A stretch of 64,000 nucleotides of DNA from positions 320,001-384,000 of the forward strand of contig CAWCAG010000009.1 in the NCBI GenBank assembly GCA_963793425.1, given 5' to 3'. Positions 1 through 64,000 of this stretch are shown in pieces (position 1 is the first letter of the stretch; every line of letters starts with the position of its first letter). The notes under the pieces were generated by a model. It did not search any database and was not told where the DNA came from. It saw only the letters and a list, made by a program, of their open reading frames with translations. This stretch comes from an uncultured cyanobacterium. Its GTDB lineage: Bacteria > Cyanobacteriota > Cyanobacteriia > Cyanobacteriales > CAWCAG01. The translations under genes and the position numbers were made by a program.

Positions 1-438
1 AGTATCTCGCAAACGTTCTTCTGTGGTACACTCAGCAATCCAAGCAATCTGCTTTTGGACATAGCGATCGCTATTAAGCATTTCTTGAATTACTTCTTGA
101 ATAACATCAGCTACTGCCCTTTGGCGATCGCGACTTAGGGCAACCCAAGTACGAATTTTGTTACGCAACATAACCAAAGAACCTAAACGAGTAATTAGGT
201 TACGGTAAGCTTGAGTTGGAGCGACACCAAAGTAACGTTGCTGAAGGATACGGTAACGGTAATCCATCGCTTGCCGGACAATTCTTGTTTGGTTAGGAGC
301 CAATCCTTCAAAACGTTTTAAGTCTTCGCCAAGTAACCAACGTACAATACTTTGTAATCTCTGGGGGTTTTGTTGAGGATAATCTTCCTGAAGGCGATCG
401 CGCCAAGTCTCTTCTAGTTGTGAAGCTAGCTTCGTCAT
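1..438 (-). CDS. HetZ-related protein (5' part; runs off the window)
   Basis: Not in the ORF track. Manual translation gives MTKLASQLEETWRDRLQEDYP...WLLGEDL...AMDYRYRILQQRY...LRNKIRTWVALSRDRQRAV, typical of cyanobacterial HetZ-related protein 2. AGAGGAG RBS upstream. Confidence 0.75.
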   Translation of the reverse strand, partial: MTKLASQLEETWRDRLQEDYPQQNPQRLQSIVRWLLGEDLKRFEGLAPNQTRIVRQAMDYRYRILQQRYFGVAPTQAYRNLITRLGSLVMLRNKIRTWVALSRDRQRAVADVIQEVIQEMLNSDRYVQKQIAWIAECTTEERLRDT

Positions 439-514
439 GGGATATGGCTCCTCTAATGCTGGCTTCATTTGCATAACACAATCTCCATTCTTCCCATATG
501 CTAACAATTTTGAG

Positions 515-1896
515 TTGACATCCTCCCCGTCCTAAAGGAGCGGGGATTCCCATCTAATCAAACAACGATAATTGTTTAACTTCTTGGCGGGTTGACGTTT
601 CCTTGGCTGCTGCTACAGTTGTAGTCTTACGCTTGCCTCCGCGTCCGTTTCTTGCTCCGCGTTCCCTTGGGCCTTTCGGCGGCGCGGGTTCGGTGCGCTT
701 TAAAGTCTCAGGGTGTCCCCCCGCGACCAAGATATTGACAGCAGCATTGATATCTCTATCATGGACTGCACCGCAGTTTAAGCAAGTCCACTCCCTGACA
801 GAAAGTTCTTTTTTACCACCCTTGAACCCACAATTAGAGCATTTCTGTGTGGTAGGTTCCCATCTATCTATAACCCTAAACTCTCTACCATATATCAGCG
901 CTTTAGCTTCTAGCATAGTTCTAAAACTACGCCAGCCTGAATCGCTAATGGCACGAGATAGTTTACGATTCTTGACCATTCCTGAAACATTCAAATCTTC
1001 TAAGACAATTGTTTGGTTTTCACGAATTATCTTAGTTGATAGTTGGTGTAAAAAGTCACCTCTTGTATCTTTTACTTTGGCGTGTAACTTAGCTACTCTT
1101 TTCCTGGCTTTTTCTCTCCTTTTACTTCCCTTGGTTTTCCTGGCTAGGTTACGCTGTAGTTTCCTTAACCTTTTTAATTTGCGTTTTAAAGGCTTGGGAG
1201 CTTTAACCTTGTCTCCATTACTAAATGTGGCAAAGTTTGCTATTCCTAAATCTATGCCAGTTGATTTGTCGTTATCTAGTAGTTTCTCACAGGTTATTTC
1301 AACAACAAAACTAACAAAGTACCTATCGGCACTGTCTTTGATTACTGTTACAGAACTGGGAGCAGATGGCAATTCTCTAGACCAAATTGGCTTGATGTCG
1401 CCTATCTTAGCTAAATAAACTTTATTTCCTTTGAGCTTGAATCCCCAGCGAGTAAACCTAGCAGCTTGCCTGTTGTGCCGTTTTTTGAACTTTGGATAAT
1501 TAACCTTTTTACCTTTTCTTTTGCCCTTGCAAGAATTAAAGAAGTTTTTATAGGCTTGGCTTAAATCTGCTATTGATTGCTGCAAAGGAACGTTAGAAAC
1601 GTCTTTTAACCATTCACGCTCTACAGTTTTCTTTGCTTGGGTTATGCAAGCTTTTTGTAAGTCCCCATTCTTAGGTAGTTTTTCAGATTGTTTGCAAACA
1701 GCTAAAGCATCATTCCACACAACACGGACACAACCAAATAGTTGAGCTAATGAGTGTGCTTGCTCAACTGTTGGATAGAATCTGTATCTGTATCGTGCTT
1801 TCATTCCCGAAGACTGTTCGTTCTTCTCTATTTTATAACGTGAATGCAACGAATCCGTCCTTTTAGGACGAGGCTTGAAACCTTTTGTTATTTTCG
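515..1896 (-). mobile_element. Non-autonomous IS200/IS605-family element (tnpB only, IS1341-like)
   Basis: tnpB flanked by related subterminal hairpins (CCCCGTCCTAAAGGAGCGGGG at ~525-545; CGTCCTTTTAGGACG at ~1856-1870). Right end finishes with TCAA on the minus strand. No tnpA. Left boundary is approximate. Confidence 0.8.
554..1804 (-). CDS. tnpB: RNA-guided endonuclease TnpB
   Basis: HTH start MKARYRYRFYP, RuvC motifs GIDLG / VLEDL / DRDINAA, Zn ribbon CSNCG..CLNCG, C-terminal QLSLF. Confidence 0.95.
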   Translation of the reverse strand: MKARYRYRFYPTVEQAHSLAQLFGCVRVVWNDALAVCKQSEKLPKNGDLQKACITQAKKTVEREWLKDVSNVPLQQSIADLSQAYKNFFNSCKGKRKGKKVNYPKFKKRHNRQAARFTRWGFKLKGNKVYLAKIGDIKPIWSRELPSAPSSVTVIKDSADRYFVSFVVEITCEKLLDNDKSTGIDLGIANFATFSNGDKVKAPKPLKRKLKRLRKLQRNLARKTKGSKRREKARKRVAKLHAKVKDTRGDFLHQLSTKIIRENQTIVLEDLNVSGMVKNRKLSRAISDSGWRSFRTMLEAKALIYGREFRVIDRWEPTTQKCSNCGFKGGKKELSVREWTCLNCGAVHDRDINAAVNILVAGGHPETLKRTEPAPPKGPRERGARNGRGGKRKTTTVAAAKETSTRQEVKQLSLFD

Positions 1897-2069
1897 GTCA
1901 GCTACATACTATTTGACCATTTTTTCTGAGCTGTGACAGTGATCTGAGACTGAAACCAGATAAACAGCCATCACATTTATCCTTCACTCAATTCAAAGCT
2001 ATTTTTGAAATTTTTATTTTTTCTATGCCAGCAAAAATTATACTCTCCGGAAAAATTCCCTAGCTTTAG

Positions 2070-3569
2070 TTAGGATAATCCTAAATCAACTGCCACCCGA
2101 TGGGCGCAAGCAAAGCCAGAAAAAGCTACAGCATTTAAACCCTGACCAGGAAATGTACTATCTCCGACACAATATAACCCCGGTATGGAAGTACGGTTAA
2201 AAGGCATCCCTAGTAAACCTGGTAATTTGCGCCTAGGAATGGGACCATAAGTCCCATCTTCCCTGCCAAGGAAGCGCCTGTGGGTGCGAGGAGTACCAAC
2301 TTCTTGGTAGTCTATAGCCCCTATAATTCCAGGAAAGATTTTTTCTAAACGAGAGATTAATTTATCTGCTGCTGCTTCTTTTTTCTCCTGGTATTCTTTA
2401 GTGGTTAATCCTTGCCAATCTTCAATGAAGCTAGGAGTGAAAGTATGGATGATATGATGTCCTTTTGGGGCCAAATCCGGGTCAAGTAAGGTAGGAATAG
2501 AAACGAAAATTGTTCCTTCTGCATCTTCCATCTTTTGCCAATCTTCTAAGAAAATATGGTGGCATTCTGTACCAAGGGGAAGCAACTCTGCTTCAACCCC
2601 TAAATGTAAGCTTAAAAAACTAGGGGATTTTTGGTATCTTTGTTGCCAATTTTGTTCTTTTTTAGGCATTACTTGCTGAGGTAATAATTTACCAAAAGTA
2701 TCCCAACGAGTAGCATTAGAAACGATGCGTTGAGCGTGATATTCTTCCCCCGTCGCTAACTTAACCCCGACGGCTTTCCCTTTCTCCAAAATAATTTCTT
2801 TTACCCTTGCTTTATAAAGGATTTTCCCCCCAGCTTTTTCTAACCCTTCAACTAACTTTTGGGCTATTTGTCCTACTCCCCCTTTAGGGTAATTAATGCC
2901 TCCATAATGGCGATCAGAAAAGACCATTCCGGCATTAATCATCGGGGTTTTATCTGCTGGAACCACAGACCAACAGTAACATTCCATATCAATAAACTTA
3001 AGTAATTCAGGGTCTTTAATGTAGCGACGAGCAATATCTCCAGCATTTTGAGGTAAGTATTTCACTAATCCTAAACAAGCTAAAGGATGTTGCAAAAATA
3101 CTTTGGTTAAATACCCTACTTCTTCTAAGGAGAGCAAGTCCATAACATTCAAACAGTTAAATACTTGCCAACATTGATCATAAAACTTACGAATCCCCTC
3201 TTTTTCTTGGGGGAATTTACTAATTAATTCAGCCAAAAATTTTTCATAATTTTTATAAACTTTTAATTCTAATTCATTAGGCAAATGGTAATGAATTTGG
3301 ACAGTATCAGGAATAGTTTCTAAACTAACGTTAACAGCATCTAAAGCGCGAGTTAATAAGTTCGTTGTTCCTTCTGTCCCAAAACCAAAAATCATTGATG
3401 CTCCCACATCAAAGCGATAGCCTTCTCGCTCAAAATACCCGGCACTACCTCCAGGAATTATGTATCTTTCTAAAACTAAAACCTTAGCTCCCTTGGCAGC
3501 AAGTTGAGTGGCAGTTACCAATGCACCAATACCAGAGCCAATAACAATGACATCAAAAGAGTAACTCAA
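2070..3569 (-). CDS. crtH: Carotenoid isomerase
   Basis: FAD-binding [32 protein letters not shown]. Confidence 0.93.
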
Positions 3570-3878
3570 TAGTTCAAATTAAATAATAATTAGCAATTAG
3601 CGATTAGCAAATAACCACTATCCTCAGTTTATCAGCAAAAAAAGCTAAATCTGTCACAATAAATTAGATAGACATTTCAACGGATGCCCTTATGCCCCAA
3701 ACACACATCAGATTTGAATCGATTGCACGTTCGGTAGAAACAACAGAATCAATTCCCTAAGAAAAAGCTCTGTTGAATTTAACCTGATTTTCCGGATTGA
3801 TGCCCAGAAAAAGAGTTAGAGAAAATAGGACTCTGAAAAGGAATTCTGGGAATATCAGTATCTTGGCCAAGGGATTGT

Positions 3879-5063
3879 ATGAATATTAATGCAGGGGTGG
3901 GAATTAGCTACCATCGAAACGTCACAGTAGCCGGACAAGAGGCTGCCCAGCAAGCGCTTACTGAAGCTGGTATAGAAAGACCAGATTTTGTGTTTATGTT
4001 TGCTTCTACAGGCTACAATCAACAAAAGCTGGTGGATATAGTTAGGGAAACTACAGGCTATGCACCCCTTAGTGGTTGTTCTGCTTGGGGGATAATTGGT
4101 AGGGACTGGGTAAGTAATTCTCACTTCGCGGTGGCAGTTATGGTGATTAGTTCTGATGAACTCCGCTGTAGCAATCATTTACAAACAGGCTTAAAAGCAG
4201 ATCCCCACAGTGTCGGGGAAGCGATCGCCCAAGATATTAAACCCCAAATTGCCTCTGATAGCCTAGGAGTATTTTTATTCGCTGATGGGATAACAATTAA
4301 TTTTGACAGCTTTGTGGCTGGTTTAGAAACGAAGCTTAATTTAGATGTATTTTTACCCCTTCTGGGGGGTGCTTCTGGTTACAACCCAAACAGGAAGAAT
4401 ACTTACCAATACTATAATGATCAGGTAGTTTCTGATGGAGTAATCGCAACTTTAATTTCTGGCCCAGTCAACCTTGCTTGGGCAGTTAACCATGGTTGTG
4501 AAACAATTGGCAATGAACGTAAAGTAACTCGCTGTGAAGGAAATATCATTTATGAAATAGATGATCAGCCTGTTTTAGAGGTATTGAAAGAATATCTTGA
4601 TGAGAAAGAAATTGAAGATTGGAATGAAGCGGTAGTTAATCTCTGTCTAGGAATTAAAGCACCAGGGTATATGCAAGATTACGATGAGTATCTCATTCGT
4701 TTTCTCCCTAGCAAAGATGATGCTACGGGTTCAGTTAGTTTACAAACAGAGATATTAGAAGGGACGAGTATTTGGATGACTCGTCGGGATAAAGATAAAA
4801 TTGTTGACGGCCTTGATAAAATGGCTAAACAGATTAATCATCAATTGGGCGATCGCCCCGGTCAACTTGTCTTTCATTTTGATTGTTTTGGTCGTGGGAG
4901 CATCTTTCATGGCGAAGAGAAATTTCAACTTCTAGAAAGACTACAGAAAAAAATTGGTAGTAATATTCCTTGGCTAGGATTTTATACGAATGGGGAAATT
5001 GCTCCTGTAGGAAGCTACAATTGCTTTCATAATTACACTCTAGTTCTGGGGGTAATTTATTAA
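3879..5063 (+). CDS. FIST N/C-domain sensory protein
   Basis: GCSAWG, LLGGASG, FDCFGRG, GFYTNGEIAP FIST motifs. Confidence 0.88.
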   Translation: MNINAGVGISYHRNVTVAGQEAAQQALTEAGIERPDFVFMFASTGYNQQKLVDIVRETTGYAPLSGCSAWGIIGRDWVSNSHFAVAVMVISSDELRCSNHLQTGLKADPHSVGEAIAQDIKPQIASDSLGVFLFADGITINFDSFVAGLETKLNLDVFLPLLGGASGYNPNRKNTYQYYNDQVVSDGVIATLISGPVNLAWAVNHGCETIGNERKVTRCEGNIIYEIDDQPVLEVLKEYLDEKEIEDWNEAVVNLCLGIKAPGYMQDYDEYLIRFLPSKDDATGSVSLQTEILEGTSIWMTRRDKDKIVDGLDKMAKQINHQLGDRPGQLVFHFDCFGRGSIFHGEEKFQLLERLQKKIGSNIPWLGFYTNGEIAPVGSYNCFHNYTLVLGVIY

Positions 5064-5168
5064 AGTAGCCTTGGTTATACTTTAATTTTAGTGTCAGTCT
5101 ACTAAGATGGTTTTTGGTCGGGAAATTATGAAACTTGAAAAGTTAGATGGTCTATTGCTCCGTTACCT

Positions 5169-6743
5169 ATGCAAGATTCAACTAAACAGTCAATCCGGTT
5201 AGAAAACAACTTGCAACAGTTAAGCGAACAAAACCAGCGTTTATCTGCCCAAGTTAAGCAATTAGTGAAAACGGAGAGTGAACTTCATGCTTCTCGAAAT
5301 AAGTTAGATTACCAGATTAGTATTTATCGACAACTTTATGAAATTGGTAAGCAGTTTAATAATACTTTTAATGTTGAAGAAATTCTCGGTTTAATGCCTC
5401 ATTTTGTTCTTTATGAGCTTAACTTTGAGCGTTGTTTAATTCTCAATTATAGTCAGGAGCAAGATTGTTTTACGCCTTTGCTCTGGGATGGTTATTATGA
5501 AGAGCAAGAAACCCAGCATCTCAAAAAATTACAGTTTGATTTAGGAAAATCAGGCATCTTTTCTCTTTTTTCCCTGGCTGAGTATTTGATGTGCGCTCCC
5601 GATTATTATCATAGTCCTAATTTACAGAAACTATGCGCTACTTTCGGTATGGAAGAATACGTTCTTTTTCCGTTAAGTATAGAACAGCAGCAGCCCAAAA
5701 TATTATTATTAGTCGGAAATACTTCAGATAACGCCCAATACCATTCCCGTGTCGAGCCAGAAGGGGATTTTATTCTTGGTTTAGCAAATTTAGTTAGTCA
5801 AGCTTCTATTGCTATTAAACAGTGTCAATTATACAAACAAGTTCACAGCAAAGCCTATGAGTTAGAAGAAACTATTAATAAACTAAGTAATGCTCAATCC
5901 CATTTAATTCAAACTGAGAAAATGTCTAGTTTAGGACAATTGGTTGCTGGCATTGCCCATGAAATTAATAATCCAGTTAATTTTATTTTTGGCAATCTTA
6001 TTTATGCTAGCGAATATACCAAAGATGTCTTGTCACTCCTACATTTATATCAAAGAAAATATCCTCAATACGATGAAGAAATTCAAGCTGAGACAGAAGA
6101 AATAGATTTAAGTTTTATTGAAGAAGACTTAGAGAGACTATTGCAATCTATGCACATGGGCGCTAGTCGCATTCGAGATATTGTGATTTCTTTACGTAAT
6201 TTTTCTCGTCTTGATGAATCTAATCTTAAGCAAGTAGATATTCATTCTGGTATTGATAGTACCTTAATGATTTTGCAAAATCGTTTTAAGGTTCAAGCTG
6301 GTTATCCTGTGATTCAAGTTGTTAAGGAGTATGATTGTTTGCCTTTGGTGGAGTGTTATGCTGGGCAACTTAACCAAGTGTTTATGAATATTCTTAATAA
6401 TGCTATTGATGCTTTAGAAAAAGCTATAGAGAAAGGAGAAATGAAGCACAAAGTTCCCACAATTCGGGTTTATACTCAAGGTATTTTTGACCAGAATGGG
6501 GAGGCAGATCGAGTGGTTATTCGTATTGTTGACAATGGGGTAGGAATGTCACCGGAAGTACAACGGAAAGTTTTCGATCCTTTCTTTACGACAAAGCCTG
6601 TAGGCAAGGGAACAGGTTTAGCTATGTCTATTAGTTTCCAGGTGGTTACGGAAAGGCATGGTGGTTTTTTGAAGTGTTCTTCTTCTGTGGGAGAAGGTAC
6701 AGAATTTACTCTGGAAATTCCTTGTAAGCAAAACTTTATTTAA
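5169..6743 (+). CDS. Sensor histidine kinase (GAF-like + HisKA + HATPase)
   Basis: AGIAHEINNP H-box, NILNNAID, DNGVG, PFFTTKPVGKGTGL. Confidence 0.92.
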   Translation: MQDSTKQSIRLENNLQQLSEQNQRLSAQVKQLVKTESELHASRNKLDYQISIYRQLYEIGKQFNNTFNVEEILGLMPHFVLYELNFERCLILNYSQEQDCFTPLLWDGYYEEQETQHLKKLQFDLGKSGIFSLFSLAEYLMCAPDYYHSPNLQKLCATFGMEEYVLFPLSIEQQQPKILLLVGNTSDNAQYHSRVEPEGDFILGLANLVSQASIAIKQCQLYKQVHSKAYELEETINKLSNAQSHLIQTEKMSSLGQLVAGIAHEINNPVNFIFGNLIYASEYTKDVLSLLHLYQRKYPQYDEEIQAETEEIDLSFIEEDLERLLQSMHMGASRIRDIVISLRNFSRLDESNLKQVDIHSGIDSTLMILQNRFKVQAGYPVIQVVKEYDCLPLVECYAGQLNQVFMNILNNAIDALEKAIEKGEMKHKVPTIRVYTQGIFDQNGEADRVVIRIVDNGVGMSPEVQRKVFDPFFTTKPVGKGTGLAMSISFQVVTERHGGFLKCSSSVGEGTEFTLEIPCKQNFI

Positions 6744-8292
6744 AGCTTTTATAATCTTGCCCTGAACCATAAAACCAACTATCAACGTAACGATGCCAAT
6801 AATATAGTTGCCGGGAACTCAAATTTTTAGCCAATGGCTTTAATACTTGACTCAGGGAATAGAGAAATGTATAAAGTCCTAAATTAAGATAATGAATTAA
6901 CCAATCTAAAAGAGTAACTATTCCTGCTTGAGGAATTACAGGAACTACCAAACCTGGTTTGGTTAAGGAGGTTAATAAAAGAGTTTGAGAAAGGGCAGAA
7001 AACTGTACAACATCTTGTAAAAAAGGCCGCAATACTTCATCCCCTAACTTATCCATATTCTCAAACACCCCACTCAATAATTCGTTGATTTGATTAGGAG
7101 CTAAATTCTGGTTAATGCCGACACTCATGGTACGTTGAAATAACCAAGTAACAGCTATATTTGGTTGGTATGGTTGCAACAAAGCCAAGGATTTATTACT
7201 CAATTGTTCCTCTTGCAAAGCTTCATTAATACCTGAACTCAACCGCTGAAGATGACGTATCATCGCCCCAAAACCACCAAAACTTACCGGAGATTGGGAA
7301 CCACTACTATCCCCAATAGGCAGAATACGATTCCAGGGCAAGCGTAAAGGGCTTTGACGATAGGCAGGGAAGAAACCAAATAAAAACCTTTCAAATTGTA
7401 ATTGCGCTAGTTCTATTCCTTGATATGCTGGTAAAAGTCGCAAATACTCATCCATCAGAAACTCTAAGCTAAAACGTTCTGGATGGGCATCTAGATAGGT
7501 AAACAAATAAGTTGTTCTCCCATCCCTAGCCGGAAAAGCTTCCCAAAAATATTGGCATTGATTAGTAATGGGAGTGAAAGAAGCAATTAAGTCTCCGGTT
7601 TTGTTTTCCGGATAACCTTTCGCACAACTCCCCACCACTAAACAAACTCCTTCTGGTTTTTCTCCCTTTCTAGCTTGTTTAGCAATAAGAGAAAAGTTAC
7701 CCATGCCATCAATAAGTAAACGGGTTTTGAATTCAATTTCTCCTGCTGCTACTAATACCCCATCAGGATGAACGGTAGTTTGGCTGAAAGAAGTTTTTTC
7801 CCATAGTTTTCCCCCATAATCAAGAAACTTTTCTTTTAAGCTTGCTAACAGAAAAACAGGATCAACACCAATATTCAGAACATCTTCTACCCAAACTTCT
7901 TGCCCTTCAAAAAAACTTACCCGCGCCGGATTATATTCTGTGGCGATCGCCTCTATTAATTCCTCTGGGGAAAGCAAATCTAATTCTAAAAATACCTCCA
8001 ATTCCTGACGAGAAATATTCCATTCCTGATCCCTCCCTCGCAAAATTCCTCGTTCAATTACTGCTACCCGCCAACCCATTTTTTGTAAGGCAGCAGCCAG
8101 GAAAATCCCCAAAGTTCCCCCACAAATAACCACATCCCAATCAACCTCTCCCAAAGCTTGATCACTTTCTACTACAACTTGAGGAATAGTAGCATTTCCT
8201 GACTTTAAACTTTGCCAAAGCCCATCTGCCCCTCGCAAGCGTTGCAGAGTATGATCAGATCGTTGGGAAAGTATCTCTTCTGTAAGGTTCAT
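6736..8292 (-). CDS. cruP: CruP-like FAD-dependent oxidoreductase / lycopene cyclase paralog
   Basis: DVVICGGTLG, GRDQEWNISR, QSPVSFGGFG motifs of the CruA/CruP family. Confidence 0.75.
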   Translation of the reverse strand: MNLTEEILSQRSDHTLQRLRGADGLWQSLKSGNATIPQVVVESDQALGEVDWDVVICGGTLGIFLAAALQKMGWRVAVIERGILRGRDQEWNISRQELEVFLELDLLSPEELIEAIATEYNPARVSFFEGQEVWVEDVLNIGVDPVFLLASLKEKFLDYGGKLWEKTSFSQTTVHPDGVLVAAGEIEFKTRLLIDGMGNFSLIAKQARKGEKPEGVCLVVGSCAKGYPENKTGDLIASFTPITNQCQYFWEAFPARDGRTTYLFTYLDAHPERFSLEFLMDEYLRLLPAYQGIELAQLQFERFLFGFFPAYRQSPLRLPWNRILPIGDSSGSQSPVSFGGFGAMIRHLQRLSSGINEALQEEQLSNKSLALLQPYQPNIAVTWLFQRTMSVGINQNLAPNQINELLSGVFENMDKLGDEVLRPFLQDVVQFSALSQTLLLTSLTKPGLVVPVIPQAGIVTLLDWLIHYLNLGLYTFLYSLSQVLKPLAKNLSSRQLYYWHRYVDSWFYGSGQDYKSFK

Positions 8293-8333
8293 TGGGGGAA
8301 AGTAGGGGAAGTAAAACAACTAGCAATTAGCAA

Positions 8334-8888
8334 CTAGCCATTACCATTATCCCTAATCAAAGCTACTCGAACTTGATTGTCTCCGAGTTCAGTTAAATCT
8401 ACTTTAATTCCTGGACCAAAAAACTTAGTAATTTTCTCTTGCTTACCTTGCCAGGTTTCCATGGAGATAAAAGGAGAATTAAAATCCATCACCAAAGTAT
8501 AAGCGCCATCAATCTCTTTTTCTTGGACACTAGTTAAAACAGGTCTTTCGTCATCAGTAGGGCTTAAACCTAATCTTTCTAAAGATTCGTCAAGATGTGC
8601 CTCTTGCCCATAACGATAGCGAGTTACATCCTTACGGACTTGGTTTTGAGTCGAAGTTGCTTGTTGTTCGCGCAATTCAACTATTTCTGGTGGAGTAGGT
8701 TCAGCATAAGGGGCAGGTTTTAACTCAGCCGCTTTGAGAGCAAGACCTCCTAACAAAATAGGAACACCATAGAAAAAACCTGCTAAGTTTAAAGTAGCAT
8801 TACCTATAGCATAGGCGTAAAATCCCACCAGAGTTAAAATTCCACCGACAATTAAACCCAAAGTACCTAAAGAAGTGCGACCTAACAT
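8334..8888 (-). CDS. DUF2854 family membrane protein
   Basis: LNLAGFFYGVPILLGGLALKAAEL, DVTRYRYGQEAHLD, KFFGPG. Confidence 0.85.
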   Translation of the reverse strand: MLGRTSLGTLGLIVGGILTLVGFYAYAIGNATLNLAGFFYGVPILLGGLALKAAELKPAPYAEPTPPEIVELREQQATSTQNQVRKDVTRYRYGQEAHLDESLERLGLSPTDDERPVLTSVQEKEIDGAYTLVMDFNSPFISMETWQGKQEKITKFFGPGIKVDLTELGDNQVRVALIRDNGNG

Positions 8889-9062
8889 AATTAAATAAAC
8901 TATCCTAAAAAAAATTGTTACTTCAGCTTAGTTGTCCTCACTGAAATAACAACTTCTAGTATATACATCTGCTGACTCAAAAAAATCCCTGACAAAAAAA
9001 GGCTTTTATTGAGTTAAGATTGCAAATTAGTAAGCTTCTTGAAACAATCTAGGGAAAAATCA

Positions 9063-9248
9063 ATGGATAAAGCCACAATCCAAGCTAAAATTCTCCAAAT
9101 AGAAAGTCGCCGCGAGTTTTTGATTAAACTATTGGAACAACCAGATTTGGGAACCTTGAGAATTGATGTTGATCAGGCTTTAGAAGAATTGGATGAGTTG
9201 ATTGAAGAGTTTCATACAGTGTTTCCTGAAGAAAACTCTTTAAATTAG
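9063..9248 (+). CDS. Conserved small cyanobacterial hypothetical protein
   Basis: LLEQPDLGTLRIDVDQALEELDELIEEF helical motif. Confidence 0.65.
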   Translation: MDKATIQAKILQIESRREFLIKLLEQPDLGTLRIDVDQALEELDELIEEFHTVFPEENSLN

Positions 9249-9290
9249 AAGCCCCTGATTAGCATGATTTTTCTTGACGAATTCAGTTGC

Positions 9291-9698
9291 TTATGCAGGC
9301 TTTTTACCGTGACCCTTTTGACCTAGCTGTTTAACTATCTCAATTAGGGTTTCAGTATTAGCATCTTTACGGCAAAAAGCATCAATACAATTGTGCTTAT
9401 TAACTTTCTCTAGTTGTTGTTCTTCACAGGAAGAATAGGCAACAATCTGAGTAGATGGTTTAATCTTTTTGATTTGTACCGAAGCACTGAAACCATCCAT
9501 AACGGGCATTTGGAGATCCAAGACAACTACGTCAGGAAAATGAGCTTTAACTAAAGCAATAGCCTCTTCTCCATTGCTGGCAAGACCAACCAACTGAATA
9601 TTTTTCTGTCTGGCTAGAGCTAGCTTGAGGGAAAAACGAGTCAGTTCATGGTCATCAACAACAAGAATACGTAAGTCTGGCTGCTGATATGACAACAT
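9291..9698 (-). CDS. Single-domain response regulator (NarL-type receiver)
   Basis: ILVVDDH, DVVVLDLQMPVMDG. Confidence 0.9.
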   Translation of the reverse strand: MLSYQQPDLRILVVDDHELTRFSLKLALARQKNIQLVGLASNGEEAIALVKAHFPDVVVLDLQMPVMDGFSASVQIKKIKPSTQIVAYSSCEEQQLEKVNKHNCIDAFCRKDANTETLIEIVKQLGQKGHGKKPA

Positions 9699-9900
9699 AA
9701 TCAGGGAATACTTAAGACAACATGGTTGATAGACATCTGTAGTGTAATACCACTTAAGTAATATTCTCCTCTACCCTTCGATTGAATATTAATAGCTAAG
9801 TAGACCTTGAAACTAAGATTGAGTTGAAATATTGTTTATTTTCTGTCAAAAATAATAAAGATTGATAGCTATGGTAACAAAAAATACTACGGATTAAGTA

Positions 9901-11346
9901 ATGGAAATAGAAACACCAAGTTGGGTAAAAAATGCAGTTTTTTACCAAATTTTCCCCGACCGCTTTGCTAAACGCAAAGAACCGAAGTATAAAATTAAAT
10001 ACGATATTCAATTTGAACTTTGGGATAATGCCCCTACCCTTCAAGGCTACAAGGGAGGAGACTTGTGGGGCATAATCGAAAAGCTTGATTATATTAAAGA
10101 TTTAGGCATTGATGCCATTTATTTTACCCCTATTTTCCAATCTACTAGTAACCATCGTTACCATACCCATGACTATTTTCAGGTTGATCCTCTCTTAGGT
10201 GGCAACGAAGCGTTTTTAAGCTTGTTAGAAGAAGCCCATCTTCGTGGCATTAGAGTAGTTATTGATGGAGTATTTAACCACGCTAGTCGAGGTTTTTTCT
10301 ACTTCAACGATATATTAGAAAATGGCCCCAATTCTCCTTGGGTAGACTGGTTCAAAATTGAAGGCTGGCCTGTATCAGCTTATGATGGCAGTAAACCCGC
10401 TAACTATAAAGGTTGGGCTGATAATCGCGCCCTCCCAGAATTTAACCACGATAACCCGAATGTACGGGAATATATCATGCAAATTGCTGAACATTGGTTA
10501 AAAGCTGGTATAGATGGTTGGCGTTTAGATGTTCCTTTTGAAATCCAAACTCAGGGTTTTTGGCAAGAATTCCGTGATCGCACCAAAGCCATTAACCCAG
10601 AAGCCTATATTGTCGGGGAAGTCTGGGGAGATTCTCGCCAGTGGTTAGATGGTACGCAATTTGATGGAGTAATGAATTACCTGTTCACAGGGCCTACCAT
10701 TGCTTTTGCTGCTGGAGAAAGGGTGATTTTAGACTATGTTAAAAATCAAGATTATGATCCCTATCCTGCCCTAGATGCAGCAGGTTACGGGGAGAAAATG
10801 GAAGCTTTACTAGAACTCTATCCCTGGGAAATTCAATTAACTCAACTAAACCTCCTTGCTAGCCATGACACCGCCAGACTATTATCAATTGCTGGGGGCG
10901 ATCGCGATAGTGTTAAGTTAGCAACCCTATTACTTTTAACCTTCCCTGGCGCACCCAGCATCTACTACGGCGACGAGGTTGGTTTAGCTGGGGCAGTAGA
11001 TCCTGATTCTCGTCGCAGTTTCCCTCAAGAAGAAAACTGGGATAAAGAAATACTGGACTGCCACAAACAACTCATTGCTCTGCGCCACCAATATCCGGCC
11101 TTGCGAACAGGAAAATATCAAGTAGTTTATGGGGCAGGGTTAATTTACGCATTTAAGCGCACTTTGGGGGCAGAAGAGTTAGTAATTGCGGTTAATGCCG
11201 ATACAAACTCTGCTACTATTACCATCAAAAAAACCAACCTACAACCCAACACCAGCAAAATACTTTACGGCACTGGGGATTTAAGTTGGGAGGATGGCTA
11301 TATCAACTTAACTTTGCTACCCAGGAGTGGTTGTATTCTTGGTTAA
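9901..11346 (+). CDS. GH13 neopullulanase / cyclomaltodextrinase-like
   Basis: FYQIFPDRF, DGVFNH, DGWRLDV, VGEVW, SHDT. Confidence 0.92.
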   Translation: MEIETPSWVKNAVFYQIFPDRFAKRKEPKYKIKYDIQFELWDNAPTLQGYKGGDLWGIIEKLDYIKDLGIDAIYFTPIFQSTSNHRYHTHDYFQVDPLLGGNEAFLSLLEEAHLRGIRVVIDGVFNHASRGFFYFNDILENGPNSPWVDWFKIEGWPVSAYDGSKPANYKGWADNRALPEFNHDNPNVREYIMQIAEHWLKAGIDGWRLDVPFEIQTQGFWQEFRDRTKAINPEAYIVGEVWGDSRQWLDGTQFDGVMNYLFTGPTIAFAAGERVILDYVKNQDYDPYPALDAAGYGEKMEALLELYPWEIQLTQLNLLASHDTARLLSIAGGDRDSVKLATLLLLTFPGAPSIYYGDEVGLAGAVDPDSRRSFPQEENWDKEILDCHKQLIALRHQYPALRTGKYQVVYGAGLIYAFKRTLGAEELVIAVNADTNSATITIKKTNLQPNTSKILYGTGDLSWEDGYINLTLLPRSGCILG

Positions 11347-11377
11347 GGATGCAAACATTTTTTCTTCTTTTGCTCTC

Positions 11378-11929
11378 ATGAGTCAACAAACTTACCAGAA
11401 AATTCCCTTTGTATGGCAAGAACCTCAATCGCTGGTTAAAGTTCCTTCTCGATTAGAGTTTAAAGTTGCCAAAACCCTGGGCTATGAAGTATTGCTTTCA
11501 ACAGTAGCTCAAGTTATGGAATTATCTCTTGATGCTAGGGATCAAAAGCAAGTCTCGAAATATGGTTCTGATCAAGCTGCTGAAAAGTTTATAACTGAGG
11601 CAAAAGACGGATTTTTCTATCAAGACCAGTGGTGGCAAGTTGGGGTTAATAGTGACAGTAAAGTTGTGGGTTTCATCTTTCCTGTCATCTACGAAAACTC
11701 TACAAAAGATGGTCGGGAAGAAGCGACCATTTACTACATTGGGGTTTTGCCGCAATACCGAGGACAGGGTTTCGGCACTGATTTATTGCTAAAAGGAACA
11801 AGTGTATTGCAAGATGTAGGAGTTTGGAGGGTATTCTGTGACACAGATGTTAATAATATCCCCATGATTTCTACTTTCAAAGAAGTTGGGTATCAGCAAC
11901 ATAGTGAGCCTTATCTTCGCCCCCTATAG
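11378..11929 (+). CDS. GNAT family N-acetyltransferase
   Basis: YIGVLPQYRGQGFG acetyl-CoA motif. Confidence 0.85.
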   Translation: MSQQTYQKIPFVWQEPQSLVKVPSRLEFKVAKTLGYEVLLSTVAQVMELSLDARDQKQVSKYGSDQAAEKFITEAKDGFFYQDQWWQVGVNSDSKVVGFIFPVIYENSTKDGREEATIYYIGVLPQYRGQGFGTDLLLKGTSVLQDVGVWRVFCDTDVNNIPMISTFKEVGYQQHSEPYLRPL

Positions 11930-11941
11930 TACCAAAACAAG

Positions 11942-14179
11942 ATGAAATTTCCCTTCGGTTCTAGTTCCAAACCTCAAACTACTTTACCTCCACCTAATAG
12001 TTCTGGTTTAGGTACTTTTGGAGGAGTATACACTCCTTCTATCCTAACCATTTTAGGCGTAATCATGTACTTACGCTTTGGTTGGGTAGTGGGCAATGTT
12101 GGTTTGATTGGAACCTTAATTATTGTCACCCTCTCTACAGGAATCACCTTTCTGACCTCCTTATCGATTTGTGCCATCGCTACTGATCGGGTAGTAAGAG
12201 TTGGGGGGGCTTATTATATGATTAGCCGTTCCTTGGGTATCGAAACTGGGGGGGCTGTGGGTATTCCTCTTTATTTTGCCCAAGTACTTTCTGTCGCCCT
12301 CTACACCATTGGTTTTGCCGAAAGCGTCAACGCAACCTATCCTTTTTTGAATCAGCTTTACGTTGCTTTGGCTGTGACTGTTGGTGTAGCTGTCCTGGCT
12401 ATCACCTCAGCTAGCGTAGCCATTCGCGCCCAATATGTAATTATGGCTGCGATCGTCCTTTCCCTTGTCTCCTTCGCTTTTGGTAAGCCCTTAGAAGCTA
12501 CCCAAGTAGAAATGTGGGGAGTTCCCGAAGCAGCAGCCGAACCTTTTTGGACTGTTTTTGCAGTCTTTTTCCCTGCTGTTACGGGTATCATGGCTGGGGT
12601 TAATATGTCTGGGGACTTGAAAGATCCGATCCGTTCTATTCCTAGAGGTACTTTAGCTGCTGTCGCCACAGGCTATGTCATTTACATGATCTTACCTGTG
12701 GTTTTAGCCATGCGTGCCGATGCCCGTACATTGGTAGAAGAGCCCCTAATCATGCAACAAATTGCTTTTTGGGGCCCAGCTATTCTTTTAGGGGTTTGGG
12801 GGGCAACCCTTTCTAGTGCTTTGGGTAGCATCCTTGGTGCGCCTCGTGTCTTACAGGCACTGGCGAGGGATGGGGTTTTGCCCAAATGGATGGGTTTTTT
12901 AGGTCAAGGCAGTGGCCCTGACGATGAACCTCGCATCGGTACAGCAGTTAGTTTAGGAGTTGCGATCGCAGCGGTATGTATTAATAAGTTGGACTTAATT
13001 GCCCCGGTGTTGACGATGTTTTTCCTCACCACCTACTTTGTCTTAAACATCTCCGCAGGCATTGAAGGTTTCCTGCAAAGTCCTTCTTTCCGTCCTTCTT
13101 TTCGTGTTCACTGGTCTTTATCCTTATTAGGGGCGGTGGGCTGTTTAGTAGTGATGTTTTTGATTAATCCCATTGCTACAGTTGCTGCAGCTATTGTTGT
13201 TCTCGCCATTTATCTTTGGCTACAACAGCGGGAATTGCGGACTGCCTGGGGGGATGTACGCCGGGGCATTTGGATGGCTTTGCTACGCCAAGGCATCTTT
13301 GAAATTGGTAATACTGAAGACCCAAAAAACTGGCGGCCTCACCTCCTTGTCCTTTCTGGCATACCAACCAAACGCTGGCCTCTCATTGAATTAGCAGATG
13401 CCATTACCCATAACCGGGGTTTAATTACTGTCTCTAGCATTTTACCTAGCAATAGCCGAAATGTTGCCCAACAAAGCGATAGTGAAGCGAAAATTCGGGA
13501 TTATTTAGAAAAGCGGGGAGTACAAGCATTAGTGCGTTTAGTTACGGCCCCCGACCCCTTTGTGGGTGTAGAAAAGCTGGTAGAAACCTATGGACTGGGG
13601 CCTTTGGTTCCTAACACAATTCTACTGGGGGATAGCGAGTCTCCTGATAATCGAGAAAGCTATTGCAACACCATTGCTAAAATACATCGTGCCAGACGCA
13701 ATGTGATTATCCTGCGAGAAGCCAAAAATCGCCCCCCTGAAGCACCTTGTTTTGGTCGTCGCCGCCGTATAGATGTTTGGTGGGGAGGTAGCGTTCAATC
13801 TAATGGTGGTTTGATGTTGTTGCTTGCTTACTTGTTGCGTACCAACATTGATTGGAGAGATGCGACTGTTTATCTTAAGCTAGTTGTATCCGATGAAAAT
13901 GCAGCCCAAGCTGCGAAGCAAAATCTTGATACTATGGTGGCAAAGCTAAGAATCGGTGCTAACTCACAAATTTTAGTGGCTGAAGGACGTTCTTTTGAGG
14001 AAATTTTGCATGAGTCCTCCCAATCCGCAGACTTGATTTTTCTTGGGGTTGCAGAACCTAATGAAGATTTTAGCGATTATTATCAAAGCTTGCAAAACAA
14101 AACTAATGATTTACCAACAACAGTTTTTGTCCTTGCTGCCTCCGATTTTGCTTTTGAAGAGGTTTTGAGCGATAGTTGA
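11942..14179 (+). CDS. Cation-chloride cotransporter (SLC12-like amino acid permease family)
   Basis: LGTFGGVYTPSILTILGVIMYLRFGW, FFPAVTGIMAG, KNWRP, DVWWGG. Confidence 0.9.
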   Translation: MKFPFGSSSKPQTTLPPPNSSGLGTFGGVYTPSILTILGVIMYLRFGWVVGNVGLIGTLIIVTLSTGITFLTSLSICAIATDRVVRVGGAYYMISRSLGIETGGAVGIPLYFAQVLSVALYTIGFAESVNATYPFLNQLYVALAVTVGVAVLAITSASVAIRAQYVIMAAIVLSLVSFAFGKPLEATQVEMWGVPEAAAEPFWTVFAVFFPAVTGIMAGVNMSGDLKDPIRSIPRGTLAAVATGYVIYMILPVVLAMRADARTLVEEPLIMQQIAFWGPAILLGVWGATLSSALGSILGAPRVLQALARDGVLPKWMGFLGQGSGPDDEPRIGTAVSLGVAIAAVCINKLDLIAPVLTMFFLTTYFVLNISAGIEGFLQSPSFRPSFRVHWSLSLLGAVGCLVVMFLINPIATVAAAIVVLAIYLWLQQRELRTAWGDVRRGIWMALLRQGIFEIGNTEDPKNWRPHLLVLSGIPTKRWPLIELADAITHNRGLITVSSILPSNSRNVAQQSDSEAKIRDYLEKRGVQALVRLVTAPDPFVGVEKLVETYGLGPLVPNTILLGDSESPDNRESYCNTIAKIHRARRNVIILREAKNRPPEAPCFGRRRRIDVWWGGSVQSNGGLMLLLAYLLRTNIDWRDATVYLKLVVSDENAAQAAKQNLDTMVAKLRIGANSQILVAEGRSFEEILHESSQSADLIFLGVAEPNEDFSDYYQSLQNKTNDLPTTVFVLAASDFAFEEVLSDS

Positions 14180-14222
14180 AGTTGCGCTTTGGCGCTTTGG
14201 CTAATTGCTAGTTGTTTTGAAA

Positions 14223-15128
14223 ATGATAAGTGATAAATGTTTGATTGTTTTGATGGCTTGTAGTTTGCACTTTAGTATTTGCCCCCTGGCTAAAGCAGAA
14301 ACGATTGCCACCCAAGATGGTAGTCGTTGTGAAGGAGAATTTAATGCCAATTCACTTACTGGCAAAGGAGTTTGTGAATATGAAAATGGTGATCGCTATG
14401 AGGGAAACTTAGTTGCAGGAAAGCAGGATGGACAAGGAACTTATGTTTTTGCCAATGGGGACAAATATGTAGGGGAATTTGTTGAGGGGGAAATTTCTGG
14501 TCAGGGGGTACGAGAATATGCGAATGGCCATCGCTATGAGGGAGAGTTTCAAGCTGGTTTACCCCAAGGACAAGGAGTTTATGTTTTTCCTTATGGAGGC
14601 GGTTATCAAGGGGAATTTGCGGCCGGGGAACCCACAGGGAAAGGTATTTATATTTATAAAAACGGCGATCGCTGTTTTGGTGAAAAGTTGCCTGGGCTTA
14701 ATGGGTTGGGGCAATGTGAATATAACAACGGGGATAAGTATCAAGGGGCTTTAGTTGCAGGCAAGCCTGATGGGGAAGGGGTTTATCTTTTTGCCAATGG
14801 GGACAGATATGAGGGGGAATTTCAAGCAGGAAAGTTTAGTGGTTCAGGAATTTATATTTTTAGCAACGGCGATCGCTATGCAGGGAATTTTAGCAATGCT
14901 CAATTTAATGGTCAAGGTGATTTTATTTCTCAAAGTGGTGACCGTTGTACAGGGCAGTTTAGAGATGGCAATCTCCAAGGGGAAGGGGTTTGTGAATATG
15001 CTAGTGGAGACAAATATGCAGGAGAATTTCAGGGAGGTAAAAGAAATGGGGCAGGAGTTTATACTTTTGCCGACGGCAAGACTTTAGAGGGGACTTGGCA
15101 AGATGGGTTGGTGATTGATAATAAATAA
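14223..15128 (+). CDS. Secreted MORN-repeat protein
   Basis: Signal peptide followed by many YEGEF..G...GQG.Y...NGD repeats. Confidence 0.9.
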   Translation: MISDKCLIVLMACSLHFSICPLAKAETIATQDGSRCEGEFNANSLTGKGVCEYENGDRYEGNLVAGKQDGQGTYVFANGDKYVGEFVEGEISGQGVREYANGHRYEGEFQAGLPQGQGVYVFPYGGGYQGEFAAGEPTGKGIYIYKNGDRCFGEKLPGLNGLGQCEYNNGDKYQGALVAGKPDGEGVYLFANGDRYEGEFQAGKFSGSGIYIFSNGDRYAGNFSNAQFNGQGDFISQSGDRCTGQFRDGNLQGEGVCEYASGDKYAGEFQGGKRNGAGVYTFADGKTLEGTWQDGLVIDNK

Positions 15129-15227
15129 TTGATAATTATTTGATTCGTATTACTTTTGCCGTCATTGCTAATATACTTAGTGGTTTAAGCAGTTCAAGCA
15201 GTTCAAAGACTTGGGAGAATTCAAAAA

Positions 15228-16562
15228 GTGAGTGTCGCCTTAGCCCCAACCCTTTTAGAAAAAGATGAAGCTTTAAACCTCATCGAAACAACCATCAAAA
15301 AATCCCAAGCTGAAGGTATCTTCGTTAAGTTAACTCAGAACGCATCTACCCTCAGTCGCTTTTGTGAAAATCAAATTAGCCAAAATATTAACTGCGATCG
15401 CTTCACCCTAGAAATTACTAGTTATTTTGGTAAGCGTAGTGCTTCTGCTGCCACCACAGAACTTGATGAAGCAGCGATTGCCCAAGCAATTAAACGTTCC
15501 GAAGAGTTAGCAGAATTTGCCCCGGAAGATCCAGAATGGGTTGAGTTACTCCCGCCCCAAACCTACCAACAGCATACCCCAGCTTTCAATGAGAGAACCG
15601 CAACTCTTTCTCCTTTAACTAGAGGAAAAATGGTGAAGCGAGTTTGTGCAATGAGCGCTAAAGTGGGGGTTAATGCTTCTGGAACCCTTAGCACCGATAC
15701 ATATCTTAAAGCAGTGGGAAACTCCCTAGGATTAAGGGCTTGCGATCGCACCACAAAAGCAGATTTTAGTTTCACCGCTAAAAGTGGTGATGGTTCTAGT
15801 TGGGGGCATAATACTGCTTTTGCTATGTCCAATTTACCCATTGAAAAGATTACTGAAGAAGTAATCGAAAGGGCCTTAGCTTCCCGTCATCCCCGCGCTA
15901 TTTCCCCAGGAATCTACCCCGTGGTTTTCAATGGGGCAGCATTCGCCTCTCTGTTGCCTTGGGTGACTTGGAACTTGGATGCTAGGGCAGCAGACGAGGG
16001 GCGTTCCTTTATGGCGGGTAAAGATGGTTCTGGCAACCGCTTAGGAGAACAAATGTTTAGCCCTTTGGTGCAGGTGAAGCGAGATCCTCATCATCCTTTA
16101 ATTCAAGGAAGCACTTTTTTCTCGGATGGTTTGAGTAATAATCCTTTAACTATTATCCAAGATGGCATTCCCAAAACCTTAGCTTACAGTCGTTATTGGG
16201 GGCAGCGTCAAGGGCAACAAGCAACGGGAGGGCTTTACCCCATTGTTATGGCAGGTTCTCACCAAAGTTTAGCAGACTTAATTGCTCAAACTGAGCGAGG
16301 AATTTTTGTTAATCGGGCTTGGTATGTGCGTTATGTTAATCCTCGTACCTTAGAAGTGACAGGTATGACTCGTGACGGTACTTTCTGGATTGAAGATGGT
16401 AAAATCGCCTATCCCATTAAGAATTTGCGCTTCAATCAGCTTTTGCCACAAATGCTAGCCGATGTGGAAGGAGTTAGTCGGGTACAACGTTTTGATAATA
16501 CAGTGGTTCCGGGAGTTAAAGTTAAAGCTTTTAATTTTAGTAGTGTTACTGATAGTGTATAA
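15228..16562 (+). CDS. TldE/PmbA family protein
   Basis: TGMTRDGTFWIEDGKI..PIKNLRFN; no HExxxH. Confidence 0.88.
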   Translation: MSVALAPTLLEKDEALNLIETTIKKSQAEGIFVKLTQNASTLSRFCENQISQNINCDRFTLEITSYFGKRSASAATTELDEAAIAQAIKRSEELAEFAPEDPEWVELLPPQTYQQHTPAFNERTATLSPLTRGKMVKRVCAMSAKVGVNASGTLSTDTYLKAVGNSLGLRACDRTTKADFSFTAKSGDGSSWGHNTAFAMSNLPIEKITEEVIERALASRHPRAISPGIYPVVFNGAAFASLLPWVTWNLDARAADEGRSFMAGKDGSGNRLGEQMFSPLVQVKRDPHHPLIQGSTFFSDGLSNNPLTIIQDGIPKTLAYSRYWGQRQGQQATGGLYPIVMAGSHQSLADLIAQTERGIFVNRAWYVRYVNPRTLEVTGMTRDGTFWIEDGKIAYPIKNLRFNQLLPQMLADVEGVSRVQRFDNTVVPGVKVKAFNFSSVTDSV

Positions 16563-16600
16563 AAGGGAGCAGAAGAATAATTTATTTAAAATCTAGATTA

Positions 16601-16960
16601 TTATTCTTCTAATGTCTTTAAATAAGCCCGAATTTGCGGAGATAATTTAATCACAATTTCTCTAACTTGATTGATTTCTGTTGCAGTTAAAAGATTGCGA
16701 GCGTAAGCTATTCTCAACCAATGAATAGTTTCGTATAAAGAACCCTTAGCAAGCTGCACAAAGCGTCTATTTTCTACTAAGTTACTGCGGCCATTCCCTT
16801 CTGCTATCCTCGCCCCAATTCTGTCTGCTGCATTAACTAAGCTTTTCCCCACCGTATCTTGGGCAAAAAAATCCCAATTTTTAACAAGAGTCCAAACCTC
16901 ATTAGCAAGTTGTTCTGCTAGCTGATAGACTGGCAAGTTCTCGAAAGTTTGTTTAGCCAT
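16601..16960 (-). CDS. Four-helix bundle protein (23S rRNA IVP-like family)
   Basis: FENLPVYQLAEQL, IGARIAEGNGR, AKGSLYET.HWL. Confidence 0.88.
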   Translation of the reverse strand: MAKQTFENLPVYQLAEQLANEVWTLVKNWDFFAQDTVGKSLVNAADRIGARIAEGNGRSNLVENRRFVQLAKGSLYETIHWLRIAYARNLLTATEINQVREIVIKLSPQIRAYLKTLEE

Positions 16961-17235
16961 AAATTAATTCAGTTATCAGTTCCAATGAGTGGTAGTTAGA
17001 CTGGTTGCTTGTCTTGTTCAATTACTTGACAAATGCTACACTATTCTAACTTGTCATCAATGGGTAATAAGCATTTAAACGACAGATCGTTAAATTAGTA
17101 AATAGTAAATAGTTCCGTAAATTCTTGTCTACTCCTTGTAGCCTACAGCAACCCTAGGCGTTTGCGCGTCTGGTGCAAAGGGAACCCTAGCCCGAAATAG
17201 ATAATTCTCAAGGCTAAACGGCTTACTTATCGTTT

Positions 17236-18984
17236 ATGAATAGACCTGTTATTATTTGTGTTGATGATGAACCAATTATCTTAGAGAGCTTGGCAAGAGA
17301 ATTATACCAAGTTTTGGGGGATGATTATCTCATTGAAACTGTAGAAACTGGGGAAGAAGCATTAGAGCTAGTTGAAGAATTTTTAGCAGAAAAGTATCAT
17401 ATTCCCCTAGTTTTGTCTGATTATATTATGCCCAATATTAAGGGGGATGAATTACTCAAACGTATTCATGAAATTGCGCCTCAAACCTTAAAAATTTTAC
17501 TTACAGGGCAAGCTAGTGTTGAAGCAATCGGTAATGGGATTAAGTATGCTAATCTATATCGTTATCTAGCTAAACCTTGGCAACAAGAAGACCTTAGTTT
17601 GACTGTTACTCAAGCGATTCATAGTTATTTCCAAACCCAAAAATTAGCTGAGCAAACCCTCGAACTTCAGCGATTAAATCAGCAGCAAGCAAAACTAATT
17701 ACTCAACTCAATGAAAACAGAAATCGCTTAATTCAATTTTTAGAAGCGATACCTGTGGGAGTGGGGGTAATGGATGCAGAAGGTAAACCTTATTATGTTA
17801 ACCAAAAAGCTCAAGAATTATTAGGTAAAGGTATTTCTCCAGAGGTTAATTATCAGAATTTAGCCCAAACTTATCAGGTTTATAAAGCAGGAACAAACCA
17901 AATTTATCCAGCAGAAGAATTTCCGATTGTTAAAGCCTTGCAGGGAGAAGCGTCTATGGCAGATGATTTAGAAATTCACTTGGATAATAAAGTTATTCCC
18001 ATCGAAACTTGGGCAACACCAATTTATGATCAACAAGGGAATGTTATTTATGGCATTAATGTTATGCAAGATATTAGCGATCGCCAAAAAGCTGAGTTAG
18101 AAAGGGCTAAATTTACTCACGAACTTTTTGAGCTTAATCTTGCTAATGAACGCTTTGTTCCTCGGCAGTTTCTGCAACTATTAAATAAGCAAAGTATTGT
18201 TGATGTGGAATTGGGAGAGTCGGTACAACAGGAAATGTCAGTGCTTTTTGCGGATATTCGTAACTTTACTACCCTAAGTGAAAAGATGACTCCCCAAGAT
18301 AATTTTAAGTTTATTAATTCCTATTTCCTTTGTATGGAACCAGCAATTATTAATAATAATGGTTTCATTGATAAATATATTGGCGATGCGATTATGGCTC
18401 TTTTTGGGGGTAGTGCCGATGAAGCGATGCAAGCTGGTTTAGCAATGTTGAATTTGTTAGCTGAATTTAATGATAACAACCCGCATTTAGATAATTTACC
18501 TGTACAAATTGGTGTTGGCATTAATACAGGTTCTTTAATGTTAGGAGTTGTGGGAGGACAATTTAGAATGGATAGTACTGTAATTAGCGATGCAGTTAAT
18601 TTAGCTTCTCGTATCGAGAAATTAACGAGAGAATATCAGGCATCCTTTTTGATTTCTCACCATACTTTCTCCCGCCTTGAAAATCCAGAAGATTATGCTT
18701 TACGCCGCATTGCGAAAGTAAGGGTTAAGGGTAAGTTAGAAGAGGTGACTGTTTATGAAGTTTGTGCGGCTGATTTACCAGAAGTTAGGGAGAAAAAGTT
18801 AGCGACAAAGGAGTTATTTTCTCAAGCTTTAGGTTTTTATGAATGTCAATCTTTTTTAGCAGCAAAACGCTTGTTTCAAGAATGTTTAAAGCAAAATTCT
18901 CAAGATAAAGTAGCGCAAGTTTATTTAAAAAGTTGCTGGGGACAATCTAATTTTTTAGGGGAAGTTCTTGGCTGCGATCGCTAA
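17236..18984 (+). CDS. Receiver-PAS-class III adenylate/guanylate cyclase
   Basis: ICVDDE receiver, PAS, VLFADIRNFT, DKYIGDAIM, SDAVNLASRIE. Confidence 0.92.
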   Translation: MNRPVIICVDDEPIILESLARELYQVLGDDYLIETVETGEEALELVEEFLAEKYHIPLVLSDYIMPNIKGDELLKRIHEIAPQTLKILLTGQASVEAIGNGIKYANLYRYLAKPWQQEDLSLTVTQAIHSYFQTQKLAEQTLELQRLNQQQAKLITQLNENRNRLIQFLEAIPVGVGVMDAEGKPYYVNQKAQELLGKGISPEVNYQNLAQTYQVYKAGTNQIYPAEEFPIVKALQGEASMADDLEIHLDNKVIPIETWATPIYDQQGNVIYGINVMQDISDRQKAELERAKFTHELFELNLANERFVPRQFLQLLNKQSIVDVELGESVQQEMSVLFADIRNFTTLSEKMTPQDNFKFINSYFLCMEPAIINNNGFIDKYIGDAIMALFGGSADEAMQAGLAMLNLLAEFNDNNPHLDNLPVQIGVGINTGSLMLGVVGGQFRMDSTVISDAVNLASRIEKLTREYQASFLISHHTFSRLENPEDYALRRIAKVRVKGKLEEVTVYEVCAADLPEVREKKLATKELFSQALGFYECQSFLAAKRLFQECLKQNSQDKVAQVYLKSCWGQSNFLGEVLGCDR

Positions 18985-19329
18985 ACAGCCCCAACCAATT
19001 AAAAAAGCCACACCACCTAGAGGAGTAATTGCTCCTAACCACTTAATTCCGGTTAAACTTAAGGCATATAAACTACCAGAAAAAATCACCACTCCAGTAA
19101 TAAAAGCGATTCCAGAAATAGTTAAAGATAAAGAGTTTTCTGTTTGAGTTAATAACAAAGCCACCAACAACAAAGCTAGGGCATGGTACATTTGGTATTT
19201 AGTACCCGTCTCAAAGATTTCTAAGGCGCGATCGCTTAATTGAGTTTTTAAAGCATGGCTAGCAAATGCCCCTCCCGCCACAGATAAGCCACCTAGAATT
19301 GCGGCAATAGTTAAGAATATTTTCGTCAT
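18955..19329 (-). CDS. DUF423 family membrane protein
   Basis: GAFASH, YQMYHAL, FSGSLY, GAITPLGG. Confidence 0.9.
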   Translation of the reverse strand: MTKIFLTIAAILGGLSVAGGAFASHALKTQLSDRALEIFETGTKYQMYHALALLLVALLLTQTENSLSLTISGIAFITGVVIFSGSLYALSLTGIKWLGAITPLGGVAFLIGWGCLAIAAKNFP

Positions 19330-19361
19330 CAAATTAGTTTAATCCTTTATTCCTTATAATT

Positions 19362-19387
19362 AAAAAAAAGCCCGTATAACGGACTTT
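19362..19387 (-). terminator. Rho-independent terminator downstream of the HCP gene
   Basis: Minus strand AAAGTCCGT-TAT-ACGGGCTTTTTTTT (stem plus U-tract). Confidence 0.7.
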
Positions 19388-19465
19388 GCATAGTTTAAAC
19401 TAAAAATTAAATTCAAGTTGAACAGCAAATAGGAGCAAAGACATCTGTAGTATCTTTGATATATC

Positions 19466-19948
19466 CTAAACCTCTGCGCCGGATTTTGGCTCTGCACCAG
19501 CCCCAACTACAGCATCTCTGAGGACAGTAATTTGTTGCTGAAACTCCATTGCTTCAATCTGAGATAGAACTTGATTGACACTACCACTAGGCTTATAATC
19601 ATCCGGTACAGGAACAATTGTTCCTGCATCCATTCCCTGTGCCAAACGATACCAGAAGTATAATTTAGTGTTTTCGCTTAAGGAACCATACTCACGGGAA
19701 ATAAGAGTATCTTGCCCTTCAATAATCTTACGTTGTGCATCCAGTTGTTCTTCAAAAGACAACTCTTTAACTTGATCAAACAATCCTTCAGCAATTTTGT
19801 CTCCGGCTGCCCCAGGTGCGGCGGGGGTTACGGATGTTCCCATCTTCTTGTAAACATACCAAAGAAGAGCTAATTTTTCATCTGTAGATAGGTTACTATA
19901 GCTGCTTAATACGCCATCAACACTTTGTTCTGAACTAGCTGTACCCAT
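19466..19948 (-). CDS. Helical carotenoid protein (OCP N-terminal domain homolog)
   Basis: DEKLALLWY, TPAAPGAA, ISREYGSLSENTKL.FWYRLAQGM. Confidence 0.92.
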   Translation of the reverse strand: MGTASSEQSVDGVLSSYSNLSTDEKLALLWYVYKKMGTSVTPAAPGAAGDKIAEGLFDQVKELSFEEQLDAQRKIIEGQDTLISREYGSLSENTKLYFWYRLAQGMDAGTIVPVPDDYKPSGSVNQVLSQIEAMEFQQQITVLRDAVVGAGAEPKSGAEV

Positions 19949-20170
19949 ATTATTAATTAATCTCCGATTTCATATTTTTTTTGAAGCTTTAATTCTTTAA
20001 AGCTATCAACATTCAACCTAATTAATTTTCTAGTTTATAGAGAACTGTATAAAGGTAGAGAACCGTTTGAACTGATATTTAACTTTTGATAGAGACTTTA
20101 AACATTAATTATTTAGCAATCTATTTCTTATTGCTTATAGCCAATTTCTTAACTTGACTTAACCACACTT

Positions 20171-20581
20171 TTATTGTAGACCTAATAATTCCTGTGGTGA
20201 TGCCAGTAACTTAATCTTAATCGTCGTAATTTGCTGATCTGAATTTAAACAGAAATGCCAAGCGACATTAACGCTAAACAAAGGAGTTTTAACCTTTCCT
20301 GTCACCTTAATCGTTTCTAAATCATCTTCATTTAACTCGTATATTCCTTGTTGTGGCAATAACTTCATCCCCTTAGCTTCCTTGCTTAAATAAGATGCGA
20401 TCGCCTCCTTCCCAAGGATAGGTTTTTCAAAGGGTGCTAATAATTCTCCTTCTTCAGCAAATAAAGCGGCAGTTTCAATAAATTTTCCGTGGTTAATGGT
20501 GACAAAGTAGTTGATAATAACTGGCTCTTCTATATTTTCAATTGTGATAAAATCTTCTGTTTGGGTTTCGATAGAACTCAT
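20171..20581 (-). CDS. NTF2-like OCP C-terminal domain homolog (CTDH)
   Basis: ALFAEEG.L.APFE.PI.G, VTGKVKTPLFSVNVAW.F, KLLASPQEL; adjacent to HCP. Confidence 0.88.
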   Translation of the reverse strand: MSSIETQTEDFITIENIEEPVIINYFVTINHGKFIETAALFAEEGELLAPFEKPILGKEAIASYLSKEAKGMKLLPQQGIYELNEDDLETIKVTGKVKTPLFSVNVAWHFCLNSDQQITTIKIKLLASPQELLGLQ

Positions 20582-20685
20582 ATAACTAATAGTTTTAGTT
20601 TCTTTAGTTATAAATTAAATTGGGTGAAATCGCTTCAAACTTTGACCAAAGATATGACAATAGAGGTACAGATAATTATCGTGAA

Positions 20686-21186
20686 ATGACAGATCCACTA
20701 TCTCTATCAGCAGCAGCGATCGCAGCTTTAGCATTTACCAAAATGCTGGAGAAAACAGTAGAAAAGTTCACAGAAGGCGCACTTTCTAAGATGGATGAAC
20801 TACGTCAAAAGATTTGGCAGAAGTTGCGAGGTAATCCTAAAGCAGAAAAAGCTCTTACGGCAGTAGAAGAGGGTAATAAAGAAGAAATTCAGCGACTAGC
20901 TGTATATTTGCAAGATGCTATGGAAGATGATCCGCAATTTGCCAGTGAAGTTCAAGTAATGGCGCAAGAAATTAATGCAGGTAAGCTACAAGATAACAGC
21001 ATAATGAATCAGAATAACTACGACAATAGTACTGGTTATCAAACTAAAAATGAAGGAGGAACCAACTTTGTTGGTGGAAATCACTATCACGGCAATCCTC
21101 CTCTTGAAGAGTGCAAACTAAAAATGAAGGAGGAACCAACTTTGTTGGTGGAAATCACTATCACGGCAATCCTCCCTCTTGACTAG
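20686..21186 (+). CDS. Bell/HeLo-like small helical protein with a C-terminal N/Q/G-rich (amyloid-like) motif; 3' end altered by a tandem duplication
   Basis: MTDPLSLSAAAIAALAFTK...LRQKIWQKLRG...DPQFASEV, then MNQNNYDNSTGYQTKNEGGTNFVGGNHYHG. Confidence 0.65.
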   Translation: MTDPLSLSAAAIAALAFTKMLEKTVEKFTEGALSKMDELRQKIWQKLRGNPKAEKALTAVEEGNKEEIQRLAVYLQDAMEDDPQFASEVQVMAQEINAGKLQDNSIMNQNNYDNSTGYQTKNEGGTNFVGGNHYHGNPPLEECKLKMKEEPTLLVEITITAILPLD

Positions 21187-21189
21187 AGT
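21040..21189 (+). repeat. Tandem direct repeat (~73 and ~76 bp) encoding QTKNEGGTNFVGGNHYHGNPP
   Basis: Copy 1 at 21040-21112 and copy 2 at 21114-21189 are identical except for 3 extra nt in copy 2. Confidence 0.95.
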
Positions 21190-22122
21190 CGCCTGAGTCG
21201 GAACGGGCAGAGTTAAATCCACAGAGAAAGAATAGGCGAGGGAAAACTTTAAAAGCTAACCTACTCAAGATTATCAAAGAGCAAGTAGAGACATGGCAAG
21301 AGGAAGCTTTACGTAATCGGGTTTATGTTGTCCCAGATAAAGATAAAAACCAAAGCCAAGTTGCACCTACTCTAATTCTTGAGGTTAAATCTGGTTCTAA
21401 ACCAAAAGAAACTCTACCGAAAAGTACTCATATCATTGATGTATTTCAGAGAAAAGGAGTTAATGGCAGGTTGCTTATTTTAGGTGAACCTGGGGCAGGT
21501 AAGACTACTATGCTATTTGAGTTAGCCAAAGTATTAGTGCAACGTGTAGAAACAAACTCAAACCATTGAAGCTTTGGGGTGGTCATGGAGTAGGGTTGTT
21601 GCTCATCTATTCGGTATTTTTATTGGAGGAGCAGTTCTTTGGCTAGCTGGAGGTTACTTTCTAGGAATCATGGAAGGATTAATTTTTGGATTTGTCTCAA
21701 TGGTCATTGCCGCAATCATTATTGGTTTGGGTGAAGATAGAATTGTGACAACTATAAAGGCAAATCAAGGTATCTGGCAGTCTCTGAGAAATGGAATTTT
21801 CTTTGCTTCGATTGGAGTGTTAGGAATAGGACTATTTGCTTTTTTGACAGATGTACCTATCTTTAACGCAGCAGTTATTGGACTTATTTTCGGCTTGTTT
21901 CAGGGATTTCCAGGCTGTCTCCAACACTTTATTCTCCGTCTCATCCTCTACTCCAACAACTACATCCCCTGGAACTACGCCCGCTTCCTCGACTACGCAG
22001 CAGATCGCATCTTCCTCCAAAAAGTAGGAGGCGGCTACATCTTCATCCATCGAATGTTAATGGAACACTTTGCCCAGATGGAAATGAAGCAATTGAAAAT
22101 TAAAACTTATCTGAAGCAATAA
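21111..22122 (+). pseudogene. Disrupted NACHT-transmembrane NLR (N-terminal motif + Walker A, core deleted, TM/C-terminal part retained)
   Basis: GTG at 21111, in-frame TGA at 21180, then LLILGEPGAGKTT, stop at 21569. Continues in another frame as TIEALGWSW...IPWNYARFLDYAADRIFLQKVGGGYIFIHRMLMEHFA. Confidence 0.8.
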
Positions 22123-22199
22123 GCCTCTAACATAGCTTCTGTTTTACGAGGATAGGATGAGATAAGCTAAAAGAAAGATTGATAAAACAACGCCTGTTT

Positions 22200-22334
22200 A
22201 TGAGTATTGTTATTTCAGACGAAATCCTACAAGCTTCTCAACTTACACCCCAAGAATTTTGCCAGGAAATTGCTTTATATCTGTTCCAAACAAATCGCTT
22301 AACTTTAAGCTATGCTAGCGTACATCTCAATTAG
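22200..22334 (+). pseudogene. Truncated UPF0175-family (antitoxin-like) gene
   Basis: MSIVISDEILQASQLTPQEFCQEIALYLFQTNRLTLSYAS then a premature end. Confidence 0.6.
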
Positions 22335-22370
22335 TAACCGAGCTGCTTTCAGTTCCGTCGCGTACCACAG

Positions 22371-22404
22371 TTAGCAACTAGCAACTAGCAATTAGCAATT
22401 AGCA
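22371..22404 (+). repeat. Short tandem heptamer repeat (TAGCAAY)n
   Basis: ttagcaactagcaactagcaattagcaattagcaa; same unit near 3588-3611, 8318-8340 and 51388-51411. Confidence 0.85.
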
Positions 22405-22429
22405 AAAACCAGACTATGATCATTTTGCC

Positions 22430-24493
22430 ATGAGTCAGACCAATAAAGATAATAGCGGAAACTGGCAAAACTCTCCCTTAACCCCTAAAGAATATCGGAA
22501 GCGTCAGGACTTACTTACCAAAGTTAAGAACTTTTGGGTTAAAGGAGTTTTAGAAAAATCTTTCCACAACCAAGCATTAATAGAGTTGGGCTTAGAGGAA
22601 AGCCCAGATACAGTGGCTTACCTTGGGAATATTATTTTAGAAACCGAGGATTTCTTACCCCGACCCCTCACTGAAGCTATTAAAGTTATCGATATCTTTA
22701 AGGGAAATAATACAGAGGAAAGTCTCTTAATTTTGGGGGAACCAGGTTTAGGAAAAACCACAACTTTGTTGCAACTCGCCCAAGATTTAATTAGCCGCGC
22801 TGAACAAGATATTAATCTACCAATTCCTGTAGTTTTTAATCTCTCTGCTTGGAACAACAAACCGCAGAAGATAGAAGACTGGTTAATAGAAGAATTGGCT
22901 ACTAAGTATGATGTTCCCCAAGCAATTAGCAAAACTTGGCTTAAGAAACAGCAAATACTACCTTTACTTGATGGTTTAGATGAAGTTGAGGTAGATTATC
23001 GAGATAATTGTATTGCTACATTGAACCAATTTAAGCAAGATTATGTTACAGGGTTAGTGGTGTGTAGTCGCAGTAAGGAATATGAAAATCTTTCTAATCG
23101 TTTAAACTTTCAAACTACAGTCTCTTTACAACCACTTACTTTAGAGAAAATTTGTGGTTATTTAGATAGTTTAGCTGCTGAATTAACAGGATTGAGAAAA
23201 TTAATCGCAGAGAATTTGCTATGGCAAAAATTAGCTCAATCTCCTGCAACTCTCAATATCATGGCTTTAGCTTATCAGGGAGTAAAGTTTGAAGACTTAC
23301 CACAATTTGAAGCTAGAGAAGATTATCTTGATAAGTTACTTGATGACTATGTTGAGCGAAGACTTAAGCATATTCATCCTGCCAAAATTACTCCCAAGTA
23401 TTCAGAATCTCAGACTAAAATTTGGCTAAGCTGGCTGGCAAAAAAGATGATGGTGCAGGAATCTAAAACTGTATTTTTAATTGAGATGATGCAGCCTCGG
23501 TGGTTGAAAACCAGGTGGCAAAAATTACTGTATAAAGCAGGAGTTAAAATAGCCATTGCTTTGGTTTTGTTTGGTACTGCCAAACTGAGTGGTTTGCTAA
23601 TTCCTACTTTTGAAAGTTTTGTCTCTATGACGATGAATTTTGTGGCAATTCTTTGTATTATCGTTCTGAAAAAGAAAGGTAATCTAATTTCCGACTTAAA
23701 AGGAGGATTACTCATCCAAGCAATTTTTTATGCAATTGGTTCTATGCCAATAATGTTGATATTAATATGTATCAATGCATTTTTTATCTTAACTGAAAAC
23801 CTCTCTAACGCAGAAATACAGCCATTAGCAACTTTCAAAATAGAACCCCAACAAATAAATAAAGAGTTGACTTTAGCTTTAATGGGTGGAATAGTCGTAG
23901 GACTGATTGTTTGCTTGGGGATGATAACTTCCTTCCGCCCAATTGTGATCGGAGTAAGTGCAGGTTTAAGTTTGATTAGTGGTTTAGCTGGCACACTGCT
24001 ATTTCTATTAGTATTCGGCCTCATTGGTAGGTTAGTTGCTTCCCACAATAAAATGAGCATCACACCTAATCAAAGCATTAAACAATCAGCCACTAACGCC
24101 ATCGTAGCCACTCTATTTTTAGGACTAGTTAGTAGTTTGGCTATGGGGTTAATATTTGGCCCTTTTTGGGAAGTTATCATGCCCCAAGAACTACCAAATC
24201 TCATGGCTCCAACCCCTAAATTAGAACTATTTTTGAGTAGGTTATCTGTATTTAGTGCTTTCATGTTAGCTATTTTCCTGAGCTTTGGTTCAATCGGAGG
24301 ATTGCTTTATGGAGGAATAACTTGCATACAGCATCTCATCCTTCGCCTTGTCCTCTACTGCAACAACTACATCCCTTGGAACTACGCCCGTTTCCTTGAC
24401 TATGCAGCGGATCGTCTCTTCTTACAAAAAGTCGGGGGAGGCTACATCTTCACCCATCGGATGTTGATGGAACACTTTACCCAAATTAAATAA
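22430..24493 (+). CDS. NACHT NTPase with C-terminal transmembrane helices (bacterial NLR-like)
   Basis: Walker A GEPGLGKT, Walker B LLDGLDE, multiple TM segments, conserved IPWNYARFLDYA...GGGYIF.HR tail. Confidence 0.9.
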   Translation: MSQTNKDNSGNWQNSPLTPKEYRKRQDLLTKVKNFWVKGVLEKSFHNQALIELGLEESPDTVAYLGNIILETEDFLPRPLTEAIKVIDIFKGNNTEESLLILGEPGLGKTTTLLQLAQDLISRAEQDINLPIPVVFNLSAWNNKPQKIEDWLIEELATKYDVPQAISKTWLKKQQILPLLDGLDEVEVDYRDNCIATLNQFKQDYVTGLVVCSRSKEYENLSNRLNFQTTVSLQPLTLEKICGYLDSLAAELTGLRKLIAENLLWQKLAQSPATLNIMALAYQGVKFEDLPQFEAREDYLDKLLDDYVERRLKHIHPAKITPKYSESQTKIWLSWLAKKMMVQESKTVFLIEMMQPRWLKTRWQKLLYKAGVKIAIALVLFGTAKLSGLLIPTFESFVSMTMNFVAILCIIVLKKKGNLISDLKGGLLIQAIFYAIGSMPIMLILICINAFFILTENLSNAEIQPLATFKIEPQQINKELTLALMGGIVVGLIVCLGMITSFRPIVIGVSAGLSLISGLAGTLLFLLVFGLIGRLVASHNKMSITPNQSIKQSATNAIVATLFLGLVSSLAMGLIFGPFWEVIMPQELPNLMAPTPKLELFLSRLSVFSAFMLAIFLSFGSIGGLLYGGITCIQHLILRLVLYCNNYIPWNYARFLDYAADRLFLQKVGGGYIFTHRMLMEHFTQIK

Positions 24494-24874
24494 GTAAAAC
24501 TTTTCTTTTTTCTATTTACTCTTTTAATCATTTAAACCTCAGCAATTTTTGAGGCTTTTATGAAGTTATGTCAAGAACGAGGTGATAAGACTTTGTAGGG
24601 GCTTGCTTTTACCTGGAAATTAAGCAAAAATTATTACAAGTGATAAGTTGGTATCTTTTGGTCTTAAAAATCTTCCACTGAGCAAAAGTAACCGGATATC
24701 GAGGTTTGCATCTGGTTAAACAATTTGCACAGAAGACATTCTACACAACAAAGACCTGTAAGATAAACATTTCTTTTTTGACCTCAATTTAATCACCTAT
24801 TGACAAAATGAACATTTTGTGAAACGAACTTGATGAAATAACTTTGTTTATATCGTGGAATCGCAATTTCTTTT

Positions 24875-24943
24875 AATAATTATTCTGCTGAACAAAAACA
24901 AAGTCTAGCGGAGGCAGCAGCAGAAATTCAGCAACTATCCTAG
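24875..24943 (+). pseudogene. Short gene remnant (EQKQSLAEAAAEIQQL helical motif)
   Basis: NNYSAEQKQSLAEAAAEIQQLS*, a motif I recognise from C-terminal domains of cyanobacterial pentapeptide/GTPase/NLR-associated proteins. Confidence 0.5.
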
Positions 24944-24958
24944 AAAAGAAACAGGGTG

Positions 24959-27388
24959 TTAATTTTGCTTCTGTTTGATGACATCAATAGGTAACAGCAA
25001 AGTTTCTTCAATTTCTTGGCGAACTTCCGGGCTTACATAACAGTCTTGATGTAAAGATTGAGTTAATAGTTGGTTGGCATAATAATATTGTTTTAGTAAT
25101 TCTTTTTGTTGGTTGCTAAATTGCCAATCATGACCAATATTGCGATATTTAATTATGATTTTTCTTAAATCTTCTCTCCAAGTATTACCGTTAGCTTTCC
25201 ACCACTGCTTCAATTCTTTTTTACTTATCCTAGCAGGAAGCTGATTATTAAGTCTTCGTATTTCTCGATGTAGTTCACGATCAATTTCTTGCGACAGTTT
25301 GAGAATATATGAAAGTTTGAGACTTCGCGAGAAGTAGGAAGCTTGCGAAAAGCCAGGAGGTCGCGGGAAGTTTCTTGAGTCGAGGGTTAAGAAGAGGCTA
25401 ATATTGATATCTATGTTGAAAGAATTAGAAAGGGAGAAGTAAAGAAGTGCATCAAGGTCAACATTGATATCAGTACTAAAGTTTGTATCAATTTTAGACA
25501 ATAAAGATACATAAACAGGTACAGAAAGTGTGCGAGATAAGGAGCTAGGAAGTTTGAGAGCTTGGGATTGACATGAGAGATAGAGGTGAAAGTAAAGGCA
25601 TCGAGAAAGAGACAGTTTCATATCGGGATAGAAATCAATCTTCTCCTGAACTTTTGAAATATCTTCTTGCTTAAAAGTAATATTTTCAGCTACAGTTTTC
25701 TCATTTAACCGCTGTAAAAATCGTTGTATTTTCTCATCCTCCGCCAATAAATAATCAATCTTTTCCTTCATCAATAAAACTAACTTTTCTCCATTGGGAG
25801 ACATAGCCACCGCCAACAAAAACACTTCACGCCAGCGTTTATCAAAAATATGATTAACTAATTCTTCTAATGCTTGATCTGAAGATTGACGAACTTGAAT
25901 GATTTTCCTGGCAGTAAAGTATTCTTGAAAAGTTAAATGAGAGAAAGAATAAATATGTTTTGCCCTTTCTACTAACAAGCCATGTTGTGATTCAATAGAC
26001 TTTAAGACAACTTCACTATCAAGTTTTAAAGCTGCTTCATCAGTATTAGCCCCAGGTAAATTACGAATATATTCCCCAACATATCTTTCTACCTTGTCTT
26101 GTTTAAAGAAATATTCTCCCGGTGCAAAAGTATCCCAAGCAATCTTACTCAACAAGTCTTCTTTCCTTTGTATCCACAGTTTTTGATAAACTTCATCTCG
26201 TTGAATACCTCGCTTAGCATCCCATTTTTTCAACAGTGCATCCAAGCCCTCTTTATACAAACCAGCACGATTGCCAGGAAAATCACCAGACTCTTCAAAT
26301 ACCAAACAAAGTAAAGTAAGCAATAAAGGATTGGTAGCTAATTCTTGAATCGGTTCATCTTTTTCTAAGCGGCTTAAAAAGCTTTCTGGTTTAACTGGTT
26401 TATGCTGAAACCAATTAGTAGCAAAAATAGTTATTTGTTCCCAATCAAAATCAGCGATTTCTACTTCAGTAAATTGCTCAAAAGTGTATTCCCGTGCTGC
26501 AATACGACAAGTTAGTAAATATTGATTGCGAGAAAAGTTGGCGGAGAAATCGCGAATTTCCTTAATAACCCTTTTACTATCTTCTTGTAGTACTTCATCT
26601 AAACCATCAAAACAAATTAAAGCTTTACCTTGTTCTAAAAGCTGCTGTAAATTTTCTCTATCTTGTTTCTCAAGATACCTACCAATATAAGTTAATAATC
26701 TTGGTTGATTTTCTGCTTCGGCAAAGTCTTTGAGAGTAATAAAAAACGGTACTAAATCACCGTGAAATAAACCGCGATTGCATTGAATAACTAAATGCTT
26801 AAGGAAAGTTGTCTTACCAGCCCCTGGCTTACCTAAAATAAGTAGAGTTCGATATTTATTAACAGCTTCTTTACCTGGTATCTTTTCCTTTTCGATTTCT
26901 CCAAAATTGAAACGGTTAAAATTCTCGAAATCACAACTTTCAATCAACTCAGCAATTTCTTTACGCCTACGCCCGCTAATTTTTTCTAGGATATTAACTT
27001 TAGTATAAATATCATTCAAACCCACGGGCTGACTCATATCCAAAATTCGCATTGTGCCGCAGCGAGTTTCGATATCTTCTTTTACTTGTTCGCGAAACTT
27101 GTTAACTAAAAAAGAAATATCTATTGCTGATTTTTCTGACTCTAATTCTATCTGGTTAACAGCACTTTCTTCTAAACCTGTAACTTCTTGCCAATCTACA
27201 TCAAGTATTTCACAAATACGAACAAAAAGTTCACAATCTACTGCCTTGCCGTTAAAGAATTTAGAAATTGGCTGGCGAGTACAACCCAACCTTTCAGCAA
27301 TGGCTTTTTGAGTTATATTTTTACGTATTCTGGCATCTTTAACAACTTCAATATATGCTTCTAAAACTTGATGCGATCGCTTAGCCAT
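24959..27388 (-). CDS. XRE-HTH + NACHT NTPase with C-terminal helical domain
   Basis: N-terminal TQKAIAERLGCTRQPISKFFNG HTH, GKPGAGKT, CFDGLDE, FSHLTFQEYF, RNIGHDWQFS tail. Confidence 0.92.
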   Translation of the reverse strand: MAKRSHQVLEAYIEVVKDARIRKNITQKAIAERLGCTRQPISKFFNGKAVDCELFVRICEILDVDWQEVTGLEESAVNQIELESEKSAIDISFLVNKFREQVKEDIETRCGTMRILDMSQPVGLNDIYTKVNILEKISGRRRKEIAELIESCDFENFNRFNFGEIEKEKIPGKEAVNKYRTLLILGKPGAGKTTFLKHLVIQCNRGLFHGDLVPFFITLKDFAEAENQPRLLTYIGRYLEKQDRENLQQLLEQGKALICFDGLDEVLQEDSKRVIKEIRDFSANFSRNQYLLTCRIAAREYTFEQFTEVEIADFDWEQITIFATNWFQHKPVKPESFLSRLEKDEPIQELATNPLLLTLLCLVFEESGDFPGNRAGLYKEGLDALLKKWDAKRGIQRDEVYQKLWIQRKEDLLSKIAWDTFAPGEYFFKQDKVERYVGEYIRNLPGANTDEAALKLDSEVVLKSIESQHGLLVERAKHIYSFSHLTFQEYFTARKIIQVRQSSDQALEELVNHIFDKRWREVFLLAVAMSPNGEKLVLLMKEKIDYLLAEDEKIQRFLQRLNEKTVAENITFKQEDISKVQEKIDFYPDMKLSLSRCLYFHLYLSCQSQALKLPSSLSRTLSVPVYVSLLSKIDTNFSTDINVDLDALLYFSLSNSFNIDINISLFLTLDSRNFPRPPGFSQASYFSRSLKLSYILKLSQEIDRELHREIRRLNNQLPARISKKELKQWWKANGNTWREDLRKIIIKYRNIGHDWQFSNQQKELLKQYYYANQLLTQSLHQDCYVSPEVRQEIEETLLLPIDVIKQKQN

Positions 27389-27541
27389 AATTGCTCTAAA
27401 ATCACCTTTACTAATTATCGCGATTCCGAAAACACACCCAAGTCATACCTAGATTATACATAACTCACATCTTCGGCAAGCCCAGCTAAGACAAAGGATG
27501 CAACACCATTAAAGAGTCAAAATTATTCCAACATAAAACCA

Positions 27542-27661
27542 ATGGAAGAAATACTTTTCTTGATTCTCTCAACTCTGTTAACCTGGGCAATAGAACGTTC
27601 TGCGGATACTCTGCTAGATTTAATCATCGAGTGGTTGAAACGCAATATGGGACAAAAATAA
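27542..27661 (+). CDS. Putative 39-aa hydrophobic peptide
   Basis: MEEILFLILSTLLTWAIERSADTLLDLIIEWLKRNMGQK, divergent from HTH-NACHT and followed by an inverted repeat. Confidence 0.4.
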   Translation: MEEILFLILSTLLTWAIERSADTLLDLIIEWLKRNMGQK

Positions 27662-27786
27662 TCAGCCAATTGTAGAAGCGACCCGTTTACCTGGTATATT
27701 GCCTCATATCAACAAATAAAATTGGGTCGCTTACTTCATCAATACCGTGAAAAGGTGACCCCATCTAATAACATTAATGGTTTCCT

Positions 27787-27820
27787 AACTTATTACTTAT
27801 TACTTATTACTTATTACTTA
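27787..27820 (+). repeat. Short tandem heptamer repeat (ACTTATT)x~5
   Basis: acttattacttattacttattacttattactta directly before the helicase ATG. Confidence 0.9.
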
Positions 27821-29979
27821 TGTCTTACCATCGCCTCGCCCCTTTTATCCAAGAATATATTTATAACAACGGTTGGCAAGAATTAAGGCAAGTTCAAATT
27901 GAAGCTTGTGAGGTTATTTTTGATAGTAATGCTCATTTACTTTTGGCTACTGGAACTGCTTCCGGGAAAACGGAGGCAGCTTTTCTACCAATTTTAACGG
28001 TATTGCATCATAATCCCGCAAAAACCATTGGCGTGCTTTATATTAGCCCGATTAAAGCCTTAATTGATGACCAATTTGAACGCCTTAATGACTTACTTAA
28101 ACAAACCCATACTTCCGTTTGCGCTTGGCATGGAGATATTGCCCAAAGTAAGAAAAAGAGGTTATTAAAAGAACCCCAAGGGATCTTACAAATCACTCCA
28201 GAATCATTAGAGAGTTTGTTGATTAATCATCACGGGGAATTAAAACGCTTATTTGGTGATTTACGTTTTATCGTTATTGATGAAATTCATGCTTTTATGG
28301 GTTCCCAAAGAGGTAGCCAAATTCTTTGTCAATTAACCAGACTTTCTCGCCAGATAAATCAGCCTCCGCGACGTATTGGTTTATCTGCAACCTTGGGGGA
28401 TTATTCCTTAGCTAAACAATGGTTACAATCGGGAACTGATACACCTGTAATTGCCCCAGAAGTTGAGAGTAGTAAAAGGCAAGTTAGGTTGGCTTTAGAA
28501 CATTTCTTCCTAGCAGAAGCAGAGGAAGATTCTCCTTATTATCAATATATTTATCAACATAGTTTAGGCAGCAAAGCCTTAATTTTTACCAACAATCGTA
28601 CAGAAACAGAAACGGTTATTGCTAAGTTACGAAGCATTGCCCAAACTAAAACCACACCGGATATTTATCATGTTCACCATGGTAGTATTTCCGCCTTTTT
28701 ACGGGAACGGGCAGAAAGGGCAATGCGAACATCTCAACCTGCGGTTACCGCCGCCACAGTCACTTTAGAAATGGGTATTGATATTGGACAATTAGAAAGA
28801 GTAATTCAAGTGAATGCTCCCTTTTCTGTCTCCAGTTTCTTACAAAGATTAGGACGTACAGGAAGACGAGGAAATCCTGCGGATATGCGCTTTGTTTGTA
28901 CAGAAGATGAACTGTTAGGGGAAGAAGCTTTACCAAAGCAAATCCCCTGGCAATTGTTACAATCTATCGCCATTATTCAACTTTATTTAGAAGAACGTTG
29001 GATTGAACCGATTCCCCCTGCAAGTTATCCTTTTAGCCTCCTTTATCATCAAACCTTAAGCACCTTAACTGCAACAGGAGAACTTTCTCCTGCAACCTTG
29101 GCACAAGAAGTATTAAGTTTACCTATTTTTCAAACTATTTCTCCTGAAGATTTTCGCCAATTACTCCACTATTTAATTAGTATTGAACATTTGCAAACCA
29201 CAGAAACCGGAGGATTAATTATTGGTTTAAAAGGAGAGAAAATTGTAGGTAACTTTCATTTTTATGCCATTTTTGATAGCAAAGTTGAATATGTGGTTAA
29301 AGGGGAAGCCGGAGAAATTGGTAGCATTCCTTTACCTCTGCCCCAAGGCGATCGCTTTACTTTAGCGGGGAAAACTTGGCAAATCAAGGAAATTGATCAG
29401 CAAAGAAAGACGGTTTTTGTACAAGAAACAGAAGGTTTTGCTAGTACTTCTTGGCGGGGAGGTAAAGGGACTATTCACAATAAAGTTTTGCAAAAAATGC
29501 GTCAAGTTTTAGGAGAAGATGTGCAGTATGCTTATTTGCAACCAGGGGCGCAAGAAAGGTTAAATCAAGCCAGACAGTTAGCCAAAGTTTATGGCTTAGC
29601 GACGGGTAATTTAATTACTTTAGAAGATGATAGTTGCTGTTTGTTACCTTGGATGGGAACTATGGCTTATGGAACGTTGGAGAGGTATATCAACCTTTTT
29701 ATTCGAGAAAAAATAGATATTAGGAAAGTTAAAAGTTATTCCCCTTATTATTTAATTATTCATTTAGCTAAGGGAAAATTTAATGATTTATGGCAAGAAC
29801 TTATTGCCGCTTCTCAACTATCTTTAAGCAATGAAGATTTAATCGCCCCCGCTGAAGCCCCAAGGTTACATAAATATGATGCTTTTATTCCTAACAATTT
29901 ATTACGCAAAGCCTATGCTAAAGATTGTTTAGACGTGAAGCAAATGCAAGCAATAATTAGTAAGCTGTCAGGTATTTAG
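27820..29979 (+). CDS. Lhr-like DEAD/DEAH-box helicase
   Basis: GTASGKTEAA, ITPESLE, DEIH, GLSAT, HHGS, QRLGRTGRR. Confidence 0.9.
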   Translation: MSYHRLAPFIQEYIYNNGWQELRQVQIEACEVIFDSNAHLLLATGTASGKTEAAFLPILTVLHHNPAKTIGVLYISPIKALIDDQFERLNDLLKQTHTSVCAWHGDIAQSKKKRLLKEPQGILQITPESLESLLINHHGELKRLFGDLRFIVIDEIHAFMGSQRGSQILCQLTRLSRQINQPPRRIGLSATLGDYSLAKQWLQSGTDTPVIAPEVESSKRQVRLALEHFFLAEAEEDSPYYQYIYQHSLGSKALIFTNNRTETETVIAKLRSIAQTKTTPDIYHVHHGSISAFLRERAERAMRTSQPAVTAATVTLEMGIDIGQLERVIQVNAPFSVSSFLQRLGRTGRRGNPADMRFVCTEDELLGEEALPKQIPWQLLQSIAIIQLYLEERWIEPIPPASYPFSLLYHQTLSTLTATGELSPATLAQEVLSLPIFQTISPEDFRQLLHYLISIEHLQTTETGGLIIGLKGEKIVGNFHFYAIFDSKVEYVVKGEAGEIGSIPLPLPQGDRFTLAGKTWQIKEIDQQRKTVFVQETEGFASTSWRGGKGTIHNKVLQKMRQVLGEDVQYAYLQPGAQERLNQARQLAKVYGLATGNLITLEDDSCCLLPWMGTMAYGTLERYINLFIREKIDIRKVKSYSPYYLIIHLAKGKFNDLWQELIAASQLSLSNEDLIAPAEAPRLHKYDAFIPNNLLRKAYAKDCLDVKQMQAIISKLSGI

Positions 29980-30136
29980 ATTGTATTGTTAGGTTAGGGG
30001 AGCAGGAATTTAGTACCTCACAAGTAAGAGAATTGCTATAAATATTTATCAGATTTGGTATAACTGATAATCAAATTTGAGATAGACAGATGATAACCTA
30101 AATAGCAACTATCTTTATGGGGCTTATTGATTTGTC

Positions 30137-31123
30137 ATGCAACAAAAATGGCAACTGGTAAAAAACCTCGGCTTGGGTGCTATACCGATTCTGCAACTTC
30201 AAGACTCTTTAATCAAAGACTCTAAACCTACTAAAAACTACGTTGTACTAATTATTAGTTCTTGTTTAATCGCCACTTTTGGCTTATTGATTAATAGTGC
30301 TGCTGTAATCATCGGTGCAATGATCATTGCACCTTTAATGCTACCTTTGCGGGGTTTCTCCTTTGCTGCTTTAGAAGGAGATTTAAAACTACTCCGCTAC
30401 AGTACTATTTCCATTGCCACAGGAACAGGACTTGCTTTAATTTGTTCTGGATTAGTAGGTTTAGTTATTGATCTACCGGAATTTGGTACAGAAGTCCTTT
30501 CTCGCACTCAACCTACCTTAATTGATTTACTCATTGCTGTCACCGCCGGGGGAGTAAGTGCTTATGCAAAGATTCGCCCTGCTATGGGAGATGCTATTCC
30601 TGGGACTGCCATTGCCGTAGCTTTAATGCCTCCTTTATGTGTTGTGGGTTTGTGCTTGTCTCAGGGAAGCTGGAGTGCGGCTGGGGGGGCAACTTTACTT
30701 TACATCACTAACTTAATTGGCATTAACATAGCCTGCATCGCTGTTTATGTACTTAGTGGTTATGCTCGCAGCAATGAGTTAACCAGGACTCTATCTTGGG
30801 GAGTTTCTTTTGTCTTAATTATTATGCTGGTTATTCCTTTAGGCGCAAGTTTTTGGAAGTTAACCAGACAAACCCAAGCTGAAGCTTCGATTCGGCGTAT
30901 CCTCACCACAGATTCTTTGATTAACAGGGCAGATATTATTATTACTGATTCGGAGGTTGTTTGGAGAGATAAACCTCCTTCGTTAACCTTACTTGTTCGG
31001 GCAGAAAAAGGTATTAGTCCAGAGGAAGTTAAGCAAGTAGAAACTCTTTTAGAAAACGAAATTAAGCAACCTTTCAAAGTGATTTTTGATGTTACTCCCT
31101 CTCGGTTAGTTGAATCACAATAA
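30137..31123 (+). CDS. DUF389 family membrane protein
   Basis: NSAAVIIGAMIIAPLM, PGTAIAVALMPPL. Confidence 0.9.
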   Translation: MQQKWQLVKNLGLGAIPILQLQDSLIKDSKPTKNYVVLIISSCLIATFGLLINSAAVIIGAMIIAPLMLPLRGFSFAALEGDLKLLRYSTISIATGTGLALICSGLVGLVIDLPEFGTEVLSRTQPTLIDLLIAVTAGGVSAYAKIRPAMGDAIPGTAIAVALMPPLCVVGLCLSQGSWSAAGGATLLYITNLIGINIACIAVYVLSGYARSNELTRTLSWGVSFVLIIMLVIPLGASFWKLTRQTQAEASIRRILTTDSLINRADIIITDSEVVWRDKPPSLTLLVRAEKGISPEEVKQVETLLENEIKQPFKVIFDVTPSRLVESQ

Positions 31124-31135
31124 TATCTCCTAAAT

Positions 31136-31999
31136 ATGAATTTCTCTCTTCATAGCTTTCTTTTCGCCCAATCTTCCCAAGATGCCGCTAAAGAAACCGC
31201 CGACAATGCCAAAGAATTAATTGCTGAAATCACCACTGGCAAAATTACTCAAGCATTACTGATCCTAATCATTGCCTACGGTTTGCTTTTTATTACTGAT
31301 AAGTTAATTAATTGGTTTTCTGAACAAGTAGATCGTGAATGGCGTTTGCGGATCAAACAGTCTCTTCCCTTCTGGCGAATGGTGATATTTATAGTCGCTA
31401 TTTCGATGCTCATGAACCTATTTTTTAACCTTTCCCGTAGTAACCTTTTAGCCCTCACTGGAACTATCGCCGTAGCTTTGGGTTTTGCTTTTAAAGATTA
31501 TGCTAGTTCAGTAATTGCTGGTTTAATTGGTTTATTTGAAGCCCCTTATCAAGTTGGCGATCGCATTCAAATTGGTGAACATTACGGGGAAGTTATGAGT
31601 TATGGCTTAAGGGGGCTACGCTTAAGAACTCCTGAAGATAATATGGTAACTATTCCCCACAATACAATTTGGACTGAACCTATTTCTAATGCTAATGCAG
31701 GGGAATTAGAGGCACAGGTAGTGACCCATTTTTATTTAGATTATTATGTCGATGTCCAGTTGGTGATGGGGATTTTGTATCGAGTTGCTTATACTAGCAA
31801 ATACACTCAATTAAAATTACCAATCTTAGTTTTAGTAGAAGAAAAACCTTGGGCAACACGCTTTGAACTGAAAAGCTATCCTATGGATGCTAGGGAAGAA
31901 TTCATTTATAAAACAGATTTAATTAAAAGGGCGAAGCAAGCTTTTAAGAAAAATAATCTTAGTTATCCTAAACTGCTTCCTGCTGATGTTGATGTTTAA
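31136..31999 (+). CDS. MscS-family mechanosensitive channel
   Basis: ALGFAFKD, PYQVGDRIQIG..YGEV, VTIPHN. Confidence 0.9.
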   Translation: MNFSLHSFLFAQSSQDAAKETADNAKELIAEITTGKITQALLILIIAYGLLFITDKLINWFSEQVDREWRLRIKQSLPFWRMVIFIVAISMLMNLFFNLSRSNLLALTGTIAVALGFAFKDYASSVIAGLIGLFEAPYQVGDRIQIGEHYGEVMSYGLRGLRLRTPEDNMVTIPHNTIWTEPISNANAGELEAQVVTHFYLDYYVDVQLVMGILYRVAYTSKYTQLKLPILVLVEEKPWATRFELKSYPMDAREEFIYKTDLIKRAKQAFKKNNLSYPKLLPADVDV

Positions 32000-32137
32000 T
32001 TGCTTGCTTTTTTATTCCTTGAGGTGATATTATGTACATGGTAGAAAAGGTGCGCTCTTGAAACCATTTTTTTCAGCAAGTATTTAGTTGATTTCCAAAT
32101 AATAGTTATCTCTACATTAATAACTAATAACTGAATA

Positions 32138-33334
32138 ATGGTGCAGGAAGATAATCAATCGGAGCGAGAATGGGAGATAGAGCAAAGCTATCTTAAAGAT
32201 TTAAGTATAGAAATTAATAGCCTCCAGGAACAGTTAATTCAACCTTTACATCAGGAAGTTCAACAACTCGAAGAGAAAAAAGTCCGCTTGTTGCAAGAAA
32301 TTGAGCAACTTGAATTACAGAAGGAAGTAATAACTCCTCCACCTAAACCCCAACTTCAGAAATCATCTTTAACTAAACTAAGTTTCTTCCTCGCTTTCGT
32401 TTCTACTCTATGCTTAGCTTGCCAAAATATAGTTATTGCTATTATTCTCAATCCCTCCTCTGTTTTCGGTAACTTTGCAACAGGAGGATATCTCACCCCA
32501 GGAGTAACCAATTCTCTATTGATTCTCTGGCTAAGAATGTTGGTAGTAGTACCCTTACTGTTTATAGTTTCCCGTTTTATCCATCCTTCAAGCTGGCAAG
32601 TAATTAAAAAAGTAATTGACTGTCAAGATTGGGGTTTAACCAGCAAAGTAATTGCTTGTGGTTTCTTGCTTTTCCTTTCTCAACTACTCATTTATTTATC
32701 ATTAGGTTTTCTTCCTGTTGGAGTCGCTGTAACTCTCTTCTTCATTTTCCCCCTGGCTACTATTTTATTTACTTGGTTTCTCTTCGGAGAAAGCCCTAAT
32801 CTCATTCGCACTATTATTATAGTTATTACGGCGGTAGGACTTTTATTAACTATACTTTTAGGAAAACAAGGAGAAGTTAGTTTTTCTTGGTTAGGTATAA
32901 CCACAGCTATTGGTTCAGGTATTACTTTTGCTATTTATCTTCTCATCACTCAACTCTGTGCCAAAAAACTACATCCTGTACCATTTAGTGTACTTAATTT
33001 TCTGAGTATCTTACTTTTCTCCTTTCTCGGTTTACTAATCATTCTGCCTTTTAATAACCAATTTAGTCTTGAACCAGAAATCTGGACAAAACTAATTATT
33101 AGTGGTTTCTTATTAGGAACATTAACCTTACTAAGTTATCTTTCTAGCAATATTAGTATCCGTTTCATCGGGGCAGGTGCTTCCTCAACGATTGGGGCAG
33201 TAAACCCCGGTTTAACTGCTTGTTTAGGATGGTTCATTTTAGGGCAAGGTTTAGGCAAACAATTTTGGGGCATTGGGTTAGTTACTTTTGGTATAATTGC
33301 CCTCAGTTTAGTAAGAATATCGAGCAGGAAGTAG
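32138..33334 (+). CDS. Coiled-coil + EamA/DMT permease (short SepJ-like)
   Basis: N-terminal coiled coil (QLEEKKVRLLQEIEQLE), short Pro linker, ~10-TM DMT domain. Confidence 0.75.
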   Translation: MVQEDNQSEREWEIEQSYLKDLSIEINSLQEQLIQPLHQEVQQLEEKKVRLLQEIEQLELQKEVITPPPKPQLQKSSLTKLSFFLAFVSTLCLACQNIVIAIILNPSSVFGNFATGGYLTPGVTNSLLILWLRMLVVVPLLFIVSRFIHPSSWQVIKKVIDCQDWGLTSKVIACGFLLFLSQLLIYLSLGFLPVGVAVTLFFIFPLATILFTWFLFGESPNLIRTIIIVITAVGLLLTILLGKQGEVSFSWLGITTAIGSGITFAIYLLITQLCAKKLHPVPFSVLNFLSILLFSFLGLLIILPFNNQFSLEPEIWTKLIISGFLLGTLTLLSYLSSNISIRFIGAGASSTIGAVNPGLTACLGWFILGQGLGKQFWGIGLVTFGIIALSLVRISSRK

Positions 33335-33393
33335 GGAAAACACTAACCTACTTATTGAGGGAGACAAAGAGACACGGCAGATAAATGTTTAAT

Positions 33394-33420
33394 GTAGCCT
33401 ACGGCAAGGCTTACGCCAAC
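33394..33420 (-). repeat. Very small dispersed repeat (SDR-like) inserted in an (AATGTTT)n tract
   Basis: Minus strand GTTGGCGTAAGCCTTGCCGTAGGCTAC; related copy at 40801-40828. Confidence 0.7.
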
Positions 33421-33447
33421 AATGTTCAATGTTTAATGTTTAATGTG

Positions 33448-34923
33448 TTATCCTACCTGAATATCCTTAACCCTTACGGGTACACAAGCATGAGTCATTT
33501 GGGCTAATTGCATGGGTTCCCCTTTACCACAAAAGGAAGTGCCGCACTGCCTCATTTGAGAAGCAGATCCAATTCCATCTACCTGATGCCAAAAATCTGT
33601 AGTCATGCTGTGATAGGTAACATTTTTCAACATACCCACAACTTTCCCGCCCTCAACTTTCCAGAAAGCATCACCACCAAACTGGAAATTACGACGCTGT
33701 TGATCAATAGAAAAGCTACCAATACCATCAATAAGAATACCATCTTCAGTATCAGCAATCATCTCTTCTAAAGTGGCTGTATGGCTGCCTCCTTCTACTC
33801 CTGGTTCTAAACCAAGATTGGGAATCCGTACCATCGGGACACTCGCCCAACTATCAGCATAGGAACTACCATTGCTGCTATCTCTACCCAAGCGGTAAGC
33901 GGTTTCCCGATCAGTGAGATAGTCTACCAAAATGCCATCCTTAACCACATACCATTCTTGGGACTTAACACCCTCGTCATCGTAACCCATAGTTCCCCTA
34001 CCGCCCGGTTGGGTACGATCTGCCTTAAAATTAATCCAAGGGGCCGCGTAGGCTAATTTTCCTAACTTATCAGTGGTGGCAAAGCTAGTGCCAGCAAAGT
34101 TAGCTTCGTAACCATAAACTCTATCTAACTCTGTAGGATGCCCCACAGATTCGTGTATGGTTAGGTAAAGGTTACTAGGTTTGAGAATTAAAGTTGTCGC
34201 CCCAGGAAGGGTTTCTGGTGCGCTAACCTTCTCAATTGCCTCTTGAGCAACTCGTTCAATATTACCCAGCAAATCAAGTTTATCAATATGTTCGTAACCT
34301 AAATTGAGGGGAGGGCGTTCATAACTACGACTTTGGGCATCTCCATCTGCGATCGCAGTGCAACCAAAGCCAGGATGACTACGGTAAATAGTTTGTTGAA
34401 TTAAAGATCCTTCCGTGGAAGCAAAGGTTTTCTCCTCTTTAGTAAAACTCAGGAAAGAATAGGCTTTTTTAATCCCTTCATTTTCGTAACCAAGTAACTG
34501 TTCATTAATCTCCAACAACAACCGGGCTTTCTCCCCAATAGAGACAGTAAAAGGGTCTATTTTAATAGGAGTAGTATAACTATCTTCATAAGACTGAACT
34601 GGTACTAACTTAACAGGTTGCTGTTGCGAAAGACGACTACCTTTAGCAGTTTCCACCGCTAAATTAACCACCCTCATTACTTCTTCTGGACTTTTCCGAT
34701 GGCTAGCCGCAAACCCCCAAGCCCCCTGGAGAAGGACTCGAACCCCAAAACCAGAACTAAGATTATCTGCTAAGTTTTTCAAGGAGCGATCACGGGCCAT
34801 TAAATTCTGTTGGCGATAGGTGCAAAGGCGTATATCTCCGTACTCGCAACCTGCCTGACGAATTAAATCTATAGCTAAGGAAGCGAGTTCTTTTGTTGTA
34901 GTTCGTAGAGGAGTTTGTACCAT
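33448..34923 (-). CDS. TldD family metalloprotease
   Basis: HESVGH zinc motif, YDDEG, SIDQQRRNFQFGG, CGKGEP. Confidence 0.92.
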   Translation of the reverse strand: MVQTPLRTTTKELASLAIDLIRQAGCEYGDIRLCTYRQQNLMARDRSLKNLADNLSSGFGVRVLLQGAWGFAASHRKSPEEVMRVVNLAVETAKGSRLSQQQPVKLVPVQSYEDSYTTPIKIDPFTVSIGEKARLLLEINEQLLGYENEGIKKAYSFLSFTKEEKTFASTEGSLIQQTIYRSHPGFGCTAIADGDAQSRSYERPPLNLGYEHIDKLDLLGNIERVAQEAIEKVSAPETLPGATTLILKPSNLYLTIHESVGHPTELDRVYGYEANFAGTSFATTDKLGKLAYAAPWINFKADRTQPGGRGTMGYDDEGVKSQEWYVVKDGILVDYLTDRETAYRLGRDSSNGSSYADSWASVPMVRIPNLGLEPGVEGGSHTATLEEMIADTEDGILIDGIGSFSIDQQRRNFQFGGDAFWKVEGGKVVGMLKNVTYHSMTTDFWHQVDGIGSASQMRQCGTSFCGKGEPMQLAQMTHACVPVRVKDIQVG

Positions 34924-35160
34924 AATTTAAGCAATTTTCTTGGGTTGAAGATGCCTTCGTTCGGGATAAATAATCAAGGGTAGTTCCTTGACTATTTAAC
35001 TTTCACCTATTTTAGTAACACAGTTTAAATATGAAAAGTGTATGAATACTAGCTTCTAAAGCAAGATCGTGAAGACAATAGTCATTTCTACTAGCTATTA
35101 GCCACTAGCCGTTAGCAAACACCAGAATCTAGGCTGTACCTCACGCTTACTCTTGTTTTG

Positions 35161-36099
35161 CTATAGCACAGCAAAAGTACTTTGGGCAAAAGAGACTTTT
35201 TCAGAAATGGTTGTTAGTTTGCCTCGAACCTCATCTATTGCCTCTAGCCGGGGAATCAACCCTGCTTGGTTAGCAATTTGAATCGACAAGCCCGGACGAG
35301 CATTAATTTCTAAAAGCAAAGCCCCTTTTTCCTCATCAAGAACAAAATCCACCCCTAAATAACCAAACTCAGTTTTGTCACCCAAAGTTGCAGACATTTC
35401 TAAAATCTTTTCCCAACCAGGAATAGATAACCCAGCTAAAGGACTGCCAGTTTCAGGATGTTCTTTAAGATAACGATTATGCTGAATCGCAGCTAGGGTT
35501 TTACCCGTAGCTAAATCTATCCCAACCCCAACCCCACCTCGATGAAGATTTGCCTTACCATCAGAAGCACGAGTGGGCAAACGCAACATCGCCATCACCG
35601 GAACTCCATGATAAATAATTAGGCGCAGATCCGGAACTCCTTGATAAGCGACATCTGCAAACACAGGGTCAAACTGTACCGCATATTCAATGATAGCAAC
35701 ATCCTTATGACCAGAAAGAGAAAACATCCCACTCAAAATGTTATGAATGTGGTAGTGCAAATCCTCTGGCTTAAGCACAGAATCATTACTTTGACGATAT
35801 CCTGCCTCTACAGCATCTTTAATCACAACAATGCCGTCCCCTCCACTACCCCGTGATGGTTTAATCACAAAAGTATTGTGTTCTTCAACTAAATCTCTCA
35901 AACCTTTAACTTCGTTTTGAAACTGTATCACACCATAGGTTTCAGGGATGCTAACACCAATATTTTCGGCAATCTTTTTGGTTTCTAGCTTGCTGTCTGC
36001 ATATTGATAAAGTCGTCGGGGGTTGCAAGGAAATAAATAATCTAAATTACGGCTATTGACACCAAGGATGCCATGGTTTTGAAACAAAAATGACTGCAT
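35161..36099 (-). CDS. Alpha-L-glutamate ligase-like (RimK-like) ATP-grasp protein
   Basis: FVIKPSRGSGGDG, GVPDLR, MAMLRLPT..SDGKANLH.GG, EINARPGLSIQIAN. Confidence 0.9.
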   Translation of the reverse strand: MQSFLFQNHGILGVNSRNLDYLFPCNPRRLYQYADSKLETKKIAENIGVSIPETYGVIQFQNEVKGLRDLVEEHNTFVIKPSRGSGGDGIVVIKDAVEAGYRQSNDSVLKPEDLHYHIHNILSGMFSLSGHKDVAIIEYAVQFDPVFADVAYQGVPDLRLIIYHGVPVMAMLRLPTRASDGKANLHRGGVGVGIDLATGKTLAAIQHNRYLKEHPETGSPLAGLSIPGWEKILEMSATLGDKTEFGYLGVDFVLDEEKGALLLEINARPGLSIQIANQAGLIPRLEAIDEVRGKLTTISEKVSFAQSTFAVL

Positions 36100-36106
36100 T
36101 AATTCC

Positions 36107-37747
36107 TTATCCCTTTGATTGATTTAACTGACGTTGTAGAGACAAAAAGCGAAAATACTCCGTCAGCTTGTAGCCGTTGTAGCGCCCTAAGAGAATGTTG
36201 AGGGACAAAACCACCAATAGTAACTCTGGAAAGGCAAAAGCTAAATGCTGAATATAGGGGTTTATGGTACATAAGTAGCCCAAGATCGCCACAGCTAAAC
36301 TGCCTAAACTAGCTATGATCACTTCCTTTCCCCCTTCTTCTTCCCACATCATCGCTGCCCGTTCAATAGTCATAGCTAAAATGACAATGGGAAACAGAGA
36401 AATAGATAAACCGAGACTGAGATTAAAGCTTTTCATTACTATTGCTAACCCCCCCATGATTAACACTGTTGTAGTTAGTATTGCTCCTAAGCGAGGTACA
36501 ACTAAAAGCTGCAAGCGATTGAGACAAGCACGTATTAAAAGTCCAATGCTAACCACCAGTATAAATAAAGAAATGCCCCTAATTAAACCTGTTTCCCGAA
36601 AAGAAAGAGCAATTAAAATAGGTGTAAATGTACCGAAGGTTGGCAAACCAATAACTTGGTGGAGAAAAGCCACAATCAACGCACCTATGGGTACTAGTAC
36701 TAGCACCTGAAAAACTCGTTGAGTTGCTAGGGGCAATTTGAGGAGAGAGTATTCTAAAAAGGGATTAGTGGCAGCTTGTTCTTGCCAAATGGCTTTGGTT
36801 AAGCCGTTGTCGATGTTAGGACGCACCAAAACTTCTAGGGTGATATCCCCTGAACCTTTGGCTGCAAGGGGCTTACTAGAGCCATACCACCAAGTCAGGT
36901 AGCGATCTTGTTCCCCAAAACTGCGATTAACAGGGTCATAAGCTAACCACCCATCCTTATCTTCACTTTGAATTTCTAACCACCTGACAAAATCGGTAGC
37001 GTAAACTTCTTCACTAGTAAGTAAAATACCATTACCAATACGGGTTGGTATTTGTGCTTTTTGTAATAAAAAGGCAGCGATTTCTGCGGTAGATTTTTCC
37101 ACTCCTATGGTGTTACGAATCGTTTGGACACGAATATCTTCTGAGTTTAGGGCTAAATCGTAGATATTTTGGGCTAAGGAAAAAGAATCACTTGATTTTT
37201 CCTCAGCTATTTTAAGCAGGGATTTAATGGCTGCATCGGGGGGATTTTCTTGCAATTTCTCTTCAACCGCAGCCCTTTCATCTCTATCAAATTCAGCAAA
37301 CTCTTGCTTAACTAAGCGGCGGCCAGCTAGAGAAACTTCATTGGAGTCTGAGTCAGTAAAGTTTTCTTGCTCGTCTACAATGACCCGATAAAAAAGAGTT
37401 GTACTATTTTTCGCTTGCTCATTAGTGAAGGTAGCCACTCGGTTGGTAGGATTTTTTTGAGTTTTGATTTGACGCTCAAATCCTGGATTAACAAAGTCTT
37501 CGTCAACTAAGCGATAACGTTGAGAATTTTGGGGCAGTTGCAGTTGAATTGTGGTGGGCAACGCTTCTTCGGCTTGTAGCAATGACCCCTCTGAGGTAAC
37601 CGCAACTTTAGTTTCTACATACCAACTTTTATAAACTTGATTTGGCAGTAAGGGAATATCCGAAGATAGGGCTTTGTGGAGGAAAATGGTAATGCCCACT
37701 GCACTTAAAAAAAGAGCCAAAAGGAGAGCTTGAAAAGTTCGATTCAT
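36107..37747 (-). CDS. Inactive transglutaminase + 7TM domain protein
   Basis: IGLPTFGTFTPILIALSFRET, LLVVPRL, FPIVILAMTIER, GRYNGYKLTEYFRF. Confidence 0.88.
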   Translation of the reverse strand: MNRTFQALLLALFLSAVGITIFLHKALSSDIPLLPNQVYKSWYVETKVAVTSEGSLLQAEEALPTTIQLQLPQNSQRYRLVDEDFVNPGFERQIKTQKNPTNRVATFTNEQAKNSTTLFYRVIVDEQENFTDSDSNEVSLAGRRLVKQEFAEFDRDERAAVEEKLQENPPDAAIKSLLKIAEEKSSDSFSLAQNIYDLALNSEDIRVQTIRNTIGVEKSTAEIAAFLLQKAQIPTRIGNGILLTSEEVYATDFVRWLEIQSEDKDGWLAYDPVNRSFGEQDRYLTWWYGSSKPLAAKGSGDITLEVLVRPNIDNGLTKAIWQEQAATNPFLEYSLLKLPLATQRVFQVLVLVPIGALIVAFLHQVIGLPTFGTFTPILIALSFRETGLIRGISLFILVVSIGLLIRACLNRLQLLVVPRLGAILTTTVLIMGGLAIVMKSFNLSLGLSISLFPIVILAMTIERAAMMWEEEGGKEVIIASLGSLAVAILGYLCTINPYIQHLAFAFPELLLVVLSLNILLGRYNGYKLTEYFRFLSLQRQLNQSKG

Positions 37748-37749
37748 GC

Positions 37750-38313
37750 CTATCCCTCCCCTTGAGAACATTCTGGTTTTGCAGTGAAGGTTTCCGCCGA
37801 ATCGATTACCAGTGCGCCTTTTTCTAGCATATTACGACCAATTAGTACTGGGTAAGTAAATTGGTCACGTTCGGCCAAGTTTACTTCTTCTTCTACCCAA
37901 CGACCAGCAATACAAAGTTTCATACTCACCACTGGACGGCGGAAAAAGCCCCCTTCTCCATCCTTAATTTTTACCCACCTGATTACAGGACGCTCAAAAA
38001 TAGCACTAGTTTCACCATCAACAAAGCGGAATTTAATCATACCCCCTGATTCCGATTCGTTTTCTGGCTTTTCTAAAATTTCGGCATTAATAGAAGTAGT
38101 TTTGGCTCCTGTATCAAGTTTTACTTTGGTTTGACCTTCAACACCTAAAATTTGAGCATTTTCTATCCAACCTACTCTTTTAGCTTCTTGAAAGGATTCG
38201 TTACTAGCTTTGGTTTCCTGGGAGCTACATCCACTGGTAAATAATAAACTGACTGCAATTGCGCTTACTTTTGCTATGACAAAAACAGTCTTTTTCTTAT
38301 GCAAATTTCTCAT
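37750..38313 (-). CDS. Retropepsin-like aspartyl protease (putative ATP-dependent Zn protease family), lipoprotein
   Basis: Lipobox-like FTSGC, KLDTGAKT, RRPVV, YPVLIGRN. Confidence 0.85.
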   Translation of the reverse strand: MRNLHKKKTVFVIAKVSAIAVSLLFTSGCSSQETKASNESFQEAKRVGWIENAQILGVEGQTKVKLDTGAKTTSINAEILEKPENESESGGMIKFRFVDGETSAIFERPVIRWVKIKDGEGGFFRRPVVSMKLCIAGRWVEEEVNLAERDQFTYPVLIGRNMLEKGALVIDSAETFTAKPECSQGEG

Positions 38314-38442
38314 TACTCTAGATTAAATACATAAAACCAGAGTAACTTTTTCATAGTGAGTTGCCAAATATACTGAAGAGGTTACAGTCAAAATATTGAT
38401 ATTCTTAAAAATGAAGAAACTAAACTAATTAATGTGTAGCTT

Positions 38443-39969
38443 ATGCTAGCTAGGGTTTGGAGTGCATCTATTGTTGGTATTGACGCTGTTAAAGTTGGTG
38501 TGGAAGTTGATGTCTCAGGAGGGCTGCCGAAAACCGTAGTAGTAGGTTTACCGGATGCAGCAGTTCAGGAATCGCGGGAAAGGGTAAAAGCAGCCTTAAA
38601 AAATACAGGTTTCGCCTTTCCGGGGGGAAACATCGTCATCAATCTTACCCCAGCAGATTTGCGTAAAGAAGGCCCTAGCTTTGACTTACCCATTAGTGTA
38701 GGAATTTTAGCTGCTTCAGGACAAGTAAACGCCCAATTATTGGGGGACTATTTATTTTTAGGAGAAGTTTCTTTAGATGGCAGTCTTCGTGCCATTGCTG
38801 GGGTTTTACCCATTGCTGCCAATGCCTCTAAGTCTGGTATTGCCGGTTTAGTTGTTCCGGCCAACAATGCCCAAGAAGCAGCGGTGGTAAATGAGATTTC
38901 TGTCTATGGATTTGAACATATCTCAGAAGTTGCCGACTTTCTTAACCAACCGACTAAACATAAACCCATAGCCTCAAACCCCCAAGAAAAATTAGGGCGA
39001 TCCCAGGCTTATGAACCAGATTTAAAAGATGTTAAAGGACAAAACCATGGCCGTCGTGCCTTAGAAATTGCGGCTGCGGGGGGACATAACCTCATTTTAG
39101 TGGGGCCGCCCGGTAGTGGAAAAACCATGTTAGCCAGACGCTTACCAGGAATCCTGCCGCCATTAAGTTTTCAAGAAGCCTTAGATGTCTCCCAAATCCA
39201 TTCCGTAGCTGGTTTTCTCAAAGATAAGGGTTCTTTAGTAACTGAGCGTCCTTTTCGTAGTCCTCACCACTCTGCTTCTGGCCCTTCTTTAGTAGGCGGG
39301 GGAAGCTTTCCCCGTCCCGGAGAAATATCCTTTGCCCATCGGGGAGTACTATTTCTCGATGAGTTAACAGAATTTAAACGCAATGTTTTAGAATTCTTGC
39401 GCCAACCCTTAGAAGATGGCTTCGTCGCCATTTCTCGCACTCGCCAATCTGTCATCTTCCCTTGTCAATTCACCCTCGTCGCCAGCACTAATCCCTGTCC
39501 TTGCGGCTACTACGGCGACCCAATTCAACAGTGTACCTGTTCTCCTCGCCAAAGGGAACAGTATTGGGCCAAACTTTCTGGCCCTTTAATGGATCGCATC
39601 GATTTACAAGTATCTGTCAATCGCCTCAAACCAGAAGAAATGACTCGTCAAACCACAGGAGAAGAATCTGAACCAATCAAAATCCGAGTGCAAAAAGCCC
39701 GCGATCGCGCCTCTCAACGTTTCCAAGCAGAAAAAATTCAGTGCAATGCAGAAATGAAAAGCCATCACCTACGTAAGTTTTGTCAACTTGATGATGCCAG
39801 TCGTAACATCTTGGAAGGGGCGATTCGTAAATTAGGTCTTTCCGCTAGGGCGATGGATCGGGTTTTGAAAGTAGGACGAACTATTGCTGATTTAGCAGGG
39901 GAGGAAAATATGCAAACTTCTCACCTTGCTGAGGCAATTCAATATCGTACCTTAGATCGGGTTCAGTAA
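38443..39969 (+). CDS. comM: YifB/ComM Mg-chelatase-like AAA+ ATPase
   Basis: GLPDAAVQESRERV, GPPGSGKTMLA, PFRSPHH, LFLDE, SGPLMDRID. Confidence 0.93.
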   Translation: MLARVWSASIVGIDAVKVGVEVDVSGGLPKTVVVGLPDAAVQESRERVKAALKNTGFAFPGGNIVINLTPADLRKEGPSFDLPISVGILAASGQVNAQLLGDYLFLGEVSLDGSLRAIAGVLPIAANASKSGIAGLVVPANNAQEAAVVNEISVYGFEHISEVADFLNQPTKHKPIASNPQEKLGRSQAYEPDLKDVKGQNHGRRALEIAAAGGHNLILVGPPGSGKTMLARRLPGILPPLSFQEALDVSQIHSVAGFLKDKGSLVTERPFRSPHHSASGPSLVGGGSFPRPGEISFAHRGVLFLDELTEFKRNVLEFLRQPLEDGFVAISRTRQSVIFPCQFTLVASTNPCPCGYYGDPIQQCTCSPRQREQYWAKLSGPLMDRIDLQVSVNRLKPEEMTRQTTGEESEPIKIRVQKARDRASQRFQAEKIQCNAEMKSHHLRKFCQLDDASRNILEGAIRKLGLSARAMDRVLKVGRTIADLAGEENMQTSHLAEAIQYRTLDRVQ

Positions 39970-40107
39970 AAATAATTATCTCAGGGGAAAAAATTCATCA
40001 AAACTTTATCATTTCCCCTTGATTATTTACTGAATCTTGACTAAAAGCTGCGTAGAGAAAGCTTATACTTAACCTCATCATCGAAGAAGTCAGGGTCACT
40101 ACAAATT

Positions 40108-40767
40108 ATGATAGCTACTAGTTTTTTCGCCGATAAGTTGATCAGTAATTCTCCTATCCTAGCTCACCCAGATTGTTATCAAGGTGCTAAAATGGTAGCC
40201 AGTTGGCAAGTCACGACAGTCAATTGTGAGCTATTGCTTAGTAACTCCAAGGGAAAAGAAGAAAAATATATTTTTGTTCAACCTAGTATTTTTAAACAGT
40301 ATGCAGATGGGACAGCGAATTTATTAGGTTTAGTTGTTAATATAGATAACCCCAACAAGACCTGGAATCTTAATATTTGGTTCCAAACTAATGAACAAGA
40401 ATCTAGCTATTACTTGCCAGAAAAAGAGCAAAGTTACTCTTACCAAATTAATGAAAAACACCCAGTAATTTTCATTGGGGGAGGAGATTATTTAGGAGAA
40501 ATATTACATCTTTATGAAAATGGTTCTGGTTTAGAGCTTAGTTTAAGCCAGCAGAAAAACAGCTCAGAAATATCAATAGCAGGAAGTTTTGGTTGTATTG
40601 GTGTTGGGGACAATTGTAGCGTTGAAATTAAAGCTAACTTAGAAAAAGTTACTCATACTGCCAATAAAAATCATCCTCAAAAAAATTTACAAATTGCCCT
40701 TCCTAGGGTGAATAATACTAATTTGTTGAATTTCGATTCTTCTACTTGTCCGCTTATGAGTGCTTAG
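40108..40767 (+). CDS. Hypothetical protein
   Basis: 219-aa ORF with no recognised motif. Confidence 0.55.
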   Translation: MIATSFFADKLISNSPILAHPDCYQGAKMVASWQVTTVNCELLLSNSKGKEEKYIFVQPSIFKQYADGTANLLGLVVNIDNPNKTWNLNIWFQTNEQESSYYLPEKEQSYSYQINEKHPVIFIGGGDYLGEILHLYENGSGLELSLSQQKNSSEISIAGSFGCIGVGDNCSVEIKANLEKVTHTANKNHPQKNLQIALPRVNNTNLLNFDSSTCPLMSA

Positions 40768-40800
40768 GGAGATGGGGAGCTGGGGAGTTAGGGAGCTAGG

Positions 40801-40828
40801 GTTCGCGTAAGCGTTGTCGTTAGACTAC
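40801..40828 (+). repeat. Very small dispersed repeat (SDR-like) inserted in a (GGGAGCTA)n tract
   Basis: GTTCGCGTAAGCGTTGTCGTTAGACTAC; related to 33394-33420. Confidence 0.7.
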
Positions 40829-40948
40829 TAGGGAGCTAGGGAGTGATAAATGTTTAATGATCAATGTTTTGCAACTTCTGCCTTGATTATCTCGTCAAAG
40901 TGATTAAATTGAACAGTTCTTAAACTCTATTTGGGGACTTATAGCTTA

Positions 40949-42361
40949 ATGTTCTATCTTAAACAAAAAACCTGCGGACTTTTCTTCTTCCTTTTCTTGG
41001 CACTTACTTTAATACCTACTAAACCAGCCAATGCCTGCTCTCCAGCCCCGGATAGCCGCCCTTCTAGCTTACTGGAAAAAGGGCAAAGAAGCCAGTATGT
41101 TTTTGCAGGAATTGTCACTGAAGTAGAGGGGAATTCCGTTGTTGTTCAAGTTAACGAATATTTTAAAGGTCAAGGCCCAAAAACTGTTACCTTAACCGGA
41201 TTTAATCAAACTTCCTGTGATGACTTCCTCTCAACAGGAGAACGCCGCCTCTTTTTTGGTGAAGATAGTGGTCGAGAAAGTTGGCAGGCAGTGTATGATG
41301 GTGCTTTCGGTTCTACAGAAACTTGGTCAGAACAAGTTGAATTTCAAGTAGAGGAGATAGACTGGCAAGCCGTATCTTCCCCCAACAATTTACCTTTGTC
41401 AGTGGCTGAAGCAGTTAAGAATCAAGCTAATCAAGATTTTGGCTTTGGTAATAGTAAGATAGAAATAACCTCAGCTCAAAAGCGTACTTGGTCTAACGGT
41501 TGCTTAGGTATTGCTTTCCCGGATCTCGGTTGTACAGAAGCTTTAGTAGAAGGGTGGTTAGTTGAAGCAACTAGAGGCGATCGCAATTTAAGATATCGTA
41601 CTGACAATATAGGTAAGACAGTTTATTTAGAAAATGGCAGACAAATTCTCCCAAATTCTGTGCAAGAAGCTATTTTAAATCAAGCTTTACCCCTGTTACC
41701 AGTTAACCCTAATAAGATGAAGCTAACTCAAGCCTTCCCTCGTATCTGGGATGGTTGCTTAGGTATTTATCCAGAAAAAAATACCCCTTGTACCAAAATT
41801 GCTATTGCTGGTTGGCAGGTTATTTTTGAAGAAGAAGGAGGAGAAGGAGAAAAGCGTTGGGTTTTCCATAGCAATCAAGATGGTTCCCAACTTAAAATCA
41901 ACCTAGCTGCTAGCTATCTTGGCAACTTAATTTTAACTCAACCTGTACCTCAACCTCAACCTGTACCCATCTCCTCAAACAACTTACCCCAAGGTGCAAT
42001 CTTCCGTGCCATCTCCTCTGGGGGGTTTGCTGGTACAACCACAGAAGTTACTTTATGGAGAAATGGTCGTGTTGTCACCAAAAACCTTACTCCTAATAAT
42101 AGAGCTTTGCTGCCTAAAGTTAGTCGAGTAAAAAGGAAACAAGTTCAAGAATTTCAACAACTACTCACACAGCAAGAATTCTCTAGCTACAACGATCGCA
42201 ACTTCCCTCCACCAGAAGGGGCTGCGGACTTTTTTGGTATTACTCTTATTAGCCAAGATAGCTCTCTGACTTACACCGATATCAATACCAATGAGTTACC
42301 TGAACCTTTACAAACGGCGATCGCAGCTTGGCAAGATTTATTAGCTACGGCGAAGGAATAA
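40949..42361 (+). CDS. Secreted multidomain protein (TIMP/NTR-like N-terminus, two W.DGCLG..C repeats, SGGFAG domain)
   Basis: Signal peptide ending ANA|CSP; repeats TWSNGCLG..CTEALVEGW and IWDGCLG..CTKIAIAGW. Confidence 0.65.
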   Translation: MFYLKQKTCGLFFFLFLALTLIPTKPANACSPAPDSRPSSLLEKGQRSQYVFAGIVTEVEGNSVVVQVNEYFKGQGPKTVTLTGFNQTSCDDFLSTGERRLFFGEDSGRESWQAVYDGAFGSTETWSEQVEFQVEEIDWQAVSSPNNLPLSVAEAVKNQANQDFGFGNSKIEITSAQKRTWSNGCLGIAFPDLGCTEALVEGWLVEATRGDRNLRYRTDNIGKTVYLENGRQILPNSVQEAILNQALPLLPVNPNKMKLTQAFPRIWDGCLGIYPEKNTPCTKIAIAGWQVIFEEEGGEGEKRWVFHSNQDGSQLKINLAASYLGNLILTQPVPQPQPVPISSNNLPQGAIFRAISSGGFAGTTTEVTLWRNGRVVTKNLTPNNRALLPKVSRVKRKQVQEFQQLLTQQEFSSYNDRNFPPPEGAADFFGITLISQDSSLTYTDINTNELPEPLQTAIAAWQDLLATAKE

Positions 42362-44141
42362 CTAACTTAAGATAACAATCGTAATCTTGTTGTTCGTAAC
42401 AAACAAAAGTTACTTGAGTAAGAGTAGGATTAAGAGAAGAGTTTCTTGCTAAAAAGTTCACCACCGCATCTACAGCAATTTTGGCAGCTTTAGCTTTCGG
42501 AAAACCTCCACCTCCTGTCCCTAGGCAAGGAAAAGCGATAGTTGCTATGTTGTGTTGCTCTGCCAACTTTAAGCAACTCTCATAACACTTGGCTAAATTC
42601 ATTTCTTCATCTTGCCCTCCTCCTTGCCAAATAGGGGCAACAACATGGATAATCCACTGGGCAGGTAAATTATAACCGGGAGTGATTTTTGCTTCCCCAA
42701 CTTTACCCTCACCCAACTTCTTCATCTCCACCTGCAAAGCTTTTCCCCCAGATTGTTTAATCACAGCATCAACAGCACCGCCACAAAAATAACGATCAGT
42801 AGGATTAACCACCGCATCTACCTTTTGCTTAGTAATATCTCCTTTAATCACTCTCCAGCGATCGCTCTTTGTTTGAGCATTGCGGCGAGTATAATAATCT
42901 CCGTGGGCAAATTGAGCGCTACTGGCCCTAACTTGATGGGATTCATAACTAGCTCGTTTGCGATATTTTTTGAGTTGACGGTTTTGCAAATTCTGCTCTA
43001 AATCAGCGCAGGATTGGGCTTCTTGAGCTAAAAGAGGGGATGCCGGAGCTTTTAGTAATTCCCCTCGACTCTTTTGCAGGAGTTGGCTTGCCCCTTCATA
43101 GTCCCCTTGATCTACTTTCTGAACCGCCTCTTCTTTGGCCCTTGCAGACATCATCATGGCCACCTGTTGCTGCACTTCAGTGTTGAAGGGATATTCTTTT
43201 AATTGAGCAGAATTAACCACAGAAAGCTGCAAAGCCACTTTCAGTTTTTGTCTTTGTTCTTCTAAGTCATCCCAACCAAGGCGGAAACTGCAAAGGGTTT
43301 GTGCTTCTGTTTGAGGAGGTATTGTTAAGCGTACTACTGTGATAAAAGGATTGCCTTTAATGAGGTTAGGCAACTTATACTTACCTTTACGAGTTACCGC
43401 AAAATCATTCAAAACATCAGCCACCTGTACCCCTGCTTGGGGTTCAATAGCTAAACGTACTCGACGACCAAATGTTCCTACTAAACCTTGCATTTCCATC
43501 TCAAATATGGCTGGCAGTTGCTCAGGAGATTCGATGTAATGATAGTTCCCATCCCCACTCTGGGCCATGGTTTGCAGCAAGTCTTCGTTATAACTCAGAC
43601 CCACTCCCATTGTAGAAGTGCTAATACCCCGCTTAGCTAAACCCTCAACGTCACTAGCAATAACATCTGGGTTGGTTTCCCCCCGATTTGCTAGTCCGTC
43701 AGAAAGGAGAATAACCCGATTTAACTGTTCTTGTTGCTGGAGATGTTGACCAACTTGCATTCCTCCCTCTACCCAACCAGCATGAAGGGCTGTGGCACTG
43801 CGGGGTTGAATTTTTTGAATTTGAGCCAGTAAATAAGCTTTATCTGCTGCGAGGGTACTGGCTACTAAGGTTTCCACCCTGTCATCATAAATAGTGATAC
43901 TAACCCGATCGGTAGCTAAAAGCTGCTCTACAGCATAGCAAGCAGCTTGACGAGCATAGGTAATCTTTTCTCCTTCCATAGAACCAGAACGGTCTATAAC
44001 CAAGCCTAGGTTTAAGTTTGGTCGTTGCAAGTGTAGATCCGGTTCAGGAGGCATGATTTTCACCACTAAATCTAGAGTGGTGGTAGTTTCGCTACTAACG
44101 GCATTACGTAGGGGAATTAATTCTATTTTAGGTCTGTTCAT
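42345..44141 (-). CDS. vWA domain - macrodomain fusion protein
   Basis: MIDAS DRSGSM, LLSDGLAN; C-terminal macro IKGDIT..VDAVVN, IIHVVAP, FPCLGTGGGGF. Confidence 0.9.
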   Translation of the reverse strand: MNRPKIELIPLRNAVSSETTTTLDLVVKIMPPEPDLHLQRPNLNLGLVIDRSGSMEGEKITYARQAACYAVEQLLATDRVSITIYDDRVETLVASTLAADKAYLLAQIQKIQPRSATALHAGWVEGGMQVGQHLQQQEQLNRVILLSDGLANRGETNPDVIASDVEGLAKRGISTSTMGVGLSYNEDLLQTMAQSGDGNYHYIESPEQLPAIFEMEMQGLVGTFGRRVRLAIEPQAGVQVADVLNDFAVTRKGKYKLPNLIKGNPFITVVRLTIPPQTEAQTLCSFRLGWDDLEEQRQKLKVALQLSVVNSAQLKEYPFNTEVQQQVAMMMSARAKEEAVQKVDQGDYEGASQLLQKSRGELLKAPASPLLAQEAQSCADLEQNLQNRQLKKYRKRASYESHQVRASSAQFAHGDYYTRRNAQTKSDRWRVIKGDITKQKVDAVVNPTDRYFCGGAVDAVIKQSGGKALQVEMKKLGEGKVGEAKITPGYNLPAQWIIHVVAPIWQGGGQDEEMNLAKCYESCLKLAEQHNIATIAFPCLGTGGGGFPKAKAAKIAVDAVVNFLARNSSLNPTLTQVTFVCYEQQDYDCYLKLVIPSP

Positions 44142-44144
44142 GGC

Positions 44145-44744
44145 TTATAAGGTCTTTAATTTTTGGGCTATATACTGCAAAAGGTTTTCTTGTTCTTGGA
44201 GGCTATGGGGATAGGCAAAGTCTTCCCGCAAATGGATTTCCAAACCAGGTACGATTTCTAAACGAGTCCATTTGAGATCAGTAGTCCCGAAACCTGAAGG
44301 AGACTTTTTGGTGGCTACTTTCGGTGTCTTACTAAGAGGTTGGCGTTGTTTGATTTCTTGGAGAAAGCCCAAGGCTGGGTTAGCTGCGGTAACGGTAAGT
44401 TGTATGCCTCCTTGAAGTAGTGCTTCTAAGTCTGAGTTATCCTTGGTCTTGGGCAGGTTTTGAATGGCACTAGCCCCATATCCTTCTGCTAAAAGCCTCC
44501 GTACCACTAACATTTGTAAAAGATGGCGGTAGGTATAAATGGCATAGCGGCCCTCTTTTTGAGGATCATCAACCATTCCTTGGCTAGTGTAATGACGCAC
44601 TAAGCGGGGAGTGATTGTCTCTCGCACTTTGGTATGGGATCTTTGTACAGGCAAGAATTGGGGTAGTAGGTTGTTGAGAACCTCGACAAATTCTGATAAT
44701 GACCAATGAGGTTTACTTTGAGCTAATTTATTTAGTGATTCCAT
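44145..44744 (-). CDS. MerR-like HTH regulator
   Basis: TPRLVRHYTSQGMVDDP..EGRYAIY..RHLLQ; W.RLEIVPGLEIH tail. Confidence 0.82.
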   Translation of the reverse strand: MESLNKLAQSKPHWSLSEFVEVLNNLLPQFLPVQRSHTKVRETITPRLVRHYTSQGMVDDPQKEGRYAIYTYRHLLQMLVVRRLLAEGYGASAIQNLPKTKDNSDLEALLQGGIQLTVTAANPALGFLQEIKQRQPLSKTPKVATKKSPSGFGTTDLKWTRLEIVPGLEIHLREDFAYPHSLQEQENLLQYIAQKLKTL

Positions 44745-44967
44745 AATAACAAGTATATAAGACAATGACAACTGCAACTGTTATTGATTTTTGTATTGGG
44801 ATCTCTATTTATCCATAAGCTCAAATCTTTCCGAGAAAGCCCTGTTCCTTAATAAACAATTCATTCTTGAGACAGAATTATAAGTTCTCTACTTTGACCC
44901 CTCAGCCAGAAGAGAAAACCCCTTAAGCCTCTTAGGATTAAAGAAGCTAATATCAGGAGATTAAAAC

Positions 44968-45513
44968 ATGGCTCAAGCGTTGCAAGGTAAAAAAATTGCC
45001 ATCTTAGTAGAAAGTGGTTTTGAACAGGTAGAAATGACCAAACCTCGGCAGGCCCTTGATGAAGCTGGCGCTCAAACTGAATTAATTTCCCCTCAAAACG
45101 AGAAAGTACAAGGGTGGAATCATTTTGACAAAGGTGATACATTTCCTGTTGATGTGCAGCTAGATAGTGCTAACCCCACCAGCTATGACGGACTCTTACT
45201 GCCTGGAGGTGTTGCTAACCCCGATCAACTACGTACTAATGACAAAGCTATACAGTTTATTGCTGCTTTTTTTGCTGCCAATAAACCCGTGGCAGCTATT
45301 TGCCATGGCCCTTGGACTCTCATTGAAGCAGGGGTAGTTAAAGGGCGTACAGTGACTTCCTGGCCATCCCTGAAAACAGACCTGAAAAATGCCGGGGCTA
45401 TTTGGGCTGATAGAGAAGTTGTGGTAGATAGAGGTTTAATTACTAGCCGCAACCCTGATGATATTCCTGCTTTTACGGAAAAGATGATTGAGATGTTATC
45501 AACGGAGCAGTAA
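44968..45513 (+). CDS. PfpI/DJ-1 family type 1 glutamine amidotransferase-like protein
   Basis: GFEQVE, LPGGVANPD, AICHGPW, TSRNPDD. Confidence 0.93.
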   Translation: MAQALQGKKIAILVESGFEQVEMTKPRQALDEAGAQTELISPQNEKVQGWNHFDKGDTFPVDVQLDSANPTSYDGLLLPGGVANPDQLRTNDKAIQFIAAFFAANKPVAAICHGPWTLIEAGVVKGRTVTSWPSLKTDLKNAGAIWADREVVVDRGLITSRNPDDIPAFTEKMIEMLSTEQ

Positions 45514-45515
45514 CT

Positions 45516-46490
45516 TTAGCTTAAACCGCAAGGTACTTTTGCCAATGCTTCTTCAATCACCAAAGAATCTGCATCAGGTAAATATACATTTTCGCTAATG
45601 TGACGTTTCCAAGCTTTAGAGCCGGGTTGTCCAGAAAATAGTTGTAGTATGTGGCGGCTAATGGAATTTAACCTTAGACCTTTCCCCAACCAATAATCAA
45701 TATAAGGAAGCATTTTCGCAACAACTTCATGGCGAGTTAAAGTTGCTGTGGCATCGCCATAAATTTCTTGATCTACAGTAGCAAAAAGATAAGGATGATC
45801 ATAAGCTGCCCTGCCCACCATGACCCCATCAACATATTGATACTGTTGCTTAATTTGTTCTAAGCTAGTTATGCCGCCATTTATTTCAATGCAAAGTTGC
45901 GAAAAGTCTTCCTTGAGGCGATAAACATCTTCATATCGCAAAGGGGGAATGTGGCGATTTTCTTTCGGACTCAAGCCCTTTAACCAAGCTTTCCTCGCAT
46001 GGACGGTGAAGCGTTGACAACCCGCTGCTGCAACAATTTTAACAAAGTCGGCCATGTCTTCATACCTATCTTGGTCATCAATACCAATGCGATGTTTAAC
46101 AGTAACAGGTAAAGATGTTGCCTGTTGCATTGCGGCTACTGCACGGGCAACTTTTTCTGGTTGTGCCATCAAACAAGCCCCAAAGTTGCCATTTTGCACA
46201 CGACTACTTGGACAACCCACATTAAGATTAATTTCATCATAACCCCAATCTTCAGCAATGCGAGTACATTCTGCTAACTCCTGGGGATTGTCACCACCAA
46301 TTTGCAAAGATAGCGGTTTTTCTTCTAAGGAAAAATCCAATAATTTATGGCGATCGCCCCGTAAGATAGCGGGGGAGGTGATCATTTCTGTATAAAGTAA
46401 GCTATGCCTTGTAATGGTACGCATAAAGTAGCGAAAATGCCGATCTGTGCGATCCATCATTGGTGCAATACTAAGAGGATTAAAAAGCAT
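45516..46490 (-). CDS. dusA: tRNA-dihydrouridine synthase A
   Basis: APMMDRTDRHFR, NLNVGCPS, VHARKAWL.GLSPKEN, MVGRAAY. Confidence 0.93.
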   Translation of the reverse strand: MLFNPLSIAPMMDRTDRHFRYFMRTITRHSLLYTEMITSPAILRGDRHKLLDFSLEEKPLSLQIGGDNPQELAECTRIAEDWGYDEINLNVGCPSSRVQNGNFGACLMAQPEKVARAVAAMQQATSLPVTVKHRIGIDDQDRYEDMADFVKIVAAAGCQRFTVHARKAWLKGLSPKENRHIPPLRYEDVYRLKEDFSQLCIEINGGITSLEQIKQQYQYVDGVMVGRAAYDHPYLFATVDQEIYGDATATLTRHEVVAKMLPYIDYWLGKGLRLNSISRHILQLFSGQPGSKAWKRHISENVYLPDADSLVIEEALAKVPCGLS

Positions 46491-46499
46491 TTTCAATGA

Positions 46500-49400
46500 T
46501 CAATTAGCCTCCTTGAGCTTAACTAAAACATCCTGCAAAGCTAATTTTACCTCTTTATACTCTTGCTGTAGTTGAGAATTAACTTCTTGAGAATGAGAAA
46601 GAGAATTTTTACGTCCCATCATTTCTAAATCTTGACATAATTGAGAAAGCTTCAGCGCTCCTAATGTAGCACTGCTAGACTTTAGTAAGTGAGCAGCATT
46701 TTCTAAGGCAGTTGCTTCTTGTTGCTTAACAGCTTGTTCAATATATTCTACTTGTTCGGTCGCTTCTTCGAGATAGGTTTCCACTAATTCTAAGCATTCT
46801 TGAGTATCACAATCAAGAGCTTCAAAAGTATCTTGAAGTTGTTTAAGATTAATAGCACATGACAACTTCTGTGCTGATACTTTACTATCGCTATTTTTTG
46901 GTTGAACTTCTAAAGGTGGGCATTCTTGAATAACCTTAACCAAGTCTTCTAACCTAATCGGTTTGCTGAGATAATTATCCATCCCCGCCGCTAAACATCT
47001 TTCTCTATCTCCTTGCATGGCATTAGCTGTCATAGCTACAATGTAAGGACGACAATTAGATTCTATTTCTTGACAAATAATTTGCGTTGCCCTTAAGCCA
47101 TCCATTTCTGGCATATGAACATCCATGAAAATTAGATCATAACTTTGCTTTTTCAACGCTGCTATTACTTCGATACCATTAACAACTACATCCGCTTGAT
47201 AGCCCATCTTTTCTAAAATAGTTAGAGCCAGCTTTTGATTAACTAAATTGTCTTCTGCTAGGAGAATATTAAGAGGATGTTGACTAGCTAATTCGCTGTC
47301 GATGGTAATTGTTTCAGGGCGAGGTTGGCTTATCTTCGTTACCTGCCCCCCCAGAATTTTTGCTAAAATATTATACAATTGAGATTGCTTAATAGGCTTA
47401 TTTAAACAGGCAGCAAAATTGGCTTTTTGAGATTCAGCAACTATTTCTGGCTTGCCGATGGAGGTTAACATTACCAAAGGTAAATGGTAATTGAGGGGGA
47501 GGTTGTGGATTTTTCTACCTAGAGTTAAACCATCCATAGCTGGCATTTGCATATCTAAAATAGCCAGATTGAAAGTTTCTCCTTTTTGCAATAATTCTAA
47601 GGCTTTTTGCCCTGATGATGCAGCACGAGAACTCATGCCCCAAGATTGAGCTTGCATAGTCAGGATTTTACGGTTAGTGGCATTGTCATCCACAATTAAG
47701 AGGTGCTTGCCTGCCATTTGGGAACGATCCGCAACTAAGTCAGGGGAATTATAATTAATAACTTCCCTTGTCATCATGGTAAAGAAGAAAGTGGAACCTT
47801 TACCCGCTTCGCTTTCTAGCCACATTTTACCCCCCATCATTTCACAAAGCTGGCGGCAGATAGCTAAACCTAATCCTGTACCACCATATTCGCGGGTGGT
47901 GGAAGAGTCTACCTGACTGAAAGGTTCAAAAAGACAGTTTTTACGCTCTTGGGGAATGCCAATACCTGTATCCTTAACGGCAAAACGGATCTCTGTGGCT
48001 TGGCTATCTGATTTGTAAGCCTCTACAAAAACAATCACTTCTCCTGTAGAAGTGAATTTAATAGCATTGCTGAGTAAGTTGACTAAGATCTGCCGCAACC
48101 GAGTAGTGTCTCCCAGAATAGTTTGGGGGGTATGGGGAGCAATTTGATAAGCTAATTCCAATTGCTTCTGGGCAGCTTTGGCAGCTAGTAAGTCAAGGGA
48201 TTCTTCAATGCAAGTCCTTAATTCAAAAGGATGCTGTTCTAATTCTAGCTTGCCAGATTCAATTTTGGAAAAGTCGAGGATGTCATTAATAATGGTGAGG
48301 AGGGTATTGCCACTATTGCAGATTGTTTCTACAAAGTCTCTTTGTTGCCAAGAAAGTTCTGTATCTGCTAGCAAATCTGTCATGCCAATCACGGCATTCA
48401 TGGGGGTACGTATTTCATGACTCATGGTGGCTAGAAATTCACCTTTAGCTATGGTTCCTGCTAAAGCTTCATCCCTTGCTTGTGCTAACTCTGCGGCTGC
48501 TTGTAAACGCTCAATTTCTCCCCCAATCCACTGAGCCATTAGCCTTAATAGTTCTCTATCTAAGGCTTTGAAAGGTTTAATGTGGGGGTTGACACTACTA
48601 AAACTGAGAGTACCGTAGATTTGCTCTCCTACAAACACAGGCACTCCCATATAAGCTTCTAGCTTAAAAGCTTGATAACAGGAGTGTTCTCTCCAAGCAG
48701 AGTTACTAGCACAATTAAATGAGATGGGTTTTGCGGCTGCAATAGTTTCTTGGCAATAGGTTTGCTTTAAGTTGAGAACAGTTCCTTGAATATTAACTTG
48801 GTTAGGTAATTGGGCTGCAACTATCTCATAACACTCTCCTTGAACATGAGACAAAATCCCTAAACCCAAGCCAAATTCTCGGCAACCAAAAGCCAAGAGT
48901 TTGCAGAGAGTTTGCCCAAAGTCAGCTTGCCGACAGGCGGTAATGTCGTATAAGGTACGGATAGCAGCTTCGCTAGCTCTTAACTCCTGCTCTACCTGCT
49001 TTTGCCCGGTAATATCAAAAATAACTCCATCCAAGTAAACTTTCTGGGTATTTTCTTCCCGATTTGCTTGCCCTTTCTCATAAACCCAACAAATACTACC
49101 ATCTGCCCTAACTAAGCGATATTCTAAGATAAAAGGCTTTTTCGCCTCAATGCTACTCTCGATTTTTCTTTTAACTTGAGCAATGTCTTCAGGATGGATA
49201 ATACTATCAAAGCTACGTATGTGGTTATTAATAAAATCAGAGCTAGGATAACCAGAAAGAGAAGCAATTTCCTGGCTAATATAAACCATTGTCCAATCTT
49301 GATCCCAAAAACAACGATAAATAGCTCCAGGAAGATTGTCTACTAAGGAATGAAATCTAGCATCCCTATTTTTTAAAGAAACTAAAGCCTGCTTTCTGGT

Positions 49401-49868
49401 GGTAATATCTTCGACAAACCCTTCATAGTAAATGATGTTTCCTGTTTCATTTTTGATCGCGCGGGTATGTTCACAAATCCAAATAATGCTACCATCTCGG
49501 CGATAAACTTGAGATTCAAACTGAGAAACCATCCCCTCTTTAGCCATAATCTGGAGAAATTCTTCCCGTCGCTGAGGAGAAACATAAAGACATTTGGCAA
49601 TATCTGTAAGCTGAGCAATTAATTCTTCTGGAGAATCGTAACCATAAATGTTAGCCAAAGTTTGATTAACTTTCAGGTATTTTCCTGATCTGGTAGTTTG
49701 GAAAATACCAACGACAGTATTGTTGAAAATGCTACTATACTTTCTCTCTTTGTCTTGGAGGGCGGCTTCTGCTTGTTCGCATCTTGCTGTCAACTCCGCT
49801 AATTTTTCGTTAGCTGAGGTGAGTTGGAGTTTTTGCTGGGCGACTAACTTTTGTAGTTTGTTACTCAT
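46500..49868 (-). CDS. Hybrid histidine kinase (PAS-PAS-GAF-HisKA-HATPase-REC-REC-Hpt)
   Basis: [17 protein letters not shown], two receivers, AHLLKSSS Hpt. Confidence 0.95.
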
Positions 49869-49942
49869 TATCTAGAACAGAAGAGCCTTGCTTGAGGAGT
49901 CATCTTTTGTTGGTTATAACTTAGATTACTATAAATTAACCA

Positions 49943-50800
49943 CTAAACTGAGCCATTCTGATGATCAGCTTTTTTGAGGTTTTTTCCTTCTAATAAATCT
50001 ACCAATAATAAACTTCTTCTCTCTTTCTTACGTTCTTCTATACGTTGACGCAAAGAATTTTCTTGCTTTTGTTTTTCGTGAGAAGCCACCCAAGATAAAG
50101 TGATAGAAAGGGCAACTAAACTAAAAAACATAGCGATAAACACTTCTGCCATAACTACAGTTTTGGCTAATAAAGAAACAGGGTGAATATCTCCGTAACC
50201 GACGGTAGAAAAAGTAATTACCGAAAAATAAATTGAGAGCAAACCATCTTTTAATCCCCAAAAATGTTCTGGGTTAGAACGAAACATTTCTGCATAGAGA
50301 CTAGAGAAACCAACAATAACAGTTAAAAAGCCGAGGAATAAAAACAGCAGCAAGAAATGTAATTGGTTGATGGAAGGAATAAATTGATATTCAAAAAGCT
50401 TTTTACCATCTTGTTGTAATTCGCATTCCAATTCTGAACCTGCACCAACAATAAGTTCAGTGACAATTAAAATCACTAAAGTTAAGCCGCAAATAATGCT
50501 GAGACTTGAGGTGATTAAATCAGGCCAAGAAAAGCTATTTTGCGAGAAAACAGGTACAAAAGTGATGCGGAGACAACAGAGTAAAATAATACCGGCCACA
50601 ATTGTTAAAGACTTGCGGGATAAAATTAGTTTGCTATAGCGGCTACTCTGTTGACAAGCAATTAATTGTGGTTCTTGCTTATCTGTTAAAGAAGAATTTT
50701 CTAACCTTTCTAAAAGCAAATATTCAAGTATCTGACTTAATTGATCTTCATCTATTAAATCTTGAAGCTTCTTTTTGGCAGCTTGGTCTTGGTTATTCAT
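49943..50800 (-). CDS. Potassium channel (Ion_trans_2) domain protein
   Basis: YFSVITFSTVGYGDIHP selectivity filter. Confidence 0.85.
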   Translation of the reverse strand: MNNQDQAAKKKLQDLIDEDQLSQILEYLLLERLENSSLTDKQEPQLIACQQSSRYSKLILSRKSLTIVAGIILLCCLRITFVPVFSQNSFSWPDLITSSLSIICGLTLVILIVTELIVGAGSELECELQQDGKKLFEYQFIPSINQLHFLLLFLFLGFLTVIVGFSSLYAEMFRSNPEHFWGLKDGLLSIYFSVITFSTVGYGDIHPVSLLAKTVVMAEVFIAMFFSLVALSITLSWVASHEKQKQENSLRQRIEERKKERRSLLLVDLLEGKNLKKADHQNGSV

Positions 50801-50892
50801 GTCTATAAAATGAAATATAAAAATTGTTTAAATTGTATTAATTTAATGATAAAATAAAACAAACTATTAATAGTAATATAGACTACCGTAAA

Positions 50893-51342
50893 GTGGTGAC
50901 CAATCAAACAAACTCCTTGCCCCAAGGCCCTGGGATTGCTCTTTCCTTCCTTTATTATTTTTCTACCAGCACAATGATTGTGGCCTTTTTTTGCTCCCAA
51001 AGTCTTGGTACAGGTATGTTTTCTCCCCTTCCTTATCGCTACGGCATGATTGTTGGTGTTTTAACAGGAACTATAGGGGCTTATTTAAACCGTAGCAAAA
51101 CCATTTCTACCTCATTTAAAAAGAGCCGCGCCAAGCAAGAATTCAGTGAAAAGCTGCAACGAGCTTTGGTAGAAATGGGATTTGAAGTCAAGTCTCAAGA
51201 AGAAGACTATGCCATTTATGGTAAATCTTCTTTGGCATCACTCTTTGCCGGAAAAATATTCATCCAAATCGATAAAAAAGAAGCTACAATCCTCGGTAGA
51301 GCTACAGACTTAAAGAAATTGAGTAAAAAGTTAGATGTTTAA
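50893..51342 (+). CDS. Hypothetical membrane protein
   Basis: Two hydrophobic segments; 149 aa. Confidence 0.6.
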   Translation: MVTNQTNSLPQGPGIALSFLYYFSTSTMIVAFFCSQSLGTGMFSPLPYRYGMIVGVLTGTIGAYLNRSKTISTSFKKSRAKQEFSEKLQRALVEMGFEVKSQEEDYAIYGKSSLASLFAGKIFIQIDKKEATILGRATDLKKLSKKLDV

Positions 51343-51389
51343 AGTTGATAGTCAATAGGGAACAGCTAATAGAAGATATCACAAAACAA

Positions 51390-52439
51390 TTAGCAATTAG
51401 CAATTAGCAATTCTCCCGGTTTAAACGCACCTTTTTCGGTAATTATCCTTGTAATTAAATTAGCTGGAGTAACATCAAACGCGGGATTATAATAATCAAC
51501 CCCTTCAGGACATATTGTCGTAGTGCCAATTTGATAAATTTCTCGCTCATCTCTTTCTTCAATAGGAATTTCTTCCCCCCCAGCTAGCTTAAAATCAACG
51601 GTAGACAGAGGTGCAGCCACAAAAAAGGGAACATCATGGGCTTTCGCTAATACCGCCAAACCATAAGTACCAATTTTATTAGCTGCATCACCATTAGCAG
51701 CAATGCGATCTGCCCCAACAACCACCGCATTAATTAACCCTTGCTTCAAACAATGGGCAGCCATATTATCAGTAATAACTGTCACCGGAATACCTTCTTG
51801 CACACATTCCCAAGCCGTTAATTTCGCCCCCTGAAGACGAGGGCGAGTTTCATCAGCATAAACCCTAGCTAGCCTGTTTTCCCGCCAAGCAGAGCGAATT
51901 ACCCCTAATGCTGTACCATAACCAGCAGTAGCTAAAGCCCCGGCATTGCAATGGGTAAGTATAGTTAACTGTGAAGGAGTAGGAGGTAAAATTTCTAAGG
52001 CGCGATCGCCGATTTGTTGGCAAGTAGATAAATCTTCTGTTTGAATAGCTTGGGCTGTTTTTAATAATACTTCTTTAATCTCTTCAACAGAACCTGAAGT
52101 TCCTTGGGCTTGTTGCAACATCCGTTCAATAGCCCAAAACAAATTAACTGCGGTGGGGCGAGTCTGGCGTAACTTTTGAGCAACTTCTTCTAATTGAACT
52201 AAAAATAAATCTCGCTTTTCGGTAGCAATTTCTGTTGCCCCCAAATACATCCCATAAGCCGCCGCAACACCAATAGCAGGCGCACCACGGACAATCATCG
52301 TCTTAATCGCCTTAGCCATTTCTAAGCTACTTTTGATAGCAATGGTTTGATATTCTTGGGGCAACTTGGTTTGATCTATCAATACAACATAATCTTCTTG
52401 CCAAATCACCGGAAAAATTGTTTGGGTTGTGTGATTCAT
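51390..52439 (-). CDS. mtnA: Methylthioribose-1-phosphate isomerase
   Basis: [41 protein letters not shown]. Confidence 0.95.
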
Positions 52440-52490
52440 TGTGATATTCTCCATTCACCAGAGTTACAAATAGTTTGATTATTTTTTAGT

Positions 52491-54077
52491 TTATATTTTC
52501 TTTTCTAAGATTCCTAAAAATGAAGATGAATATTCGCGTTTCCAGTGTTTTCTTTCATCTTTTCCAAGTTTCTTAGTAGCTTCTAGAATTGCTAACTTTC
52601 GTAGTGGAGAAGCTGCACTTATATTATCCTTAATTATAAGTGCTTCGTTTCTTGAGCCTCCTTTCGCTATAGCTAAAGCTGCATATCGTTTAGTGATTTC
52701 TGAATTAGAGTTTTGGTAGATGTTTGTAATCTCTTTTATGTAATTCCAGTCTTCTGAAGTACTAAATATGTATAGTATCCACATAAGGTAGTAATCAGGT
52801 GGGGGATTGTGCTTGTTAGTAAGTGGTTTTAATAACTTGTTCCCTATTTGTTTTTTTTCCGATTTAGTTATCTCTTTAAAAGACAATATGTATTTAGCAA
52901 TTTCTTCTGAAACTGGATAGAGTAGCCCAGCGTTATCAATAATGACATCTAGTATTTCGTGCTTTAGTTCATCTAACGAACCTGAAATACGAGGCAGCTT
53001 AGTAAGGACATACTTAACAATTTTGTAATCAACTAAAGATTTATCTGAAATAGATTTCTTAAGCATACTAAGAAGGTCAATAGCCTGGAACTCTTCTTCG
53101 ATAGCAGAAACTTCATCTTCATCAAGCTCTTCTTTTTCGTTGTCTCCATCTTTGTAACCCGTATCAAATTTTTGCAGTAGGGCAACAGCAGTATCTCTTT
53201 CCGACAAGTTTTTTCCAGGTGTTGCTGCAATCATCTTTTTGTATCTGGAGATTGTATATATTTTAGTTTTAGACGATTGCAATGTAAGTCCATGATTAGA
53301 ATAAAGCCACTCTCCTAAGCGAAAAAGACTTGCTTGTGCTTCATATTCCGATTTACAAAATACATGAAAGTCGTCTACCCAACGAACAAAATCAATCTTA
53401 TTGAAGGTTAAAAACGAATCTACATCAATTAATACTGCCTCTGCCAAAATTCTTGATGCGTAAGGACCGACAGGAATACCGTAGCTGTTAAGTTCCATTA
53501 GCTTAGAAATAAATTTCTTGACAAGAACACGAGCGACATCACTACTACGTGGATTGCAATCAAGAGTCTGAATCACGTTTTCAAGTCTATGCTGATATAT
53601 TCTAGGATAAAAATCTGCAATATCAGTGACTCCAACATACTTAACGTTTGCTTTTTTTGCTTTCTTGTTTAGTTGCTCTGTAAATAGACTATATCCTCCT
53701 CTGGAATCATATAGTCTATCTACCTTTTTGGTGTTTACCCGAAAAGAAAAAACTCGTTGAGTTCGTTTTGATAGCCGTTTTTTTTCTATATCATCCTTAA
53801 CTATTAGTGTCAGAGCTGTATAAATAATTAAGTCTTGAGGGTGTAAAAGATGAACTACTCTTATGTTTGCTCGGTTTTTGGGAGCAAATATCTTCATTGG
53901 CTTATATGGTTCGTATGTATCTAAATCTATCTTTTTTAGATCATCTTTTATATCTTGCCAATTGTTTTGCACCTCAGCCCACTCAACTGGCTCTGGAAGC
54001 ATTGCGCTATAGCCATGATGATTTATTGCAGACAAAGCATTATCTAATTCTTGTTCGCTAAGCTTAAACCCTGACAC
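52491..54077 (-). CDS. Reverse transcriptase, UG/Abi (defence-associated) type with C-terminal helical region
   Basis: TDIADFYPRI, GIPVGPYAS, catalytic FVRWVDDF, GLTLQSSKT; ~240-aa helical C-terminus; no maturase/HNH domain. Confidence 0.9.
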   Translation of the reverse strand: MSGFKLSEQELDNALSAINHHGYSAMLPEPVEWAEVQNNWQDIKDDLKKIDLDTYEPYKPMKIFAPKNRANIRVVHLLHPQDLIIYTALTLIVKDDIEKKRLSKRTQRVFSFRVNTKKVDRLYDSRGGYSLFTEQLNKKAKKANVKYVGVTDIADFYPRIYQHRLENVIQTLDCNPRSSDVARVLVKKFISKLMELNSYGIPVGPYASRILAEAVLIDVDSFLTFNKIDFVRWVDDFHVFCKSEYEAQASLFRLGEWLYSNHGLTLQSSKTKIYTISRYKKMIAATPGKNLSERDTAVALLQKFDTGYKDGDNEKEELDEDEVSAIEEEFQAIDLLSMLKKSISDKSLVDYKIVKYVLTKLPRISGSLDELKHEILDVIIDNAGLLYPVSEEIAKYILSFKEITKSEKKQIGNKLLKPLTNKHNPPPDYYLMWILYIFSTSEDWNYIKEITNIYQNSNSEITKRYAALAIAKGGSRNEALIIKDNISAASPLRKLAILEATKKLGKDERKHWKREYSSSFLGILEKKI

Positions 54078-54272
54078 TGATAGTTAACTATAACTTTGAG
54101 TACCTGAAACATCGCTAGTATAACGTGATAAACAATCTGTGTAACTAAACCTGGTTTGTCACTAAACCAATTATTTCCATAACGAAATATCCTTCGGACT
54201 CAAAAAGATTCTTAAAGATACTTTTTTATTGCCCCTGAAGCCTTATCCTAAATCCGGAAGCTGAATCTTTGA

Positions 54273-55571
<1,299 letters not shown>

Positions 55572-55590
55572 AATACTACAACTTTAATGA

Positions 55591-55636
55591 TTGTGCTGGG
55601 TTAAATACAACTGTTTGTGCTACCAACCCAGCACAA
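55591..55636. repeat. Inverted repeat (REP-like / bidirectional terminator) between convergent eno and mlaE
   Basis: TTGTGCTGGGTT...AACCCAGCACAA, perfect 12-bp arms. Confidence 0.75.
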
Positions 55637-55655
55637 CAAAAAGGCAAGAGACTTT

Positions 55656-55725
55656 CATACCAAATCCGGTCCATAAAGTTCTCAAACTCTTCTCCCTACT
55701 CCCTACCCCAACAGATAAGTCATGC
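55656..55725 (+). repeat. ~70-bp dispersed repeat, copy A
   Basis: CATACCAAATCCGGT..TAAAGTTCTC..CTACTCCCTACCC; inverted homolog at 58603-58673. Confidence 0.75.
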
Positions 55726-55745
55726 AACAAAGGCAGGATTTTGTC

Positions 55746-56507
55746 TCACACAACTGGTTCGCCAAATAATATTAAGGATAAGAAAAAATCCACCAGAAAA
55801 ATACAGATCCAAGTATTAACCACAGCTGCTGTTGCCGCTTGCCCTACTTCTTTGACCCCACCAAAAGTCGTCAACCCCCAACTACAGCCAATAATCCCGA
55901 TCAGAATACCGAAAATTGCCCCCTTAAGCAAAATACTGACTAAATCAGTAGGAGTCAAAAACTCCTGAACAGAATTCAAAAACACACGAGGGGCAAGGTG
56001 ATAAAAATGTGTTGCGGCGAAAATTCCCCCGGCAATACCTGTTACCAAGGCAATAATGGTAAGAATTGGTAACATGAGGCAACAAGCAACCACCCTAGGT
56101 AACACCAGGTAGTTAATTGGATCTGTTCTTAGCATATAAAGGGCTTCAATTTGTGCTGTCACCTGCATCGCCCCAATCTCCGCTGCCATTGCTGAACCCA
56201 CTTGCCCAGCCACAATACTAGCGGTTAAAATAGGTGCTAATTCTCGGCAAAAAGCTAAAGCAAAAGCCCCTCCCACCGCATTCACCGCCCCGAATTTTGC
56301 CAACTCCCGTGCCGTTTGGATTGTAAAAATCATCCCCGCAAAACCGGTTACCAACAAAACAGGAATCAGGGAACCGGGGCCAGAAATAGTCATTTGTTCC
56401 AGGGTTAAGCGATAATTAAATTTTCCTTGTAATAAACGTAGCAAAACCTGCCCCATCAAAAGCACAGCCGCAAAACATCGTCCGAAATTTGGTTGAGATG
56501 GGGGCAT
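55746..56507 (-). CDS. MlaE/TGD1-type ABC lipid transporter permease
   Basis: RELAPILTA, GSAMAAEIGAM, TDPINYLVLPRV, GVKEVGQAAT. Confidence 0.92.
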   Translation of the reverse strand: MPPSQPNFGRCFAAVLLMGQVLLRLLQGKFNYRLTLEQMTISGPGSLIPVLLVTGFAGMIFTIQTARELAKFGAVNAVGGAFALAFCRELAPILTASIVAGQVGSAMAAEIGAMQVTAQIEALYMLRTDPINYLVLPRVVACCLMLPILTIIALVTGIAGGIFAATHFYHLAPRVFLNSVQEFLTPTDLVSILLKGAIFGILIGIIGCSWGLTTFGGVKEVGQAATAAVVNTWICIFLVDFFLSLILFGEPVV

Positions 56508-56533
56508 ATTTTTTAAGTAATAAGTAACAAGTG

Positions 56534-58414
56534 ATGGCCAAAAACTCTCAAATACCTGCTGACTCTTTACCCCCCCATAATATCGAAGCGGAGGAGTCTA
56601 TTCTTGGTGGTATTTTGCTTGATCCCCAAGCTATGGGGCGAGTAGTAGATTTATTAACTATCGAAGCCTTTTATATCAAAGCACACCAATATATTTATCA
56701 AGCAGCCCTTAGTCTCCACGGGCAAGGAAAACCTGTGGATTTAATGACCCTGACAAGTTGGTTGGAAGACCATGATTTTTTAGAGAAAGTGGGAGGGACA
56801 GGCAAATTAGTTCAACTGTTAAACCGTACTATCTCTGCCATTAATATCGATCTCTACAGCAACTTGGTGATGGATAAATATGTGCGTCGCCAGTTAATTA
56901 CCGCTGGTCATGAGGTGGTGGATCTTGGTTATGATACAACCCTCGAATTAGACGTTACTTTAGATAAGGCAGAACAAAAGATATTTGGTCTAAGTCAAAA
57001 ACGGCCGCAACAAGGGCTAGTACCAATTTCCGCCACTTTAGTTGAAGCTTTTAATAACATTGAGAGTTTGCAACAAGAAGGTGGTTTACCAGGGCTAGAT
57101 TGTGACTTTTATGATCTAGATGCCATGACTAGCGGTTTCCAGCGTTCTGATCTCGTTATTCTTGCTGGTAGACCTAGTATGGGCAAAACAGCTTTAGGCT
57201 TAAATATAGCTGCTAATATTGCGAAAAAACATCGCTTACCTGTGGCTATTTTCAGTTTAGAAATGTCTAAAGAACAACTTTCTCAGCGACTTTTATCTAG
57301 TGAAGCAGAAGTTGCTAGTAATCGCTTGCGTTCTGGTAAAATTACTCAAAACGAATACGAACCGATTAGTTTAGCCATTGCCTCTCTTTCTGAGTTACCA
57401 ATCTTTATCGACGACACCCCTAACATGACAGTGATGCAAATGCGCTCCCAGTCTCGCCGTCTTCAAGCAGAACAGGGTAACAAGTTAGGTTTAGTATTGT
57501 TGGATTACCTACAATTAATGGAGGGTAGTGGCAGTGACAATCGTGTTCAAGAATTATCTCGCATTACTCGCGCCCTAAAAACTTTAGCTAGGGAAGTTAA
57601 TGCCCCAGTTATTGCCCTTTCTCAACTTAGTCGGGGGGTAGAGTCTCGTAACAACAAGCGTCCGATGATGTCTGATTTAAGGGAAAGTGGTTGCTTAACT
57701 GGGGATACTTTAATTGCTTTAGCTGATAGTCCCAAATCTATTCCCCTTCAGGATTTAATCGGCAAAGCAGGCTTTCGAGTCTGGGCTTTAAACCCCATGA
57801 CCATGAAGTTAGAAAAAGCCGTGGTTAGCCATGGTTTTTCTACTGGTATTAAGACTGTTTTTCGGCTGAAAACTAGCTTAGGAAGAACTATCAGGGCTAC
57901 AGGCAATCACAAGTTTTTAACTACAAATGGTTGGCAAAGGTTAGATAAAATACAGCAGGGAGATAAATTAGCCCTACCTTTTCTAATTCCTGATTACTCG
58001 ACAACAGCTTGCCAAAAAGGTGATCAATTAACTCAAGAAATCAACAATAACTTCCCTGCTTATTCTTGCCTCTTACCTTTCGCTTCTAATCTCCCTCAAC
58101 AAAGTGATGTGTATTGGGATGAAATTACTACTATTAAACTAGATAAAAAAGAAGAAGTTTTCGATTTAACTGTGCCGCAACACCATAACTTTGTTGCTAA
58201 CAATATCATTGTCCATAATTCCATTGAGCAAGATGCCGATTTAGTAATTATGCTCTACCGCGACTCTTATTATAACCCTGACTCTCCTGACCGAGACTTA
58301 GCTGAAGTTATTATCGCCAAACACCGCAACGGTCCCACAGGAACAGTAAAACTGCTTTTTCAACCAGAGTTAACCAAATTTCTCAATGTAGCCAATAAAC
58401 CAAACTCCTATTAA
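56534..58414 (+). CDS. dnaB: Replicative DNA helicase with intein
   Basis: PPHNIEAEE, GRPSMGKT, DYLQLM, SDLRESG|intein|SIEQDAD, KHRNGPTG. Confidence 0.97.
   Translation: MAKNSQIPADSLPPHNIEAEESILGGILLDPQAMGRVVDLLTIEAFYIKAHQYIYQAALSLHGQGKPVDLMTLTSWLEDHDFLEKVGGTGKLVQLLNRTISAINIDLYSNLVMDKYVRRQLITAGHEVVDLGYDTTLELDVTLDKAEQKIFGLSQKRPQQGLVPISATLVEAFNNIESLQQEGGLPGLDCDFYDLDAMTSGFQRSDLVILAGRPSMGKTALGLNIAANIAKKHRLPVAIFSLEMSKEQLSQRLLSSEAEVASNRLRSGKITQNEYEPISLAIASLSELPIFIDDTPNMTVMQMRSQSRRLQAEQGNKLGLVLLDYLQLMEGSGSDNRVQELSRITRALKTLAREVNAPVIALSQLSRGVESRNNKRPMMSDLRESGCLTGDTLIALADSPKSIPLQDLIGKAGFRVWALNPMTMKLEKAVVSHGFSTGIKTVFRLKTSLGRTIRATGNHKFLTTNGWQRLDKIQQGDKLALPFLIPDYSTTACQKGDQLTQEINNNFPAYSCLLPFASNLPQQSDVYWDEITTIKLDKKEEVFDLTVPQHHNFVANNIIVHNSIEQDADLVIMLYRDSYYNPDSPDRDLAEVIIAKHRNGPTGTVKLLFQPELTKFLNVANKPNSY
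57692..58219 (+). other. DnaB mini-intein (176 aa, no homing endonuclease)
   Basis: Starts CLTGDT, block B TGNHKFLT, ends VFDLTV..HNFVANNIIVHN followed by Ser. Confidence 0.93.
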
Positions 58415-58602
58415 ACTTTTAAGCCATTAACCATTAGCAAAATAATGAAATCTGTTCCTTTCTTAAAAATAGACAATCAAACTTTAACCTTAAAACAAGT
58501 TGTCAGATTATCTCAATCTTCGGGGGGATGGCAAAGTTGGCCCTGTCAGGATAAGTCAGTTACCAGAAAGCTTGAAAGGTGATACCAAACTGGTGCTTAC
58601 TA

Positions 58603-58673
58603 GCACAGGTTATTTGTGAGGGTAGGGAGTAGAGAGCAAGGGTTGGAGAACTTTAGTAACCGGATTTGATATG
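58603..58673 (-). repeat. ~70-bp dispersed repeat, copy B (inverted)
   Basis: Minus strand CATATCAAATCCGGTTACTAAAGTTCTC..CTACTCCCTACCC, similar to 55656-55725. Confidence 0.75.
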
Positions 58674-58681
58674 TAATAAAA

Positions 58682-59725
58682 TTACTCGCCATCAGCAATA
58701 GCGCGATCGCGACCTTGAGCCTTAGCTTTGTAAAGGGCCTGATCTGCTGCTTGAATCAAGGTTTCGGGGGAAGTTTGGGCTGTAGGAGTAAAAGCAGCTA
58801 CTCCTAAACTTAAGGAAACATATTTAAAAGGAGAAGCTTCATGAATAACACCCAAGGCTTTAACCTTATCACGAATTTCCTTAGCCACTTTCAAAGCGCC
58901 GTTAATATCAGTATTGGGCAAAATCACAGCTAACTCTTCTCCACCATAACGGGCTGCCAAATCCGTAGCTCGCTTAGCTTCATTGGCAATCAGGGCAGCA
59001 ACTTTTTGTAAACAATCATCCCCAGCTTGATGTCCATAGGTATCGTTATAGAGTTTAAAAAAGTCAATATCCCCTAAAACTAAAGCTAGTGGTAATTTTT
59101 CCCTAGCCATGCGCCGCCACTCTTGGTTGAGGTATTCGTCAAAACAACGGCGGTTAGCTACTTGAGTTAATCCGTCTAGGGTAGCTAGGCGTTGTAGTTC
59201 TTGGTTGGCAACTTCTAGTTGTCTATAAAGACGAGATTGTTGAATCAATCGCCTTACCCTCTGGCGCAAAACTGGCCAGTGAATCGGTTTAGTGACAAAA
59301 TCCGTTGCCCCCGCTTCAAAAGCCCTATCTACAGATTCTTCGTCCTCTAAACCTGTAATCATGAGTACCGGAGTTCGTTCGATGGAAGTAAGTAAGCTAT
59401 CTGCTTGGTTCCAGAGAATATGTTCTTCTTGACGAGCAAAAATTTCTTCAATTCGTTCTTTAGGAAGAGCAGAAAAACGCTTTTTAGATAAACTTAATAA
59501 ATGACCGCAACAAGTAAAGCCATCCATGACAGGCATCATGGCATCGAGTAGTACAATATCTGGGGTAAATTTTTTGTAAACAGCTAAACACTCTTCGCCA
59601 TTAGCTGCTTCCACAACTTTATATCCTTCCTTCTCCATCACATGGCTGATGATCTGTCGCATAATTTTATCATCATCTGCCACAAGAATAAGGGGTTGCA
59701 CCGAATCAAGAGAAGAGGAGTTCAT
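58682..59725 (-). CDS. PleD-like receiver-GGDEF diguanylate cyclase
   Basis: Receiver ILVADDD, DIDFFK.YND.YGH, RYGGEE; ATG overlaps the upstream TGA (ATGA). Confidence 0.92.
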   Translation of the reverse strand: MNSSSLDSVQPLILVADDDKIMRQIISHVMEKEGYKVVEAANGEECLAVYKKFTPDIVLLDAMMPVMDGFTCCGHLLSLSKKRFSALPKERIEEIFARQEEHILWNQADSLLTSIERTPVLMITGLEDEESVDRAFEAGATDFVTKPIHWPVLRQRVRRLIQQSRLYRQLEVANQELQRLATLDGLTQVANRRCFDEYLNQEWRRMAREKLPLALVLGDIDFFKLYNDTYGHQAGDDCLQKVAALIANEAKRATDLAARYGGEELAVILPNTDINGALKVAKEIRDKVKALGVIHEASPFKYVSLSLGVAAFTPTAQTSPETLIQAADQALYKAKAQGRDRAIADGE

Positions 59726-60477
59726 TGTAGATATTGACTTTTTTTCTGACTTAATGCTTTGTGAACTCGTTTGTACTCTGCTTCTAGTTTGCATACTAAG
59801 GCTGTTTCCATTACAGTGCCATGGTTAGCTACTTCTTCTACCTCAAGACATAGCTCGTTTATTTTCAAAGCTCCCAAGATCGCACTGCTAGATTTTAAAG
59901 TATGGGCAGCATTTTCTAATTGAATTAAGTCACCTTCGGTAGCAGCTTTTTTAATATTGTTAATCAGTGAAGGTGCATCTGTCAGGTAGCTATCAATTAC
60001 TTCTATAATGCCCTCAAAGGTATCATCTCCCACCATTTCCATGAGATTTTCCCAAGCTTGAGCGTCAATTACCTCTAGATTATTCTCCTCAGCTTCAGGT
60101 TCCGAGGTTTCTTGAGCCAACTGATAGGTTTTTAGCACCTCAGCTAAAATTTCCATTTTCACTGGCTTGCAGATATAATCGTCCATCCCTGCTTCTAAAC
60201 ACTCGTCTTTGTCGGCAACAGCAGAATTAGCTGTAACAGCAATAATGCGAGGGCGAGTTTCAGCAGACCATTCTTGACAAATATGACGAGTTGCAGATAT
60301 CCCATCCATTTGAGGCATTTGAATATCCATGAGTACTAGATCATAATGCCGAGTGCGTAAAGCCGCTAATACCTCTAACCCATTTACAGCTAAGTCAGCT
60401 TCATAGCCTAGGCGTTTGAGCATTTTTAAGGCAACCTTTTGGTTAACGATGTTGTCTTCTGCTAAGAGAATTTTCAA
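59722..60477 (-). CDS. Receiver-Hpt phosphorelay protein
   Basis: ILLAEDN, MDIQMPQMDG, AHTLKSSS. Confidence 0.88.
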   Translation of the reverse strand: MKILLAEDNIVNQKVALKMLKRLGYEADLAVNGLEVLAALRTRHYDLVLMDIQMPQMDGISATRHICQEWSAETRPRIIAVTANSAVADKDECLEAGMDDYICKPVKMEILAEVLKTYQLAQETSEPEAEENNLEVIDAQAWENLMEMVGDDTFEGIIEVIDSYLTDAPSLINNIKKAATEGDLIQLENAAHTLKSSSAILGALKINELCLEVEEVANHGTVMETALVCKLEAEYKRVHKALSQKKSQYLQ

Positions 60478-60557
60478 GGGACTTTTCTTCCTAGATTTGC
60501 GTCACTCTACATAAACTAAAAAGTAAGCAAAAACATTTACATCAAAGGGAAATTCTT

Positions 60558-62816
60558 TCACTCAATTTCGCTAACACGATAAAGATTTAGAATATCACCC
60601 ATTTGGCGAATTTTCTGGCAGCAATTTTCTAATTGTTGGCGATCGCGGACATCAACCCCCAGGTAAATTAAAGCTGGTTTACCATAACTAGTTTTCACCT
60701 CAGCTTTGCGGACATTGACGTTTTGGTCGCTTAAACGAGCTAAAATATCCTTTAATACTCCCACGCGGTCGATAACTTCAATTTGAATGTTGACAGGATA
60801 AGTTTGAGGGCGTTCATTACCATGACTAGGATTCCAATTAACTGGAACTAGACGTTCTCCAGGGACATTTTCCACATTTTGGCAACCTTGGCGGTGAATG
60901 GCAATCCCCTTAGAACCGCGAGTTACTACACCAATAATTGATTCCCCTGGTAAAGGGTTGCAACAGCCAGCAATATAATAAACCAACCCCTCAACCCCAG
61001 CAATGGGAGATTTAGATTTGGTTTTAGCTTTGCTATTGGCTAAACTGCGTATTTTGTATTCATTATTAATTTCTGCTTCAGGGGAAACTTGTTCAATTGC
61101 TTGTTGGGCTTTAACCTCCTCCCGTAGCTTATTAACTGCCGAATTTAAGGTAATTTCTCCATAACCAAGGGCCGCCAACAAATCTTCTACCCCTTGATAG
61201 TTACAGCGTTCGGCGACAATTTGCATCGGTTCGGATTTCAAAGCAGCAGTTGAACCGTTTTTACCTAATTCTTTTTCTAATAATTCCCGACCACGAGCAA
61301 CATTTTCCTCTCGGTTAGAGCGCTTGTACCATTGGCGGATGCGGTTACGGGCGCTGGGAGTGACCACGAAATTTAACCAATCTAGGCTGGGGTGACAGTT
61401 TTTCTGGGTGATGATTTCGACAATATCTCCATTTTGCAAGGCTGTATCTAAAACACTCCAACGGCCATTAACCCTGGCCCCCTTCATGTGATTTCCCACT
61501 TCAGTATGAATGCGATAGGCAAAATCTATCGGAGTTGCTCCCCTAGCCAAAGGAATTACATCTCCTTGGGGAGTAAAAGCATAAACATCGTCGTCAAATA
61601 AATTGTCCTTAAGGCTCTCTACATATTCTTGATCGTCTTTGAATTCTTTTTGCCACTCTAATAATTGCCGCAACCAAGTAAATTTTTCTTCCTCGGTTTC
61701 CATTTTGATATTATTAGAACCACCGCTCTCTTTATATTTCCAGTGGGCGGCAATACCATACTCAGCAATATGGTGCATTTCTAGGGTACGGATCTGTACT
61801 TCCAAAGGACGACCGCTTGAGCCAACGACAGAAGTGTGGAGAGATTGGTAGCGATTAGGTTTCGGTAAACCAATATAATCTTTAAATCGGCCTGGAATTG
61901 GTTTAAAAGAGTCGTGAACTATAGCCAGGGAACGATAACAACTTTCTTTACTCTCAACAATAATTCTCAGGGCGGAAATATCATAAATTTCGTTAAATTC
62001 TTTTTGCTGCCCTTCCATTTTTTGGTAAATACTATATAAATGTTTGGGGCGACCCTTAATTTCCCAAACATTAATGCCGATTTCCCGCAAACGTTGGCGC
62101 AATTGTTCTATGGCTTGTTCAATCCTAACTTCGCGATCAACCCTTCTTTCACAAATTAAGTCTTGAATTTCTTGGTAGGCTTCCGGTTCTAAATATTTAA
62201 AACATAAATCTTCTAATTCCCATTTAAAACGCCCAATACCTAAGCGATTAGCTAAAGGAGCAAAAATTTCTCTGGTTTCTGTGGCGATGCGCTTTTGCTT
62301 TTCGGGGTTTAGATGTTCCAGGGTTCGCATATTATGGAGGCGGTCGGCTAATTTAACCACGATGACCCGAATATCTTTGGTCATAGCCATAAACATACGA
62401 CGGAAGTTTTCGGCCTGACGCTCAGTTTTGCTAGAAAACTGGAACTTAGATAATTTAGTAACTCCTTCTACTAAGTTCCTGACTTGAACCCCAAAACGCT
62501 CTTCTATTTCTGCTAAGGTAATTTCTGTATCTTCAACCACATCGTGAAGAAAACCCGCTGCGATCATTTCGCTATCTCCTCCCAAATCTCGCAGCAAACC
62601 TGCTACAGCTACTGGATGAGCAATATAAGCTTCTCCTGATTTGCGATACTGCCCTTTGTGGAGTTGATAGGCAAATTCAAAAGCACGACAAATCAGGCTG
62701 GTATCTTCGCGCTCTGATTCTGAAGAATGATAGCTTAGTAAACATTGATTGAGCCACTCAGGAAGTTCAAGATCAAGAGCAACAGGAGTGGTAGTAGTTA
62801 GGGTAGTTGCATTCAT
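60558..62816 (-). CDS. spoT: Bifunctional (p)ppGpp synthetase/hydrolase (RelA/SpoT)
   Basis: HD domain LHDVVEDT, KLADRLHNMRTL, YQSLHT, EVQIRT, TGS and ACT domains. Confidence 0.95.
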   Translation of the reverse strand: MNATTLTTTTPVALDLELPEWLNQCLLSYHSSESEREDTSLICRAFEFAYQLHKGQYRKSGEAYIAHPVAVAGLLRDLGGDSEMIAAGFLHDVVEDTEITLAEIEERFGVQVRNLVEGVTKLSKFQFSSKTERQAENFRRMFMAMTKDIRVIVVKLADRLHNMRTLEHLNPEKQKRIATETREIFAPLANRLGIGRFKWELEDLCFKYLEPEAYQEIQDLICERRVDREVRIEQAIEQLRQRLREIGINVWEIKGRPKHLYSIYQKMEGQQKEFNEIYDISALRIIVESKESCYRSLAIVHDSFKPIPGRFKDYIGLPKPNRYQSLHTSVVGSSGRPLEVQIRTLEMHHIAEYGIAAHWKYKESGGSNNIKMETEEEKFTWLRQLLEWQKEFKDDQEYVESLKDNLFDDDVYAFTPQGDVIPLARGATPIDFAYRIHTEVGNHMKGARVNGRWSVLDTALQNGDIVEIITQKNCHPSLDWLNFVVTPSARNRIRQWYKRSNREENVARGRELLEKELGKNGSTAALKSEPMQIVAERCNYQGVEDLLAALGYGEITLNSAVNKLREEVKAQQAIEQVSPEAEINNEYKIRSLANSKAKTKSKSPIAGVEGLVYYIAGCCNPLPGESIIGVVTRGSKGIAIHRQGCQNVENVPGERLVPVNWNPSHGNERPQTYPVNIQIEVIDRVGVLKDILARLSDQNVNVRKAEVKTSYGKPALIYLGVDVRDRQQLENCCQKIRQMGDILNLYRVSEIE

Positions 62817-63064
62817 AGGGTTGGTGAATTTTTGAGAGTAAGAAGTAAGAATTATCTTAGGTAGGGAGAAAGCTTATAGATTTAGAGTAATCTTTTATTT
62901 TTGATAAGAGAATTTTTTTGCTGATTTGCTTAGGCTTTTAATCTAGGTAAGATCAAGAATCTCTCTAGGAATGAGTTGCTTGGTTGCCAACAGCAATTTG
63001 CAAACCCACCAGAGTAGTAAAAAGACAATATTATAGATATAAAGTTTAACTCAAAATGCTATTA

Positions 63065-63436
63065 ATGTTGCCTCAAGCTTATAGTCAAGCCTATCAGAAC
63101 TTATTGACAGCCTTAGAAGACCTTAAGCATATTACTGCTCCTGCTAACTTTGAATCTACCTCTGTGAAGAAAAGCTTTCAGAAGTTACAGAGGATTTATG
63201 AAACGGAAATTCTGATTTTAAACAAAGAAGCATTGGTAGGAGCGATTCCACCTCGTTGGCAAGCCATACAAACAGAAATCCATCGAGCCTTTAAGCTCAT
63301 GTCCATGGATATGATGTTTCTCGCCTCTGCCAAAAAAGCAACAACTTCCCAATCAAGATTAACGAACCTAAGCGATCGCCTCTCTCAACTTATTGGTTAT
63401 TGTCAAATTTTGCTTGGCGACGAAGAGCAAGTTTAA
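63065..63436 (+). CDS. patD: PatD-like protein
   Basis: MLPQAY..., W..IQTEIHR..KL...DMMFLASA, LIGYCQ; divergent from relA/spoT. Confidence 0.8.
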   Translation: MLPQAYSQAYQNLLTALEDLKHITAPANFESTSVKKSFQKLQRIYETEILILNKEALVGAIPPRWQAIQTEIHRAFKLMSMDMMFLASAKKATTSQSRLTNLSDRLSQLIGYCQILLGDEEQV

Positions 63437-63499
63437 TCTTTTTGGAATCGCATTCTTTAAAGCATGGCGATCGCAAAGTATGGAAACGGCAAGGCGATC

Positions 63500-63625
63500 G
63501 CATATTCTTGGGTTGATATTTTAATACAGCAGCTTTGAGACGAGGCGATAGATTCTCATCAATTAGGAAACGGACTTTCATTAAGAGTTTAGACTTTCCT
63601 TTGCTCTTTTTTCTTTTATTGATAC
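63500..63625 (-). pseudogene. Truncated DUF5615 PIN-like toxin plus the tail of an upstream antitoxin
   Basis: MKVRFLIDENLSPRL...P breaks off at a HIP1 cluster; upstream remnant ends IKEKRAKESLNS* overlapping the start (TAATG). Confidence 0.6.
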
Positions 63626-63671
63626 TGCGTACATAACTTAAGCTAGCGGAGAAAGATATACAGGTACAATT

Positions 63672-64000
63672 TTGCTAGGTACTACCCTTAACACTTTGGG
63701 GGTAGTTTGCCAAAGGTTAGGCAAATATGAAAATGCGCTCACCTACTATCAACAAGCCTTAGCTATCAGTAAGGAACTAGGTAATCGTTCTGGTGAAGGT
63801 ACTACTCTTAGTAATTTGGGGCTAGTTTACCAAAGCACAGGAAAATATGAGGAGGCGCTCACCTACTATCAACATACCGATAAGTTAGTGGATGAGGCAT
63901 TTAACAAAGACACCTTTGAAGACAATATGGATACCTACACCGTGGTTCACTTCGCCACCCATGCGGCACTAGTTCCCGGTAAACCAGAAGAATCCTTTAT
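63672..64000 (+). pseudogene. TPR-CHAT protease fragment (internally deleted; runs off the window)
   Basis: Manual translation: ~1.7 TPRs (GTTLSNLGLVYQSTGKYEEALTYYQ) joined in frame to mid-CHAT VVHFATHA.LVPGKPEESF. Confidence 0.7.

Follow-up and report, generated by a model that had tools for sequence, protein, structure and literature searches.

Does a cyanobacterial effector that adjoins a NACHT-type receptor share its amyloid-signalling motif with that receptor through two copies of the motif or through one, and how, in the latter case, would a receptor frame lying behind an in-frame stop codon be expressed? The question is raised by a short segment of the window (the whole 64,000-nucleotide stretch of an uncultured cyanobacterium's contig that was analysed). 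An open reading frame at 20686..21186 (+) encodes a helical protein with MNQNNYDNSTGYQTKNEGGTNFVGGNHYHG, and a second frame, from the GTG at 21111, reads VQTKNEGGTNFVGGNHYHGNPPS up to a TGA at 21180-21182; past this TGA the frame stays open through GEPGAGKT (21483-21506) and stops at 21567-21569. The original prediction had described the repeated motif and the path from GTG across TGA to a Walker A motif, and these letters are present in the window as stated.

Origin of the second motif copy

Positions 21040-21101 and 21114-21175 form an exact direct repeat of 62 nt with a start-to-start spacing of 74, so the identity of the two motifs is not a matter of chance. In the Logan contigs of all four public DNA runs searched (from one study), 21039 is joined straight to 21114 and 74 nt are skipped, a result to be read with the fact that such contigs (k=31) can collapse repeats; the junction words are likewise missing from all four runs. 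Across 20900-21700 (801 bases), the contigs of the four runs show no other letter difference from the window, and positions 21062-21088 are covered by no contig from these runs. P0002, a database protein of 162 aa present on 3 contigs, differs from the window protein only at its C-terminus, which reads ...GGNHYHGNPPS. The extra 74 nt (21040..21113, +) comprise repeat copy 1 and a 12-nt junction holding the GTG at 21111-21113, which is absent from the contigs of all four runs, whereas the repeat, the run contigs and P0002 identify copy 2 (21114..21182, +) as the stretch with which the effector gene originally ended (QTKNEGGTNFVGGNHYHGNPPS plus TGA). Relative to copy 2, the end of copy 1 lacks one C from a C run and, in a by-eye alignment with a weak 5-nt match, also CT. 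A tandem duplication of 74 nt at the effector 3′ end, private to this assembly, accounts for the identical second motif; it may have originated as a recent mutation or through an assembly error.

The letters of the window do permit a two-gene pair resembling fungal HET-S/NWD2, with the NACHT protein translated from GTG 21111 and gene conversion maintaining the identity of the motifs. The motif is present on both proteins in many relatives, among them the 20 Nostoc-type loci, and a duplication of this sort could plausibly convert loci of the in-frame-stop type into such pairs. For the window itself this explanation is highly improbable, because the end of copy 1, the junction, and the GTG are missing from the contigs of all four runs and from P0002, copy 2 holds the second half of the motif alone, a TGA still precedes the NACHT frame, the NACHT is truncated past its Walker A motif, and the natural stop of the effector has been lost. 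The proposal that effector and NLR each own an identical motif is therefore not borne out here: what the window contains is the purely local duplication that the original prediction had itself named as the contrary outcome.

The duplication also altered the effector. The small protein had been said to end in the motif, but it runs 30 residues further (NPPLEECKLKMKEEPTLLVEITITAILPLD), over the junction and copy 2 in another frame, to a TAG at 21184-21186. Residues 1-139 match a family of about 139 aa whose homologues end just after the motif, and the last 27 residues are meaningless sequence produced by the duplication; as a result, the window effector is 166 aa long and has lost its natural stop.

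A Bell-like effector with a BASS9-type motif

The effector frame (20686..21186, +; 166 aa in the window) begins at ATG 20686, with MTDP.. against the family consensus MEPxTLTA. The family alignments begin there as well, and not at the TTG at 20620. Residues 1-100 (20686..20985, +) are modelled by AF2 as a Bell-like alpha-helical domain whose N-terminal helix is hydrophobic and whose third residue is acidic; helices span residues 9-16, 18-21, 30-47, 51-61, 66-81, and 83-98, and block-mean pLDDT is approximately 80-88 over residues 31-100. The N-terminus, MTDPLSLSAAAIAALAF, compares with the family consensus MEPxTLTAxAIATLAF. The effector thus combines the traits by which Bell proteins are recognized, namely a 'MEPIS' region, in which the N-terminal helix is hydrophobic and residue 2 or 3 is acidic, a predicted all-alpha domain of about 100 aa in a protein that falls, without the duplication, in the 120-140-aa class, and homology to a Bell-classed protein. 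The latter, P0035, is 71% identical to the window effector, and its C-terminal 30-mer NVGKLLDNSNMTQNNYDNSTGYQTKVETEK belongs to the published Bell-side BASS9 set.

In total, 230 effector homologues were found at E ≤ 1e-3, and among those listed most are 134-151 aa long. At the protein level, P0003 is an 80%-identical relative. A metagenome scan for closer effector relatives returned 22 loci, mostly short and at most 73% identical, a count in which L101, L107, L109, L110, and L115 duplicate genome loci. The same-genus genome G001 is without an orthologue (best E 6e-8), which leaves no close synteny check.

Searches against general libraries were uninformative. Pfam and NCBIfam, which contain no Bell model, gave no family for the effector (DUF7607 and NCAB1 lay far below cut-off); Foldseek with the effector domain against PDB gave no match at E ≤ 1e-3 and none to HeLo, MLKL, or Bab; VIA-align in its wide mode reached a best Z of 4.7, to unrelated helical proteins; and the effector profile searched against PDB sequences found only a designed repeat protein and an apolipoprotein, at chance level. 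A kinship with Bell/HeLo-like domains had been suggested for this region. Its Bell side agrees with the Bell-classed homologue P0035 and the helical AF2 model, while no PDB match at E ≤ 1e-3 was obtained for the HeLo/MLKL side.

The motif occupies K100-P139 (KLQDNSIMNQNNYDNSTGYQTKNEGGTNFVGGNHYHGNPP; 20983..21102, +) in alignments A1 and A3 and is of the BASS9 type (class Ccya03), an assignment made by alignment and not by the authors' pHMM score, with the window motif AGKLQDNSIMNQNNYDNSTGYQTKNEGGT aligning with published class members such as HAGRLVDNSNMTQNNYDNARGWQTKVEGGT. The README of supplement file 1 of PMC8086366 equates Cya03 with BASS9. With the 71%-identical P0035, the BASS9 class of the motif, and the helical AF2 domain, the reading of a Bell-type effector bearing a bacterial amyloid motif holds. 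The motif region is disordered in the AF2 model (pLDDT <50). An 89%-identical motif lies at the C-terminus of an alpha/beta-hydrolase (P0126), indicating that the motif is a modular tag, and a tblastn search of the whole genome with the motif returned only the two window copies. In the window, the adjacent NLR has no motif of its own, given that the second copy is a duplication and NACHT1 carries none; in relatives it does, as seen in the second NACHT protein of the related locus L002 and in the 20 Nostoc-type loci. Relatives with the motif on both partners, which had been proposed as a check, therefore exist. In the available text of the Dyrka et al. 2020 preprint, amyloid experiments cover BASS1 and BASS3, not BASS9.

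Two NACHT genes and the decay of the locus

The first receptor, NACHT1, survives as two fragments. The N-terminal fragment (128 aa; 21183..21569, +) comprises the linker LESPESERAELNPQ..., a pre-NACHT region, and a Walker A motif before a premature TGA at 21567-21569. In L002, where the 591-aa frame is intact, residues 1-126 match it at 61% identity; P-loop families stay below cut-off, and of the NACHT motifs Walker A alone is kept. The C-terminal fragment (21574..22122, +), in another frame, is hydrophobic and Gly/Leu-rich with a conserved tail ...IPWNYARFLDYAADRIFLQKVGGGYIF; it is 42% identical to residues 394-587 of L002 NACHT1, has no family in Pfam or NCBIfam, and shares a stretch of 158 nt at 83% identity with the end of the second receptor gene. 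As the two fragments match residues 1-126 and 394-587 of the L002 protein, about 267 residues of NACHT1 have been deleted.

The second receptor, NACHT2 (22430..24493, +), is an intact 687-aa NACHT protein with a hydrophobic C-terminal half, and its Pfam NACHT match (1.5e-8) lies above cut-off, which places it among NACHT/STAND proteins. It begins with MSQTNKDNSGNWQN (22430-22471), 14 residues that represent the first half of a BASS9-like motif; compared with NACHT2 of L002 (MKQDNRDNSKNWQTTNTGGTNYVGEIHFHGNEQNSPL...), a 20-residue gap falls in the motif core. The effector thus has NACHT NTPases with hydrophobic C-terminal halves as its neighbours, in keeping with the proposed kind of locus. The suspicion of decay was also well founded, NACHT1 having lost about 267 residues as well as its frame and NACHT2 having lost 20 residues.

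Without the duplication, the window reads in one frame through a Bell-like domain, a BASS9 motif ending ...GNPPS, TGA, the linker LESPESERAELNP, and NACHT1. It belongs to the published cyanobacterial Bell-domain/BASS9/NLR amyloid-signalling loci, in decayed form. Since both receptors have suffered losses and the genome has no other BASS9 copy, the module is very probably dead in this genome. We hold the account of the window as a whole (duplication, family, and decay) with high confidence. The window locus itself is ordinary, being of the known Bell/BASS9/NLR kind and decayed.

An in-frame stop codon in relatives

The TGA between effector/BASS9 and NACHT frame (21180..21182, +; context TGA-CTA-G) recurs outside the window. 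Locus L002 is an intact syntenic version in which NACHT1 follows in frame behind the effector TGA, without a motif or start of its own. Among 79 related genome loci, with effector positions taken from tblastn start coordinates, a stop, a linker, and a STAND P-loop follow one another in frame at 30, the frame runs on into other ORFs at another 3, and 2 are broken; the same layout is seen in 8 of 17 more distant Bell loci. One of these eight, with an in-frame TGA, lies in this genome (G000:C1:358834-359145, -). L081, the in-frame TGA Bell locus that this genome has besides that of the window, carries a different sequence after the stop.

The stop is TGA at 54 of 59 sites and TGA-C at 48, the remainder being one TAA and four TAG, while among the 1837 long ORFs of this genome TGA accounts for 21% and TGAC for 1.9%. 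A Leu CUN codon follows the stop at 51 of the 59 sites, and the exact letters TGA-CTA-G are found in the window and in 11 of 32 sequences of alignment A2. The UGA-C context is reportedly leaky in bacteria. In the NLR frame, the first ATG, GTG, or TTG lies 16-52 codons past the stop at all but eight sites. The exceptions, counted from 0, are codon 0 (L052, L067, L136), codon 4 (L018, L063), and codon 5 (L132), together with L124 and L125, where the P-loop lies beyond codon 51; a GTG within five codons of the stop is present at four sites (L052, L067, L018, L063).

Codons 15-50 past the stop differ by codon position at 0.51/0.34/0.63 (18 loci, 153 pairs), a coding pattern, whereas codons 1-14 differ at 0.33/0.29/0.24, as under RNA-type constraint. 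A start-less in-frame NLR, a leaky stop context, and downstream coding selection, the features expected of readthrough, are thus found together.

Other relatives show what the continuous polypeptide may look like. The NLR P0135 carries a motif of its own, followed by Arg and then IQAPDWERLKLNPP, and P0122 is a Bell-BASS-linker-NB-ARC fusion without a stop. Both suggest that a motif-X-linker-NLR polypeptide is viable, although P0122, with its degenerate P-loop, may be a pseudogene. The 20 Nostoc-type loci, among others, are two-gene pairs in which both proteins bear the motif, and in the two-gene relatives P0135, P0242, and P0166 the NLR motif sits before the same linker.

A conserved RNA element after the stop

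Immediately downstream of the stop lies a conserved RNA element (21183..21224, +), composed of an 8-nt spacer, a stem S1, and a possible pseudoknot stem S2. The spacer before the murine leukaemia virus gag-pol pseudoknot is likewise 8 nt. S1 in the window pairs 21191-21195 (GCCUG) with 21204-21208 (CGGGC) over 5 bp, and S2 would pair 21198-21202 with 21218-21222, with only 3 pairs left. The covariance model R1 scores the window at 50 bits (E 2.7e-9). Across 892,201 bases its matches fell on 38 effector stops, one of them that of the truncated L001, and the 20 Nostoc-type two-gene loci gave no match; within the window's own genome it matches the window site alone. In 150 other genomes drawn evenly from the class, R1 found 21 places in 18 genomes, and each of the 21 sits on a stop that closes an open frame of 121-292 codons (121-177 in most cases), whose coding part begins with MEP-, MDP-, or a similar hydrophobic start, and beyond which the frame runs on to a P-loop.

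In fixed columns, where five sequences with 9-nt loops (L049, L052, L053, L066, L067) count as unpaired, S1 is paired in 83% against at most 39% in slid controls, with 17 double-change cells (0 of 500 shuffles). A register-aware count, which handles those five, finds the full 5 bp in 31 of 38 sequences (0 of 2000 permutations). The replicate set gives 98% pairing for S1 and 20 double changes (0 of 500), counts that do not represent independent events because the replicate loci were picked by a pairing-rewarding model and are homologous. For S2, at least 4 contiguous pairs form in 34 of 38 sequences and in 17 of 21 of the same replicate set (0 and 13 of 2000 permutations, respectively), and 67% are paired in fixed columns. 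RNAalifold on the 32-sequence alignment predicted no pairs, and five examples folded as single sequences did not exceed shuffles in stability (z -0.23 to -1.16, one +0.04); the single-sequence fold of the window includes S1, again at a stability that shuffles reach. Covariation thus supports RNA structure for S1, and for S2 moderately so. The G-rich loop was also considered as a Shine-Dalgarno sequence and rejected upon inspection of the consensus, in which no start-like codon follows the loop in any frame.

These patterns bear on whether the stops are nonsense mutations in former Bell-NLR fusions, with the conserved nucleotides reflecting only a protein linker. Bell is known as an N-terminal NLR domain (Dyrka et al. 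2020 preprint, section 6, in the available text), the window locus is decayed, and P0122 is a fusion without a stop, all of which accord with that explanation. It is nevertheless very unlikely: the stop holds the same position in 59 sites across many genera with differing effector motifs and NLR types, the frames downstream stay open for hundreds of codons, and TGA-C accounts for 48 of the 59 stops against 1.9% of this genome's long ORFs. Furthermore, the paired columns covary with residue changes (P/A, S/T, S/D), and codons 1-14 vary least at their third position. The relatives show that the in-frame stop belongs to a conserved design and is not damage, and stop and RNA element together very likely constitute a conserved functional design.

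In bacteria, a SECIS element is a hairpin shortly downstream of an in-frame UGA, and the layout described here resembles it, which would suggest that TGA encodes selenocysteine, or that the genetic code is altered. The chance of this is negligible, as selB exceeded the family cut-off in none of the five genomes searched, this genome included, TAG or TAA replaces TGA at 5 of the 59 sites, and TGA serves as an ordinary stop in 21% of this genome's long ORFs.

Possible modes of receptor expression

We propose that programmed readthrough of the stop codon yields an effector-motif-NLR fusion, to which, from sequence patterns, we give an even chance or slightly better. Most ribosomes would terminate and release a free Bell-BASS effector, while a minority, aided by the weak UGA-C and the 3′ RNA structure, would pass the stop and produce a Bell-BASS-linker-NLR fusion. 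Upon sensing a trigger, the NLR part would oligomerise, and the clustered BASS segments would nucleate an amyloid fold; this fold would template the identical BASS of the free effector and release the N-terminal Bell helix, which would then damage the membrane and kill the cell. A single motif copy would in this way serve both partners, and the readthrough rate would set their ratio. By extension, it is an evenly balanced proposition that many cyanobacterial Bell/BASS-NLR loci are single translational units expressed through pseudoknot-assisted UGA-C readthrough. A bolder and less likely version holds that readthrough is itself conditional, responding to phage-altered termination or suppressor tRNAs, and thereby forms part of the sensing. 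Our literature search found no report of an effector-motif-NLR fusion made by readthrough and no chromosomal pseudoknot-assisted readthrough in bacteria.

The main competing explanation is that two separate proteins are made, the effector terminating at its stop and the NLR being initiated alone at CUN, GUG, or another non-canonical codon, with the RNA structure holding or pausing the ribosome and the motif-less NLR signalling to the effector in some other way. The TAA and TAG variants are more easily accounted for in this manner, TAG and TAA being harder to read through than TGA. A CTG lies next to the stop at 25 of 59 sites and a GTG at 3, and NCBI annotates P0128 from the codon directly behind the stop (M-QSPERERAKL). 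At 26 of the 59 sites, however, that codon is CTA or CTC, neither of which is, to our knowledge, a start codon, and no Shine-Dalgarno-like start context was seen. Termination-reinitiation coupling has been described for bacteria in the available text of PMC6728339. Against separate initiation, an NLR started at the linker would lack the motif that P0135, P0242, and P0166 carry; since two-gene NLRs bear the motif before the same linker, the missing segment would be the system-defining part. Moreover, the RNA element occurs only where the NLR has neither a motif nor a start of its own. We regard separate initiation as unlikely and retain readthrough as the preferred explanation. As a compromise figure across window, design, and mechanism, this overall explanation is fairly probable.

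Comparison with known systems

The closest counterparts are the Bell/BASS/NLR pairs of Dyrka et al. 2020 (10.1101/2020.01.06.895854). As described in the available text, these share with the window an effector of about 100 helical residues with a hydrophobic acidic N-terminus and, for BASS9 pairs, a C-terminal N/Q/G-rich motif of about 30 aa, a collinear NACHT/NB-ARC gene, and a cyanobacterial host. The NLR of such a pair is translated from a start of its own and bears a copy of the motif, whereas the unduplicated window and 30 of 79 relatives have neither and possess the RNA element in addition; the window copy, unlike the published pairs, is also decayed. The term 'stop codon' is absent from the available text of that preprint. 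In fungal HET-S/NWD2, as outlined in the same partial source (10.1101/2020.01.06.895854), an NLR likewise templates an amyloid motif on a neighbouring membrane-targeting helical effector, but the motif family is another one and no sequence or fold match was found. Bab/Agp of E. coli, a BASS11 'Babybell' system for which a role in abortive infection has been shown (10.1101/2024.11.07.622273, available portion), resembles the window in its hydrophobic 'MEPIS' helix cupped by four helices and in a C-terminal amyloid motif common to the effector and the partner encoded by the adjacent gene. It differs, according to the same portion, in the size of Bab (about 80 aa), in motif and partner type, and in having two separate genes. 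The relationship is by description only, with no structural match retrieved by Foldseek or VIA-align. For single-frame expression coupled by readthrough, we know of no fungal counterpart.

The proposed expression mode finds its nearest parallel in murine leukaemia virus gag-pol, where, in the available text of PMC5009743, an in-frame stop is likewise followed by a long ORF and a compact 3′ RNA structure, and the short product outweighs the fusion product, as proposed here. Gag-pol belongs to a eukaryotic virus, uses UAG and a larger pseudoknot, and has no homology to the loci described. The accessible part of PMC9841425 describes UGA_C as a weaker terminator and UGA_CUAG as readthrough-prone in mammals; the latter has the same letters as the window, although it was shown there for eukaryotic ribosomes and eRF1.

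Implications

The 74-nt duplication is a caution on interpreting tandem repeats from single assemblies. Because published screens require the motif on both proteins, the loci with an in-frame stop (30 of 79) would escape them. Gene callers, in turn, place the start of such NLRs at an arbitrary codon too far downstream, in some cases within the P-loop region (P0130), or directly behind the stop (P0128). If the proposed readthrough is correct, these loci would provide a conserved chromosomal example of structure-stimulated stop-codon readthrough in bacteria, which would be rare and testable. It would also explain why the templating motifs of receptor and effector stay identical while the two proteins keep a skewed stoichiometry, and the single-unit loci would be the likely ancestor of two-gene BASS pairs, arising via motif duplication like that in the window.

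Effector gene and motif

The effector open reading frame in the window (20686..21186, + strand) encodes 166 residues: the N-terminal part is helical, KLQDNSIMNQNNYDNSTGYQTKNEGGTNFVGGNHYHGNPP comes next, and 27 more residues follow it, so the small protein does not end in its motif as the original prediction had stated. Its homologues number 230 at E ≤ 1e-3 of 433 candidates; among the 120 matches listed, nearly all are cyanobacterial or metagenomic, and most have 134-151 aa and terminate right past the motif. The effector has no family match in Pfam or NCBIfam, and fold searches with it, bearing on a possible kinship with HeLo/MLKL-type folds, returned nothing exceeding background. Its AF2 model (55 sequences) contains helices at residues 9-16, 18-21, 30-47, 51-61, 66-81, and 83-98, with block-mean pLDDT of ~80-88 across residues 31-100 and a disordered motif. 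The family consensus at the N-terminus is MEPxTLTAxAIATLAF, and the window effector has MTDPLSLSAAAIAALAF. In two preprints, this hydrophobic and acidic character is the defining trait of Bell domains (Dyrka et al., 10.1101/2020.01.06.895854), and the same stretch is the 'MEPIS' region of Bab/Bell (10.1101/2024.11.07.622273).

Supplement file 1 of PMC8086366 contains Bell-side motifs, including a class 'Ccya03', and its README equates Cya03 with BASS9; the C-terminal 30-mer of P0035, a database protein 71% identical to the window effector, exactly matches one Ccya03 entry. Judged by sequence, the window motif is the published one, class BASS9. It is also modular, on the evidence of the database proteins P0126 and P0123. 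P0126 is, like P0127, a 318-aa alpha/beta-hydrolase (PF05057/PF12697) with a C-terminal BASS9 motif, which in P0126 is 89% identical to that of the window; the two look like lipase-like alternative effectors on a BASS9 tag and recall fungal SesB. P0123 is a Bell-BASS9 protein fused to CHAT and TIR, with no end after the motif. In one related locus (L010:2712-3761), Bell-BASS9 runs into an extension of ~210 aa rather than stopping past the motif.

A private duplication in a decayed locus

A second frame from GTG 21111 encodes VQTKNEGGTNFVGGNHYHGNPPS and then reaches a TGA (21180-21182), past which it stays open via GEPGAGKT (21483-21506) and closes at a TGA at 21567-21569. Both motif copies, the GTG frame, the TGA, and GEPGAGKT had been correctly read. 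The copies form an exact 62-nt direct repeat (21040-21101 and 21114-21175; spacing 74 nt), in which the match resumes with TCTTGA past a 1-nt gap. For 20900-21700, five public runs were found, four of which, from one study, contain at least 88% of the sampled words. Contigs of all four match the window with 0 other letters but join 21039 directly to 21114, skipping 74 nt; contigs from 31-letter words can collapse repeats, in which case junction words are expected as a short contig, and none was seen. No contig in any of the four runs covers 21062-21088. The database protein P0002 (162 aa; 2 member sequences, 3 contigs) is the window protein from TTG 20620, yet terminates ...GGNHYHGNPPS. The GTG 'start' sits inside a 12-nt junction that the run contigs and P0002 lack. 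Relative to copy 2, the tail of copy 1 is short by one C within a C run and, aligned by eye, by a CT, differences that could come from a recent mutation or from an error in long-read assembly. This assembly alone has the duplication, and the predicted HET-S/NWD2-like pair, in which effector and NACHT each carry an identical motif, therefore loses its key feature, which is missing from all four runs and P0002.

The intact relative is L002, a syntenic locus in a Symplocastrum torsivum MAG, whose effector is 73% identical. Its Bell-BASS9 gene (6001..6420) terminates in TGA, the frame past the TGA is open for 591 codons (NACHT and a hydrophobic C-terminal half), and its second NACHT gene opens with its own BASS9-like motif, MKQDNRDNSKNWQTTNTGGTNYVGEIHFHG. 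In the window, the N-fragment of NACHT1, the first NLR gene 3′ of the effector, matches L002 residues 1-126 at 61% identity, and its C-fragment (21574..22122), which lies in a different frame, is 42% identical to residues 394-587; therefore, ~267 residues have been deleted. NACHT2 (22430..24493; Pfam NACHT, 1.5e-8) misses 20 motif-core residues found in L002. A tblastn search of the whole genome returned no BASS9 motif other than the two window copies, and together these losses leave the effector without a competent partner here. The window locus is thus a decayed copy of the intact L002 type, and the predicted partial decay was borne out; since the truncated NACHT is present in the same run contigs, this decay is real.

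The effector is immediately preceded, on the opposite strand, by a carotenoid-protein pair: a helical carotenoid protein (19466-19948, - strand; Pfam Carot_N, 7.9e-59) adjoins a 136-aa ORF without Pfam match (20171-20581, - strand), a candidate for the corresponding C-terminal-domain homologue of the orange carotenoid protein. Further upstream, 17236-18984 (+ strand) encodes 582 aa with response-regulator receiver, PAS-like, and adenylate/guanylate-cyclase-like parts (translation by eye). A third NLR of the cluster (24959-27388, - strand; 809 aa, intact), convergent with NACHT2, combines HTH_3, NACHT, and NCH2 (NACHT C-terminal helical domain 2; 3.9e-36).

A conserved in-frame stop codon

Without the duplication, the window locus reads as a single frame, ...GNPPS-TGA-LESPESERAELNPQ..., and L002 is arranged likewise (...NQPPT-TGA-LEPPKSERAKSNPQ...). 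In 79 genome loci, the frame was read from the tblastn start to the first stop and past it. An in-frame linker of the type L-[EQK]-[SP]-[SP]-..-ER-.-K-.-NP and a STAND P-loop (NB-ARC, NACHT, or GGFGKS type) follow the stop in 30 of the 79; three lead in frame to other ORFs (L003, L009, L011), two have the linker in a soon broken frame (L001, L017), three are coincidentally in frame with an NLR that has its own ATG and motif (L014, L024, L047), and 41 show no continuation. The last group includes 20 Nostoc-type loci, in which a separate NLR gene ~8 nt downstream has its own ATG and motif copy, as in the published two-gene design. More distant Bell paralogues have the in-frame design in 8/17 loci (L085 repeats L070). 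The in-frame stop is conserved.

One such paralogue lies in the window's own genome (L081, G000:C1:358834-359145, - strand), a Bell-like gene with a different motif (...NVQLGDKNVEIKEVKGDANF), a TGA-CTG end, 370 in-frame codons, and a P-loop at codon 61; the nucleotides 3′ of its stop are unlike the RNA element described below, with a CUGCG/CGCAG hairpin by eye. The ORFs of L003:6409-6870, L009:6415-7941, and L011:6412-6831 are open past stop and linker, lack a STAND P-loop, and are not NLRs; that of L009 has 509 aa (494 aa from the first TTG) and, by eye, resembles a kinase. In these three loci, the same recoding cassette may be used with partners other than NLRs.

An RNA element after the stop

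A gap-free alignment of the 45 nt from the stop (32 sequences) contains a stem, S1, pairing columns 12-16 with 25-29 (window 21191-21195 with 21204-21208). Its cells are paired in 83% of cases, vs at most 39% with the partner slid, 17 cells carry double changes, and the covariation score (0.35 vs 0.21) was reached by 0/500 shuffles. The variants GCCCG/CGGGC, GUCCG/CGGAC, GUCAG/CUGAC, GCCUG/CAGGC, and GUCGG/CCGAC occur, and the encoded residues shift in step (P..A, S..T, S..D). With register taken into account, S1 has its full 5 bp in 31/38 and at least 4 bp in 36/38. A candidate pseudoknot stem, S2, joins the loop to a C-rich stretch ~10 nt downstream, with at least 4 contiguous pairs in 34/38 (permutation 0/2000) and switches among GGGG/CCCC, CGGCA/UGCCG, CGGUA/UACCG, and CCGGA/UCCGG; with columns fixed, only 67% of it is paired. 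RNAalifold predicted no structure, and single-sequence folds were not more stable than shuffles.

A covariance model of stop and S1 (R1) gave 40 matches in 892,201 bases of related loci: 38 on effector stops, counting that of the truncated L001 (E 0.18), one on the window's own site, and one weak, unrelated match (L034:814, E 0.16). The 20 Nostoc-type two-gene loci gave no match. Among 150 further genomes sampled evenly across the class, R1 matched 21 places in 18 (19/151 including the own genome). Each of the 21 coincides with the stop that closes a 121-292-codon open frame; in these frames the coding part opens with MEP-, MDP-, or similar hydrophobic residues and ends in varied amyloid-like tails, and past the stop every one leads on in frame to a P-loop. 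All the loci analysed are homologous, and this replicate set was chosen by a model favouring pairing; within it, 98% of S1 is paired, with 20 double changes, and 17/21 retain S2 pairing of at least 4 bp (permutation 13/2000).

Stop usage and a proposed readthrough model

In 18 loci whose P-loop lies at codon 51, pairs of sequences differ by 0.33/0.29/0.24 at the three codon positions over codons 1-14 past the stop, an RNA-type constraint, and by 0.51/0.34/0.63 over codons 15-50, which is coding-type variation ahead of any start. The stop itself is TGA at 54, TAG at 4, and TAA at 1 of 59 sites. TGA-C occupies 48/59, and the next codon is a CUN Leu at 51/59 (CTG 25, CTA 21, CTC 5); among 1837 long ORFs of the own genome, TGA makes up 21% and TGAC 1.9%. 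Poole et al. in 1995 reportedly identified UGAC as the weakest stop signal in E. coli. According to PMC9841425, UGA_C terminates more weakly and UGA_CUAG is prone to readthrough in mammals. No selB exceeded the cut-off in any of five genomes searched.

The simplest reading of these sequences is programmed readthrough of the in-frame stop. Ordinary termination would yield the free Bell-BASS effector and occasional readthrough a Bell-BASS-linker-NLR; NLR oligomerisation would then nucleate the amyloid fold and convert the free effector. Conversion of this kind has been put forward for BASS pairs and demonstrated in HET-S/NWD2 and Bab/Agp. NLRs of two-gene loci have motif, sense codon, and the same linker (P0135, ...GGSGNNITFN-R-IQAPDWERLKLNPP), and P0122 is a Bell-BASS-ESPKSERVKLNPP-NB-ARC fusion without the stop, with a degenerate P-loop.

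The main rival is independent initiation of the NLR at or near the codon past the stop, where the NCBI annotation of P0128 indeed starts it (M-QSPERERAKL); that codon is, however, CTA or CTC at 26/59 sites, and an NLR begun there would bear no motif. In the in-frame loci, the first ATG/GTG/TTG lies 18-52 codons past the stop, with four exceptions that have an early GTG at codon 1 (L052, L067) or codon 5 (L018, L063), and in seven the M of GMGGxGKT is encoded by the first ATG. P0130 is annotated from 13 residues before the P-loop, and from these two start calls it follows that public annotations of this NLR class are systematically wrong at the N-terminus.

As first written, the window finding is a known kind of locus, decayed, with a private duplication as its key feature; real or artefact, that duplication is the type of event that could convert the single-frame design into a two-gene pair. 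Our literature search turned up no description of Bell/NLR loci with an in-frame stop or readthrough, and 'stop codon' is absent from the text of the 2020 preprint (10.1101/2020.01.06.895854). The conserved design of stop and RNA element is, as far as the literature was searched, undescribed, and it is open to direct test.

Follow-up and report, generated by a model that had tools for sequence, protein, structure and literature searches.

A predicted UG7 (DRT type 8) reverse transcriptase gene without an adjacent partner, in a variable cassette between mtnA and eno of an uncultured cyanobacterium

The locus described here raises the question of which kind of reverse transcriptase (RT) is encoded by a solitary gene between mtnA and eno of an uncultured cyanobacterium, how the gene came to lie there, and whether its product could work without a partner. 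The window, i.e., the whole stretch of 64,000 nucleotides that was analysed, carries the gene on its minus strand, and an earlier note had read it as a single-gene defence RT, possibly of an uncharacterised subtype.

The RT gene, its motifs and its family

The open reading frame starts with GTG and encodes a protein of 528 amino acids. The gene and the parts of its product discussed below are located as follows:

52491..54077, minus strand: RT gene, almost certainly UG7 / DRT type 8 (open reading frame, PADLOC Drt8 profile and 63% identity to RNC85218.1)
53253..53879, minus strand: RT (fingers-palm) domain, residues 67-275 (Pfam RVT_1 and invariant residues)
53610..53624, minus strand: motif A, DIADF, residues 152-156 (read from the sequence, kept in relatives)
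53709..53711, minus strand: Tyr123, candidate priming residue, hypothesised from conservation and spacing
53370..53384, minus strand: motif C, RWVDD, residues 232-236, with Trp in the place that Tyr holds in most RTs (read from the sequence)
52494..53120, minus strand: C-terminal alpha-helical repeat domain, residues 320-528, with an LGxDERKHW motif at 504-512 (AlphaFold2 model, Foldseek and conservation)

The motif A stretch reads VTDIADFYPRI, with D152 as the catalytic Asp, and the protein also carries SYGIPVGPYAS and the motif C stretch FVRWVDDFHVF, which holds W233, D235 and D236. The 528-residue RT with DIADFY, GIPVGP and RWVDD of the earlier note was therefore recovered with all three motifs in place. 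RVT_1 was the sole Pfam match (residues 67-275, E 3.2e-12, 47 bits against a cut-off of 29.6), in line with the reported lack of maturase, endonuclease and Cas1 domains; no HEPN domain was found in this search either. An AlphaFold2 model (pLDDT 78.4, pTM 0.78) placed 13 helices in residues 320-527, consistent with the helical C-terminal half that had been predicted. The protein had also been said to end in LGKDERKHWK, which proved inaccurate, as this motif occupies residues 504-513 and stops 15 residues short of the C-terminus. Within it, L504, G505, D507, E508, R509 and W512 were invariant in 26/26 close relatives.

In the PADLOC comparison, the Drt8 profile (PDLC03783) matched residues 5-519 over profile positions 1-478 of 493 with an E value of 5.3e-132 and 439.6 bits, about 290 bits ahead of the second-best profile, RT_UG21 (153 bits). 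When the structure model was compared with Foldseek, the best match was DRT6 (9wy8, E 5e-13, TM 0.59-0.63), and further matches, each of about 500 columns, corresponded to DRT4 (9vdo/9l9s), Abi-P2 (7r08), AbiK (7r06) and AbiA (8oz7). Identity to the PDB chains of DRT4 and DRT6 was 14-18%, DRT9 was matched with a TM of about 0.4, and no DRT8 structure was among the PDB search results. The profile match and the full-length Foldseek alignments support the earlier assignment to the class 1 UG/Abi-type RTs, with helical repeats in the C-terminal domain. Regarding the group label, the accessions of five relatives were sought in File S1 of PMC9226505, which accompanies the reference UG/Abi tree, and RNC85218.1 alone was present among the entries listed, where it is tagged UG7. 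This protein (P0036) is 63% identical to the window RT over its full length, and a quick tree placed the two in one clade. The other four accessions are probably newer records.

The window RT thus combined the profile match, labelled relative, class 1 layout and catalytic Asp residues that mark UG7 membership. Judged from its sequence, it almost certainly represents group UG7, i.e., DRT type 8, a degree of confidence that applies to family identity alone, and it fits the UG7 variant without an adjacent nuclease. The proposal of a possibly uncharacterised subtype did not hold, as this partner-less variant is already described in the accessible part of PMC9226505, which assigns to it 165 of 358 UG7 members. 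The annotation accordingly moves from a stand-alone RT of unknown subtype to a named defence-RT group, for which the portion consulted of a 2026 review (PMC13213688) lists the mechanism as "not yet established".

Relatives were numerous, with 544 proteins at E <= 1e-10 among the 7999 database candidates scored; together with the E value of 5.3e-132 to a defence-RT profile, this places the open reading frame far beyond chance. The clade spans 54-86% identity across Cyanobacteriota, Pseudomonadota, Acidobacteriota, Verrucomicrobiota and other phyla, including two proteins (P0002 and P0003) that are 85-86% identical to the window RT. The nearest relatives were cyanobacterial and the clade was mixed in phyla, as far as a quick tree goes. 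Plasmid carriage of the clade gave no sign among the three plasmid records matched (25-28% identity), and a scan of metagenome contigs for closer relatives returned one irrelevant 28-residue match only. About 130 alignment columns were invariant in 26 relatives from several phyla and all were kept by the window RT, while D152, D235, D236, K270, G200, P202, G204 and R73 were each identical in 111/111 aligned rows. Since these invariant columns and catalytic Asp residues are retained, the gene is intact.

The motif RWVDD was found in 26/26 close relatives, and Trp occupied this position of motif C in 34/36 rows of another alignment; among 110 wider relatives the aromatic position was Y in 63, W in 22 and F in 20, with 5 unresolved. 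In HMMER alignments, RWVDD paired with RYVDD of DRT6 and RYIDD of DRT4. The Trp in motif C is, on these alignments, a trait of the clade and no peculiarity of the window gene. Of the WVDD active site pointed out earlier, the replacement of Tyr by Trp was confirmed, and its distinctiveness was not, as all 26 close relatives share it.

A variable cassette between two core genes

The surroundings of the gene comprise the following features:

51390..52454, minus strand: mtnA, core gene downstream of the RT gene and co-oriented with it (TIGR00512, 465 bits against a cut-off of 279)
52471..54186, minus strand: variable cassette of 1716 bp that holds the RT gene (borders of homology with the sister species)
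54078..54186, minus strand: cassette leader of 109 nt (promoter-like site at 54145-54117; 12-nt perfect palindrome at 54080-54091 just before the start codon)
54282..55571, plus strand: eno, core gene divergent from the RT gene (TIGR01060, 670 bits against a cut-off of 300)

Both neighbours were matched by TIGRFAM profiles, so the housekeeping context given by the earlier note was borne out, as was a distance to mtnA of roughly 40-50 nt: from the RT stop codon the gap measures 36 nt if mtnA begins at the first ATG of its open reading frame, or 51 nt if it begins at the ATG at 52439, which aligns with the mtnA start of the sister species. That no partner gene adjoins the RT was likewise sustained, as mtnA and eno are its flanks and a second gene would not fit into the cassette.

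When compared to the sister species of the same genus (G001), homology extended from mtnA to about 52470 and set in again towards eno at about 54187. At the DNA level mtnA was 85% and eno 90% identical between the two, and the mtnA-eno site of the sister species held about 560 bp of unrelated DNA with a different small open reading frame. The RT was not found in the genomes of G001 or of G002, a member of the same family in which mtnA and eno are not adjacent. Universal synteny in relatives, which would have spoken against the earlier reading, was thus not observed, with the RT absent from the searched same-genus and same-family genomes and other cargo at the G001 site. The GC content of the cassette was 34.3%, compared with a genome mean of 39.9% (sd 2.7), which corresponds to the 2.3rd percentile of segments of equal size. 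No terminal direct or inverted repeats were found at the cassette borders.

The arrangement also appeared in a sediment-metagenome study, in which a 14.7-kb contig (X2, record 9) spans mtnA, the RT gene and eno. No joint skipping the RT was found over 50800-56500 in the contigs of four DNA runs, all from this one study, two of which may be the source of the window DNA and hence are not independent. The stretches that X4 leaves uncovered carry no information on this point.

Horizontal transfer of the RT gene as a bare 1.7-kb cassette into a variable spot is the best explanation for its failure to turn up in G001 and G002, the different cargo of G001, the low GC content and the mixing of phyla in the clade. 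The locus would then be an example of a defence gene travelling as a bare 1.7-kb cassette, without integrase, repeats or island, into a variable site between core genes.

Proposed mode of action and competing explanations

By analogy with DRT4, DRT6, AbiK, Abi-P2 and AbiA, a DRT4-like mode of action is proposed. According to the accessible text of PMC12783706, DRT4 uses Tyr125 as primer and synthesises random single-stranded DNA that copies no template, DRT6 behaves in the same way, and Abi enzymes are cited as template-independent. On this model, the window RT would most likely be a single-protein anti-phage (abortive-infection) module. Its RT domain would join dNTPs with neither template nor primer of nucleic acid, using a hydroxyl group on the RT protein as the starting point. 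The growing single strand would be held by the helical-repeat domain, which would stand in for the thumb, and phage infection would turn the DNA product toxic or sequestering. Defence function, template independence, protein priming (with Tyr123 as the candidate residue) and autonomy are all properties that we infer from the analogous enzymes. Whether the chemistry is DRT4-like we consider an evenly balanced matter. The statement as a whole, i.e., an intact partner-less UG7 RT in a horizontally acquired cassette that provides single-protein defence by DRT4-like chemistry, is the one that we favour, with modest confidence.

The candidate for the priming residue, Tyr123, was invariant in 26/26 close relatives within an otherwise variable loop modelled at low confidence (pLDDT 53-58). 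It lies 112 residues before D235, compared with 115 residues between Tyr125 and D240 of DRT4, spacing being the only basis for equating the two tyrosines. Among 111 wider relatives the corresponding column held F in 58, Y in 39, W in 4 and L in 2, and 73/111 had a Tyr anywhere within the loop. A priming role for Tyr123 is purely hypothetical.

A broader proposal, which we advance tentatively and would sooner doubt than accept, is that the partner-less UG7 clade with Trp in motif C forms an autonomous immune system whose product or trigger is unlike that of DRT4 and DRT6, with the nuclease as an add-on and with Trp233 and Tyr123 as determinants of specificity and priming. If this were true, the nuclease of the validated DRT8 would be an accessory and the core effector would reside elsewhere than in the nuclease. 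The compact, highly conserved enzyme of this clade (about 520 amino acids) would be a convenient subject for studying the autonomy of UG7, its DNA product and the role of the Trp, in a variant that makes up about half of UG7 by the counts in PMC9226505. For such work the window copy offers nothing that its many relatives lack.

The most serious competitor is an RT that is not autonomous, whose effector (a PD-(D/E)XK nuclease or a Cap17-type ATP nucleosidase) would have been lost or be encoded at another locus of the genome, so that the RT alone would sense or signal without killing. We judge this unlikely, although it has precedents. As reported in the consulted part of PMC9226505, the validated DRT8 consists of a UG7 RT and a PD-(D/E)XK nuclease, protects E. 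coli against T5, requires the active sites of both proteins, and is the only DRT8 variant assayed with phage; in addition, some DRT8 loci carry a PNP effector in place of the nuclease, according to the portion seen of a bioRxiv preprint (10.1101/2023.01.24.525353). A divergent UG7 branch (loci L043, L044 and L047) also keeps two conserved upstream genes, encoding proteins of 437 and 328 amino acids, for which no Pfam or PADLOC match was obtained, and a protein-atlas look-up of these genes gave scores of 0.85, below evidence level. A search of the window genome with the 437-residue protein of L043 was empty, a result that argues against a partner in trans as a weak test only, since the query has no confirmed nuclease identity. 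No conserved neighbour was seen in 20 clade loci from several phyla although the proteins stay 54-86% identical, a pattern that sits badly with the need for a host-specific partner in trans. In a wider set, no neighbour cluster was common to more than 3/28 RT loci.

In favour of the proposed defence role, defence-type domains lay within 3.5 kb in 7/20 related loci, namely OLD-TOPRIM with UvrD, SIR2-STAND, CAP12 TIR, TIR_2, HEPN, AAA_13 and a superinfection immunity protein; defence or mobile neighbours occurred in 12/20 loci and neither in 8/20, these labels being a reading of Pfam names. Against this role, the window copy is outside any defence island, among mtnA, eno, mlaE, dnaB and other housekeeping genes.

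An RNA-templated defence RT resembling DRT2, DRT3 or DRT9, which would copy an ncRNA of the leader or its own mRNA, appears very improbable. An ncRNA is required by several DRT systems (stated in the accessible parts of PMC9226505 and PMC13213688), the cassette does have a 109-nt leader, and 17 nt that span the start codon could pair, with 94% complementarity, with a segment some 260 nt into the open reading frame. Against this, no Rfam match was found in 51300-54400, the leader folded no better than shuffled sequence (z +0.28) and did not resemble the DNA upstream of the RT at 18 related loci. Flanking DNA, both upstream and downstream, was not conserved among the window and these 18 loci save for one syntenic pair. 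In several relatives the upstream gene ends 0-72 nt from the RT start, leaving no room for an RNA gene. Taken together, no conserved structured ncRNA of the kind used by DRT2, DRT3 and DRT9 was found beside the RT, conservation of structure alone being less covered by these comparisons. The fold also groups with the template-independent class 1 enzymes, whereas DRT9 reached a TM of only about 0.4.

Another explanation would have the RT recruited to a host role connected with mtnA (methionine salvage), or merely supplying mtnA transcription, with no role in defence. The RT gene precedes mtnA by 36-51 nt in the same orientation, and the intervening DNA lacks a terminator-like site. Because only 31 nt ahead of the mtnA start are shared with the sister species, transcripts of mtnA must originate within the cargo or run through it, and a promoter-like site is present at 52507-52478 in the 3' end of the RT gene, in addition to that of the leader (GTTACA-17-TATACT). 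Such sites were, however, no more numerous than in shuffled sequences. The RT is also missing at the sister-species site and was not found in the family-level relative, where mtnA and eno lie apart, and its relatives occupy unrelated contexts, none of them beside mtnA; we therefore give this explanation hardly any credence.

Finally, a group II intron, retron, DGR or CRISPR-associated RT mis-read as UG/Abi has a negligible probability, as the weak partial RT-core matches to TIGR04416, retron St85 and Cas6-RT-Cas1 are set against a Drt8 profile that outscores everything else by about 290 bits. For a group II intron RT, TIGR04416 gave 59.7 bits against a cut-off of 300, Pfam returned only RVT_1 and Rfam no intron RNA; for a retron RT, NF038233 (St85) gave 29.5 bits against a cut-off of 235, with no msr/msd match in Rfam over 51300-54400. 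Clustering with either of these, named earlier as a refuting outcome, was thus checked and not seen. No TR/VR-like repeats were found in 52250-54450, where the longest direct repeat, inside the open reading frame, was 23 nt at 87%, which rejects a DGR, and a CRISPR-associated RT was rejected on the lack of a Cas1 domain and of cas genes in 35-64 kb of the window.

Comparison with known systems

The favoured reading, a single-protein UG7 RT with DRT4-like chemistry, can be set beside four kinds of known system. With the validated DRT8, the window RT shares the RT group and the presence of the catalytic Asp residues. The two differ in their neighbours, as a PD-(D/E)XK nuclease (cluster 17 of Mestre et al.) adjoins the RT there, and mtnA and eno flank it here.

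DRT4 (UG15) and DRT6 (UG12) provided the best full-length fold match, with a TM of about 0.6, and resemble the window RT in their single-gene layout and in an aromatic-x-DD motif C that aligns with RWVDD. DRT4 additionally has a Tyr in the loop before motif A, and its priming Tyr125 is spaced nearly as Tyr123 is. In contrast, DRT4 and DRT6 have Tyr where the window RT has Trp in motif C. The phage protein ORF55 is the trigger of both DRT4 and DRT6. The window RT also falls short of DRT4 membership, with 81.4 bits to NCBIfam Drt4 (NF041749) against a cut-off of 450, and a search of 301 genomes of the phylum with this profile gave 6 matches, none of them above the cut-off.

AbiK, Abi-P2 and AbiA share with the window RT the class 1 UG/Abi fold, in which a helical domain replaces the thumb. 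They are more distant by their TM of 0.45-0.54 and by the 54.6 bits of the PADLOC AbiP2 profile compared with 439.6 for Drt8, and AbiA bears a HEPN domain that the window RT lacks.

The closest correspondence is with the partner-less UG7 variant of PMC9226505, which, as far as described in the accessible part of that source, agrees with the window RT in the Drt8 profile, the class 1 layout and the lack of an associated gene. Nothing differs in kind between them; the window copy is a cyanobacterial one, placed between two core genes and not in a defence island.

The RT gene and its place in the UG7 group

The window RT is encoded by 528 codons on the minus strand with a GTG start (52491-54077) and carries the motifs VTDIADFYPRI (motif A), SYGIPVGPYAS and FVRWVDDFHVF (motif C). 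The DIADFY, GIPVGP and RWVDD signatures read in the earlier note are thus all present in the ORF, while LGKDERKHWK, which had been taken as the protein's end, occupies residues 504-513, 15 residues short of it. The sole Pfam domain was RVT_1 (residues 67-275, E 3e-12). In the PADLOC search, the Drt8 profile (PDLC03783) covered the protein end to end, with E 5.3e-132 and 439.6 bits; RT_UG21, RT_UG19 and RT_UG20 came next, far behind (153, 152 and 150 bits). Drt8 corresponds to UG7, that is, DRT type 8 (DRT8), a class 1 UG/Abi RT group (Mestre et al. 2022, PMC9226505). As an independent check, the accessions of five relatives were looked up in the tree file of these authors; four were absent, and RNC85218.1, 63% identical to the window RT over its full length, is labelled UG7. 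Membership of the window RT in UG7 is well supported by the profile match together with this label. The UG/Abi class proposed in the earlier note was therefore right, by PADLOC and by fold matches, but the suggested uncharacterised subtype was not: the window RT is a new member of a named, previously surveyed group, UG7/DRT8, in its partner-less variant. Mestre et al. describe two UG7 variants, one with a PD-(D/E)XK nuclease (150/385) and one "not associated with any gene" (165/358).

A word-indexed search that scored 7999 candidates returned 544 proteins at E <= 1e-10. Of these, the top 120 were 54-99% identical to the window RT, nearly all 520-530 aa long, and came from Alteromonas, Pseudomonas, Balneola, Geothrix, Anaerolineales, Competibacteraceae and many unnamed metagenome contigs; an exhaustive search gave 308 clusters at E <= 1e-30. 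Approximately 130 columns were invariant in the 26-sequence alignment, all of them kept by the window RT, and D152, D235, D236, K270, R73, G200, P202 and G204 were identical in 111/111 rows of the wider alignment. Judged by its sequence, the gene looks fully functional. RWVDD was kept in all 26 aligned relatives (56-86% identity to the window RT) and in 34/36 rows after more distant UG7 loci were added, the two others being cyanobacterial RTs, 29-31% identical, with RYSDD and RFVDD. Among the 110 full-length representatives in the best 150 matches of the exhaustive search, which covered 50%-identity clusters, the aromatic position of motif C was Tyr in 63, Trp in 22 and Phe in 20, with 5 unresolved; the 111-row alignment gave 66 Tyr, 23 Trp, 20 Phe and 1 Arg. 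HMMER alignments placed the window Trp opposite the Tyr of DRT6 RYVDD and DRT4 RYIDD. Given RWVDD throughout the close relatives and the Y/W/F spread in the wider ones, the Trp is, on these alignments, a trait of the clade and interchangeable with two other aromatics, not peculiar to the window gene; the WVDD site, earlier thought unusual, is the clade norm.

Neighbouring genes, partners and RNAs in related loci

Thirty-six related loci were fetched from species-representative genomes, and ORFs were called in 28 (L022-L049). No conserved neighbour gene was found among the 20 loci at >= 43% identity (L022-L041), and in the window the RT is flanked by mtnA and eno, in agreement with the earlier observation that it has no partner gene. 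When neighbours were clustered across the 28 loci, the largest clusters comprised three loci. There were three such clusters: a helicase in three acidobacterial loci, and the two members of an upstream gene pair (about 305-370 aa and 425-437 aa) in three loci whose RTs are 34-38% identical to the window RT and score best with Drt8 in PADLOC. The pair is co-oriented and ends right at the RT start:

L043, 3671-5998: upstream gene pair
L044, 3558-5972: upstream gene pair
L047, 3735-5951: upstream gene pair

It had no match in Pfam or PADLOC, and may represent uncharacterised DRT8 partners or the published nuclease-type partner. Loci L045 and L046 bear an AbiEi/AbiEii pair downstream of the RT.

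The main alternative to a stand-alone enzyme is dependence of the window RT on a trans-encoded effector. The validated nuclease-bearing DRT8, which protected E. coli against T5, requires its nuclease, both active sites being needed (PMC9226505), and a PNP effector can replace that nuclease (bioRxiv 10.1101/2023.01.24.525353); the strong conservation of the partner-less clade across phyla nevertheless disfavours such dependence. RNA-templated synthesis is likewise disfavoured by the lack of conserved flanking sequence: when 250 nt upstream and 150 nt downstream were compared among the window and 18 loci, only two syntenic acidobacterial loci resembled each other. In addition, an Rfam scan of 51300-54400 gave nothing relevant, and the predicted folding of the RT leader did not exceed that of shuffled versions (z +0.28). 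On these results, an ncRNA component of the DRT2, DRT3 or DRT9 kind is unlikely; an RNA conserved in structure only is possible.

In the 20 close loci, 123 neighbour ORFs (>= 100 aa, within 3.5 kb) were scanned with Pfam, and defence-type labels were assigned by recognition of Pfam domains. Defence-type domains were found in 7/20 loci, mobile-element genes also in 7/20, and one or the other in 12/20; L023, L024, L026, L027, L031, L036, L038 and L039 had neither.

Defence-type and mobile-element genes near the RT in close loci
L022: DDE transposase (mobile)
L025: HEPN + nucleotidyltransferase; OLD-TOPRIM ATPase + UvrD helicase (defence)
L028: ORF6N (mobile)
L029: GH108 lysozyme, T5orf172 (mobile)
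L030: AAA_13 / AAA_21 (defence)
L032: P2 GPA-like replication gene + integrase (mobile)
L033: superinfection immunity protein (defence); IS110 (mobile)
L034: RiboL-PSP HEPN (defence)
L035: SIR2 + STAND NTPase (defence)
L037 (Luteimonas), 5168-5926: CAP12/Pycsar-type TIR gene, 72 nt upstream of the RT, co-oriented (defence)
L040: rve (mobile)
L041: TIR_2 (defence); IS110 (mobile)

As an association only, these neighbours are compatible with a mobile defence gene and with the enrichment of UG7 in defence islands reported by Mestre et al. (PMC9226505). In the Rhizobium MAG locus L032 (5132-8861), the RT is situated between the replication gene and the integrase next to sspB, like P2/P4-type defence hotspots. 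Some relatives appear broken: the L040 RT (2145-3568) is divided between two ORFs (281 and 193 aa) and L041 (6687-7583) retains an RT ORF of only 298 aa, both with a transposase/integrase gene nearby, and in L048 (6001-7389) no long ORF spans the RT match.

The mtnA-eno site

The window genome (5.28 Mb, 9 contigs) apparently derives from metagenomic sequencing of sediment. In it, the RT is flanked by mtnA (465 bits with TIGR00512) and eno (670 bits with TIGR01060); within the mtnA ORF, the first ATG is 36 nt away from the RT stop, and the ATG aligned with the sister-species start is 51 nt away. In that sister species of the same genus (G001), mtnA (85% identical DNA) and eno (90%) still adjoin, with ~560 bp between them vs 1716 bp in the window; homology breaks off at ~52470 and starts again at ~54187. 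The sister segment contains an unrelated 94-aa ORF (3761-4045 of locus L021, minus strand), oriented like mtnA and without a match in Pfam or NCBIfam. The mtnA-eno gap is thus a variable site, with different cargo in two sister species; this "empty site" comparison refers to one genome, because a genome of the same family (G002) has mtnA and eno on separate contigs, with other neighbours including a GAPDH gene. Of 40 relatives searched, neither G001 (97% complete) nor G002 (98% complete, 6% contamination) yielded a match to the window RT, and full-length RT relatives, at 29-38% identity, occurred in only three genomes of the order. Universal synteny, which the earlier note had considered, was accordingly not borne out. 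A host role tied to mtnA, hinted at solely by the shared orientation of the two genes and by the missing terminator between them, is contradicted by this absence of the RT gene from relatives.

The RT cassette consists of a 109-nt leader, the ORF and a 20-nt trailer, in which neither terminal repeats nor a recombinase were found; its GC content is 34.3% vs a genome mean of 39.9% (sd 2.7), at the 2.3rd percentile. Beyond this site, the part of the window that was scanned (35-64 kb) encodes ATP-grasp, Mg-chelatase-like, Dus, histidine kinase, ion channel, MlaE, intein-bearing DnaB, GGDEF and SpoT proteins. Together with the mtnA and eno flanks, this is the housekeeping context described in the earlier note and not a defence island. 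Other features observed in this genome were:

40108-44777: region of a MerR-type regulator and two ORFs (219 and 476 aa) without Pfam match
42345-44141, minus strand: VWA + Macro domain protein, adjoining the MerR-type regulator
54080-54091: perfect 12-nt palindrome ATAGTTAACTAT (coding strand), ending 2 nt before the RT GTG; not conserved in RT relatives, it could be an operator or chance
55575-55765: short dispersed repeat between eno and mlaE, resembling a miniature repeat element; in 4/4 metagenome runs it shows 4-6x the contig depth of its flanks, and loose ends are numerous at 55673-55741
55674-55744: 77-90% identical matches at several other places in G001
56531-58414, plus strand: DnaB with an intein inside (Pfam Intein_splicing, residues 395-563, E 9e-34)
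G000:C2:3963-4340 and G000:C8:30435-30812 (elsewhere in the window genome): two further RT-like ORFs (670 and 666 aa) that match the window RT in its core only, at 31% identity, and are probably group II intron-type RTs

Predicted fold and comparison with characterised RTs

In the AlphaFold2 model built from the 26-sequence alignment (mean pLDDT 78.4, pTM 0.78), the fingers-palm core of the RT is followed by an acidic, disordered linker (287-317) and then by 13 helices (residues 320-527), matching the long helical C-terminus predicted earlier. The top Foldseek matches in the PDB, with ~500 columns aligned in each case, were DRT6 (9wy8; E 5e-13, TM 0.59-0.63), DRT4/UG15 (9vdo, 9l9s), Abi-P2 (7r08), AbiK (7r06, 7z0z) and AbiA (8oz7), whereas group II intron, DGR and retron-type RTs matched only the ~280-residue core and DRT9 gave a TM of ~0.4. 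Identity as a group II intron, retron, DGR or CRISPR RT is excluded, as profile scores fall far under the cut-offs and the required parts are missing; the first two possibilities, raised in the earlier note, did not hold.

NCBIfam profile scores of the window RT (none reaches its cut-off)
Drt4: 81 bits, cut-off 450
Group II intron RT/maturase: 60 bits, cut-off 300
Drt5: 46 bits, cut-off 550
Retron St85: 29.5 bits, cut-off 235

Residual interest lies in the UG7 family, with its partner-less half and DRT8 chemistry, and not in the window copy. Our literature search found no dedicated DRT8/UG7 study and nothing in print on DRT8 chemistry, a 2026 review (PMC13213688) calls the mechanism "not yet established", and neither sequence nor fold search found a DRT8 structure in the PDB. 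By fold, the nearest characterised enzymes are DRT4 and DRT6. According to Wang et al. (PMC12783706), DRT4 is a hexamer with a helical-repeat domain in place of the thumb, synthesises template-independent random ssDNA covalently joined to Tyr125, and is activated by a phage DNA-binding protein that shields the product 3' end; DRT6 behaves similarly. In the window RT, a candidate priming residue is Y123, the one Tyr that is invariant across the close clade in an otherwise variable, low-confidence loop just before motif A, 112 residues before D235 (in DRT4, Tyr125 precedes D240 by 115 residues, and at motif C the two proteins are offset by 5 residues without gaps). Counting against priming by Y123, its column in 111 wider relatives is Phe (58) more often than Tyr (39), with 4 Trp and 2 Leu, and only 73/111 have any Tyr in the pre-motif-A loop; the widely conserved S-Y-R motif next to Y123 reads S-F-R in the window RT. 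As DRT4 and DRT6 are nearest by fold and AbiK, Abi-P2 and AbiA are cited as template-independent polymerases of the same class as DRT4 (PMC12783706), the most likely mode of action, by structural class rather than from the protein's own sequence, would be DRT4/DRT6-like: template-independent ssDNA synthesis with the product covalently joined to the protein.
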